A DNA stretch of 63,719 nucleotides, filler included, from Hausera hauseri (lineage: Eukaryota): NCBI GenBank assembly GCA_046269625.1. It is 12 parts of 12 records of this genome, joined end to end, with 100 filler letters (N's around TTAATTAATTAA, not from the genome) between each part and the next. Parts side by side here need not be neighbours in the genome. Positions count along the whole stretch, not along the records: positions 45,650 to 49,736 come from JBJURY010769872.1; 11 more parts are not named here. One strand, written 5' to 3'. Positions within the stretch are counted from its first letter, which is position 1; each line of letters opens with the position of its first letter. A program made the position numbers and the translations under genes. The notes below the pieces were generated by a model, which had not been told where the DNA came from, ran no database searches, and worked only from the letters and a program-made list of their open reading frames with translations. Shown piece by piece: positions 1-63,719 of this stretch.

Positions 1-40
1 CTTATTTACATATTTTCCGTCCTTTACATTATTAATCCTT

Positions 41-46
<6 letters not shown>

Positions 47-80
<34 letters not shown>
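47..80. repeat. (TA)n microsatellite
   Basis: Perfect TA dinucleotide run. Confidence 0.95.
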
Positions 81-81
<1 letters not shown>

Positions 82-1089
82 GATTCGTATAATAATCCAC
101 TGAGCGATGAACTCTTAACCAAACAATTATAAAAATGACAACGGTAATTTACCATAATAGTCTTTTGATTTCATTATATTCAGTAAAAAAATTTATTACT
201 TTCTACATTACCAATAACGTTATATCATGTACCTTTCAATTATTCTATAGATGTCGTATAAAGATAATAAATACTGTTATGCACTAAAAGTTATTATCGA
301 TAAGACCACAACCAAAATTGTCAATGTTACCATACGATATTACATAATTCAAATCAACACTCCTTTTTGTTATTAGAGGTGTCATTCCAGATGTGGAGTT
401 TAACCTTCTTTTTAACTTCTAATTGGCGGATCTGGATTATATCAAATAATCTGGCATCAACTGTTTTTCTATCCTTTGAAGTTCGTGGAAATTGTAGTCA
501 TTTATTTTTGCTAAAATATATACAAACCATCTCTTCCTTCATTTCAATAATTCGGTAAATTATCATAAAGAAAAATTTTATTCAAATTACAAAGTTTTAC
601 ATTAACTCATGACAAAACTCTATTATACGGCATATGGCAAATCGCAAACAGTGGTATTGAAATATAAACTCAAATTTACCATTAATTGTATCATGTACTT
701 TATCATAATTTATGTTTCGCTCAGCCATTTCCAAGTATACAATCAAGTTGGGCACAAATTAAAACAGGTACATCTAGTTGGACTGAGAAATTGATTTATA
801 ATCTCCAAAACAGGAACATTTGATTGAACTGAATGATTTAAAATCTATAATGCCCATCAAATAAATTTGATTCAAGAAATAAAATATTGTTAATACCTTT
901 AATCGTTGTAGTTTCGCTTTTCAGCCGCAACTAAATTGTATTTAATTTTTTGTGATTTATTGTGTGTTGTTCTTCAAATGTCGTCGGTTTATATACTGAT
1001 CGACAGTTCAATTTTCTAATTGTCAACATGAGCTCCTAAATATGTTATTTTTATTTTAAAATTCAATTTTACAATGTCAACACGTCGTT

Positions 1090-1290
1090 TTTGTTTTGAA
1101 AATCCATTTTCTCAATTGTATTTTGTTTACCTTTCAAATCCACTTAATTGCATTCTGTTTATCTTTCAAGTCCAACATATGTGGACATATACTGTTTCGA
1201 TTTCAAAAATCCATTCTCTTAATTGCAATGGTCTATATACTTTATTTACGTTTCCAAATTGCATTTTGTCTACATTTCAAACTAACAACA
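1090..1290. repeat. Diverged ~30-bp tandem repeat
   Basis: Recurring ttgcattttgtttac...ttcaaatcca units. Confidence 0.5.
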
Positions 1291-2989
1291 ATCGTGACCC
1301 CACCAGCTACCGCACAATAAGTTTGGTTAACAACGCACTAATACTATTCAGACATAATAAAAACGATCATCAAGGGTCTTACAATAATCAATCCATGAAA
1401 TAAAGAAATGAAACAAAAAATTGTGTAATCCAACAAAATGTAATTTATTAATCAAAACAATCAATAACGTATAATTTGTAGAACATGAATAATGTCGATA
1501 ATGTCAGTATCAATGTTTTGTAGTGTTGGATACTCTAACAGCACGACAGAATGTCGATAGACTGATCGTTAAGACCGTTCCAATATTCTCAATCATTTGA
1601 CGAGTCGTGTTTCTCAATAACCCTACCAATGATCGAAACGTAACATTTTGTTGGAACGTTACACATATCGATGACGCAGACTTTATCTTCATCCATCCTC
1701 AAAATGGTCGATTTTTAGCCAAAGAATCAATGACATGCCACGTCATTTTTTAAACGAGGAACGTATCGCGGTTTTTTGATATGAATTTGATTTGTGAAGT
1801 TTTCGATAAAGCCGAGCTTGTGAAATACCGAAATGAACTGCAAAAATGGGAAGATGAAAGAAACAGACAAAATGAAGAACTCACAATTACGGCGAGTACT
1901 AAACGAAATCCTGGTGAAAGAAAGCTTTCAAATAACATTGAAAAGATTCCTGATAGTCGGAAATCATCTTCTTCATCACATTTACCCTCTGTTTTGAAAT
2001 TTCCAATAAAGTGTAAAACTGTCTTTACAACAGTCTGCAGTATATGATTCGAAAACCAATGATTTGTGGTTTAAACCAAAAATACCAAAGCCATTCTTTT
2101 TACGTTCGGGAATTTCTGGCAGATGATGTCCAGTCGAAGAATTCCAGAAAGCTAATCCGGATAAAGTCCCAAAGCAAGCATTCAGTAAACCAGAAATGTG
2201 GGCAATGTCGCGACTATGACAATATTCGAAACGGAATCGGATTGCACTAGTGAGTTGATTTATCTAATTGTTAAAATACCACCGAATTATCCTGGAATTA
2301 TGGAAGAAATCATATTTCTGTAATAAATAATGAAATATTCGAGAAGAATAATGCATTATTTTTTACAAAATGTACATTAAAATTATGTTACAATGAAATT
2401 CCTCATACAACCTGTAATTTAAGCGCATCAAGGACAAAGGTAACATACACTGGAATGAAATTTTTTCTGGATAGTGAATGCGTGAGATACAATAAAGGAC
2501 TTGACAACGTCAGACATCAACTGAGCTGGAGTTGCAGGACGTTTTTTCTGGCGTTTGATCCACCGTTCATGCAACCAGAATCTCATCACGCCTTTTTTTC
2601 GACCGCGGCACCGGTAACACTATACCCCTAGCATGACACCTTTTTCCTATTCTCCTTTTTCTTCAAAATCGACACATTTAGAGGCATTACACGCACTCTA
2701 TGGCAACAGTTGCAGATTTGTCTAGCGAGATAACTCATCGAATTAACTTTAAAAACTTTATACTAAGCATAAACATGTACCATATACATTATTCTGATTT
2801 AGTATCATCCTTTTTATCCCCACCTTCATTCCTAATAATTACTTTATGGCCTTGCCTATTCGGTGGTTTCGACACTAAATCATCACTAAACGATTCTCAG
2901 GAACTAACCTATGTTCCCACCATACACGTTCCTCTCAAACAGCCCCATTTAGTTTTGCCTGCAGCATCCTTGTTAGTCCATTTCCGCAG

Positions 2990-4085
2990 CGTTAACTATT
3001 TTACTGCTAAACAACATTCCAGTTGCACATGGCTGGAACTCCATGCACAATGGCTAAGATGAAATAAAATCACCGACCTTTTCTTCAAGGCAAATAGCCT
3101 ATTAATCCTTTTACGACCTAGTTTTGTCACTACTTTCAAACCTTTCCGAAATTTTTTAAACCGCAGACCATACGAAACACTCTTTAATGCCGTTTTAAAA
3201 CTCACCGAGCCCTCTCCGTATAACATTATCCAAAAATATTTTAACGACAATTCAATAGGAAATCAAAAACCCTCCGAATTTTTGCAAACATCTTTGACCC
3301 AGTTAAACAATTTAGTAGTGAATCAGACAAACAATGCCGATTTATTAAGTATATATTTCCTCCAATCGTTGCCGAAAGAAATACGAGCTTTACTAACCGT
3401 CGTTGAAGATACCGCAACGCTAGAAAACCTAGCACAGCTGGCTGATAAAAGCAACGAAATATTACACACACAATAACCCAATTGTTGCAGCTACATTACA
3501 ATCGTCCATAACACAACCTAATGCAGAAATCTTGGCGGTCAATAACCAAATAAACGCTCGCCGCGCTGAAAACACTGCGATACACCAAGCCATTTCTCCT
3601 TTAACATGTAAATTAGACGTCTTATCCACACCACGACGAGATCGATTTGCGACAGATCGTAGCCGCGCTTCATCGCACAATTCGAGATCCACTAGGTTGC
3701 CTGCTCGACCTATGGTGTGCTCTTATCACACTAAATTTAAAAACCAATCTAACAAATGTTGCTTAGGGTGAAAATTCTTTACACCCGCTTTTCAAAAATA
3801 TGATATTATTTGTATCTACCACGATAGGTTCAGCAATAAAGCCCGAAACTGCATCGAAGTTTGCACGTTTTCGAATAGATCTAACAATTTCCTTCGTAAA
3901 TCATCCCACTCCCCAAATCTTTCCATCCAAAACAACTGACAAAGCCGCCAGATATTGCGGCGAAAGCTGGAAAAGGCTACTCTCGTCATGGCAACAGCCG
4001 CACGAATGCTGTCTTTATATTAAATGCCTTAATTTTTACCAAGCCTAATCAGTCAATCAATTTTCTAATAGATGCTGGAACTCCG
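2990..4085 (+). pseudogene. gag: Degraded Ty3/gypsy gag-protease relic
   Basis: Frameshifted pieces FLQSLPKEIRALL...LENLAQLADK, two C-x2-H-x2-F...C knuckle-like motifs (VCSYHTKF, ICIYHDRF) and a FLIDAG protease-like remnant near 4060-4080. Confidence 0.65.
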
Positions 4086-5479
4086 CCCACTTTCACCAAG
4101 CCGTCAACAGGCAGTACAAGCGGAATTCTCTGCACTCGAGAAAGCTGGCATAATAAAACGCTGAAAATCACCGTGGACATCAGCACTCCACGGCGTCCCC
4201 AAAAAGAATATGGCGAACCACGCTTCAACAGACTTCTTCGAGAAGAAATTGATGCCAAAAGAATTCCAGAAAGGTGACAACGTGGATACCGTTATTGGAA
4301 AATGCGAGAGATACTTCGACTTTATAAAGATGTCGGAGTCGGATCGGGAAACCGCGGTCCTGTGCCTATTGCAATTTACTAGAAAATAGCAGTAGAAAAT
4401 TTGTTTCTAATATTATTTGTATTTAATCCATCGAAATATACTTTTAAATGGTGTTGTTTAATTTTATATAATTCTCTCAATTTTGTCGTGTAGTTGTAAG
4501 CAAAAGAAGAATTTATATTTTACGAAAATCGCCCGTTTCGGAAACTATTGGAATTTCGTTGGTGAAACAAAATCTAAGCTTTTTTGTCATATATTTAATA
4601 AACCTCAATGAACGTTCTCGTAAATTTTCAATCAATTTAGTTTGTCGTATTTTGGAGTGTTCCTTGTTAGTAGAGTGAATTGTACATTTGGTGCCATGGA
4701 TAAATTGAGCAAAAGCTTGATAAAAATTAAATCAATGAAGAAATTTTATTTTCACTTAAACAATTTGCAGTATTGTTATCAGGTTACTAAAAAATGCAAA
4801 TGGTACCAAAAATTATTCACTGCATTTGTTTTATACGATGAAGCCATTTGCCTGTCATGCATCAAACATGGAACTCACTGAAAATACGGCTTTAATTGTT
4901 TCATAACTGCCAGAAAACCTTCTCTGTCTGTTATATATTTTGGAATTCTTTAATGTTTAGAGAAGAATGTATTGTCCAATATTTTCGATTGTAGGTGGGA
5001 AATCATAATGAAATTATTTATTTAAAATTATTTTCCCAGTTGAAAATTGATCAGTAAAATGATAATTCCATTGTTAGAGTTTAGTGGATTCCTCACTACA
5101 TGCACACAAAGTTCTAAATACACACACGAAATTACTACATTAATATATCGTCAAAATATACAAAAAATATTAAGCTTAATTATACAACTTTGACATATTT
5201 ATAATTGCATTATGTCAATGCGCAGTTCGAATGTATTTAATTTTTGGTTTCATGTTGGAGATTTCACAAAATTCTAAATGCAAATTAAAGAAAAACGTCG
5301 ATTGATAACATTAAAAATCAACAAAACACGGAGTCACGCGGTATATATCAAATAATGAAATTAATGGGCAAAGGTTAATTAAATTTTGTTTAAATAATGG
5401 TAAAGTGAGAAAATTTGAAAAATATTTTTGGTATAATTTTCATTTTATCGTCATTATTTTTATATGCGTCATCTTGAAA

Positions 5480-6646
5480 ATGGAACCATCGGACAATTTT
5501 AAAGTCATCGAATTGGAAATGTTGAACAAATATTTTTTCTTTCATTTGGCCGGTGTCAGTTTATTTACCGTCCACGGCATTTTGTATCTGATAAATCTGA
5601 TCAGGACGAGACTGGTGATGCAGCAAAGTCATCAGTTGTACAGTGGAATGATTGATGGCGCCAAATCGATTGTGGCTAAAGAAGGATGGAGAGGACTTTA
5701 CAATGGGTTTTTTGTTAAATCTATTCAGTTGTTGTCTGGTTTGTGTTTTTCCATCATGTTTTTTTGTTTAATAATTTTTTAGATTAAATATTACTAATTT
5801 ATTAATTATTCAATTGAAATGCATCTGCCATTTAGGTACAGCGTACGTGGCAACTTATGAGTCCATGCGACTCCATCTTAGTCATTTCAATATCAGTACT
5901 CATATGAGATCTTTCTTTGCTGGCGGATTGGCATCAGCAGTTGGACAAACTCTCGTCGTACCTGTCGACGTTGTGTCTCAACATCTTATGATACTTAACA
6001 ACAAAGATAAATCCGTCGGCTGTCTCAGTTCAGTACGACTTACTGATATCGAGTTACGAACACCATTGAGTCGATTCAAGGCGGTTTGTCGACACATTTG
6101 TCGTGATTATGGACTCCGTGGGTTCTACAAAGGTTATTGCATCTCCATGGTGACATTTGTACCGAACAGTGCTCTTTGGTGGGGTTTCTACAATTTCTAT
6201 TGTGGTTAGGTTGTTGCTGTTATTTGGAAATCCTTTAATCGTTATGGTATTCATTCAGATAACATATCCAGTCTTCGTCCTGCTGGCGACATTCCTCGTT
6301 TGTTGATTCAGTTGCTTTCTGCTCCAATGAGTGGTGCTACAGCAGCTTTGTTGATGAATCCTGTGGATTGTGTACGTATGCGGATGCAGGTGATAATTTC
6401 CCGAATATGACCTTAGCAACAGCGCAATTTCATCAAATTCCCGTTCAGGTGAGAAACACTCGTTTGTTGAAGACAATGAGAGATTTGTGGGAAGAAGAAA
6501 AGTGGAGATTCCTTACCAAAGGTCTGTCTGCCCGACTTACGCAATCAGTAACATACTCATTCTGGATCATTTTGGCATATGAACCAATCAAATATTTCTG
6601 TCTGAAGGACGAATACAAATCATACATTACGAATCAGCATCGATAA
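5480..6646 (+). CDS. SLC25A44: Mitochondrial carrier SLC25A44-like; exons 5480-5738, 5836-6204, 6259-6389, 6449-6646 (318 aa)
   Basis: GT-AG introns of 97, 54 and 59 nt join to a 957-nt open frame. Carrier signatures PVDVVSQHLM and PVDCVRMRMQ, EGWRGLYNGF, GLRGFYKGY, PNSALWW, TKGLSARL, and an N-terminal IELEMLNKYFF segment typical of SLC25A44. Confidence 0.9.
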
Positions 6647-7038
6647 AATGACGAATGTTTTTTCTCTTTGGGCACCTCCTATTTTCACAGATTTTGCTTT
6701 TGTCTTCGTCTTATTTACTGATTTTTCTTGGGGGGACCTTTCGATTTTGATGGGGCTCTTTTTGTATTGCGTCGAATTGTCGCTAGTCATGTTGATGAAA
6801 TTTTCTGACGGAATTACGTACCCGAATATCGGGGGGTTGGTTTAGACAGATAATAAATTCTATTTGCGGCGGTTCTTCTACGCGGAATTCTGTGTAAAAT
6901 ATAAACACATTTTATGGGTATGTTTCGTTGTCTAGGACGGTTGCTATGTGGGTTACTGTGGAAATTGTCGTTAAGGAGATTTTAGTAAACTAGCAGGGGA
7001 AAAATGGCGGTTTGGTTCCACCCGCCCGGGGGTGTGCG

Positions 7039-7178
7039 AATCGATATTGCACACTGTGCACTATCGATCCATAAAGTGCATAGCAACGGTGTTGCTATGC
7101 ACTGTTGCTAAGGGCACTTTTTACTTATCGATCGGGACGAAATGCTAATCGATTGGTGCACATGTGCAAAAATCAATA
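7039..7178. repeat. Palindromic MITE-like element
   Basis: atcgatattgcacactgtgcactatcgat pairs imperfectly with atcgattggtgcacatgtgcaaaaatcaat, with an internal palindrome gtgcatagcaac..gttgctatgcac. Confidence 0.45.
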
Positions 7179-7239
7179 ATATCGGATTTTCGAGTTTTCA
7201 AAAATCGATCTTTGGGGCTCGAGACCGGGTGCAATCGGT

Positions 7240-7339
7240 NNNNNNNNNNNNNNNNNNNNNNNNNNNNNNNNNNNNNNNNNNNNTTAATTAATTAANNNNN
7301 NNNNNNNNNNNNNNNNNNNNNNNNNNNNNNNNNNNNNNN
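7240..7339. other. Artificial contig linker (N44-TTAATTAATTAA-N44). The same linker occurs at 11806-11905, 16501-16600, 21058-21157, 25388-25487, 36527-36626, 40912-41011, 45550-45649, 49737-49836, 53861-53960 and 58104-58203
   Basis: Eleven identical 100-nt spacers carrying stops in all six frames. Confidence 0.99.
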
Positions 7340-7439
7340 ACTGGAGGCTTTTGTCTTGTCTTTGCCAGGTTTGAGTAAGATAAGATTTTTATTTAACTAG
7401 GGTTGAGAACAGTATTGCCTGTTTACATTTCTGCTCTGG

Positions 7440-7680
7440 GGGTAGATTTTTCCTTGAATGTTTTCCCAGATGGCGGCCATTAGGCCTACTCTTTTTCGAT
7501 TTTCAACTGCCAAGGGATTTTTAACGTGCACGAGAATGTACACGGACGTCCGATCTCACTACCCAGAGATCAGGGGAAGTTTTTACTAGAAGGTCCAGGA
7601 GAAAAAAATCCCAAGTGCTTCCACCGGGATTCGAACCCCGTACCTCTAGCACTCGAGGCGGACGTCCCACCTTGAACACA
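7440..7680 (-). mobile_element. tRNA-derived SINE (possible Meta-type core)
   Basis: Minus-strand B-box GGTTCGAATCC near 7627-7638, followed by GCACGTTAAAAATCCC...TCGAAAAAGAGTAGG, which resembles a conserved SINE core as I recall it. Confidence 0.55.
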
Positions 7681-8499
7681 TGAAAAGACGTAAGGATTTT
7701 GGATCAAATTGTATTAATCCGTCATGTTCTTACAGTGGCATGAGTTTTATTTTCAAATTCAGAAGATTCGGCCACGAAATAGGCTGCCCAAGAGGACGGC
7801 ATCCACAACTTTCTGATTTTCAAATGAAGTAACAAGAAAGATAAACAAGAAAAAAATGTTATTTCTCTGTGCATTTTGTTATTTCTCTGTGCATTTCTCT
7901 GTGCAATAGTTATTTCTCTGTGCATATACGATTTCTTGGTAAAATCTTATATTTGTGAGAAGCATTTTAAAAATGAAATGTCAGTGATATTTTGTCCCCA
8001 CTGATTGCTTGTATGCAGGGTTTGTAGAAAGATAGTAGTGTTCCAAAGAAGTGTGTGGCTGTGCTGTTTAGCTTCGTCACATTGTTAGTCACATTTATTT
8101 AATAATGTGTCTGTGTGTTTTTTCTATTGTTTGTTTTTATTTAAAAAAATTGTATTGCTCAACGGGGACTACACAGCGTACGTGGCTGCCAGAGCCGCAG
8201 TACTCTGCCTTTCAGTCATCCTTCAGCAATATGAGAAGCCACTTATGGGTAAGCATGATGCTAAGGACAGCGCCAAGTAAACGCCGCCAGGTCACAAGCC
8301 TCAAGCTTTAGATAAACGCGGGCAAATGTTCTTGATTTGAGTCGCTTCATCTTAGCCAAATTGTTATGTAATATGAGTTTTGTGTAATTGTTATGTAATA
8401 CTTTATAAGTGTGAGTGACGTCAGTTCGTGGGTTGTAAGGGGAGACATTTTTTTTTCCTTTTGCTGAATTTATTTTTTATGTAAAAGTATTTTATAAAG

Positions 8500-9410
8500 A
8501 TATGTGAGTGTGGTGCATATAGGGAGCCAGTTGGGTCATGGCAGTGTCATCGTTTCTGTTAAGGTTGGGTATCATAAGGGCACTTGGGGTTTTATAGTGT
8601 CACGGCAGGGTCACATTTTCTGTTAAGGCTGGTCTTCATAAGTGTGCTGAGAGGGATTCCCTTCTTCTTTCTCATGTATGCTTATGGAAGCCTGTTGGGG
8701 CATGGCAGGATCATATTTCCTGTTAAATTTGGGTATCATAAGGTCGCTGGGGTGGTTTAGCCACGGCGGGGTTATATTTTCTGATAAAGTTGGTCCTCAT
8801 AAAGTTTTTGGGAGTAATTTAAGTCGTCTTATTCATACATGCTTATAGGAGCCTGTTGGATCATATTTCGGTCATATTTTCTGTTGAAAATGGTCTTCAT
8901 AAGATTGATGGAGGTGGTTTATGTCGTCATCTTCGTGTTTATGCATTCTTATGAGAGCTTATTTTGTTGTGGCAGGGTCATATTTTTGATCATCATAAGG
9001 GTGCTGGACATCATAAAATCATGAGGGTGCTGGAGGTGGTTTAGGTCTTCTGCTTCGAGATGTTGTGGCATGTTTTTTCGGGGATCATCATCATGTTCAT
9101 GTCGTACAAGGACAGGGAATTTAATAGCGCTGTTAGGAGTATTAGTCATAGCAGATCCACGTTCGTATAAGGAAGGGGAAGATAGCTGCGTTGATAGGTT
9201 AATCATCACAGCAGGTGACCTGACAAGTAAGGAATTGGCATTTAGCTACGTTGTCAGGTTAGCCATTATCATCTTGTGTCCTGTTGTTAGGGGTATTAGT
9301 CAGCATCATCACTATCCTGTCGTATAAGGAAGGGGGTATTAGGGATATTAGTCATCATCTCGTTCCCTGTTTTGTAAGGAAGGAGAAGAGATAGCAACGT
9401 TGCTAGGTGT
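8500..9410. repeat. Diverged minisatellite-like tandem repeats
   Basis: Repeated catggcagggtcatatttt.ctgttaagg..gg..tcataag units, then repeated gttaggggtattagtcat...taaggaagg units. Confidence 0.55.
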
Positions 9411-9439
9411 TAGTTATCTGGATTTTACAAGCATCATCT

Positions 9440-11340
9440 CTTTCATGTCGGCCATTTTTTCAGGTCGATAACTTTTCATGTCGACCATTTTAGTCATGTT
9501 GGCCAATTTTCTGTATTGTCAGCCATTTTTTTCATGTCGGTAACTATTTATGTTGACAGCTTCTCATTTTGGCAATTTTTCATGTCAACAACTTTTGATA
9601 TTGGCAACTTTTCACGTCGACAAATTATCATTTTGACACTGACATCAAGATTTTATGCAGGCAATTTCATGGCTTCAACTTTTCATGCCAATTTTTCAAG
9701 ACATCAACTTCTCAAAATGCCAGTTTTTCATGAAATTAATATTTCATATTCGAAATTTTTAATGTCGACAGCTTTTCATGTCGACCATTTTTGTGTTATT
9801 GGTCATTTATTTTGTCATGTTGGTCATTTTTTTAGGTCGACAACTTTTTACGTTGACCATTTTTATCATTTTGGCCATTTTTATGTCATGTCAGCTATTT
9901 TCTTTTCATGTCGGTAACATTTCATGTCGACAGCTTTTCATATTGGCAATTTTTAATGTCGATAATTTTTCATGTCTGCAATTATTCATGACTTTAACTT
10001 TTCATGCCAATATTTTTTATGACAGCAACTTTTCATAATGGCAGTTTTTCATGACATCAACTTTCCATGTTCAGAATTTTTAATGTCGAGACCTTTTCAT
10101 GTCAACAGTTTTTTCATGACAACTTTTCATTTTGGCAACATTCCATGTCGACAACATTTAATTTTGGCAAGTTTTCATGTCAACAAGTTTAATATCGGCA
10201 AGTTTTCATGTTGACTACTTTCATAACGACAACTTGTTTTGACATGTTTATCTGTAGCCATGTTCAATCCTTCCAAAGTTGGCCAGAATTTCTTGTTTCC
10301 AGGATTACCGCCAATTGCTTTTAAGCAACAACATATTAAACAACAATCAAGAGATAGGAACAATACTGTTATTGTAAGATTATAATGATTGCCATATGAT
10401 TGCAGTTGAAACTAGCCAGCGAAAAAGCATTGTAATTCTGTGACTCAAAGATTTCTGAGATTGGTTTTTGTATCTGCGATAAGTTCTTGTGTCATCATCA
10501 GGTGGTGCTCAATACATGAAGGTCGATATTTCGCAGTTACTCTGCCATAAAATGGTAAACTGACAGCGATTACATGAAAAAGGGGTCAAAGGCAAGGTGA
10601 CAAAAGTCCCGTGACAAAGGACGCACGATAAAGAAAATACAAACGCAAAAAATCTTTAAATGTTGCCGTTTCTAATTTCTATTTTCTTCCTTTTTCCCTT
10701 TTAGGTTAGAATCTTTTCTCTGAATTTTATGTTCCTTTTTCCGCAATTTTAACAGTTTTTGCGATTCTATTTTTGCCACTTTATTTTGACCTATGGCCTT
10801 TCCCCATCACGTGATCGTTGACATGTGACCTTTATCAGGCTTTACCTGAGTAACCGCGCAATATCGACCTCCTTACGTTGAGCAACACCTGATGATGACA
10901 CAAGAACTTCTCGCTGATACAAAAACCAATCTCAGAAATCTTTGAGTCACAGAATTACAATGCTTTTTCGCTGGCTAGTTTCACTTTCAACCATAAGATA
11001 AATATTATAATCTTACAATAACAGTGTTTCCCCTATCTCTTGGACGTGTTTACAATGTTGTCGCTTAATAGCAAATGGAAATAATCCTAGAAGCAAGGAA
11101 TTCTTGCCAACCTTGGAAGGATCTAGCATTGCTCCAGATAAACATGTCAAAACAAGTTGTTGATATGACAGTTGTTGACTTGCAAACTAGCTGAAATGAA
11201 AGTTGTCGACATGAATGTTTTCATCATGAAAACTTGCTGATATGAAAGTTGTCGACATTAAAACCTGCCAAAACGAAACGTTGTCGACATTAAAATCTGC
11301 CAAAATGAAATGTTGTCGATATGTAAAGTTGCGAAAATTA
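9440..11340. mobile_element. Foldback-like element: ~15-bp tandem arrays plus ~310-bp inverted repeats (10230-10541 / 10848-11165) around a ~300-bp spacer
   Basis: Left array of tttcatgtcgacaat-like units and right array of its reverse complement atgaaagttgtcgac. The inner arms are reverse complements, e.g. gaaaaagcattgtaattctgtgactcaaagatttctgag / ctcagaaatctttgagtcacagaattacaatgctttttc. Confidence 0.8.
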
Positions 11341-11343
11341 AAC

Positions 11344-11805
11344 TTTTTTTTAATCCCTGCGACCCCTTTGTGTAGCTTAGGTCGTCTACAAGAGCTCTCC
11401 AACCTTTCCTGTCCTGAGCCTTCCTTTCTATTTAGTTCCAGGTGTAGCCCAATTTGTTTTCTATCTGTCTCTAAGATTCTGCACCTGGTATTTCTTGGTC
11501 TTCCTACATTTCTGCTTCCCTGGAGATTCCAGGTTAGTGCCTCTCTAGTGCAATTTCTAGTGGGTTTTCGCAGTGTATAGCCTATCCATCTCCAGCGTCT
11601 TCTTGCAATATCTTCATCAACTGGGTGTTGGGTTGTTTTCCGCCAAAGGTCAGGGTTGATATTGTCAGGCCAGTGAATATTTAGTATCTTTCTCAAACAG
11701 GTGTTTATGGAGGTCTGCAGTTTCTTTGTGTCATTTTCCACGTTTCTGCTCCATACAGCAGGACTGCTTTCACGTTGCTGTTGAATATACGTATTTTAGT
11801 TTGAA
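11344..11805 (-). mobile_element. RTE-clade non-LTR retrotransposon, 3' fragment (RT C-terminus)
   Basis: IFNSNVKAVLLYGAETW, CLRKILNIHWP, RRWRWIGYTLRK...ALTWNLQGSRNVGRPRNT, then a short A-tail near 11344-11351. Confidence 0.85.
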
Positions 11806-12520
11806 NNNNNNNNNNNNNNNNNNNNNNNNNNNNNNNNNNNNNNNNNNNNTTAATTAATTAANNNNNNNNNNNNNNNNNNNNNNNNNNNNNNNNNNNNNNN
11901 NNNNNCATCGGTAAATTTCCGAATTTCACTTTCAATGGACTGTTCCATTTTATTAGTAGTAGTAGTATAAAAAAGTATGGGGAATAAATGTTTATAACAG
12001 AGTAAGGCAATTTTCACAGACCATTGGGTTTGTGTTCAATGTATTTTAATTTTATTTATAATTTTAATCTATTTTAAATGTTAATATGCTGAAATATAGA
12101 AATGTAAGCAATATTCCATGTATTACATCTCGCGCATACATGTGAAGCAGGAGCAGTGCCATCAGCAGATGGTTAAATATTACTCCGTTGGCACGGACTG
12201 ATTTGTGCCCAACGTGCGGTAGTATTTTGGCCCCTTGTCCATACCCCGACTTTTATGTAATGCACAAGCATCATCTTGGCCCGTTTATGCGTGCAAAGGT
12301 GATGGTTGTGCATTGCCCCACATACCTGCGCTACTGTAGTAGTAGAGTGCATGACGTTGATGGTTGCCAGTGTAATGGAACAGTACTATGGCGCCACAAA
12401 GGTGTACGGTAAACGGTCCTACGTTTGTTCCGGGTCTATACTTGATTAAATCAACTATGAACAATTTTATAACTAACACAATGACCGCTTAACCAGCTTC
12501 AGCGGTCCAAAAATGAAATA

Positions 12521-13945
12521 GTGATGGCGACAAGAAAAACCAGCATCCCCTCAACAAGGAGGAAACGTTTGGCCACAAAAGGTTTTGACGACTTAATCCG
12601 AAACAGTATCGAACAGCATCAGCAGCAGGAGCAGATGCAACAGCAGAAACCTTCCATTACTGTGAAGTACGATCTAAACAAATCGTACGTGGATGTGAAA
12701 TTAAACATGTCGAGGACAACAACCCTACATCTGAGGCATGTTTTGTCCAGTGTGCGCAGCCGGTTGGAATTAGAGGTAGAGAAATTCAAACACAACAGCT
12801 GCAAAGTGCAATATTATGCGCTTGCAGAATTTGAAAATGTTGAATGTGACAGGAAACAATGGTATGTTACATTGAGTCGTGCCGTATTCGGAAGATTTTA
12901 TTTCCGATGTAGGCGAAAAATTGGATGAGAAAATCGCCAACTATACCGAAAGGAGTAGTAGATGGTGAATTATACGAATTGTCACACTCGGCTTTATCAT
13001 AACAAAGTCGACTGACGTGGCATATTTGTTTAGACGGTCATTCATACCGACACCTGCATCATTAAAGCAGTATCTGGCGGTAGTGAATGTACAAAATACT
13101 GACGACGTATACTGTTTTCTGTACAGCATTCTGGCTGTATTGAAGTACAGCGAAGTGAACAGATATCATGCAAATAGTCCAAATCGGTATCGGCAGTATT
13201 TTTCCGATTTGCAATTTGATGAATGCTGGATGCCGATGAAACTGAAAACCATTCCGGCTTTTGAACGGCGTAATCCGACGCTGTCAATCAACGTTTTCCG
13301 GTACATCACAATAATTGAAATACCGAATGGACTCTCGGTAAATTTGTTGCTGTTGGAGCACGCCGAAAAATTTCATTACGTGTCAGTGACAAATCTGGAT
13401 AGACTGTTGAACATGGAGCATGACCAGTTCATCAAAAAGCTAATACGATGCAAATGGTGTCCTATATGTCTGCATGGATTTAGATCGGAAACAACGTGGG
13501 AGAAACATGTCACGCTATGCAGGCAAAACGCATCAGGGATTACAATATACGTCATGCTCATCAAAAAGGAGCTCAGATTCCGTGATTGGTCGAAAACGGA
13601 CAGTACTGCATATATGGTGTATGCCGATATTGAAGCAATTCTATCGCGGCACAACGTATACGACCAAAAGCACATTCCAATCGCCGTCGGTATGTTGCTA
13701 GTACCAATAAAAGCCGCCGAACAACCGCAGTATTACGTTTTCTATAGTTGAAACCGTGTACGTGATTTCCTGCAGCAGTTGGAAACCATAGTGGAACATG
13801 TTGTGTCAAACGGTCATCCGATCAATTGAGCACCAGCTGTATACAATAACTAGTGCGAAAGTCGCTTTGTCATGTAACGATGATAATGGAAAATGGGTGG
13901 CGCGAAATGAGTTGGGCATATGGACATTGGAGGTTGAAATAAAAC
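12521..13945 (+). pseudogene. polB: Protein-primed family B DNA polymerase relic with a large internal deletion
   Basis: VNVQNTDDVYCFLYSILAVL, IPAFERRNPTLSINVF, CPIC..H..C and ExoI-like YADIE, then almost directly the C-terminal IRSIEHQLYT...KVALSCNDD...AYGH motifs. Frameshifted. Confidence 0.75.
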
Positions 13946-14293
13946 AAGTTCGTTGGTGTCACATCAGATCAGATACAGGCAATTCCATCTGGTCTGGATA
14001 TTATGACAATTATTGATAATTATCTTTTGTACATTGTTTTATTTCAATGATAATAATGCACTTCGTTCAGTGTCTTTTGTGTTTTGTTTTCGGGTACTTA
14101 CTTAACCTCTTATTATTAAGTAATATGTAAGTAAAAGTAAAACAATAACCTTGTACAAGAAAACAAAATATGTAACACGAATACGCTTATTTATTGATCG
14201 GAAAGAAACAAATCACAAAAACACAGTCAGTTAAATCATAGTAAACTTCCCCATTTTCCATATTGGGATTTGACGCCGCTCATTATTATTTAG

Positions 14294-14917
14294 ATGAAGC
14301 TGCAGAATGATGCAATTTTCCAGATTTTAGGTCCCTGTGGAAGTTGGAAAACACTTTGTGTGTAAATAATTGCAGAACTACCGTGACATGTTCCCTTCAC
14401 TGCGGTACAACCACATTTACTGGCATCAGGGTATTGGTGATGATGGAGAGTCCGATTTGACACATCGGGAATTTTGTAAACTGAAATCGATAACGGTAAT
14501 TAATGGGTTTGATGAGAACTGGTCTGAGAGATTACGCAACGGTGACTTTACTGTCGTTGACGATTTATTTCAGGTATCCGCGAAATTATCGGACTTCAAC
14601 AACCTGTTCACGAAGATTGCACGACACCGTGGTATGACGATTATTTTCATTACGCGAAACATGTTCCATCAGGGCGGACAGCATCGAACAAGAAATTTAA
14701 ACGTACACTATTTGGTGCTGTTCCAAATCCCCGTGATCAGACTATCATTGATTATGTTGCACCACAAGCATTTCCTCACAACCGAGCCTACTTAATAGAT
14801 GCATATCATGATGCTGCGAACAAACCGCAGGGATATCTGTTTATTGACTTTACACAACAGTGTCCCGACGACTTGCGTGTACGAACAGATATTTTCAATC
14901 CGAAAGGCATATGTCTA
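14294..14917 (+). pseudogene. A32/FtsK-like packaging ATPase (Polinton type)
   Basis: Degenerate Walker A GPCGSWKT, Walker B FTVVDD, ARHRGMTIIFITRNMF, NPRDQ and KPQGYLFIDF...LRVRTDIF. Frameshifted. Confidence 0.85.
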
Positions 14918-15152
14918 AACAAATTCGAAAATCGGCATTATTGTGATAAGATGAAGAATTTTCGAAAAACAATTGTTAAACGTAAACTTACCAAGCTGGT
15001 GTCCGACAAGAAATGTATATAAAAACGAACCGCCACAGTCAATGATTAATCAATTCTGTGCTTCGAACAACAGCAGCAGCAACTAGACGCAAATTACCGT
15101 CACAGTGGTAACGGTTATAAACAACTACGTCGCAGCATCAATACGTCCAAAA

Positions 15153-15479
15153 ATGCGATTCAGACGTAGTCAGCCGTATTTTATTGCTTTGATTAAGGCA
15201 CCTACGAGACATAAGCGAAACATGCTACGATCATTCTGGCAATTTGTAGTAGACGATTTGATGGAAATTTTGTACAATATCGTTGTGGGTCACGTTGACA
15301 TTGGTAGTGGAAAGCGGAATTTACTAAAGTATCGAAAACGACTCATTGGTCTTGCGAACGCTCGTAGTTAACGACTGAAACGAGAGGTCATGTACCAGCA
15401 AGACGGCGGATTCCTTCGTGCAATTCTACCGATTGTCACGTCATTACTGGGCGGACTCTGGCGGAACAGTTTAGTATAA
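15153..15479 (+). pseudogene. Polinton/adintovirus small virion protein with C-terminal GGFL amphipathic helix (pX/pVI-like)
   Basis: DDLMEILYNIVVGHV...LLKYRKRL, then past one stop QQDGGFLRAILPIVTSLLGGL. Confidence 0.65.
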
Positions 15480-15626
15480 ACAATGGCAGTAAATATATAG
15501 TGATTTGCGATATTGGTGCATGGCTTTCATCATTTTGTCCCAGTTTAATGAATCTTTTATTAACGTTTCGTTCTAATTGCTGCAATGCAAACAAAAACGA
15601 CATCGTCGACAACACCAACGACAACG

Positions 15627-16500
15627 ATGGGCAACGTGTGGTTCGATCCGCGTCATCCCGTCGGGTATACTGGCGTCGACAAACTGGCAAAGACTGTCAA
15701 ATAAAGTCTGCGACAAACCCAACGTTGGCTGGGAAAACAGTTAGCACTACCTAAACAAACCGATAAGAAGGCGGTTTCCAACTCGTGTATACCGTGCTGT
15801 AGGTGTAAATAATGTATGACAAATGGACCTGATAGAAATGATTCCGTATGCCAGCATCAACGATGGGTAACGGTACGTGCTGACATGTATTGATGTGTTT
15901 AGTCGTTTTGCACGTGCAATTGCCGTGAAATCTGAATCCGGTAAAGAGATTGCCGACGCTGTTCAGACACTGATACAACAACAACAGCCGAAGCTTTTAG
16001 AAACGGATTTGGGTAAGGAATTATACAACACCCACGTTGCAGCGGTCTTGAAACGGTTTGGTGTAAACCACTACTCGGTATTTTTCCAATACAAGACTGC
16101 ACTCGTTGAACGATTTAATCGAACATTGCACGGTCGCCTAAACAAATTCTTTACGAAGCAAGGCAACAAGCGCTGGGTAGATATAATGCCGGATATTATT
16201 CATGCATACAATCATTCGACACATCATGGCATCAATGGATTACGCCCGGTTGATGTAATCGATGATTTGGACATGTGGCTTTATCAAAACCGACAATGAG
16301 CAATTAAATGCCCAAAATATAAAATCTGTGCTTACGTACGTATTTCGAAAATAAGTACGACACCATTCATTAAGAATTTCAATCAGAACTGCAGCGATGA
16401 GATTTTTCGCATTTCAGCAATCTACACAAAACAAACACCTGTCATGTACGTTTTAGAGGATGAAAACGGTGAGGAAATACGCGGTAAATTCTACGAACAG
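15627..16500 (+). pseudogene. int: Polinton-type retroviral integrase (rve)
   Basis: WFDPRHPVGYTGVDKL...WL...KPIRRRFP, LTCIDVFSRFA, LETDLGKE, VERFNRTL, YNHSTH and C-terminal LEDENGEEIRGKFYEQ. Confidence 0.9.
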
Positions 16501-16600
16501 NNNNNNNNNNNNNNNNNNNNNNNNNNNNNNNNNNNNNNNNNNNNTTAATTAATTAANNNNNNNNNNNNNNNNNNNNNNNNNNNNNNNNNNNNNNNNNNNN

Positions 16601-19600
16601 GCTAAACACGAAACGGATGTAGGTTTCACTGACCGGGTGACCCACACGATCCAGTTGACTGATGATACACTGATCAAGCAACCGTATAGGCGTATTCCGC
16701 CTGCGTTTTATAAAGAGGTTCAAGACCATCTGCAAGGACTGCTTAATAAGCAGATTATCCATAAGAGTACCAGTCCTTGGGCTTCGCCATTGGTGTTGGT
16801 GAGGAAAAAATACGGGAGTTTGCGTCTTTGCACAGACTTTCGCGCCGTCAGTGCACGGACGAAAAGAGATGCATATCCTCTACCAAGAGTGGAAGAATTC
16901 CTAGATGCATTGGGAGCAGCAAAAATCTTCTCATCGTTGGAATTAGCCAGTGGATATTACCAGGTGGCTATGAACCAGGAAGATCAGGAGAAGACAGCGT
17001 TCACGACTCCATTTGGATTGTACGAATATACTCGAATGCCTATGGGGCTAGCTAACTCAGCAAGCACGTTTCAACGGTTGATGCAAAGCTCGATGCATGA
17101 TCTCATGTTTCAAGTACTGTTGGTTTACCTAGATGACATCCTAGTGTACTCCACAGATTTTGCAGACCATTTGAAAAGGCTAGAGAAAGTGTTCGGCAGA
17201 TTACGAGAGTTGGGCCTGAAATTGAACGCAGCGAAATGTCAGTTTGGTCAGAAAGAAATTGAGTTCTTAGGCCATACCATATCTGAAAAGGGTATAGGAG
17301 CGATGGACAGTAAAGTCAAAGCAGTCAAAGAAGCAGCTATTCCAAAAACTCAGACGGAATTGCGAGCATTCTTAGGATTAGCGAGCTATTATAGGAGGTT
17401 TGTGAAGGGTTTCGCAGCAATAGCACGCCCTTTACACGAATTGGTGGCTCGGCTAAACCAAGAGCAGCAAGGGAAGTCGAGGAAAGTTCCGATAACTAAC
17501 CTTTGGACAGTGGAATGCGAGGAAGCTTTCAGCAAGTTGAAAACCGCATTGACTTCTACCCCATTGCTTGGATTCCCGGACTTTACAAAGCCATTTATCC
17601 TAGAAGTAGACGCGAGCTATGACGGGTTGGGTGCAGTCTTATCCCAAGTACAAGATGATAAGAGGAGAGTGTTGGCTTATGCAAGCCGGACATTGAGGCC
17701 CTCAGAAAAAAAATGCTAAAAGTAGCATGAAATTAGAACTTTTGAGCTTGAAGTGGGCGCGGACGGCGAAGTTTAGAGGATATCTGTTGGGTGCGCAGGT
17801 GGAGGTGTTTACGGACAACAGGAGTCTAGCTTTGTGGCAAAAAGCGAAGCTAGGGGCAATTGAACAAAGATGGATTGCTCAAATGTCAGTGTTCAACTAC
17901 AGTATCAAGCATAGAGCGGGTCGGGCCAATGGAAACGCCGACTATCTGTCAAGATATCCTGTCGAAACACCGCCGCACGGAGACGAGGAGGATGGTGATG
18001 TAGCTATCAGCATGATGCTAGCTGAACCACACCGCCAGTTATCACAGATACCTCCAGAACTAGCCCTGAGACAAGCAGAGGTCACAGTTGGCATCAATAG
18101 TGTCGAAGATGTTACCAACCCTGAGACGTATCAAGGAATGGTGCTATGACGAATACGAACATTGCTCAACCGGAAGTAGTGGTAGGTGCAGCAATGATGC
18201 TACCGATGTACTCTAACCAGGAGTTAAGGCAGTTACAAGCTGATGATAGTACGATTAAGTCGGTCATGATGGGTCTTGAGCGCCTGGAGGAGTACTCCAA
18301 GGAGGGCTCAGATCCGACGAGAAGCAGTAGATGGAGAGGTGAAGAGGGGAGAAAGTTGTCGGTTCTGGGGAGGAAGTTATGGCGGCATGTGAAGAGGCTG
18401 AAGATTACAAATGGCTTGCTATACAGGCAGGTTAAATTACCTGGAGGACCGGTCACTCTGCAGTTGGTGATCCCGGAGTCTTTGAAGTTGAGGGTGATGG
18501 ACTCAGTTCACAAGTTGGGACACCAGGGCAGAGAAAGAATGGTGCAGTTACTCAGGAAGAGGTGTTTCTGGGTCGGCATGGAGGCTGAGGTGGAGCAGTT
18601 TTGCAGAGGCTGCACACGGTGCAATGTGGCAAAAGCTCCACAACTGAAACTGCGCGGTCCAGCTGGAAGCCTAACAGCGACAAGACCATTAGAAGTGATT
18701 GCCATTGACTTCACATTGCTGGAGCGAGACTCCAAGGGGTATGAGAATGTGTTGGTAATCACTGACATATTCAGCAAATTCACCATAGCCGTGCCCACGA
18801 GGGATCAGAAAGCGACAACGGTGGCGAAGGCAATTATACAGAAGTGGATCCTGTATCTGGGAGTGCCAGAGCGGATTCATTCCGACCAGGGCAGGAACTT
18901 CGAGTCCACAGTGATTGCAGAACTATGCAGGTTGTACCAGATTGAGAAGAGTCGTACAACTGCATACCATCCACAAGGGAATGGACAGTGCGAGCGGTTC
19001 AACCGGACTCTGCATTATCTTCTCAAGTCCTTGACAGCAGCGCAGAAACGGCAGTGGTCTGAATACTTGCCGGAGGTGCTGGCTGCTTACAATTCAACAC
19101 CACATGCGGCGACGGGTTATTCGCCTTATCACTTGCTCTATGGCAGGGAGCCGAGACTCCCCATCGATTTCATGCTCGCCACGGAGACCGAAGAAACATC
19201 GGTCTCGGCAGATGAATGGCTGCAGAGCCACTTGTGTAGGCTACAAGAAGCGCACAAGAGAGCAAGTGAACAAATGCAAAGGGTGGTGACCAAGCGTAAA
19301 CAACACGCCGACGGTCTGCCCCAAGCAGTTCCATTGCAGGTGGGTGAGCGTGTGCGGAAACGACTGCATCATGCAGGGCGTGCCAAGATTCAGGATATGT
19401 GGTCGGCTGAAGAATTCGTGGTAGTGAGGGCTCCGACCATGTCAGGAGGCCCTTACTCAATTCGGCGAGCTGATGGTCTTGGTGAGATCAGTCGAGTGGC
19501 AGCGCACGAGCTGCGACGCAGCGAGCTGAACAGCGAGGGAGGAGATCCAACCGACCAGATGGAACTGTTTCCGGCACCACCAGTGTTTCCAGATACTGCA

Positions 19601-19729
19601 GAGAAGCTGGATGATCACGCCGAGAACCTGTTGGAGCCAGGAGTGTATGAGCTGCATCCTGCTGACGAGGAGGTAACGGTGAGACGTTCAGACAGACTGA
19701 AAGGTAGGACCAAGTTTACTCCTTTTTAA
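16601..19729 (+). mobile_element. pol: Ty3/gypsy pol (RT, RNase H, integrase), broken into three frames near 17715 and 18146
   Basis: SPWASPLVLV, YQVAM, MPMGL, YLDD; RNase H EVDASYDGLGAVL and FTDN; integrase H-H-C-C, IAIDF, IHSDQG, GQCERFNRTL. Confidence 0.95.
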
Positions 19730-19982
19730 CATCCACAGGAGTTGTGTCGGACAATGTGACTTTCTGAACTGTGTTAATAGTGTATTCGAGAAGCTTCGGA
19801 AAAGGCTAACTGTACAAAGGACAGAAATGAACATTGTGCCATGAACAGTGTAAAATTAGTTAGTTGTGGTCTGTGTATTGGAGGTGTGCATGTAGATACC
19901 CTGAATGTGTGGTGTGTCTGTATGACTGCATAGCTATGCAAGAGGTATAGCGTGGGGTGTGGTTGTCGGGACGTCAACATTT

Positions 19983-21057
19983 AAGGGGGGGAACATGTAG
20001 CCGTGTGACGAAATAACTTAAGTCCACGAGAAAGCAAGGTTAAATGCGAATGTTTGTAAGTACGTTTACCCTAGCGTCAGTATCTCGCTAGGTGTCGCTA
20101 GTGGAGCGGAAGTGCCCGAGCCATTGAGGGAGGCAAAATTACAGCTTCCTGTCTCATTTGTCTTTCATCACCGGAGGGGAGCACTTGCATTCGAATTCTA
20201 GCCGGGCTCTATCGGTAAGATATTAACACGTACTTAGTGTAATCCACGCATAAGGCTAGGAGAATTTACTTAATATTAACCTTACTAGGGGAATGAGGCA
20301 GTTTACCCGCGATTTATCATGAAATCGCTGGGGTACTGATAGAATCCCAGTGGACACGATGGACAAGCAAGAAACTTGTTTGAAGCGTGAACACGTGTGT
20401 TTGGAAATAGTACTGATTAATCAGATAGTGAGTTGTGCTAAAGGATAAGTATGCTATTTTGTGAAGCTTGAATATTATAATGTGTGACTGTAAATATAAG
20501 TTTCTGTTGGATTAGATGTAATTATGAATTATGCTAATGTGTAGGATGAAAGCCAGGTTGTGCGCGCTGATGAAGCGCGGATACAAGTGAATTATGTAGT
20601 GTAGGCTAGACGGCCAGAGCCGGTTGATACATAGTGGCAATATGGGTAGGAGGTCATTGTTGACGGTACCATGTGCGGGCCCAAAACCAATATTGAGGTG
20701 ACACGGAATGACCGGATGATCACAATGGACCCATGTTAGCAGTTAGTTTACGCAGGTATTTATTTTAATGTGGTGTGATGTAGTATAAGGTGTGTATTTC
20801 AAGGAAGTGAGGGTAAGTCGGAGAATTTCATGATAACTTGTATTATAAATTGTTGGATGTAAAGTGTGGCTGAGACTGAGACATGTTGTGTTTATTCTCT
20901 CGGCAGGTCTTATTTACTGGGTGCCCTAGGTGTACCCGATTTTGCCCAAGTTGTACCCGATTGTGTTCAGTTGTGTCGGCTAACATGTGTTAGCTACGGT
21001 GTGCAGCTTTGCCAGTTGTCAGATGGTCGATGTACAACCATTTGACTGCGCTACTGT
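19983..21057 (+). repeat. Polypurine tract and 3' LTR (from 19996, probably cut by the contig end)
   Basis: AAGGGGGGGAA then CA then TGTAGC, ~250 nt after the integrase stop. Confidence 0.75.
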
Positions 21058-24000
21058 NNNNNNNNNNNNNNNNNNNNNNNNNNNNNNNNNNNNNNNNNNN
21101 NTTAATTAATTAANNNNNNNNNNNNNNNNNNNNNNNNNNNNNNNNNNNNNNNNNNNNTTAATAAAACGACATTATGTCGTAATTGTTAAATTTAGAATTG
21201 ACAGAACAATACCATGTCGTTGTTACTAAAATTATGTCTCGGGTATATAAGCGAGACGCAAACCGCAAACAAGACATACAAAAAAAATTTATATCATTTA
21301 AATTTGCTAAAAAGTGTGATTTGAAATTTGGAAGAACTAGTAAGTTCTCCATTTCTACTGAATATTATAAAGAAAATATTAGAAACGACGAATCTACTGA
21401 CGAAAATACCTACGAATTCAAACTTAAAAGCAAAACCTCTCCATACAAAAAACCTACGTAAATCTTTTAATCGAATCGTTTTGTAGTCTATAACCTGAAA
21501 ATGGCCGAAGGAGATAATTACGAAAGAATGCAACGAGGTTCATCTGAGATGGGTGAGTTGTCTTGATCTGATACTTTATGTTCATGTTTATTGTAATTAT
21601 TGTTATAAAAATATAATTAAAAAAATGAAATTATGTCGGGCTGATGATGAGGTTCATGATGTGATTCGATGATTCCTGAAGCGATGAGAAACGATACGTA
21701 TGTCCAGAAGCCGAATGGTCATTTGAAAGTATTAGAAAAGGAGCAGCATGAATCGATGGACATGCGCGAAGATTATTACAACGGTGACTGAGGAGCCGGC
21801 AAAAAGGTGGAATGCGTAAGGAGTACGGATATCGGACGAAAGTATGTTTTCGGAGTTGCTAATGAGTCAGAATCGTTTTGTGATCTAATTTTCTTGTCAT
21901 TGTTGATTTTGGTATTGTGAGTTTAATTTTGATTTCGGGGATCCATGAAATGATAAAAGGGGAATTGTTGTGAAAGGAAATAATGTGAAATATATTGACA
22001 TTTTTAGGATCAATATTTATTTGGAAGGAGTAATCTTTGAGACTTTTGATAGTTCTTATATATATAATTAAATCTAAAGCGTATTATGTTTTTAGAATAA
22101 TCATGTGTGTAATTTATGTCTGTTTTGAAATCAACGGGAATAGAGGTCCGGTACCGAATAATGGGGATTATAAGAATATCCAGTCCTAACATCAACTACA
22201 TCTGTATCTACGTGCGTATATATATATTGTTTCGATCGCATCCGTATCTACCTGTGTGTATATTAATTTCGGGGAAACCGGTGCATTTATTAGTAATTGA
22301 AGAGAGTTTGTTAAGGCTTCTTTAGAAGGAATGTAATACATTTCGTAAGCTGTACCTATTGGTGAAATGGTAAGCGATAGAAATGTAGGATGATACGGTC
22401 ATGATCATTCGGTACGTGATTTCCTAATAAGATAGACAAGCCAGAAACAGAAATGGTTAAACTTGGTTGTTACACTAGAGCTTTAGTTAAATATTATACT
22501 CAGAGTAAAATATACAAAGGGGAATAAGCGTAAAAATGAAATTATAATAGTAAGCAAGCATTTGGAAGAATTTAGCCAGTTCGGAGAAATTAATTATTGT
22601 GTCCACCGACAATAATAATGATAGTATATTTTGTATGAAGTTATTTAATAAGAATTATGACCGAACTTAGACATCCATTCGGAATATGCTAATCGAACTC
22701 CTATGAAGGAGTGATGAAAGAGTACTTGGTACAATTTAGAATTAAAGGGAGAGTGAGCACCTGATGATTATCTTGTGTCCATTATTTTACTTTACTGGTA
22801 ATGGGTATATGTGAATGTCTTGAACTGATAATAAGGAAAAATGTCCCCTGGAGATTTTATACATAACGAAATAAAGGTAACCCGAGCATTGGGTGTTAAC
22901 GGCCCTTAGAACTCATGATAAAATGTTTTACACAGCATAGCGAAAGAAGGGACCAATTAGTTGTTTTGAAGTAGTATCGCGTTTATTAAATTATAGACCC
23001 TATCAGATTTAGATTTGGTTTGTATTGACGAATGATTTTGTTGTTTTATTTATATCGTAAACGGTTATGATTAACGTATACATAGTGAATATAGCAATTG
23101 GTTATTGTATCACATATCGGATCTATAGTTGAAAATACAAGTAAATGATACGTCGATAACAATAATAATCTGAAACATAAAAAATTGAAAGATGAGTTAC
23201 GGAAAAGAAATTGCATTGTGATGGGTAAATGGTGTTTTGAGTAAAGTAATCTCTTACGTGAATTATATCGAATAACGTTGTGTTGAGTATATATATATGT
23301 GTCTATTTGTCATGAAATGAATACATACAATATGGTTTGGAATTTTGTAGATGGCTTTGAGCTTAGGGATTGCTAACGGTACTGACTATTAAAACGATGG
23401 AGTTTCATACAGTGGAAATGTTGTGATAGAGAAAACTCCAGTACAGATATAGTTTCACAAGAAATGGTCGTAATTATCGAGCCGAAATCGAGTTAACTTA
23501 AAAAGGAAAAAACAAAAAATAATAAATGAATGTCATCATGTGATTCTAGAAAAATGGAAATTGAATATAATGATTTTCACTATACGACTGCGTATCAAGA
23601 AATATACCACGCACCAATCTGGAAGTATTGCATTTGATTTCTTTTAAAACTCGAATACAACGGTCAATATATATTAGTTCTTAACACTATCAATTGTTAT
23701 GAATTGCGATTGTTGTTTTATTGAATGGGATAAACTTAGATTATGGTACTACTGCGAACGAGTAACATACCAAGTCTATATATTTATCACATGAATAGTA
23801 TTCAGTTTTCATCGTCTGTTTATTACTCACTTTCGTTATTCTATGATGATGTAATAATGATATCAAATCTATATATTTGTTATATAAAGATTATTCAGTT
23901 TTATTTACCAATAATATTTAGTTTTATCCCTTTACGATAATGTGATAAGGATTCCCTAGCGATTATTTCTTTTCCTTTCCCTTCCCTTCCTCTCCTCGGA

Positions 24001-24897
24001 TTGTGACAATATGACTGAAATGATTGTTACCTTTCCACAGAATTTAATTATGTATCAATATAACCATGTGGTTTTGCTGGTTTGAAGTATGGTAGCTGTT
24101 CATTCAACCCTATCCAGTCAACCGCGGGGGTACGCTAGCGTGAAATTTGGGAATGGTCGTTTAGGTGAGAAAAATGAATTTAACTGATTGTTTGGGTAGA
24201 TTTAGGGCGGCAATGTCCGGTACTAACATTATAACTATTAGGATCGCCTAACACTAAATAAGAACTGCAGCTACAAGAACACATTAAGATAACAAATATC
24301 AGAATGGACATAGCAGGGAAAAGATTAGTAAACTCACAAACGTGACCTTCAGATAACACAAACTATATTCAAACGGGATTATTGTCTGGTATTATCATGA
24401 GTAAAAAACGTCACGAACAAGATGAAGATTCCCTGTAGGCGATTTATATGTTGAGTATTGCTTAAGGTTATTAACAACCCCTGTACACCCAACACATCTT
24501 TGCAAATACCATAACTCTTGACTATGACAATAGATATACTTCTGTCATTGCATTGAAATCAATTTTATTTATGACTCTAGATTTCTTCCAATTCTATTTA
24601 AAATATGACTTTAACCATGTCCCATTTTAAATCTTCTATCTAGTGATAGTAACATTTTCATTCAAACTAAGTTTAAATATTCGTAAACATCATGTTTCTG
24701 ATGATATAAAAAAGTTTATAGGAAAGTTTATAGATGAGTCATTCATTCCTAGTTGGTTGTCTTAAATCGGATTCCTTTGATTATCGATGTTACATTTGTT
24801 TTGAGTCAGTTTCATTTTAACTATCATAAAATTTATTTGACATAACAAATCCTACAATGGCTAAACTTTTTTTTTTTTACTGTGTGGTTTTCCACAG

Positions 24898-25081
24898 GCA
24901 TGTAGAGAGAAGCATGTAGCAGCGAATGGTTTTATGGTTTACAGTGTCGTGTGTGCCGGAGTCACAGAATGCAGCAACTCTCTGGAGGATGAGAAGGACA
25001 CTGAACTGCTGCCTCAGGCCGTCGTCTACAAGCAGTGTAGACAACGCATCTATGGCTTGTTGCTGTTGCTCGGGCAAGATA
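24898..25081 (+). CDS. FAM120B: Single internal exon of a FAM120B-like gene
   Basis: Polypyrimidine/ccacag acceptor and gtaaga donor. The exon reads ACREKHVAANGFMVYSVVCAGVTECSNSLEDEKDTELLPQAVVYKQCRQRIYGLLLLLGQD, resembling the vertebrate FAM120B segment ECSNTLED...SQAFIYRPIRQRVYSLLL as recalled. Confidence 0.75.
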
Positions 25082-25487
25082 GTAAGAGGGCAAACACATG
25101 GAATGGGTTATACCCAAACACCAATACATGTGTAAAGATTTACATAAAGAAAGAAAAAATAGAGCTGATCCATGTTGAAACTTGAAAACGTAGCCTTCAT
25201 CTTCATACACAAACAGAACCAAGTCCTCTGGTGGAAAATAAGCTTATGAAGAATGTCACGTCTTTCTTGGTTGTTATGTTTGCTGTTTAAGAGTTTTTAA
25301 CTAGTTTCAGGATAGGAAATGTTAAAGTTAATACTGGATTTTTTTCTTGGATTTTCAGGAAGTACTCTGGATATTCCAGTAATCAAANNNNNNNNNNNNN
25401 NNNNNNNNNNNNNNNNNNNNNNNNNNNNNNNTTAATTAATTAANNNNNNNNNNNNNNNNNNNNNNNNNNNNNNNNNNNNNNNNNNNN

Positions 25488-26345
25488 TGCTTCGGTCATT
25501 ATTTTGGTTCCTATACAGATTATAACCTGTTTTGTTGTAAGGATTGTATGTATTCCGATTATCGCTAAAGTTCCTATTGTCATATCTCGTTCTGCGATTA
25601 GTGGCATTTTGAGCTCTATTTTTATAACCTCGATCTTTATTATTATCGTTGAATCTTCTACTGTTTCGGTTTCTATCTCGATTATTGCGATCATTATTTC
25701 GGTCATACCTATCACTCTGTTTAGCGTATTTACCTAGTGCCATCTCTAAGTTCAGAGCTAACTGTAATGCAGTCTCGAAATTGTCTGGTTGAGGAAAAAT
25801 TAATTGCTTAACTAAATCTCTGAACCATATACTATTTATTAACTGAGTTGTCATCATAACATCTAAATCCGGCGGGCTAGCTTTTTCTGCCGTTCGCGTT
25901 TCGCGTCTGTCGTTGTCTTTGCCGCATTAGATATCCTTAGCTTACTCACGTATCTATTAGCAATCTTCTTTAGTGCGAATGCAAAATGAGCAACCGACTC
26001 ACCTTTTTGTTGCGTTCTATTTTGGAAGGCCATAAGCTTTTGTTGTGGCGTCACCGTCGTCAATAGTTTACGGTTCAGGACTCCTCCTGCGGAGGACCAT
26101 GATTTCTTCTCGGCATTGGTAAGTTCGCTATATGCGTCTACAGCCAGGTTTTTAAAGTATAATTACAGTCGTTTAATCATAACTTCAGGCGCAAGATTGG
26201 CACCTTCTGCGTGTAATTTATAAATTCCTAAAAAGTCATTTAACCCGTATGGGTCTCCGTCATATGCCGGCAAATTCAAAGAATCGAACGTAAATATGTC
26301 AAGTTTCTGTGCTATAGCTTGGTTATGCGCTGCCACCTTTAACTT
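25488..26345 (-). pseudogene. gag: Ty3/gypsy gag relic
   Basis: LPAYDGDP...F, AVDAYSEL...SW and QQKGESVAHFAFALKK (major-homology-like), PDNFETALQLALNLE, then an N/R-rich tail. Confidence 0.75.
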
Positions 26346-26693
26346 GTTCGGTTTGTCTACTTAAACTCTAGGAGTAGCTTTGAATTCTTTAACGAAGGTT
26401 AGTTCAGTGTCGGATAAACAGTGCTTATCGATTACTTTGTCTTCAATATAAAATTTATTTCGAGTTTTTCTTTGATTAAGTTTCTCTATACCGTTTACTA
26501 ATAAGTTTTGACACGAGTTGAACCTCTCAGTGTTTACTCTCGGATTAATCTTTACTTAATTCCCTTTTAACAACTTGTAATCCCAAGTTTAAACTCTTAT
26601 TCGTTTTATACAACAATTATTTGATGTAAATGGCGCTATTCGCCCGTATGTCATTAATTGACTCTCGAAAGTAATATCTAGCGAGGTACAAAC

Positions 26694-27460
26694 TGTCCTG
26701 CTAGGGTCGCCAAATGTTATAGTTGAAGTGACCCTTACCGTCTCCCACTATAACAATATTTTCACTTGAAATTAATTTCCTTATATGCAGGTTAGGACTA
26801 CTCGTTCTCGAATAGTCTGCTTGTACCTTAAGAGTCTAATAGATATTATATAGTAATGCCTGTACTGTCTGCTATGAGTGAATGCCTCAGTTTATCCAAG
26901 ATCTTGTCTTAACTATATATTTTAGTAGTTATTTTATCCTTACGGTAGTCTAATCGTCTTTAAGAGACGATGGGAAACTATATGAGGAAATTTAACAGAC
27001 AAAAATCAAAATAATCACCTTTATTACTCCACCAAAGAATAACACTTTTCGAAATCAGTGTAACAAAATATCGTCAATAATAATTTGAACAATTCGATTT
27101 TTGACTCTAAGGTCAGTACTCCTTCTGATTCGCAACTGATTTGGTTCTGCTTATATAGTGTTGGTTTTTCAGTCTGGAAATTTTGTTAATTCATTTACAG
27201 TTAAATTCAATTTCCTGTGCTTGTACAAATTTTTCCAGTATTTACAATGGTTTATTTGTTCGGCAATTTGTACCTTATCCGTTTAAATCAAGTTTAACCA
27301 AATAACAATTTACAATAATTCTACAGTACAGAGTTTTGTATTTACAATTGTCTTAATCCGAATTGTCGGCAATTTTCTCACACCGTTTAACAATTTAGCT
27401 TAATTTTTTACTGTATTTTATGGGAAATTTTAAGAAAATTCTTAAAACAACTACATTACA
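26694..27460 (-). repeat. 5' LTR (27460-26715) with primer-binding site (26712-26694)
   Basis: The minus strand reads TGTAATGTAG...CTATAACA, then TT, then TGGCGACCCTAGCAGGAC (PBS-like) upstream of gag. Confidence 0.7.
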
Positions 27461-28695
27461 AATTGCCAAGGAAATTAGATCATATAAATACGACCAATTA
27501 TATTATGTAATATCCGTTAGTAATTAACTCAGAAATGTAATTTGCATGCGTTTTGAAAAAAATAATCTCATAAGAAATTTATCAAGTTCAGAACAACAAT
27601 AATAGATGTTGTGGTCGCGTGCGATTCCCAATTTGTTTTAAACAAGAGCATTTATATTGTTAAATCGAACATGTGAATTGAATTAAAGGGGTTCGCGAAG
27701 CCAAAGAAATGAAATTTCACGAATCGGACGAACTCACCCGACCATTTAGAGATATTTAAATTAGCGTTTTAAAATTTTGTTTGAAAAACGTGTATGACTT
27801 GTGTCAAACAAAATTGGAAAGTAAATGACGATACAGAAGAGGTTAATTCCGAAAACGATCGAAAACATGTCATCGATGTCATGCTGAAGAGTCAATTGGA
27901 AGTCAGAAATCAAATACCGGAATCAGTGACGATTATCCATCGTTATAATTTCCCGGAAATCTTGGCAGACTTATGGAACGGAAACATTGAAATCAGAGAA
28001 AGGACATTTTTTACAATAAAAGGAATCCCAGAAACATGCCTCAGTTTGTCCAAACGATATCGAGAATAAACAAAATCCGATAAACTTTGTTTAGAAAAAA
28101 AGAGATTATAACTAATTTAGCTAGTCCGTTTATGTGCCCCATTGAAATGTTGCTCTTCTTTACTACAGTATCGCTAGTTGTCAGAATATGCCAGAATTTA
28201 CAGTATCCAGACTTGTCGAGATATTTCAAAAATAGTCTCAATACGTGGATGAATTATTTCCGCGGAAATTCACGATACAGTAACCTCAGCACATCGTGGA
28301 GTACTTCTGATAATCCCAGAATTCTGGAAGAAATCAAGGCACAGACCTGCGCAAACGTTTCTCCATATCCCGGCAGATATGATAAGGAAACCGAAGATTA
28401 AAAGCCTGTCGAAGCTGACGTCGGAAATAAATGTAAAAGACAAAATACAAACATTATAATAATGAACCTATCTTTTGTCAAATTAAAAGGATTTGTTTTT
28501 ACGTTTTGCTCCTGAAAGTCCAAATTGGTGTTTCGGGTTTCGAACATGAAAGTTTCTTAAACCCGAGAGTTTGTGGTTTGGGTTAAAGAACTCGTAAAAT
28601 CTGAACTCTTCTACAACAAAGTAATTATATAATTGATATTTAACAAACTACAGGCAAACTACTTTTATATAAATTATCAAAAATTAATTATACAT

Positions 28696-31600
28696 TAAGG
28701 TGTGCCAATTTTGTGATGAAAAAATTTTATTAATTATTTCTGAAAACGACTAGTGATAACCATGTACTATTTGGCATGCTAAATCTGGATCTGGTTTCAA
28801 AAATGACATACTGCATAGTCTAGCTACATCAATACACAGCCAAAAGTTACAACAGTTCTATATTATGTCACACAGCGATGGGACTAACTTGAAATATAAC
28901 ACTGTAACAATTTTTGCAATCCTCGCAGCTTAATGTACATTCTTGAGTTTAAGAATTAAAACCATGTCCTGCTTGCTTCTATTCCAGCTCATAAATTTGC
29001 GACTAATCATCTGGCCCTTGATGTAGTGGTCACGTCTCTCTTGACTGAACATATGAGCGGACGCTTCTGTTGTCATCTTAACTCAGCTCTCTATGGGTTG
29101 TATGTGTGAAGGCCAGTCGGGAACAGGCAGAGGCTTGTAGATGAAGACCTTTAACTGTACTGTAGTTAGAGAACATGTCAAAGGTAGCTCAAAGACTTCA
29201 GATGTCCAATCAATGAGCACTTGCCTCAGTGTTGATGATTGACATCTTTCTACCCCGTACAATGTTGTATTCCACCTGTGTTGAATCATCGCCTTCACCT
29301 CTAATGTTCAATATTTTCTCAACTACATCCTTTCTTTCTTGCTCATCTTCACTGCATAACGTAGTCTGCAGTATTGATTTGCTAAAGCCACACCAGGCTG
29401 TCATTTTTACTGTTGGAATAACAATTGCTTACACTTCTTCTCTTTGTCCTTTCAATAGGTGTAGCTGCAAAAGTGGATGAATTGGTACTTGTGTCCACTT
29501 ACTGTTTATTTTTATGTTGAACCATTTCACCACGTATCCTCCAACACAGAACTCTACAATCATCCTTAACTTATTCGAGTTCTCCCCTTCCATGTCGCGC
29601 CTAAAAATCCATATACGCATAAATCGAATAGCTGTAGTTATTTACCTGCTGTGTGACATAGGTCGCACGTAACAAATGTGTAACAAAGCCAAACCCTTTG
29701 GCACACAACCTATTCTATTGACATTGATAATCCTATAACCATAACTGTGATCTGTACTTAAATCATTGATCACTTCATCACTGAGGTGGAAGAGGGCTGG
29801 TCCAATACATATGGGAGCAAAATCAGGATTTATATCCAAATCAGTGGCAGAGTCCGACATTTTCCCCAATAGACCTGACCATTTGTCGTTGCTTAAAGAT
29901 TTGCCATACAATACTATTACCGAATGTCTTAAAATCATTTCTCCTGTATGAAGGTCACAGACAATCCACACCAGTTTTCTTTCCAGCCATAACTCAACAC
30001 AATGCATCACTCCTCCTTTCTATCCATTGTTAACACTGTATGAATCACCTACAATACTAGTACCATATTATCAGCTATTATTTCAACGTGCTTTTTCTCT
30101 TTTGTTGCATGTTTAGGGACCATGTGGAATTGATATTTACCTCCTAGTTCCATACAAATTGTGTAATGCTCCTCTTTTATCATGCTTAAATACATTTTTC
30201 CATTTTCTTCTGCTTGTGTCATGCTCTTTATTTCAACCCGACGACCATCAAATAACATGCAACTAATGCCACTCTCCGTCAGTTTCTCATCTATTAGTTT
30301 GGTGCATAAATTCCCGACTTTTTACGGAGTTTTTATTATAAAATTTTAAATAAACAACAATGTTTTATTACATAAAGTATTTGCCGTTACAGTCTATGAC
30401 TTTTTGCGATCTTTCTGGCAACAAATGAATTCCTCTTGTGATAAACTCTTTTGTCTTTGATGAGATGAACCCATTGATGCATTTTGTGGCTTGTTTCTCT
30501 TTAGTAAAATATTTCACATACAATACATGTTGTAACGACCTGAAGAAGTGAAAATCAGTTGGAGCAAAATCAGGTGAATATGGCGGATGCGGTAGAACTT
30601 CCCAACCAAGCTCCATATTTGTACTTTTTGTCGCCAAAGCAACATGCTGTCTTGCATTATCATGCAAGAAGATAATTTTTCTCGGACTATGTCCATAAAA
30701 CGGCCGTAATTCTTGAATTTTATCATTCAGCTTCAATAGCTTATTACTGTAGCGTACTGCTGTGACAGTTTCACCAGGTTTGAGCAGCTCCTTGTACAAA
30801 ACACCCTTGGTAATATTGACCTTTGGTGTTGATGTTGATGGTTGTCTTGGATCGAACCATGATCCTTTACGTTCAAAGTTATCGTAGTAAACCCACTTCT
30901 CATCACCGGTAAAAATACGTGGCAAAAAAGATTTCTTTTTATAGCGTGCAAGAAGTGAAATGCACATATTTAGGCGATCAGCCTTATTTCTTTCTGAAAG
31001 TTGATGAGGAACCCATCTACCAACTTTTTGAACCTTTCCTAATGCTTTCAACTTTCTTACTACGGTGGAATGGTTATTTCTAGTCTTTTGTCGAGATTGC
31101 GAGTCGATTGGGTAGGGTCATCATCCAGAAGCTCTTGCAGTTGATCGTCTTCAGTTTCTGACGGTTTATCTTCCAAGTTGATTTCACCATTTTTAAACTT
31201 CTTATACCAGTCTCTAACCGTAGTGAGTCCAATAACGTCTTTTCCATATGTTTCACAAATCCATTCTTTTGCTTCTTTCGCAGATTTCCCAAGATTAAAA
31301 ATAAATAAGATACAATTTCGAATGTGATTCTTTGTGGGATCCATAGTTGAATAATTCGGTTAAATAAAAAACGTTGTTAGAAGGTGTTTTCACTTCATTA
31401 AACGTTTTGATAGACCAGTCGGCTATTTATGCACTACCCTAATACTTTCTTGTCAATTTCTTTCGTTATTATTTCTCGTGCTCTCTTTATCTTGTTGTGA
31501 TCAATCACCAATATAATGTGTGACTTGGTGATAAGTCCTGCATTAATCCAGGCAGCCGTTGCAATCTCTGTTGTCTGTCTAAGCCTATTATTATGTTAGA

Positions 31601-32423
31601 TTGGCCATGGCAATGTGGATGATATCCTCAGTGTTATATTTTGCCCTCTTTCTTATATTCAGTAATGACCCACTATCACTCATTTCATCCTTGTCACTGT
31701 AATCATCTTCTGATACTTCCTCTTGCTCCGAATCTACAACTGATCTCTCCTTAATCTCTGTTTCTTTAACAGCCAACTTTTCTTTCCTCACTCTTCTTTT
31801 ATTTTCAATTTCTATCCTTTTGACTTACTTTTCCTTCTGTTATTCTTGCAAACGACTCTCGCGATAGTCAACTGGTCATATATGATGAAATCCCACACTA
31901 CCAACTTTCTCCCGTTGTCCCTTTAGGAACTGTAGCTCAATCACTGCAATCTTTTCCTCTCTACTGCATTGACAGACTATGTGAACTTTGAATACACACG
32001 CTGAATTGCAATCTACATCTGAACAACTGTTGATTTCACACCTGCATGTTAGTATATCAAATAGTCTGCCAAATTTCTGTATGAAATTGGCTCTTTCCTG
32101 TTGCATAGTCCTCCCTGAAGCCACCTTGTTAGCCTGCTCCCATACATTCTTCAACTTTAATTTAATTCTGACATTAGTGTTTATAACAGGACTGCATAAT
32201 TTTGGATTTACTTTGACCACTGAGCAAGTAGGGTTGTCATATTATCAACAATAAGTTGGTCGGTTGTAAGATTTCGTCTGTTTTCACTGGTTTCTGTGAG
32301 ATAAAGTCAATGCTTCAGAATATCTCTGACCGTAGGCAGCTCTGCAACTGGAAGTTCTCTTCCGGAACCACGTAAATCACTCAAATGATTTTTTACTTGC
32401 GATGTAGTTTTAACTTGATACAT
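28696..32423 (-). mobile_element. hATm-like DNA transposon (degraded transposase ~32423-28930)
   Basis: LPTVRDIL N-terminus, LFDILTCRC, LFDGRR, WIVCDLHTGEMILRH, PMSHSR, WPSHIQPIE...VKMTTEAS. A TAAGGTG-like end lies at 28696; the other end was not found. Confidence 0.7.
30294..31442 (-). mobile_element. Mariner (DD34D) element nested in the hATm transposase
   Basis: TIRs ttagtttggtgcataaattcccgact / agtcggctatttatgcactaccctaa with TA duplications at 30292-30293 and 31443-31444. WVPHQL, TGDEKW, HDNARQH, YSPDFAPTDFHFF. Frameshifted. Confidence 0.95.
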
Positions 32424-35400
32424 TATGGACGTCCACAAAGAAAAACACAATGTTGTATTGCTATAAGCATAACATCTTAATATTCATATTATTCATTAAT
32501 ATTCATGGTAAAGTTGATGTAGCTCAGACACATTTTAAAAATGAACTAAGGTCATATTTGAATTTTCCGCATGAAAGTGTATCATTTTTCACTAGTACTT
32601 TTTCCTATCTATATTTTTGCAAAACTGACACAGACCATTATATATACTAACAAAGGAACGCACTCCGAAGGTATCCGGCATTTAGCTGCCGCCTTTTCAA
32701 GAATATACTATTTTTGAGTATAAAAACAATTTTTGCAATGGTGTCATGACTGTTTTGAAAAAAATTAATTTTTATAAATTCTCATAACATTTAAATATTA
32801 TAATTTACATACGTAGTGATGTAAAATTCAAACATTTACCTAATTAAAATTAATTTATAAAATTTTAGTGCTATATGAATTTCAGTATTTTTTACACAGA
32901 ATCAATTTTTATTGAAAAATGGTCTTTCGTGACGGATTGAGTTTCCTGACGGATTCACACATGATGAACAGAATCCTTGATGAGTCACGTTGTACAATTC
33001 ATTATTGCCGATTATGTGAAATGTTTCACATTTTATAATTTGAAACTGTTAGTATAGGGGTTAAACACCGAAGTGTTCGACCTTTATTTCATACCAACAT
33101 GTAATAATTTAGATTTTGTTTACGACGTGTTATTTAGGCATATGTGAGTTCGTTTTAGAGCAAGTTGATTACAGGACGGATTTACTTATTGTTATCAAAG
33201 ATAAATAATTTTGGATGCTTCTAATTTCTTCTAATTATCAACCCTTCCGTTCTTCAATATTCAAAATCAGGGTATATACCTCTAATAGCCAAAATTGGAT
33301 ATACATTAACCGGATGAGATAGAGTAATATTGCGCATGGGATTCATAGTTCTCCACAGTCGCCATAATCATTATTGTTGGCCATGACGATTTATTTAATA
33401 TTCAATTTATAGAAGACACTTTATTTCAACCAATTATAAAAACCAATCAAAATTGAGTTTATTTCTACATTTGATTTTTTATTATCTTTTCGCTTACCAG
33501 AAACATGCTGTTGTAAACATAACCTGGATCCTTTGTCATAGGTCAAACAATTGATAGGTCTTGATAGTTTTATCTTTCATCCCATTTGTGCATTGGACAA
33601 GCTGATAAGACTTTCGGATTTGATACCATTCATTTAACAGTTAGCAATGTATAGGGATTCAGATCATAACTAGATTTATATTCTCACAGAGGTTCTTAAT
33701 TATTATCTTGTAATTGCACGTGTCACTTTGACTCCATTAAATCATCGTTATCGTAAATATAACATTTCACACATTGGTAGTGACAGAAATCTACAATAGA
33801 TACTTCAATCTTTTAATGTTATTGCTCTATATATATGCACAATATGGGTTATAAATTCATATTATCCATCGGGGCAACCTTCCCTTTATCGACTGTATTC
33901 CGGAGTTAACTTCCTCCCCTTGTCTCAATCGACCAAAATATCATTGTGAGTTGATTTCACCATTCGGTCTTTCATCAATGAATCATCAACTAACAGTGAG
34001 AATAATCTAAAATCGACATTATTATAATTTAATTCTTCAAGAAATATGTAGCAATTTAGATTTTTAAAAATTTTATACATGCAATTCGGTGTGCTGAGCA
34101 GCCGTCTATTTACTTTTCTCAATTTATAACTTATAAATTCGTATTCAACAATAATATATTTTACCATTTAATTCCTCGATTTCGGTGGATCGGCGGTTAC
34201 CTCGCTCTGCCATTTTGTTTAGTAGTAAACAAGTTTCTTTAAACGAATATCTTTTCAAATCTGAATTCTGTTTTACTGAATGTTTTCTAATGGATCGAAC
34301 TTCTATAGCAACAATTGTTCAGGATAATCGATTATGTCAACTACAAAGTATTCAAGACGTTTATAAACAACTAAAACCAACTCTAAGGTTTCTTCGAACG
34401 ATAATATTCGCGTTTCAGTTTAGTTATGATTTGTCTCCGTGTGGTTTGTCTAATGTGATTGACTTATATATCGGTTGGTTTGTCTCAATTGTCAAAATTG
34501 ATTAATTATTTTATTATGATTTTTACAATTGTTCATAGTTGTTTACCGTAATTTTCAACATTTATTTATGGTTTAGGATAATTGTTCATAGTTGTTTATC
34601 ACAATCGTTCATAATTGTTTATTGCAATTTTTAAAATTGATTTATGGCTTTAGATAATTGTATGACTTGTTCACAGTTGTTTATCGTGATTTCATTAATT
34701 GCTGCTTTAATTTTGATATTCGTTGCGATTCCGTCGATTTCAATATTCCGCAGACTAATTATTGCTTATTAATACTGTTTTTAGAAAAGTTCATTTATCA
34801 TTTGATACTGCTCATTTCTACTTCGGCTACTCAACATCTGGTTACAATTCATTACACACAACAGTTTCAGAGAAGATACCCATCAATTGGGTTCAACAAA
34901 GCAAAAAGGAGAAAGAAAGGTCGAAATAATGATGTAATAAAAAAAATCAATCACAGTCACGAACATGTCACGACCAATTGTTCGTATGTTAATGTCACGA
35001 TCACGGTCACGACCTTGTTATTGTTATCATTCAATGTTAATCAACCCTAACAAAACAAGCTCAATTTCAGTTATAAAGCTTTGTGAAAATTTGGGAATGT
35101 TGCACGTTTTCCATCAAAAAGATATGCATGTATTATAAATTGATAATTATTTTCTGTTAAAAATTACATCTGCTTTCAAATAGTAAATGCTGTTTTGTCT
35201 GTTCGAAATTAATTGCACTATCATAATTTCAATATTGGATTCTAATATCAACCCGATGGTAACTTTATTCATCAAAATTATACATTCCCAGCAGATGTTG
35301 GACAATAGAAAAAACAGCATTGGCCAATGATTTTGAAACAAAAATTTATTGTGTAAAAATATTGAACTTCATATAGTACTAAAATTGTATTAATTAATTT

Positions 35401-36989
35401 TAATTAAAATCTCTGAATTTTACTTCTCTGCGTATGTAACCATCTGTTCCATATAATATATGAATACTGAACTATGCAAGATGCTGAAACCACAAACTTT
35501 TAATAGATCATAGCAAATTAATAACACTATATGAACAGTATGATAAAAAATAATTATAGTGAAAATTCAATCCAGTCTGAATATCGCGAAATGTAAATAA
35601 ATTGTCATTTATAATTAAAATTATCATATTTAACGTTTTTGAATTTTTGTGAATTTATGAAATTTAATTTTTTCAAAATTTTTCAAAACAACCATCGCGC
35701 CATTGCAAAAATTTTTTTCATATTCACAATCAGTATAAAAAAGTATATTCCAGAAAAGGTGGCAACTAAAAACCCGGCTACCAACGGGGTGCGTTCCCTT
35801 GTAAGTAAAGTGTCTATCAACAGTATGGTAGATTATAAAATCTGCAAATCTGCAAAAATATATCGTGTAAACAAACATTATCCAGTAGATCAGAGTCCGT
35901 TTTATTTCACAATCTCGTTTAATACCTTTGATAATTGTCGGTTGTGTTTATAGGTACAGATATCTTGCAATACGTTGTGAATAATTTCTTAATATCAAGT
36001 TAGCTAACAGAATTTCAATTAGGCTCCAATCCAGTCAGACAATGTATTTGTGATGAATGCAAATGATAGAATTCTTTAGTTTAATTTGGCTTTGAAAATA
36101 GTCAATTTTGAATTTTGATTGTATCTGCAAATTATGGAGTTTGTCGAAATATTTAAAAAACCGATAGAAATTAGTAATGCCGATAGAAATTAGAGTAGCT
36201 AGTTCAAATGGATTAACGCGTCCACGGTCTGAGCTGTACATATTGTTCAATCTTCACAAATTTACGTGGGGAGAGACTTATCAATAAAACGTTATCCAAA
36301 TTAATGAAGAGAACAAATTTGCGTAATTTGGGAGATATGAATTCAGATGGGATAGAGATGCTGGCCTTACCTAGCACTAACCTATGGGTAATGTGTTGGG
36401 TCAGCGGTGGGCTGTGGGCCGCACAGACTTATTTGACCTTAGGGTTTACTTGTCTCTGTTTACTTAAATTTATACAGGACGCCGTCAGGTAGGGTAGACC
36501 TGGACGGCTGAGAACCAGTTACTTAGNNNNNNNNNNNNNNNNNNNNNNNNNNNNNNNNNNNNNNNNNNNNTTAATTAATTAANNNNNNNNNNNNNNNNNN
36601 NNNNNNNNNNNNNNNNNNNNNNNNNNGGGGGAAAATGTTCAGAAATCAAACGCCTCCCTCCCCCTGGCACTCGCACTCTCCCTCTTTCTCACCCTCTCTC
36701 TCTCTAACCCTCTCACTCTCCCTATCCTCTCTTTTGCTCACTCACTCTCTGATCATTTCATCAACTCCATGCATATGACATTATGTAATTTTATTTTTGC
36801 TTGCTACTTTTGTGTTTTTCTGTTTCATTGTCATTTCTATATTTTTTCTACTTGCTCATTATTTTTCAGGCTATTATCCACATTTTCTTATTTGCCTTCC
36901 TTCCATCTTTTTTTTCTGAGTGTGAGGCTTTGTGAGGGCTGTCAACAAACTATGGCCAGGGATGACAAGACTTGTGCCTAGTCTACACC

Positions 36990-37210
36990 TTGACAGGCAG
37001 TGGCAAGAAAACCTACTGGTAACGGGCCACATAGTGGGTAATCTTCTAGGGGGCCAATATTGCACTTGAGGACCTCTGTCTATCTAATCCATTTTTGAGG
37101 CTGGGTGGACCCCTGGAGCCATTTTTGGTCGAATAAAAATCTTGCCCACAGCTAGGATTGAATACGCTACCACACTGTCGGCAGACGAGTGCACTGACCA
37201 CTATGCCACA
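36990..37210 (-). mobile_element. Degraded tRNA-derived SINE
   Basis: Minus-strand tRNA-like head (gtggcatagtggtcag...ttcaatcct) and a gtccacccagc motif. Similar relics near 38060-38095 and 38575-38645. Confidence 0.4.
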
Positions 37211-40200
37211 GTATGAAGAAATTTTTGTGTGTCTTTTTTTTCAGACTGGTGCCTTGATAACTATTCGAATATCTCTCTTCTGTGGGAGCTGCTTCTTTCA
37301 TGCCCTGATGTCCTCCACAGCCATCGGAAAAGTTACTCCTTACAGTGGTGTTCTTCTCATTTTTGCCTGGGTTTCTTTTGCCCTTTGAATTCACAGAGTG
37401 GGGGAGAGGAGGAATTTTCTTGATGTGTGAATTTGTTAAATTTATTTGTATATTTCTGATTAATTTATTTGGGATAATCTGTGTGTGTGTGTGTGTTGTT
37501 TTTTTGTGTTAAAGAATTCTATTATATTTTTTTAATTTAAAATTTATGTTCACATTCCTGCAGTGTTCTGTTCTCTATATTAGCTTTTAATGTTGGTTTT
37601 TGTGTCTTGAATCAGTGTGTTGTTCTTAAGACAGTTCTTATCAGATGGCAGCATGTTTGTCTGCATTTGAATTGTCTGTTAAGAATTATTAGAGTTGTAT
37701 TTTTTTTTTAATATTGAGTATTCTTATATTGTTGATTATTTTCTGTAATTGACATTTGTGCGTGTTGTGCCAGTTTTTTTTAAATGGCAATGATAGTTTT
37801 AAAAGAAAGGATTTCTGAAAATTATCCACGCCTTATAATTAATTGTACATTAGGAGAGGTTAGGAGAAAGGTGAGGACAGCCCGAAGAGAATGCTGTCAG
37901 CCAGTGTGTTTGACTTTGGGATACCAAAAAAAACCCTCCCAAAACATTGATGTATGCCATAGGTGAATGAAGTTTTAGTGCCTCATTTTTCTAGGTTTTA
38001 GGCATTGTGAGTAGGGCTGGCACGACCTTTCTTGCTGCATTTGTTTCCCAAATTTTATCCTGGTACCCATTTCAGGCTAGGTGCACCTGAGATCCGAAAG
38101 AAGAAAATTTGGGGTAGAGTCACAGAGAAAATATATGAGCGACAGTTGAGGGAAGACTCATCTCAACAACAGTCTATCATGTCATGGGCACCAAAGTACA
38201 AGGAAAGAGGAAGGGGGAAAGAGACGTAATGTTTATACAAGGAAAAATGTTCATATTTTGTTGTCAACATATTCCTTAACTGACACAGTGTGTCTAACTT
38301 TGACAAACTTAAACATGACATTCATTTTTTTTCCCCATGTTCAAAATCAGTGTTGGAGGTCTGGTAATTTCTCTATGGGTGACAGAATTTCTCTGAAGAT
38401 ATCCCATTCAAAACTAAAGGCATATTAGGCAATGTGGTGTTAGTGTCAACATTCTTTCTTGACCAGTAAGACAGTTATATGGTCACCATAATGCCAAGCC
38501 ATCCTTAGTTTCCTCTGATCCAAATTTTTGTGAGCTTGTGTGATCTCAGAACTATTGTGGTTGAAAAAATTCAACCCACTGCTCCTGGGAGTTGAACTCA
38601 TGACCTCGCGTTTATTAAATAAGTGCATTTGCCACTATGCTACTCCTGCTCCAGGATTCCTGTGTACTGTACTTTTCTTTCCCTGACTAGATGCAACTTT
38701 CTTTAAGTTTGTCCTTAATAATGAAACTCATTTGGTTAAACAATGAAGATTAGGAGGAATGTTGAGAGTCACTTTCTGTCATGAATCCAGGACAAGTCCT
38801 TCCATCATAGGGATTCCTGCATATACCTTGTTTCATTTGCAGACCAGCCATCATCACCACAGCTCAAATACTGTGGATAACAATGGTTCTCCTTGCGGTT
38901 GCTTGAATTGCTTTTGTTTCTATGATACATCATACTGATGTGTTGGGAAGTTTTTTTCAGTGCATTAATCTGTTGCCTGAAATAGTCATGTGGTCCGTGC
39001 TATAAGATTAACCAATGGTTTTAGCCCATTGAAGTTGTCAAACAAGATAAAAATATATTGGCTCCTTTTGCAGCTAAATCTGCCAATGTTTGATTGACAG
39101 TTTCTACCACGGTGATCTTCTGTGTACCTCTGTCATGGACACAGCTCTGCTCGAGACTGGAATGAGGCTGCCTTTCCCAGGTCATCTGGGCTCTTCCACA
39201 GCTTCCTGCGAAACACTGTGCCTGTGGACCATGTCTGTTGGCAAGTTCTAGTAGCTTAGAACATGTCTGCAATATGTGGGATGGAGTAGTTGGTGGACGT
39301 ATAGCAGAAAACCGGAGAACTTTTCTACAGGTAGAATCTTTAACAAAGAAAACATTTGAAACGTCTATGCTTCCATCTTCACAAATTAGAAGCACCACTG
39401 TTTTTTTAAGAGATGTTAGTCTCTTTGAGGCAGTAGAATTACTGTGGTGCCAAACACTGGAACATTAGGAGAGGTGGTTTTGTATGTATGCATGGTAGTA
39501 TGTTAGTATTGATTTATGGCACAGGAAGTGCTTTATTTTAGAGAGCTGGTAGACTTTCTGGGAGATTTTATTTACAATAGAGAAAACATGCATCATTCCA
39601 GCTTAGTGACTGATCTATTGTGATTTAGTCTTGTCAGTATTAATGGATATTCTGTTGACTTCGCATCGCTGGTGAGTAGTAAGTTTTGTGAATTTTGATT
39701 AGAATTTTTGGTGCTAATATAGCGCATATAGCAAAAGACCTGGTGCAAGATAGCACCAGGTACCCGGTTAGGTAAGGTTATATAATTATATAAGGGGAGA
39801 CAGTTTTTATATATTTTGTATAATTTTATGTTTTGATAGGTAATTGTATTTGTGTTTTGTATTTCTACAGCATGTAGGTAACTGATAAGGGGAGACAATT
39901 TTTGTATATTTTGTTTGTTAGGTATTTGTGTTTTGTTTTGTGTAAGGGGTGCTCACATTATTATGTAATCTGATCCTCACACAGTAGATATCCGGGTGTT
40001 GTAGGTCATCATTGTGTTACTGTCCTCATAAGTCTGGTGGGTGAAGCCTTGATCAGGGTCAGTGTCATCAGCAAGGCTGATTACACTTAGGACATCTTGT
40101 CTGTTATAGTACTAAGGGTGCTGTGGTCTCTCTTGCCCATTGTAGTGATAAGGTGTATAGGAGTTTTCACCAGAGGTGAAATGTGAGTCTTATCTATTGC

Positions 40201-40436
40201 ATGATAAGGTACCTGTTCTTTTTAGGTGCGCCCGAGGCAGAAGTAAAAAATGGGGTATTGTTGATGAAATTGATGTTGTTGTATTCACAGAACACTTGTT
40301 TATGTTGTCGGCTGTTTGACGTTGGTAGCCGTAGCTATGTGCCAGTATTGATGAGAAGCGTATGTTGGCACTTGGGAGTTTTTGTTGAATACCGTATTTG
40401 ATTTTAATTTGGAAAGCGTGTGATTGCTAATAATTA

Positions 40437-40570
40437 AACCATGTATAACATCGTTAATGCCAACGTGAACTGCGCCATGGTTTACAGTCAAACAATTGAT
40501 AACATCGTTCATTCCAGCGTGAACTGTTCCATGGCTTACAGTCAAACCATTGATAACATTGTTAATGAAA
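40437..40570. repeat. 54-bp tandem repeat, ~2.4 copies
   Basis: Repeated ataacatcgtt..tgccaacgtgaactg..ccatgg.ttacagtcaaac units. Confidence 0.75.
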
Positions 40571-41496
40571 ACATAAAATGTTAATCGTTTGACGTTTTCA
40601 CTTCCGTTGAATTTTTTTGTTTCATCTATAATGTGTCTCATACCAGCCCCCGGGATAGGAACAACTATGACAGTATAGTTTGTTATAGTTGATACCTTCT
40701 CCAGATTTATTACCTTCAGCAGAGAATCCCCTTTGATGATGTGGTCGGGCTCAGTGTTCTTTGCTTGATTCTTATCTTATTTTGTTTCTTAACCAGCTGC
40801 TCGTGCTTCATGCTGGCTAAAGTTTTGTGGACCTTTTGATTCAGATCTTTATCTGTGCCGCCGTCGTCCCAATCCGTTGCTAATATATTCAAATAGATCT
40901 GTATGTTGCTANNNNNNNNNNNNNNNNNNNNNNNNNNNNNNNNNNNNNNNNNNNNTTAATTAATTAANNNNNNNNNNNNNNNNNNNNNNNNNNNNNNNNN
41001 NNNNNNNNNNNGAAGCTCGTTAAAAAGAACTGAGAGTGGAAAACTATTCTGTGGTCAGATGAATTTAAATTTAAAGACCTAAACCTCAGGACAACTAAAG
41101 ACCTGGGACCTCAAGTATCAACAGTGCGTATGCACAAAAAGCTTGTGTAAATCCTTCTCCACTCAAAACTCTGGATGTATCACAACTAAAATGAAGGTGA
41201 TAGATCCAGAGTCCCCACACCAACTCCAGGGGTGGTGTACACACGTTTCTGTGGTTCTGGTTCCACTGGAGACACTTAAAGGTGATTCTGAGAAACTGTT
41301 CATGATGGGAAAATGACTATTGTTCACACCAGACACACATGATTAACAATTATTACATCAACATGGACGCACAAAGGCGAAAATCGCATCTCATTATTGG
41401 GGGTCATTAAACAGGAACATTTTTTAGAAGCAACTCTTTTGGGGGGGTTCCACCTAAGTTAGTCAAAATTACTGTTGTAAAATGAAATTAAGATTA

Positions 41497-44400
41497 ACCA
41501 TTATGGTTCTGGTTATGGTGAATGGGCATGGATGTGAAATCCATATGAGCGGAGGCCTCCTAAATGGGGCCATTGCTCTCCCCATAAAGACACTGGTCTT
41601 TATTCAAACCTTCTTGTCCCTCGGATGAAGGACACAAGGTTAGAAACACTCAGTGTTCTGAGCTTTGTGGGATCCATAAAGGGGTTCCCAAGAATTCTAT
41701 TCCTTTGACTGCTCCAAGCCACACACCGGCCTAAGTAGTGCAAAGAGGTCTCTAATTCAATGCCACAGGCATCACACAGACCATTATCATGGATTCCCAT
41801 CACCATTTTGTGGCGGTTGAGCAGATTGTGCCCAATAAGGACTCCAACCTTTGTACTAAGAGTATTCCTTGTCAGGGAGATGAGAGCTTTCCCAAACCTT
41901 AGATTTGGGTCTGTAATCAGTTCCCGTGCCTATCTACATTCCGTCAGCTCTCTCCAGCAGATTGAGTGTTGATGTCTAATCCAGGCCTGTAGGGCAGTCC
42001 TACAGACTGATGTTGAGATACCTACAACAGGCTCTGGTCCTTTGAAGTGAGCCTGACTGCCAGCTTTTGCAAGGTAGTCAGCTCTCTCGTTACCATAAAT
42101 GCCAGTATGTCCTGGTACCCATTTAACAGTAACACTGTTAACTCTCCCCAGTTGGTTGACTGCTTCGGCACACTCCCAAGCCAGTAATGATGTAAAGTGT
42201 GGCCCTCGGAGAGCTCTGATAGCAGCTTGGCTATCTGTTAGGTTAAATATTTCCTTCTGTGTACACTGAAGGTCTTTGAGAGATGCCACACACTGGTGGA
42301 TTGCATATATCTCAGCTTGAGATACAGTTGCAAAACAGCCTAGTGGGTATTTATGCTCTCTCTCACTACAGTTGTGCAAAAGCAGCACCCCTGCACCTAC
42401 TGAACCCTTCAGAAGGGATCCATCTGTAAAACAGTAAAAATGATTGGGAGACATGTCCGTCGTAGAGAGGTTGATCCAGGCAGACCTGTCTTCTATCTCT
42501 GTCTTAAAACTTGGCTCAAAATTGTATTTTTTGACCATTCTGTCTCCAGGTCCTGCAGCTACTGGAACAGCAGCAACTGCCCAGTCCCAGATTCTGGTGT
42601 GCTGTGAGCCAGATAGGATTTTCCACCTACCAGACTGGCGTAGCCTTACTGCACTGGATGCGGCCTCCCCTAAGATATATAAATCTAGTGGAGGGAGGTC
42701 CAGTAGGACTTCCATGGTTGCCGTGGGTGTTGTTCTGATGGAACCTGTGATGCTCAGGCAGGCCATCCGTTGCACATGGGTGAGCATCACTCTTGCCACC
42801 CCAACTTGGACTCGAACCCACCAGACTAAAGCAGCATAGCATAGCATGGGGCGGACTATGGGCGTGTAGATCCATCTGATAACCTTTGGGGTAGCACCCC
42901 AACGACTACCTGCAATTATATGGCACTGGTGTAGGCACATTGCTGCCTTCTTAAACTTTTCATTTACATGTATTTTCCAGTTAAGCTTTCTGTCTAAATA
43001 GACACCCAAGAATTTAACTGACTGACAGGGAGCGTTCTACACGCTCCAGCTTTGGAGGTGAGAAACCCTTCCTTGACTTCTTATGGGTAAAAAGAACCAG
43101 TTCCGTCTTATTTGGATTGACAGTAAGTTCCTGCTCCCGACACCATCTGGATACTATGTTTAGTCCCCTCTGCATTAGGTTACATACAGTACCCAGGCAG
43201 AAGCCTTCTGTAAGGATGACCAAGTCATCTGCATATCCTTTTGTATAGAGTCTAGATCCATTCAGCTCATTTAGTAAGCTGTTGACAACCAGGAGACAAC
43301 ACAGGGGCTAGATTACTCCTCCCTTTGGAGAGCCCCGTCTGAGGTCTACGGTTATCGAAGAGTCCCCCAGAGTTGAATATGCTTTCCTTGTCCGAAGCAT
43401 GAAAATGAGCCAATTATTATGTTGTCTCATCCACACTTATGCTGGCAAGTGCTCTTTCTATGGTTTCTACAGGTACATTGTCAAATGCTCCCTGTATGTC
43501 TAAAAAGGAGCCAAGCCCATATTGTCCACGTGCCAGGCTGTGTTCTATTCTCAAAACAACATCATGCAAGGCTGTTTCTGTAGAAAGACCTGCCTGATAT
43601 GCATGTTGTTTAGAACTTAAAGGTGATAGCATTAAAATTCCATCCCTTACATGTCGATCTATTAACCTCTCCATTCCCTTCAGCAAGAAAGATGTTAAGC
43701 TGATGGGTCTGAAAGATTTTGCCTCTATATGTTGGTTTACCAGGTTTGGGCAGAAATACAACTTTTGCCATCCTCCACCCAACTGTTTGCTAAACAGGCA
43801 ACATATATTCTAGTTATTGTGTCCAGAAGTACATCCAGTCCTCTTTGAAGAAGCACTGGGAAAATACCATCTGGTCTGCAAGCTTTAAATGGAGCAAACA
43901 TATTAATTGCCCATTTTACTTTAACTTTCGTAATGATGCTTGCTGCTCCGCTTTAATCGTCGTTGGTTGGATTTTGATCGGCGACTGTATCAGGCATTGC
44001 AGTCTCTTCTGCTCCCGGAAAAGGTACCTGGAGAAGAAGCTGAAGCACACTTTCTTGTGTGATAGGCATCCTTCTGGTGGAACAATGAAGGATAGTTGAT
44101 TGACTGGATCCTTTCTAAGAAGCTTGTACAGCTTAGAAGAGGCACTAGCCCTTTAACTTCTTTGCAGAACTTCCTCCAAGAAAGTCTCTTACACTCCCTT
44201 AGAACACTTTTATAGTGGTTGTGGGACTGTACATACTGTTCCCACCTGGTTTTATTTGGTTGGGATCTGTATCTTCGCCATTTACATCTACTGCCTTGCG
44301 GAGGCTGGAGAACTTTCTCCAGACAGGCAGACTTATAGGCAGTTTGCACAGCATCAGTCATGCTTGTGACCTCTGTCTCAATGTCTTGCACAGTTTTGAT

Positions 44401-44800
44401 CCTGGCAATTCTCCCACCCATCAACTGGGATAAACTGCTGATAAACAGATTCCAGTCAGTGTTCTGGATTTCTGTAAGTAATTGGGTGTGGTTTCCCCAA
44501 CTTCAGCTTAAACTAAATTCGTCGATGGTCTGACATAGTTTCCTCTGGGGATACTTGCCAGTCACATACTTTGTTTACCAAGTCCATTGACCCGACTGTT
44601 ATATCCATTACCTCCTCCCTATTAACAGTTTGGAAGGTAGGTACATTGCCCTGATTAAAGACTAGCAGGTCTTCTGTCAGCAAGTATTCTAACAGAGATC
44701 TGCCTCTAGGGTTAATATCAGAGCTCCCCCAGCACACATGATGGGAATTGGCATCACAACCAATGAGTACCAGGAGGCCCTTATCTTTGGCATAATAAGA
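41497..44800 (-). mobile_element. LOA/Lian-like non-LTR retrotransposon (APE-RT-RNase H-CCHC), degraded
   Basis: GCDANSHH..WGSSDINPRG, SDHRRI, FRPISLTSFLLKGMER, FLDIQGAFDN, GYADDLV, GVYLDRKLNW, FTDGS, AEIYAI, TDSQAAI, WVPGHTGIYGNERAD and CDAC...ET..H...C. Confidence 0.9.
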
Positions 44801-45649
44801 CTATTGCCAGGTGGAGTGTCTGTAAAGTAAACAAATTTCCTTCAATTTTGCATTTATACAAACACATAACTTACCGATTTTTCCAAAAAATTTTGCTTCA
44901 AATTTATTTACATCTAAGAGCCAACAGGCTGAAATAAGTCTGCCACCTCCATACTTTCCCTGCTCCCCTGCACTGCAGACACTGTTATCTCCACCAGAAG
45001 TTCTTTCTTTCCCCATGGCCAACAACTTGCTTGTCAACACCCACTCCCTGTTGTGTCGCGTGTGAGTACTACAGATATTTTGTGAAAATTATCGATTTTT
45101 GAGGCTCAAGGTACAGGTAACCATCTAAAGGGTTTGACATGTATGTATATGACAACTGGACCACTGGATACTAGGGGTGTTAGAAAATATGGATTTACAG
45201 AAACATAACAATAACAGAGTAAGATTAGGTACAAGATACTGTAACAAGATGGGCTGAATATAAAATGAGGAAAATCGCGAAAATAAGGTCATCAAAAATA
45301 ATGCACTTGTATGACAACATAAAAGATTGTCCTTGCCTTGAAGGAATATAACGAAAAAATATAGTAACCAGTCGAGAACCTTTTTTTTTTTCAATAAAAT
45401 GAAAAACTAGTCATGATCATCAATACCAGGTTAGTGTAATTTTATAGACTGCACATCATTTTTTTTTTTATTGGCCTTTTCGTCTTGTCAGACGGTCTTG
45501 AAAGCAGAAAATGCTGGCTGCTGTCCTACTGCACATCTTCTTTCATGGCNNNNNNNNNNNNNNNNNNNNNNNNNNNNNNNNNNNNNNNNNNNNTTAATTA
45601 ATTAANNNNNNNNNNNNNNNNNNNNNNNNNNNNNNNNNNNNNNNNNNNN

Positions 45650-48545
45650 AGATGAAACTTGGACGAGACATAGAAACTACGTGTCATGAAGAATACAATA
45701 GTAAAAGCGCAGAAATCTCAACCAAGGCAAACGAAAAGGCTGAAGATGTACTTGATGTTGTTCGCGCAAAAGCGAAGAAAAATCTATTACAAGAGTATCT
45801 AGAAAACTTCTCAGATCTCATTTTTGAGTACCTTGACATTTTTGCCAAAGACGAAACAGAGAACAGGCGAACTGATTTGGTCAAATTCAAACTATCATTT
45901 ATGATTGACCCGTTAACAGGAAAAGAAATAGACTTATTGCGGCAACCAATACCAAAGTGGTACCCCTCCAAAAGCACCCCAAAAGGAAGCTGAAGAGCAA
46001 TTTCAAGCTATGCTCGATAAAGGTATCAGAGAACCAAGTCAATCGCCATAGCCGCCTCCCATAGTTATGCCAAAAAAGCTAATAAGACTAAGCACCGTTT
46101 GTGTTTAAATTACGTTACCTTAAATAAGCACTTAATAAATCACGCTTATCCGATTCCTCAAATACAAGACATTATAGACGAACTAAAAGATTGTAAATAT
46201 TTTACCACATTGGATTTGTAGAATGGTTTTTGGCAAATACCCGTATCCGAAGAAGATCGGTGGAAAACCGTGTTTAGGACGCATACAGGGGTTTATCAAT
46301 TTACACGTGTGCCATTTGGTTTAAAGACGGCACCCACATTTTTTCAAGATTTATTCGCTTGGTATTAAAGGGAGTAAATAAAAATGTCGTACATCGACGA
46401 TATCGTAATTGCGTCCAAGATATGGTCTAAACATTTAGTAGAATTAAAAGCAGTATTTGATCGAATCAGGCTTGCAAAGTTAAAGTTAAATTCGAAAAAA
46501 TGCGAATGGTGCAAGAAGGAAGTTAGATACCTCGAATTTGTTGTTTCTCACCAAGGTATATCAACCAGTCCTGATTTAATATTTAAAATATTGGAATACC
46601 CTCCACCAATTAATGTGCACGAGATAAAAGCTTGATTAGGATTGGGAGGATTTTACGCTACATTTGTAGCTGACTCTGCAAAAATTAACCAGCCCCAATA
46701 TAAGCTTTTAAGGAAGGATCAAAAATGGGAATGGGCAGAAGAGAACCAGAATGCATTTGACTATATCAAAAAACGAATGGTGTCAGCACCGATACTGAGA
46801 TACCCCGACTAATCACTTTCATTCATTCTGAAAGCTGACGCCAGTATAAAAGCTATTAGTTACATATTAGCTCAGCAAGACCCCAGCGAAACAACTGAGC
46901 ATGTAATTGCTTACGGAGAACGAAATTTAAATAATGCAGAACAAAAATACTCAACCACTGAATTAAAGCTACTAACCATTCAGGATGGATTGCGACATTA
47001 CGAATATTATGTTTACTGTCACAAAATCATAATATTTACTGACCATAAGGCACTGTTATCCCTGCGCTCCGACAATAGACATATATCAAGCCGACTCCAA
47101 AGGTGGAAGTTAGAGCTTTTGAAGTATGACCTTGAGTATCGATATCGACCAGGAAAAGAAAATATGGATGCAGACGCACTTTCGAGAATACTTTACGAAA
47201 GAATAGTAGCCGCAGTCAATAAACCAATAGATAACGAAAGTGATAAACAATTGAATGAAAAAATCATTAAGAATATGTTACAATAACAACGACAAATTCA
47301 GGTCCGAAATATAGACTTTACAAAATCAAGATCCATTCATTGTTCAAGTCAAACAGTTACTCAATGGACAGTTAGTTGGCCCAGTATCAAATTTCATTCA
47401 ACAATCTTATGCAAAAAAACAGAGAGAATATAGATATTGAAATTGGCATTTTAAGATTAAAAGTCGGTGAGCGACAACTGATTATTGTATCCACACCAGC
47501 AATTAGAGCCGTTGTGCTACAAGAACATGACTCACACTTAGCTGGCCACCCGTTTTGAATAAGACTTTGAAGCGTTTAACCGCAAAATATTATTGGCCTT
47601 AAATGAATAAACATAATGAAGGATGGGTACGTTCGTGTAAAATGTGTGCTACACGAAAAGATAGAGGGTTTCGTGTAAAACTTTTCTAGTTAGTCTATCT
47701 AAAGCTCGGAAGCCAATGGAAGTGTGTTTAATGGATATCTCTGGACTTTTCCAAATTTCCGATTCAGGATATCAATATATATTATCACTTGTTGACTATT
47801 TCTCTCGATATGTTGTGCTAGTACCCTTAAAAAACGTGACTAGTGATACTGTGGCGGAAGCTTTTTTCTATGAGATTGTGGCCGTACTGAGCACGCTGAA
47901 ACAGTTGTTAACTGATCGCGCACCATACTTTATCGGCGAATTTTTCGAAAAACTTTCAAAAATATTCAAATGAAAACACCTGTTAAATACATCCTACTAC
48001 CCTCAATGTCATGGTATCGTTGAAAGGATAAATCATACAATCCAAGGTATTCTTTCCATAAAAGTAGCTCATGACCAAAAATATTGGCAAAACCATTTAA
48101 AAACTACAGCCTTTGCGATTAATACTACCCCTACTAAAGGCACCAATCATTCACCTTTTGAATTAATGTTTGGACGATTGCATTTGTTACCGCTAGATAC
48201 GGAACTATTACCATTATCCTTACAGAGAAGTGACCATATGTATGAACAATATTAGAATTTACTCAAACGATTTGAATATTTTCAGAAGGAAGCAAAGGAC
48301 TTTGGAGAAAAATAGAGAGCAGGATACAAGAAACAGTTCAATAAGAAGGCACGATCACATACGTACAAAATTGGAATTACATAATGGTTTATTATTCCGC
48401 TGTTAAGAAAGGAAAATCGTTAAAATTAACACGTACTGGACTAGGACCGTACAAAGTTGTTGATATGCACCCACAGACACTTTTTAGAAGGGACCAAACA
48501 AATACGAAGCTGTCTCTGTTGAACGAGTCACTCGAGCCCCTGAAT
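45650..48545 (+). mobile_element. pol: Degraded Ty3/gypsy pol (RT, RNase H, integrase)
   Basis: AYPIPQI, GFWQIP, VPFGLK, YIDD, ADAS, IFTDHKAL, YRPGKENMDADALSR, HDSHLAGH, LVDYFSRY, LTDR, GPYKV and SVERVTRAP. Many stops and frameshifts. Confidence 0.9.
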
Positions 48546-49520
48546 CATACAACGACTTTATTTGGGAAACAAATTTCGATTTATCTAACTCAGAAGAACA
48601 TAAAGTAGCCGCACTACTTAAAACTCGCATTCTGAATATACCAGAAAATGGGCATTACAAAGATCACCTCAGCTTGGATAGATGCTTGGTTATCGTTCTC
48701 TTCATTCTAGTGACAATTTTTGTAAAGATTTCTACTGCGATACCAACCCTGAAAAAATCCCAATAGTTAATACAGAAATGATCACACGCGATTCTATTGC
48801 TCATATCGACAAAAGCATTTGCCTGAGGACTCACACACCGGTATTCGTACAACACGAGGTGCATTTTATCTTTACATATAATACATCGTTTATCTGCACC
48901 ATTACTGAGAGACATAATAAAACGTGTTGCCATTTAACTACATAATGACTTACACCTAATATGTAGTATTGAAGACTCACCATAAGGATATTGCTACATG
49001 AAAACCCAACATGATCCTTCATGCTCCCAATTACCAAGACATGACAACGTTAGAAATCCCAGATATAGTAGAGCGTAATCCTTTTATTGCTCGATTCTTG
49101 GAGAATGATATTAAAATTTAGGGTATAAACCTTAAACCAAAAATCCCATTTATGAATTTCCGTACCATGCAATTGCTACCTGTCAACTACGAAATCATCA
49201 TATGGCTCGATCCTGTTTCCACTGTTATAGCACAACCATATTACTGTTATCTTAAGAGAAACGATACTCGGTCATGTTGTGCATTATACCGATATATTTG
49301 GTACAAACTCCACTCGAAGCATATCGAACGCTGAAAACAATGCAATGAATTAGGGTACATTCCCGCCGATTACCCATTCTTTTTTCAGTGAAACGAAACA
49401 TACCTATTCCAACTTTTGTCATGAATATATTAACTACTCGGAAACCTGTGACACAGAAAACGGTACCAGAATTGAGGACAACCCTCTTTACACGGAAAAT
49501 CCCCATTATGGGTAGGGGAG
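48546..49520 (+). pseudogene. Degraded env-like extension: signal peptide plus C-x9-CC modules
   Basis: The frame carrying VSVERVTRAP continues to CLVIVLFILVTIFVKISTA. Downstream frames contain FICTITERHNKTCCHL and YYCYLKRNDTRSCCAL, then a T-rich stretch. Confidence 0.6.
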
Positions 49521-49664
49521 ATCTGCGCAAATCGCAGAATCAGTCACATACGTTTACACCAAAAGCAAATCAGCATATATTCTATGGGAAATGGATGAAA
49601 AAATTCCAAATAATATTCAAGTTGACACCAGTAGAGGGTTACGCGTTGTCTAGAACAGGGTCAG

Positions 49665-49736
49665 CATGTAAATGCACATGTGAGCACACATGTGCGACAT
49701 GTGAGCAGTCATGAGTGACATGTGAGCACACATGTG
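49665..49736. repeat. Short tandem repeat (acatgtgagc-like)
   Basis: Repeated catgtgag/cacatgtg units. Confidence 0.7.
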
Positions 49737-49836
49737 NNNNNNNNNNNNNNNNNNNNNNNNNNNNNNNNNNNNNNNNNNNNTTAATTAATTAANNNNNNNN
49801 NNNNNNNNNNNNNNNNNNNNNNNNNNNNNNNNNNNN

Positions 49837-50228
49837 AAAAGGAATTCTACTGCTCCGCGATAACGCACGACCGCATATTGCAAACAAGACCCGCGACAAG
49901 TTGGCAGAAGTTGGCCGGGAGATTCTCCCACATTCGCCGTATAGCCCAGGCACCTCTCCAACAGATTATCATCTTTTTCGGTCGTTATCAAATTTCCTTG
50001 CTAACAAAGACTTTACAAATGATGATGATGTCAAAATAGAATTGTATCGGTTTTTTGCTTCCAAAAACTCGGACTTCTATTCACGTGGCATGGACTCCCT
50101 TGTTGACCGATGGCAGAAGGTGGTCGATGCGAATGGTGCATATTTTATAGAATAAAAAGTTGTTTAATAGATTATACAGGCTTTTGGAATTCGGTGGTAG
50201 GAACATTAATTACTTTTCCGGTACCTGA
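49837..50228 (+). mobile_element. Mariner 3' fragment
   Basis: DNARPH...LPHSPYSPGTSPTDYHLF...LVDRWQKVVDANGAYF, then a TIR-like end (ttacttttccggtacctga) and TA. Confidence 0.9.
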
Positions 50229-51062
50229 TATCTTTGTTTAAAATAAGCAATGCATTGCAATTTTATAAAAGTTGAGTGATATCAATAGCCACAAGTTTAA
50301 GCATCAAAGTGAAGAAAGACAATGAGGAAAGACATTTAATGGAAATCTAAATAAAAGGCGTTGAAATGTTAATTTGGTTAAGCAATGTTCAAAGTAGCGT
50401 AAAATTATTAGTTCGTTTACAAGTACTATCAAAGGACTTTGGATTGAACAATACTTCCACCCGATTTTACCACTAAATTGGAATTCGTTGAAATATATTG
50501 CAACGCATTGAAAATTCAATTATCGACAGTGTTATTAACCAATATAATGTTTGTGGTTAATGGCAAATTGACACATTTATACAACATTTTATTCAAACAG
50601 CATAATTTGTGACGTTTCTATTATATTCGACAATAGAAAGAGTTCTAAACTGAAAGCGTACCAAAAGTGTATTTCTCTTATGAAATTTTAGAAATACTAA
50701 AATTAACATTTCATAGCACGTTCTAATATAATGTCAGTAATTAAAGGTAATTGGCTTGAGTTTAATTCCTAATAATGAACAGCACCTTACATGTTATTAG
50801 GAATTACTAATCGAAGTTTTACATGTTCTAAAGGTTCTAAAAGTACAACATTTTATACTGATTAATAAATTAAAAAAATGCTAACAAGTCTGAGATTACG
50901 CAATATTGGCGTTAGATTTTTTCGTCATTTCGTACTTCTTCAATTTTCCCACTAACAGGAAAATTTTATGATTTAACAATTTTTTGCCATTTTTCGCCCA
51001 TTAAAATTTGACTAATTGTGTTTTCAAGATGTTTTATCGAGCTAAGCAATATCTGTCTAATA

Positions 51063-52112
51063 TTTCGGGTGTAACAAAAGTCTTTTCCAAACATTTTCAT
51101 TGAAAAATATTAACAATCTAACAAAATGTAATAATGTTAATCGGTTACATATTCTCCGCAATTGTTATTAACAGCTTGACAATGGAACAATAGCTTCTCT
51201 ACTTCTTTATGGAAACTTTCTTCGGACATGTCATCCAGTACCTGCAACTAGCATTTTGGTACTTCTTCGTGATCATCATCAGATTTTAGTCATTGAAAGA
51301 GGAATCGATCACATAAATTAAGGTTTGGTTTATATGGACTTTGCCATATAGTGGAAACATTTCGCTTTTCCAGATGATCGGGGTAACTGAATTTGTGGTT
51401 CTCCCTTGGCAATCCATGTACGATTTTCTGATTTTGTTTCGGTGGGAATAAAATTTATCCTGGTTTCATCCTCTACTACGTACACATTGTGTATTTCATA
51501 ACCTAGTAGAATCGGGATTCGGCGAATTTCTTTAGCGCAGTTAATGCGTAATTGCTTATTCCCAGGAGTAAGTTCATGTGGCACATAAACTGAACAAACA
51601 TTGTGCAAACTTAACTCTTCTGTTAGAATACGGTGTACAGTCGTATGATCTATATCTGGCTGCTCTCCTATTTTACGCGTAGACAAATGAGAATCTCCAT
51701 AGATTAGATCTTCAACTGTACTGGTTGCTCTTGGTCGACCACATCTTCAGGAGATCCATTTTCCTTTAAATTCTTTGTACCAATTTCAAATTGTTCGGTC
51801 AGATGGATATTCATTTCCACACGATTCGTTCAACTCCATAGAAACATCTGAAGCAATTACACCAAATCTGTTTCTAGTCATAACATAAAATTCGAAAGAT
51901 TTTTCAACATTCATTATTATCCTGCCCTCGTTGTACTACCTACAACATCAAAAATATCAATGAGTTTTAACTAACCTTTTAAATTTATATTTAAATTCTA
52001 CCAAATCACAGATTATCTATACTAAGATATTCAATTTCCGATAATTACTTCAGAACTGTGGCTGTTCTTAATAAGAAAATTATCACTTCGAAAAGACTTG
52101 TTACACCCTGAG
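51063..52112 (-). mobile_element. Internally deleted mariner-like element
   Basis: TIRs cgggtgtaacaaaagtcttttc / gaaaagacttgttacaccctg. Motifs YVPHELT, EDETRI and SPYKPNLNLCDRFLF. Confidence 0.75.
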
Positions 52113-52174
52113 TATTTGGCTCATAATATTTATATAGAAAGAAATATTAGTAACGTGAATGATAATTAGACAAA

Positions 52175-53457
52175 CAAGGACTGTCCCATTTAAAAACCCA
52201 GCGGACTAAAACGCGTATAACTTTAAAACCACTTCAAAAAATAACAAATTTTTTATCAAGTAGGCTTTGTATTAAGTGACAGAAACCATTGAAACAATTA
52301 GTTTAGTAATCGATTCGTTGTCAGTTTAAAAATGGGAAGTCAAGTGGAAACACGCAAAATCATTATAAAAATTTTACAAGAACACCGAGAATGGAGCTTC
52401 ATCAAAATCGCAAAGGAGGCTGGCGTTTACACATGAACGGTATCAAATGTCATCAGGCGTTTACAAGATTGCATGACAATCAACCGCAAAAAAAGGATTC
52501 GGAGGAAAAAGGGTTTTCGGAGCCCAAGAACAGCCAACAAAGTTGTTGAAATTTTAAGAAGAATGCCAACATCTCTGTAGGGAAAGTGGCTCAAAAAGTG
52601 GGTTGTCCAAGATCAACTGTTCACAGAATTTTAAAAAAAGTGGATTAAAGACCTACAAAGTCCAAAAAGTGCCAGATAGAAACTCTGCGAAGAATGAACT
52701 GGAAAAACAACGTGCCCGAAAGTTAAAAGCTGATTTTTTCTCAGAATTTCGCTGCTGCGTTATGGATGACGAAATTTATGCTTTGGGAGAGTTCTCACAG
52801 CTTCCTGGGCAGGGGTTTTATGTTGCAGACAGTAGAGAGAATGCAGACGAACAATTTAGAACTAGGAAACAGTCGAAATTTCCCATAAGGTTCCTCGTTT
52901 GGCAAGCAGTATGCCCTTGAAGGAAAAGGAACAAATTTTTAGTGGGTCAAGGCAGTGTTGACTCAACAATTTACATCAGGGAGTGCTTGCAAAAGAGACT
53001 TTTGCCATCTTTACGTGAGCACAATGTGTCAACATTCTTTTGGCCGGATTTAGCTTCTTGCCACTACAGTAGGGCGACCATGGAGTGGTACAACGCAAAT
53101 GGAGTGGTTTTTGTTCCAAGGGAAACAAATCCACCAAATTTCCCAGAGCTCGTGCCAATAGAAAGATACTGGGCTCTGGTAAAAAGAGATTTGAAGGAGA
53201 CAAAAAGAACTACCAAGAGTCTACAAAATTTCAGGAGAAAGTGGAAGATGGCGTCAGAGAAAGTGTTTGAAAACTCCATAAAAAGTATGATGGAAGGAGT
53301 TCCAGAAAAAATAAAAAAATTGTCAAAAATAATTTGATATGTAGTTTTATTCGGAATTAAATATGTTTCTAAAACTGGTTTACTTTTGAAAACTGGTCAA
53401 ATGGTTCGGAAGATATATGCGTTTTAGTCTGTTGGATTTTTGAAGTGGACAGTCTTT
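52175..53457 (+). mobile_element. Tc1/mariner-superfamily DD37E (ITmD37E-type) transposon, degraded transposase 52332-53337
   Basis: TIRs aaggactgtcccatttaaaaacccagcggactaaaacgcgtata / tatatgcgttttagtctgttggatttttgaagtggacagtcttt. VMDDE, then WPD followed by exactly 37 residues to the E of PIERYW. Confidence 0.9.
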
Positions 53458-53960
53458 ACATTGAACTCTGATATAACATGAGCGACAAAGTGTAAATCCG
53501 GCCTAAGAAAATATTGGTTGAAAAATGAAACGAAAATTTCAAAATTCCTTTGCATGTTAGAGGGAAAATGGAGAAAATGCAAAATGATGTATTATTTAAA
53601 AGTATATATGGTGTAATCTTAGCTTTATTTTAGATTGTTTCATATTATTAATAAAGATAAAATTAATTTTTTGCAGAATCTGTAAAACTCCGGTTAAAAG
53701 AAAAGTGTTGTTCCTTTGTAAGGAGAGAAATTATTTAGACAGAAAATCGAGAGTTTAAAAATGGAGCATGAAAACTCACAAGCAATCTAACGATTCTCGG
53801 TTTCGATTTGACACGGTAAGCGAGTTATTCCACAGCCGTTGTCTTATGAATGAAGCTGGGNNNNNNNNNNNNNNNNNNNNNNNNNNNNNNNNNNNNNNNN
53901 NNNNTTAATTAATTAANNNNNNNNNNNNNNNNNNNNNNNNNNNNNNNNNNNNNNNNNNNN

Positions 53961-54241
53961 TGTATTGCTAGCGTGTACTTTTCGTTTATTACGCAAAGAA
54001 TACGACGCCAGTGTGCCTCCTCACTCGGGGCACCAGTAATAAGTTTATAGATACAAAAAGTTTGGTTTTATAACTTTAAACTTATACTTTATTTACTATC
54101 GTCTGAAGGTTCTCCTTTGTTCAGACTTTTCGGTTATTTATCAGTCTACAGCAACCTGTGGGTTGCCGATAACTTTATTTAGTTTTAATTGACCTTACGG
54201 TATGAGTCTCGTCAGGGGACATACTGACGATACTCCCCCTT
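53961..54241 (-). repeat. Putative PPT (54241-54231) and start of 3' LTR
   Basis: Minus-strand AAGGGGGAGTA downstream of the ORFs. It is followed by TCGTCAG rather than the canonical TG. Confidence 0.5.
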
Positions 54242-54791
54242 ATTTATTGAGTTTATATAACCGGGTTTTACTGTCCGGTTCAGAAAGATAATTGTGGGCC
54301 CTTTTGTTTGTTAATTATCCTATTGCTATACGTATACTTATTGAATGTTACTCACGATTACTACAAAAATAAAATAATCAAATGCAAAATAATTTTATTA
54401 TTACTCAAATGATATTATAAAATAATATAAGAACTTATCAAACAAGATTAAAAAATGGTATAACAAATAGTATACTTACGCGAATCATGCGAATACATAA
54501 CAATGAATTACAATTCAATCTTTTTAGTTCTTTCTTTCTAATCTTCACCAAAAATTTTGGTATTTATATCTTTTGAAAAGTACAGAACCTCGAGCGAAAA
54601 ATAAAAAACAAAATTCAAAATATAGTAAGAGAATGTGAACAAATTAAATGGAATAAATAAATTCGTACACCATGTGAATATAATTTTAACAAATAAATGG
54701 AATAAATAAATTGGTACACCATAAACGAAAATTTAAATTGATCAGAGTTCTCATTAGAATATGTTAATTTGTCAATAGGCAAATGGCCCGA

Positions 54792-55154
54792 TCAGTCGAA
54801 TGACCCGACACCTTCCCCCTCGGATGGCGCTGTCCTCAGTGCCAAGAGGTATGTCTTTAGCGTACCATTGGAATATTGGTAGTTCGCCGAATGGAGGTTG
54901 AGCCAAGATCCTTTGTCTTTAATTCTTTTTTTAAGTATAATTGTCTCTGTTTTTGTCTGGGTTTTTTTCTTAGGTTTATTTGTTAAATCTACGATAGTTG
55001 ATTCCGTTGATTCAGTTAGGCTATTATTAGAGATATTCGATAGTAGTGCCAGATGAGTTGGATTCGTAATTTCATTGGTAGAAGTTGATTGATTTGGAGA
55101 ATCCTGAGTGTCCATCGGTGAGATAGTTGATACCATTAATGTAGGTTCTTCCAT
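54792..55154 (-). CDS. Ser/Thr-rich, basic ORF of unknown function in the retroelement 3' region
   Basis: 120-aa ORF directly downstream of the exonuclease-like fragment; low complexity. Confidence 0.35.
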   Translation of the reverse strand: MEEPTLMVSTISPMDTQDSPNQSTSTNEITNPTHLALLSNISNNSLTESTESTIVDLTNKPKKKTQTKTETIILKKRIKDKGSWLNLHSANYQYSNGTLKTYLLALRTAPSEGEGVGSFD

Positions 55155-55156
55155 TA

Positions 55157-56336
55157 TTAAATGGGTTTTTTTATATTGTTATAGATTTTCAACATAGTTA
55201 TAGCTTTTTCATTTGTTCTTTGTAGGTATTCACCATTATTGTATTTTATCAAAATTTGAGCTTGAGTCAAGAGATTTTCGGGATTTATTTCCTTGGAATA
55301 AAGGAGATCTGTAATTCCCAATACCGCATTAATATCAAACAGAGTAGTGTTGGTTATTTCCATAAACGTTCATTCCTACAATCATTTTACCGATTAATTG
55401 TTGTCGGATCACTGGTTCTGCTTCATATTGGTCTGTTTGACCGATTACATCGGTTTTCTTTAAGCCGGTAATTCGACAGTTATAGTTGTCGATACGGTTT
55501 CGAGGGCAAATAATTTGATTGTGTAAAATATTTCCATCTAGATTCATAATAGTGATTTCAACAGGTGTCTGCTCTTTTGAGCGGATGGGTTTCATAAGGT
55601 AAGCGCCATTTATGGCCATTATAATAACTTCTTCGTTAGGAATTTGTGGTGATCTGGCAAATGATACACCTTGTTCTAGTTGTGATCGGTCTGGAATCTT
55701 AATAGGATAGCTGGCAGGCTTGGGATATTCCAAGTGAGGAAGGGTTTCTCTTCGGGTTATTTCTATATAGATCACTGGCGGGGGTCTGCTTTGTGGTCTC
55801 AAAATTATTGCAGCATTTTTATAAAGACGCTGGTCAAGGCGAATTGTTGTAAAGGGTATAAGGTCTACGGTGTCGATCATTCCGTTCAGATGAGCACGGC
55901 TTTTTATTTGAACAATTTCTTTAACTGCCGATATATAAACTGAGGTAGTACGATTAGAGAGGTCAACGATATCGGATAGCTTGGTTGAAGCAGTTGGCAG
56001 CTGAATAATTAGGCCACTTCGCTGTATAACTAGGTGACCTTTTAGGTTGTTTGGAATTAAAGAACATTTTCCATAGTATAGATAATCTTTCTGTACGGTT
56101 GTATTGAGGTTGGTGATGATATTAAAATAAAACGATTTGGGTCTATCGGCCATCTCTGATCCTTCTCGGACTGAAAGGAAACACATCAATATAAGATAAG
56201 AGAGTGTTTTAAAAATAACATTTTGGTAGGTCGCAAAAAATTTAGCAACCCAATTTTTAATATGTACGTTTTTTGTGTAGGTTGCGAAAATTAGTGCAGC
56301 CTTATCTTTTATGTGTGCATACATATAGTGCAACAT
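55157..56336 (-). CDS. Accessory ORF (one frameshift near 55360) with a C-terminal REX4/ISG20-like DEDDh fold, catalytic residues apparently lost
   Basis: EITIMNLDGNILHNQIICPRNRIDNYNCRITGL...LIGKMIVGMNV...TNEKAITMLKIY parallels the REX4 pattern RVSIVN..G.V..D..VKP...V.DYRT.VSGI...L.GRILVGH...SVEDARATM.LY. Confidence 0.65.
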
Positions 56337-57645
56337 TTGTTAACGGTGAGAGTTGCCGTTTAGAGTCTGATGGCTTTTCAGCCTGGGAGGGCGCATCTAT
56401 ATCATCAACCCAATCATCGTTTTGGGATACCTCTCTTAATAATTTTAATTGTTGTATCATTTTTCTTGTCTTGCGCATTCTACGTCTCACTTTATAGCAA
56501 TAAATTATTGTCGGTAATAATATAATTATTGAAACTAAAAGAACTCCTAGAGTGATAATCATCCAGAGATATCTATTAGAAGTTTCTACTGGGGTTTGTA
56601 TAGTAGTTGTTTTTATAATTTTCCTCGTAACAATCATTGGCAATTTTAACGTTTTCTCCATTTTTTTAACAACTTGTAAAGTCTGCCCGTCTTCGTCCAA
56701 TTCTATTATAACGACTTTATAGTTTGTGTTAGCTTTTAAAGGCATACAGACTGATGTTGGCTCTTCCTGAGTTAAGACTCCTTCGCTAATTACTTTATGA
56801 TTAAGATGACACTCAAATTTTATATTCGTGTTCTTTAAGTCAGACACTGTAATAATTAGTGAGTAAGTTGTTGGTTGGATAATTATGTCCAGTTCTTTGA
56901 TACTTTTCTTAGATTCCATAATTGAACTGGTTACCATTTTATATAATGTAGTTAATATATTTGGTTGTGTTGCCAAGATAGTTGTTTTTCTTGTCGAAGT
57001 AGGGGTTACCTTTACCGGGGATCTTACTATTATCTCTGGTCCATCTGCCGTTTTTGACCATGTATAACCATTGTATGTGGTCCAATAGTATATAGTATAC
57101 TGTTTATCGAAAACGATAGGACAGCATTTATAGGGATTTTGATAGTTTGGTTCACAGTGTATACTATTAGTTCCATCAAATATTATATACTTGAATTTTA
57201 TATACTCTGTAATTACAACATCTGGTTCCGCGGTTACACAAGGTCCATCCTTCATGACCTTAGTATAAAATAAAATAAGAAAATATGGTCGATGGAAATA
57301 ATGTGTAGTACCGGGGAATGAGAAGTATGTTCTATAGCTGTGGTCGCTCTTTCCCGTTGCGTATTGAATCCTGTACGTTTCTCCAACTGAAAGTCCGCAG
57401 CAAGTATGTATTGAATGATTGTAGTACAAATCACAATTTTTTGGTGTCGCTTTTTCCACAATAGGTAATTTTGATATGAATATATGTGTATATTCGTTTA
57501 TTGTTAAGTTCCGGTTGGCTGTAATTTTTACACATGGATATTTTCCGACTTGAACAGCTTTTTACTTGACATTCAGAGATTGAGTCGATACACAAGTCAT
57601 TAAACTTAATATCATAAACATTGTTACTAATAATAAATTAAGATT
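56302..57645 (-). CDS. Env-like type I membrane protein in frame with integrase (one TAA at 57562-57564)
   Basis: Signal peptide LNLLLVTMFMILSLMTCVST, three Cys-bearing FN3-like modules, T-rich stalks, TM YLWMIITLGVLLVSIIILLPTIIYCY and basic stop-transfer KVRRRMRKTRK. Confidence 0.75.
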
Positions 57646-58103
57646 TCCACTCCTAATCCTTGATTCTGTTGGTGCTGGCTTACATCTGTTTACGTGGACT
57701 TTTATTGGGTCTATCTTATTTCTTTTATTTTTGTTCAAGTAGATGTTTGTTTCATCTACCTTTTGGACCATATATGGACCTTTATATGGTCTATCCAGTT
57801 TTGGCGTTCTGCCTTTCTTATTTAGGGGCGTGTGTAACATAACTTTGTCTCCCGGTTTGAAACCATGAGATTTGACTTTCTCATCATATCTCTCTTTATA
57901 CTCTTTTTGACATATTTTTATGTCGTAAAGCCAGGTTCCACACACCCAAGTTTTTCTTCCAATAATTTTCTATACTCCATGTCCTTTAGATGAGACACGG
58001 GCATTTTAAAGTCTATATCAACTGGCATGTGCGTATCTCTAAGATACATTAAATAAAACGGAGTTTCTTTTGTCGCAGGATGGATTGTATTCCTTATGGC
58101 GAA
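57646..58103 (-). mobile_element. pol: Ty3/gypsy integrase C-terminal region
   Basis: FAIRNTIHPATKETPFYLMYLRD..MPVD, FKPGDKVML, KLDRPYKGPY (GPY/F) and VHVNRCKP. Confidence 0.9.
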
Positions 58104-60063
58104 NNNNNNNNNNNNNNNNNNNNNNNNNNNNNNNNNNNNNNNNNNNNTTAATTAATTAANNNNNNNNNNNNNNNNNNNNNNNNNNNNNNNNNNNNNNNNN
58201 NNNCTTTGATTGGCTCAAAAAAAATTAGTTGTAGATATTTGTAGACCAGTTAACGTCAAGTTTAGTTTGTATAAACATTTTAATTGACAACAAAATGTTT
58301 ACTTGAACTTAGGTGTACAAACTTTAGCCCAAGTTTCTCTACAAACTTAGAACAAATACTTTGCAAGTTGAAATGGAACCGGAAATAGTGTACTTAGAAA
58401 CATGATATTTTAATTAGAAACAATAGAATGACATTTTAGTAACTTAAATAATACATTTGTTGTCAACGAAGAAATAAAATTAACTGCTCCTTACAGTTTA
58501 TACCTCAAAGCGACGAGAACATAATTTATAAGTTCATGTGTAAAGACATGCTTCTGTGAGTAGGTTTATAGCGAAGAGAAAAAAACCTCTTCCACGTGAC
58601 ATTCCGTGTTTGGAAGTGTAATATGCAAACGATTAGAACATGGCGTCAGTCAATGTATAAAGTTTTATACTGATTGTGGTATTCTTTTGTTAACCAATAC
58701 AAGGGGAAATTGTTGTCATTGAACCAAAAATGTGTGGGCAGTCTTTTGTGTTCCATTCAGTTGGATATGATTGTAGCTACAATTCTTCGTATCATCTGTT
58801 GGATTTTACTCACGAACTATTTTAAAGCAATCTTCATCTTCTTACGTCGCCATTGATTGTTCGCTTGGATAATATACGTACATTATGTATCCTCTGACGT
58901 AAGTATTTAGTTTGTGCTACTATTATCATAACAGCAATCACAGCAGTGAAATTAAAACAAAACGGCCAATTGTTGTCAATTTATAACATTTCGACGCAGA
59001 CCAACAAATGTCACATTAACATATGGAGACTGACGGTCACAATTTCGAAGACCATTGTAGATGCCCAACCGTTTTTACAGTAAAACAGATACGAAAGTTT
59101 GTCACAAATGTTATCAACATGTATTAAATCTGACTTCCCCTGCATCACAAAGATATCCGTGCCTAGTAGTCAGTCCTTAAAATATACGATCTGAACGTTT
59201 GTAAAAACAGTACCGAAGCTGTCGATATCAGGAAAGGATTAACATCGAAACATAAAAGCTGACTTCCTACCATCTTCATGTATCGTATTAGACTAGTATT
59301 ACTATAAGAACCTGATCGGAGATAACTGTAAACCATACGTAAGAACGTTGATGAGAGACAGTAAAAATAACAGTTATAGCTGCTCAGATTGTATTACAGT
59401 TCACATATCAATGTGAATAAATCATACATAGCACATTGAAACTAAACAATACAGTGACTATAGACGCTAGCCAAGCAGCATAACAATAAAGAAGGTATTG
59501 AAACCTCCCCGCCGAAGTTACAAGAGATATTCGAGCCCAGGGGTCATCATCACAAGTTACAGTACGAACCTCAGAATACTTTAATTGGAGAATTAAAAGG
59601 ACAAATAAAACTCTTATTGTGTTTGAGACAAGCATGAGTATTTTATACCGAGCTGGTTAAGGAACGTTATCACCAATCAGACCCGAGGGATAATTTGTGA
59701 CCCAATGATGAACGAGTATATGACAAAACAAAAAACCCGGGGACGTGTTTAACTGCTGGCGCTTAATGAAACTTGTGCCCGCGGGAGACGTCATGATTTG
59801 ATCTGGGAAGAATCCCACCAAGTTTACTGGTATGTATGCGAGCTAATTAAATTACAGAATCAAGTTGTTTGATGACATGACGAGAACGGCTACGTCTGTG
59901 AGTATGGCTTTTATTTAATACCTGACTGACAAGATTACTAGGAATAATCTTCTAATTGTCCACAGTTGAAACCCGCTGTGACGTACAACATACATATCAG
60001 CCATTCAGTAACACCGGCCTCAGGCAACAAATACGCTGAGATATAATTAGCATTATTTTCATA

Positions 60064-63048
60064 ATGGCCCGAGATATCGTTACTTCCGTCAGAAACATTC
60101 TGCCCGTATGTGCCATGTTAATAGCTATCACTTCACAAGAGATAGGTCGGATATCAAGATTAAATGTAAAAGGCAAAACGAGATATCATCTAGTGGACAT
60201 TTTTGATACCAAATCCCATACATCGATGGCGGATGACAATAAAGACAGTTACCATAGGGACGGAAGGATGGAAGGCGCTTATTCAAACAGAGCATATCAC
60301 AATCGGCAATTATCTCATCCGATTAATCACTTTAAACAGCTGCAATCAAAAACAAAATACTACCAAAGTGCAACAAATGGCAGACATCGTTCATCTGTAA
60401 CTAAAGAAAATGCTGCAGTCAGGTCATATATTCCATCACCACAGACATACCGATCCAGTGACAGTAAAAACAGACCGTACATTTTTTCTGCCCATTTAAC
60501 CTCTAGTTTTAATCCCTTACCGTCCAGCCATGAAACTCAAGCCCAGGTCAATAAGAATAATATCAAACAGAGAGATGCTGGCGATGACCTGTCTATGTTT
60601 TATCTGACTCCCTCAGAGACAATAAATAATAATGTACTAACAATGGATCATCACATTACGGAATCACCAGATTATCCTTCAGGACTTGCCAACCATCGTC
60701 AAGAATCAATCACATTTCGTCCTGAATTAGTTACTCATCGTCCAGAATCAATCGCTCATACTCCAGAATCAGCCATTCACGCGCCAAAATCAGTAGATAG
60801 TAAACAAGAATCTTTTGTCAGTATAGAAGACTCTAGAGACGTTATGCAGATGTCATATGTCAGTTCACCATTTATTTTAGACCGTACTCTCGGATTTACA
60901 CAGAATATACCAGAATCTGTAAACCAAACGCCAATATTTATTGATCACAGGCTAGGATCAGTGGACTATATAGAAAGAGGAGAAGACCATATTACAGTAT
61001 CAAAAGACCATATCATAATATCAGTAAACCATACTCCAGAATCAGTTGAATATAAACTGGATTCAATAGACCTAGTACCTTTAGACCAGAAACAAGTAAC
61101 AGCAGATCATACTGCAGGATCAGCAGCTTATACTAAATTAGCAAACCTTTCACCGGGATCTGTACAACAGGGAACGCGGGCTTTAGAAGACGTACCTGCA
61201 GGTGTGACATCAGAACCACTTCGTGAGGTTTCTGCCAGCAGAACCCACTCACGATTTCCTAGTAAAGCGACAAGTTCTACGCCACGCACTGTTGGTGAAA
61301 ATATTTTTTGTTCAGAGTCAAACCAAAGTCACAGAAAGTCCAGACTGAGAAAAGCTGGAGAAGCAAGCGACAGAATGAACTATAGAAACGATATCAATGG
61401 TAATAAAAACAATATTTCAGACCACGAATTCACGATAAAATCTTTTCAGAAGTTCGTCCGACATGGCACTGTGGAATCCGGAAACGGAAATAGGATGGAG
61501 GATACAGGTAGTTTTCAAACTGAGAATCCGGAAAAGTATTCCGTTTATCTCGGAGATTTAAAGCCTGAAAGCGGACAAGATCAGGCCGGTGGCTATTATC
61601 AGCTAGGTATATTTAAACATTTTAATGACGTAAAGAAGGTTTCTCGCATACTTAAAGAGCAGGAGAAAGTAGAACAATTGTCACACCATAAAGACATCGA
61701 AAATGACAAGAGACGTCCTGATGAAAAGAACATAATACAGTCAGGACCAGCCAAAAAAGCTTTACTAAAGAGCCTTGGAAAAAGCCGGCATCCAATCGTG
61801 TCTCAGCTCTCGGAATTGAGCAGGAATAGTTATACACGTTTTTCCTATAATCAAATTGCCGAGGAAAACGATGATAGTCAGCGATATGAGGGGTTGCATT
61901 CTGGGAATTCGACATTGTCTAGACGGTTGGATTCTGAGGAAGTGTCAGATAAGTCTCTAACACGGCCAGATAACACTGGTGTATTCACAACATCATCTTC
62001 CCTTGACTTCAACAATTTTGTATCAGAGAAGAGTTCTCATAATGTTGCAAAGTTAGACCACACTGGATATTCAAGAAGACATAACATCAAAGATATGCAA
62101 GAAGGCGACACCAATGGAGGAGAACCTCACTTTGAACGTTTTAGTGACTCTTATCTGCCTGATACGATGGAGAATCATCTTGGGCACTCGCCGGTTGCTT
62201 TAGCAAAAAATGTACGGTACACAAGTGACAGTTTCAAGGATTTCACTGAAATGGCTAAACTGAACGATTTGACATTTATCAGTGATAGGCGCAAGACTTT
62301 CTACGGCATTAACATGAACACTGGCGTTTTCGATGCCAGGAAAAAAGTGACACGGAACAAAACACATTCTGCCCGCGTGAAACGTTCAATTAGTTTGTCT
62401 TTCAACGCACCTCCACCTTCACCACCATCTTCGGTGTCATTATACTCAGCGTGGACCAATTTCACATTAGTTTCTTCATTTTTATCAACGGAGGCATCGG
62501 TAATATCATCTAGTACGCTGCCTGTGAAAAGACCTTCATTAAACGCAACTCTTGTATTTCCTCAAATAATAAAAGACGCACCATTAGAATTGTCCAACAC
62601 ATCGGCTCCATCGTTAGGGTCATCAGCGGAAATTACGCCCCATGCCTTCTTAAATAAGAAGGCACCAATCTTAGAAAAACAGATTCTCAAGATTGGAGTC
62701 ATTCTGGGCTTTAACTCAAGGCTGCCTTGGGTGATCAACAAAACCAGGCCTGCTATAGAGATGGCGGCTGAGAAGGTTCAAGGGCCGAATGGGTCACTTC
62801 CAAACTTTAATATTCAGATCATCTACAGAGACTCCCAGTGTTCGGATACATTTGGATCTCTCGAGGGCATTGATCTCTATGTAAAAAATTTAGCACATGT
62901 CTTTATAGGACCAAGCTGTGATTATTCAATCGCCCCTTTGGCCAGATTCTCCTATTACTGGGGGGATGGGATCCCCATCCTGACAGCCGGTGCTTTGGTT
63001 AATGCCTTTGAGAATAAAACTGAATTCAGGCTTCTAACAAGAGTTCAG
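60064..63048 (+). CDS. First exon (995 codons) of a natriuretic peptide receptor / receptor guanylyl cyclase-like gene
   Basis: The ANF-receptor domain starts near aa 875: LKIGVIL, RPAIEMAAEKV, YRDSQCS, FIGPSCDYSIAPLARFSYYW, PILTAGA, LLTRVQ. Splice donor cag|gtagat at 63048/63049. Confidence 0.85.
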
Positions 63049-63719
63049 GTAGATATGCAGTCACTTTGTTATACATACGTTTGTTTATTTATAAAATAAA
63101 TTGTAGCATGAGTGAGGAATTGTTATCAAACGCAAGACAGAAGAGCAAATACACGTTCTGACGTCACAAACACAGGGTTTCCCAATAGTTGCCTTAGATA
63201 TGAGTTAACGACATTAAAATTATAGTTAGTCATGTTGATACAATACGAAATTCCAGTACTTCAGGTTTTTACTCCTTTTGTCTAGTGTCTATCTTATTTA
63301 TTTACTCACGTATTTACGCACTCATGTATTTTCTGTCAACAGCCAGAATGAACTTTGTTTTATTTTGTTTTCATTATTTTTTTTCTTCTATTTGTTTATG
63401 CTGTGCCCATATATTTTCTGAACACAGCGTCAAGCTTGCGGTAGAATTCTTCTTTAGTTGTTTCTCCACAATCATTTGTTGGTGCATAACCCTGGATCAC
63501 ATTCATGTTGATTTTCGTTCTCATTGTGCGAAAGGGCGAAATTATAATTCTTGAACCATATGCTTCTCATCCAATAAGCGCTTTCTTTGCTGGGTATGAG
63601 GTGAATTTTCGTCTTCATGACCTGAGTGTATGATTTGTTCTCCTGAGCTCAGTCTCTTCTGTCCTAATCCCATCCACCGTTTTCACAAATTCTTAGTATA
63701 TTTATATTGTAGTTTTTCA

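Follow-up and report, generated by a model that had tools for sequence, protein, structure and literature searches.

Element B of Hausera hauseri: a decayed gypsy element, likely from a lineage with a membrane protein encoded behind its integrase

We analysed a stretch of 63,719 nucleotides of Hausera hauseri DNA (the window), in which element B is a decayed Ty3/gypsy pol by Pfam and tblastn. Its domains are of the gypsy type and follow the order RT, RT_RNaseH, rve, i.e., the RT-RH-IN order of Ty3/gypsy elements (Metaviridae). Behind the integrase lies an extension. The features of element B are the following.

45650-49736: contig of element B. As the sequence-only reading had stated, this is a different contig from that of element A (see below), with N spacers between them.
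46096..47187, plus strand: decayed reverse transcriptase and RNase H (tblastn with the RT of element C, E 1e-50; Pfam RT_RNaseH, E 4e-26).
47400..48545, plus strand: decayed integrase with zinc finger remnant, core, and GPY/SH3-like tail (Pfam rve, E 4e-7; Integrase_H2C2, E 0.012; tail aligned).
48683..48739, plus strand: internal signal peptide as predicted by hydropathy only; its frame is that of the last integrase motif.
48781..49001, plus strand: module 1, FN3-like by analogy (C at 48820; C-x9-CC at 48895-48930).
49107..49350, plus strand: module 2 (B2), FN3-like (C-x9-CC at 49245-49280; two stops).
49424..49498, plus strand: Thr-rich stretch in another frame, likely a stalk remnant (seen in sequence).

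The pol part carries 5 stops in 384 codons of RT/RNase H, and stops and frame changes interrupt the integrase near 48381 and 48488. The contig ends upstream of where LTR, PPT, and PBS would come. Up to its end at 49736, there is no TM helix (best 19-aa hydropathy 1.33) and no visible pseudo-nuclease ORF; both are expected at or past the contig end.

From 48488, the frame is free of stops to 48763, opens with what corresponds to the last motif of the integrase, and includes a hydrophobic segment, which agrees with the sequence-only reading. The Kyte-Doolittle value of this segment is 3.15 over 15 aa, the top any-frame hydropathy among 58 elements. By hydropathy only, element B is thus predicted to have a signal peptide in frame past the integrase end, the feature by which the clade described below is recognized. 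In module 1, the frame changes before the module (about 48750) and past the CC (about 48935), and a module profile built without B gave no match there. Module B2 does not have the first Cys. With the same profile, it was the best non-training match in the window (E 0.03), and none of 500 shuffles scored as high. An HMM from the modules of element A only did not rank B (E 7.9), and one from the other loci only found neither A nor B. The 1 kb extension contains C-x9-CC twice; in 2000 dinucleotide shuffles, the mean is 0.02, and none reaches two. The longer pattern common to A's two modules, C-x9/10-CC-x-hydrophobic-x5-Y, has only three sites in the six frames of the window, namely, A1, A2, and B2. 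A previously proposed LTPNM.Y remnant is present, but two stops precede it. The adjacent frame agrees better with the module spacing and continues into module 2, with 4 stops in 150 codons versus 13 and 7 in the other frames. Identity of the Thr-rich stretch to A's stalk is 42% over 19 aa, which is not significant (E 0.35).

Two further elements in the window serve for comparison.

57664..58103, minus strand: element A, end of integrase core and tail; the contig begins here; one stop, one frame change (52-56% identical to L012, L033, L035, L083).
57583..57636, minus strand: element A, signal peptide as predicted by hydropathy (2.46), read in the frame of the integrase tail (translation).
56305..57561, minus strand: element A, open frame of 419 codons with modules 1-3, S/T stalk, TM, and basic cytoplasmic tail.
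57561-57313, minus strand: element A, module 1 (C-x10-CC).
57288-57016, minus strand: element A, module 2 (C-x9-CC).
56904-56644, minus strand: element A, module 3, after an S/T stalk.
About 56562-56503, minus strand: element A, predicted TM.
55338..56339, minus strand: element A, accessory ORF with an N-terminal part without assigned identity and an ISG20/REXO4-like DEDDh nuclease fold; it runs on in another frame to about 55160.
54245-54235, minus strand: element A, polypurine tract (seen in sequence).
54234-54035, minus strand: element A, 200-bp LTR-like segment with AGT...ACT ends, then a PBS-like TGG site (seen in sequence; contig without a second LTR).
About 16601..19726, plus strand: element C, an unrelated gypsy pol without extension, negative control (Pfam rve, Integrase_H2C2).

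Element A: A stop at 57562-57564 directly follows the predicted signal peptide. Programmed readthrough was considered here, but four relatives are uninterrupted at this point and a lesion is more likely. Two runs, with 4148 and 693 contigs, show a diverse family of many copies, and contig depth is very high at the LTR-like end. A word-index search for relatives of the 419-aa ORF gave 0 of 1852 candidates. Among 1.84 billion representatives, the sole match was a tenascin-like protein (E 7e-5); its alignment and the FN3 reading are in different registers. Folding the whole ORF as a single sequence gave pLDDT 40, and the fold search with that model returned coiled coils only.

Element C: The tail of this element has no hydrophobic segment (max 0.58). 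Its earlier proposed use as a negative control is valid, though it groups with L006 and L071 in a separate clade and is phylogenetically distant.

One pol clade comprises six element families: A, L012, L033/L035, L083, L021, and L004/L008. Support of the extension-bearing clade is 100/99, and 97/97 once L083 is added; element A contributes only 134 columns. Where the contig is long enough, the predicted order behind the integrase is signal peptide, ectodomain, S/T stalk, and transmembrane helix. We scored an in-frame hydrophobic segment directly after integrase (13-aa hydropathy >= 2.0). Such a segment was found in 6 of 58 testable rows (A, L004, L012, L021, L033, L035), all in the clade, and in 0 of 50 outside; B and L008 were missed because of frame breaks. 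In a second set, the one positive among 23 testable rows was L083, which had been chosen by integrase similarity alone. Over both sets, none of the 72 testable elements outside the clade was positive. The frame from pol to TM is unbroken in L012, L021, L033, and L035. Across both modules of L033/L035, dN/dS is 0.225, and the extension modules are under purifying selection. The ectodomains are very different between families, and the cytoplasmic tails are short and unalike. The view that the extension is an old feature of a lineage and not a one-off capture is hence supported by this clade, through relatives from other assemblies, not by the comparison of A with B. In further searches, the integrase of element B retrieved 1 of 739 candidates, a snail element with IN before RT; viral-contig scans gave nothing in five of six runs and two F-type errantiviruses in the remaining one; and the first metagenome scan gave no match.

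For element A module 2, the best of five models has pLDDT 76 and pTM 0.63 (other four 35-55). This model suggests a beta-sandwich of about 90 aa with FN3 topology at modest Z. It matches FN3-type sandwiches (gp130, fibronectin, ROS1, ROBO1) over the whole domain with Z 7.0-7.1, rmsd 2.7-3.8, and 76-91 aligned residues. FN3 chains make up most of the best 50 fold matches (Z 6.3-7.1), other Ig-like sandwiches tie, and the highest Z (7.6) belongs to a beta-galactosidase sandwich domain. All fold matches stayed below Z 8 and missed Foldseek E 0.001; BFVD likewise had no match at E 0.001. When an 11-module profile was searched against the PDB, all 13 sequences at E <= 10 were fibronectin, tenascin, or Dscam (best E 4.5e-4). 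In the E-F loop, Leu-x5-Tyr is aligned in A1-3, B2, L012, L033, and L035, and the profile pairs it with fibronectin. The Atlas top match, fn3 (0.90), is a lead only. As no module reached the Pfam fn3 gathering score (best Pfam match Fn3_Dep-1_3rd, E 0.047), we call the modules FN3-like and do not file them as PF00041. The fold of element A module 3 is less sure because of a weak match with DUF4773 (E 0.0035, below the cut-off). The module profile gave no match with the ectodomains of L021, L004, and L008; hence, we do not claim the FN3 reading for that subclade.

Clade members have in common a downstream ISG20L2-like pseudo-nuclease ORF. The accessory ORF of element A matches PDB 1wlj (ISG20) with E 6e-5, the family profile matches ISG20L2 with E 1e-8, and homologues are present in L012, L021, L033, and L035. 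The ExoI D-x-E acidic pair is missing in 5 of 5 ORFs, and L012 retains the Asp only. By sequence homology, these are DEDDh (ISG20/REXO4) exonuclease relatives without the catalytic ExoI D-x-E. A search for relatives of the ORF gave 0 of 470 candidates. RING accessory ORFs are also present in the clade.

We are highly confident that the extension is a real membrane protein of the lineage. Element B itself is a mere relic that adds depth to this lineage. On balance, we lean towards reading it as a decayed copy, likely of a Ty3/gypsy lineage with an integrase-fused type I membrane protein that is likely the attachment glycoprotein of a virus-like particle. Intact members have, in frame behind the integrase, the hydrophobic segment, then predicted FN3-like domains (two or three), the S/T stalk, and finally the predicted TM. 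The segment past the integrase's terminal (R/K)Y-x-LR motif would act as an internal signal sequence, and signal peptidase would free the ectodomain into the ER lumen. The TM may hold the ectodomain in the membrane where particles bud. The fast-changing FN3 surface would bind a host receptor, and a gB/G-type Env would do the fusion. An env of this kind, a fusion protein of the mononegavirus type (Monjiviricetes_fusion PF24664, E 4e-85), lies in frame upstream of pol in one clade member, L021; the contigs of A, B, and the others begin too far downstream to show it, and the rest of the window has no env match. No extension matched a Pfam fusion-protein family, whereas the L021 env does; by this homology, the extension is probably not a retroelement Env fusogen of the F-type or gB-type. 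Attachment, beside the fusogen, is our best guess for the FN3-like protein, although we hold this candidate role only tentatively.

The FN3-TM protein could instead be a host-modulating accessory, a cytokine-like ligand decoy or superinfection block on the expressing cell, in concert with the accessory ORFs for pseudo-nuclease and RING. FN3 domains of cytokine receptors (EpoR, gp130, G-CSFR) account for many of the fold neighbours, other accessory ORFs occur in the clade, and Burro elements carry apoptosis and ubiquitin regulators (PMC6431247). However, non-receptor FN3 domains tie in fold, the sequence profile favours fibronectin and tenascin, and the short, unalike cytoplasmic tails do not fit well. 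Fusion to Pol would moreover couple expression to particle assembly. We regard host modulation as rather unlikely.

Does element B belong to the lineage at all? Direct comparison with A is of little help. A frameshift-aware alignment of the extensions, proposed earlier as a check, scored 38; the null averaged 37.9, and 90 of 200 shuffles reached that score. No A-B module pair is significant with Cys masked, and hhalign of the A and B profiles is not significant either (E 0.044; 10 of 100 column shuffles as high). Outside the cysteines, no similarity is detectable. The claim that A and B have the same C-x9-CC is right for B (x9/x9 at 48895 and 49245) and half right for A (x10/x9). As to Cys order, the best module matches are crossed (A1 with B2, A2 with B1), and B2 starts without its first Cys. 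The clade is marked by its conserved signal peptide-FN3-TM architecture and not by C-x9-CC, which we saw in A and B alone.

An integrase phylogeny, also proposed, returned the extension-bearing families as monophyletic but placed B with only moderate support. The refutation test proposed earlier, on profile similarity and integrase placement, has a mixed outcome. B is sister to the clade in mixture-model trees (58/89, then 74/93), and it lies outside in two FastTree runs and one quick tree, grouped with L037; its branch is long (1.7-2.1). The element might, thus, be foreign to the lineage and have gained its extension separately or by recombining with an A-like element of this genome. This unstable position speaks for such an origin, as does the motif, which A's closest pol relatives do not have; its limitation to A and B fits exchange between co-resident families. 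Any exchange would be old since the DNA of the two extensions has no similarity except one 14-base match. Against a foreign origin, the tree that keeps B with the clade is 5.4 log-likelihood units better (p-AU 0.665; the AU test does not reject), and the highest pol identity of B is to L021 (38% over 614 columns). We judge a foreign origin improbable and membership of B in the extension-bearing lineage quite probable.

A further possibility is that the main job of the extension is tethering Pol to the budding membrane for enzyme packaging in a GAG-ENV-POL polyprotein, the ectodomain being secondary. The in-frame signal segment of the four uninterrupted elements and the great differences among ectodomains would suit a tether. 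However, the small residues at the signal-peptide-like ends point to a cut between Pol and the extension, and two to three folded domains at dN/dS 0.22 are more than an anchor requires, which makes this role distinctly improbable. Chance motifs, or a passenger fragment of a host gene without role for the element, would agree with the non-significant A-B alignment and the heavy decay of B but are largely refuted by the motif excess, the blind match of B2, a signal peptide positioned as in six families, and purifying selection in relatives.

A predicted secretory FN3 membrane protein fused to integrase in at least six diverged families would place Pol within a polyprotein that crosses a membrane. 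Taken together with the ORFs for pseudo-nuclease and RING, this marks the clade as a complex invertebrate retrovirus-like lineage rich in accessory genes. To our knowledge, the domains known 3' of gypsy integrase are nuclear, e.g., chromodomains, and none of the papers listed by our literature searches describes FN3 at this place. Cellular FN3 type I membrane proteins (class I cytokine receptors, FNDC5/FNDC9, receptor phosphatases) likewise have a signal peptide, tandem FN3-type sandwiches, a TM, and a short tail, but here the protein is encoded at the end of a retroelement Pol. We found no specific cellular FN3 donor and saw no WSXWS in the extension. In canonical insect errantiviruses with F-type env (L001, L002), a membrane glycoprotein gene also lies 3' of integrase; it forms, however, an ORF of its own (about 600 aa, with a furin-like site), and the pol clade is different, whereas the extension here has no fusion-protein match.

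The Juno/Vesta LTR elements of bdelloid rotifers, with an extra ORF3, resemble the clade as gypsy elements with a downstream DEDD-family exonuclease ORF and small TM ORFs (Rodriguez et al., PMC5408684). Their exonuclease is DEDDy (RNase D-like) with intact catalytic residues, and the ORFs are separate; here, it is ISG20/REXO4-like without ExoI D-x-E in 5 of 5, and the TM protein is fused to Pol. Burro/GYPSM1, a giant planarian gypsy of over 25 kb, has a mononegavirus-like env in frame between gag and pol, comparable to L021, and one large polyprotein with accessory ORFs, including RING-related motifs, as in the clade (Arkhipova and Yushenova, PMC6431247). Its ORF1 of about 4,900 aa contains MATH, BIR, and BCL2; these and ankyrin were not seen in the clade loci, all partial contigs. 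Behind integrase, the accessible part of that description lists neither a signal peptide nor FN3, TM, or exonuclease.

Also similar in layout are the GAG-ENV-POL errantiviruses with HSV/gB-type Env from Platyhelminthes, Bryozoa, and Nematoda, which share the Ty3/gypsy pol (Chary and Hayashi, PMC13524379). As in these, the L021 fusion protein lies upstream of pol; on the short A and B contigs, env is not visible. By eye only, L021 Env has motifs in common with the Env of Schmidtea errantivirus 1 and 2 (PMC13524379, supplement 2). In the main text, the chromodomain is the only domain reported C-terminal to integrase, and fibronectin or exonuclease is never mentioned. According to this 2026 survey, it is not known how gB-type errantiviruses enter cells, since gB of herpes depends on partner glycoproteins. 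The FN3-like protein is a concrete candidate for such a partner. More speculatively, and rather doubtfully in its full extent, gB/G-type GAG-ENV-POL errantiviruses might be two-glycoprotein viruses, in which a host-derived FN3 protein on integrase, released by signal peptidase, is the receptor binder and missing partner of the fusogen, and the ISG20-like pseudo-nuclease is an anti-defence accessory gene.

The feature is real: a Ty3/gypsy clade carries a predicted signal peptide-FN3-TM protein fused to its integrase, together with a likely pseudo-nuclease accessory gene. The window consists of animal contigs, most of them near 4 kb in length, with N spacers between them. Its elements and host genes are as follows.

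45650-49736, + strand: contig of element B, a decayed Ty3/gypsy pol
53961-58103, - strand: contig of element A, the comparison element
16601-21057: contig of element C, a gypsy element used as control
5315-6643: host gene, mitochondrial carrier (Mito_carr)
60040-63096: host gene, 1019-codon frame with an ANF_receptor domain at its end

A cluster at 12485-16296 with an integrase match is presumably of the Polinton/Maverick type (polymerase, ATPase, integrase). We take 30371-31117, 41933-44502, 49837-50152, and 51333-53334 to be pieces of Mariner/Tc1-like transposases together with an RT-RNase H element of the non-LTR kind. Decayed frames at a contig end (25488-27400, - strand), which we assume to be gag-like, are accompanied by a TGG PBS-like site at 27034.

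Element B: The RT and RNase H region contains 5 stops in 384 codons, and an integrase follows downstream (Pfam rve, E 4e-7). As the sequence-only reading had claimed, the frame from 48488 starts with the equivalent of the terminal integrase motif and continues to a hydrophobic segment, located at 48683-48739 with a hydropathy of 3.15 over 15 aa. A first C-x9-CC motif lies past a frame change at 48895 and a second past a further frame change at 49245. For the 1 kb extension (the stretch after the integrase), a mean of 0.02 such motifs is expected, and 0 of 2000 shuffles gave two. Across all six reading frames, the longer pattern common to the modules of A occurs in the window only in A1, A2, and B2, the numbered modules of the two elements; the B2 frame has 4 stops in 150 codons versus 13 and 7 in the other two frames. 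The matching Cys spacing proposed earlier holds for the two C-x9-CC motifs of B, but A1 has x10 and the strongest cross-matches pair the modules crosswise. The LTPNM.Y remnant is probably not a true continuation of B. No TM helix was seen up to the contig end. A CATGTG-rich short repeat occupies 49660-49736, possibly an insertion cutting the element.

Direct comparison of A and B: The A1-B2 alignment was matched by 2 of 1000 shuffles with BLOSUM45 and 49 of 1000 with BLOSUM62, and no similarity remained when Cys was masked. The expected similarity was also not borne out by frameshift-aware alignment (score 38 versus a null of 37.9; 90/200 as high) or by profile-versus-profile comparison (E 0.044; 10/100 shuffles as high). 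A nine-module profile built without B gave B2 as the first non-training match (11.0 bits, E 0.03) when run over the window, the next one reaching 4.3, and B2 scored above all 500 shuffles of the B extension, narrowly (9.8 versus a maximum of 9.7). The same profile did not detect B1. Direct homology between A and B is weak; on the alignments and the profile-versus-profile comparison alone, the lineage claim would rest on motif and position.

Relatives: Of the loci (L-numbers) fetched through integrase scans, 2 are viral, 80 come from metagenomes, and 34 from the genome collection. The latter 34 are animal elements within prokaryotic MAGs, likely through host contamination; L083-L113 are spread over many MAGs, several on long contigs. 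Nearest to the integrase tail of A are L035, L033, L012, and L021 (43-53%), and it is these four in which the integrase frame extends by about 510 aa with hydrophobic segments. The order in these four is integrase, (R/K)Y-x-LR motif, signal-peptide-like segment, beta-rich ectodomain, S/T stalk, TM, and short tail. L004 and L008 are broken members with the same plan, and none of the L008 frames read contains a TM. An in-frame hydrophobic segment after the integrase was present in 6 of 58 testable rows (of 85), namely A, L004, L012, L021, L033, and L035; B and L008 fail this count through frame breaks, and the remaining 50 testable rows, outside the clade, had none. C lacks the hydrophobic tail, as had been stated for this control. 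Among the 34 genome-collection loci, 23 were testable and one has the segment: L083, picked solely by 64% integrase identity, which carries three modules, stalk, and TM. With near-copies counted once, six families besides B bear the extension.

Phylogeny: Near-duplicates, short rows, and the long rows L079, L005, and L072 were left out before the RT-RH-IN trees, in which A contributes 134 columns only. The extension families form one clade (100/99 with 24 rows; 97/97 with 23 rows), with C outside. B is a long branch; two FastTree runs and a quick tree paired it with L037, likewise long-branched. It is sister to the clade with support 89 in one tree and 58/89 in another, and at 74/93 once the long rows L037, L016, and L018 are removed. 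With these rows kept, the B-with-clade tree lies 5.4 log-likelihood units above the free search (p-AU 0.665). The monophyly that was to be checked holds for the six families, and for B it is favoured, not proven. We consider B probably a decayed, deep-branching member of the clade.

Modules: A module 2 was folded together with four window modules (five models); its best model reached pLDDT 76 and pTM 0.63, the other four 35-55. It matches Ig-like sandwiches over the full length, mostly FN3 (gp130, fibronectin, ROS1, ROBO1; Z 7.0-7.1), the top match being a beta-galactosidase domain (Z 7.6), and none reached Z 8. Foldseek returned EpoR, gp130, and fn3 rows, all short of E 0.001. An 11-module profile against PDB found 13 sequences at E <=10 (best 4.5e-4), each of them a fibronectin, tenascin, or Dscam, and the fn3 leads from Atlas scored 0.88 and 0.90; Pfam fn3 was not reached by the modules. 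C-x9/10-CC is confined to A and B, and cysteines vary across the clade: module 2 of L033/L035 has a shifted CC, L012 has C-x-C, and L021 and L004 have few Cys. The L021, L004, and L008 ectodomains gave no match to the module profile. Between L033 and L035, dN/dS is 0.225 for the modules, 0.23 for stalk-TM-tail, and 0 for the integrase, which marks the extension as a working protein, one that evolves faster than the integrase.

Other genes: The next ORF of A is ISG20/REXO4-like (E 6e-5; family profile versus ISG20L2, E 1e-8). It is found in A, L012, L021, L033, and L035, five of the six members with >3 kb downstream; L008, the sixth, gave no match. Since the ExoI D-x-E pair is absent from all five ORFs, they likely encode a pseudo-nuclease. 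Past that of A lies a 128-codon S/T-rich open frame (54795-55178, - strand) with no meaningful Pfam match; in relatives, this position is taken up by long low-complexity tails. L033 and L035 have an additional RING ORF, absent from A, L012, and L021; in L035, it is of the C3HC4 type (2684-4135; Pfam E 5e-7), between membrane protein and pseudo-nuclease. The L033 and L035 copies are 100% identical in the integrase and 89% in the extension, but 52% in the RING ORF and 60% in the pseudo-nuclease ORF, a mosaic (L033 2055-5270, L035 2684-5911) that points to recombination directly past the TM gene. Upstream of protease-RT-RH-IN, and in frame with it, L021 encodes a fusion protein of the Monjiviricetes type (E 4e-85); the single 2252-codon frame of L021 (3-6758) comprises fusion glycoprotein, protease, RT, RNase H, integrase, and second membrane protein. 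A ends with a PPT, a 200-bp LTR-like segment, and, directly after it, a PBS-like site (54035-53961, - strand), reflecting either tandem elements with a common LTR or a collapsed repeat assembly. Two public runs, from two organisms, show the A family in many diverse copies (4148 and 693 contigs; 30/30 and 29/30 bins of the stretch covered).

Judging from how the elements are built and from what is generally known of viral polyproteins, Pol would be synthesised in the cytosol, and the post-integrase hydrophobic segment would work as an internal signal. Signal peptidase would set the FN3 ectodomain free in the ER lumen, and the TM, with a basic flank on the inner side, would halt transfer, giving a type I glycoprotein in the same membrane as Env. 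The extension proteins have 2-7 sequons. Because the L012 segment starts with Met, translation could also begin separately in that element, on a subgenomic RNA. The likeliest putative role, though a tentative one, is attachment to a host receptor; a decoy or exclusion factor ranks second and is rather unlikely, and a Pol anchor, third, is improbable.

No description of this architecture came up in the literature searches; Repbase, the 2018 planarian genome paper, and the 2022 nematode paper could contain one. The portions seen of PMC12440569, PMC8220671, and PMC8532177 add nothing further on it. GAG-ENV-POL errantiviruses with a gB-type Env are described from flatworms, bryozoans, and nematodes, their entry mechanism being called unknown, and the main text of that paper mentions neither fibronectin nor exonuclease (PMC13524379). 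The L021 env and the Schmidtea rows of that paper are alike by eye, which suggests, rather than shows, a flatworm lineage. Rotifer elements carry DEDDy exonuclease and TM ORFs (PMC5408684), so exonuclease capture as such is already known. Burro has an in-frame env and accessory motifs, but its description, as far as it was available (PMC6431247), names no post-integrase membrane protein.
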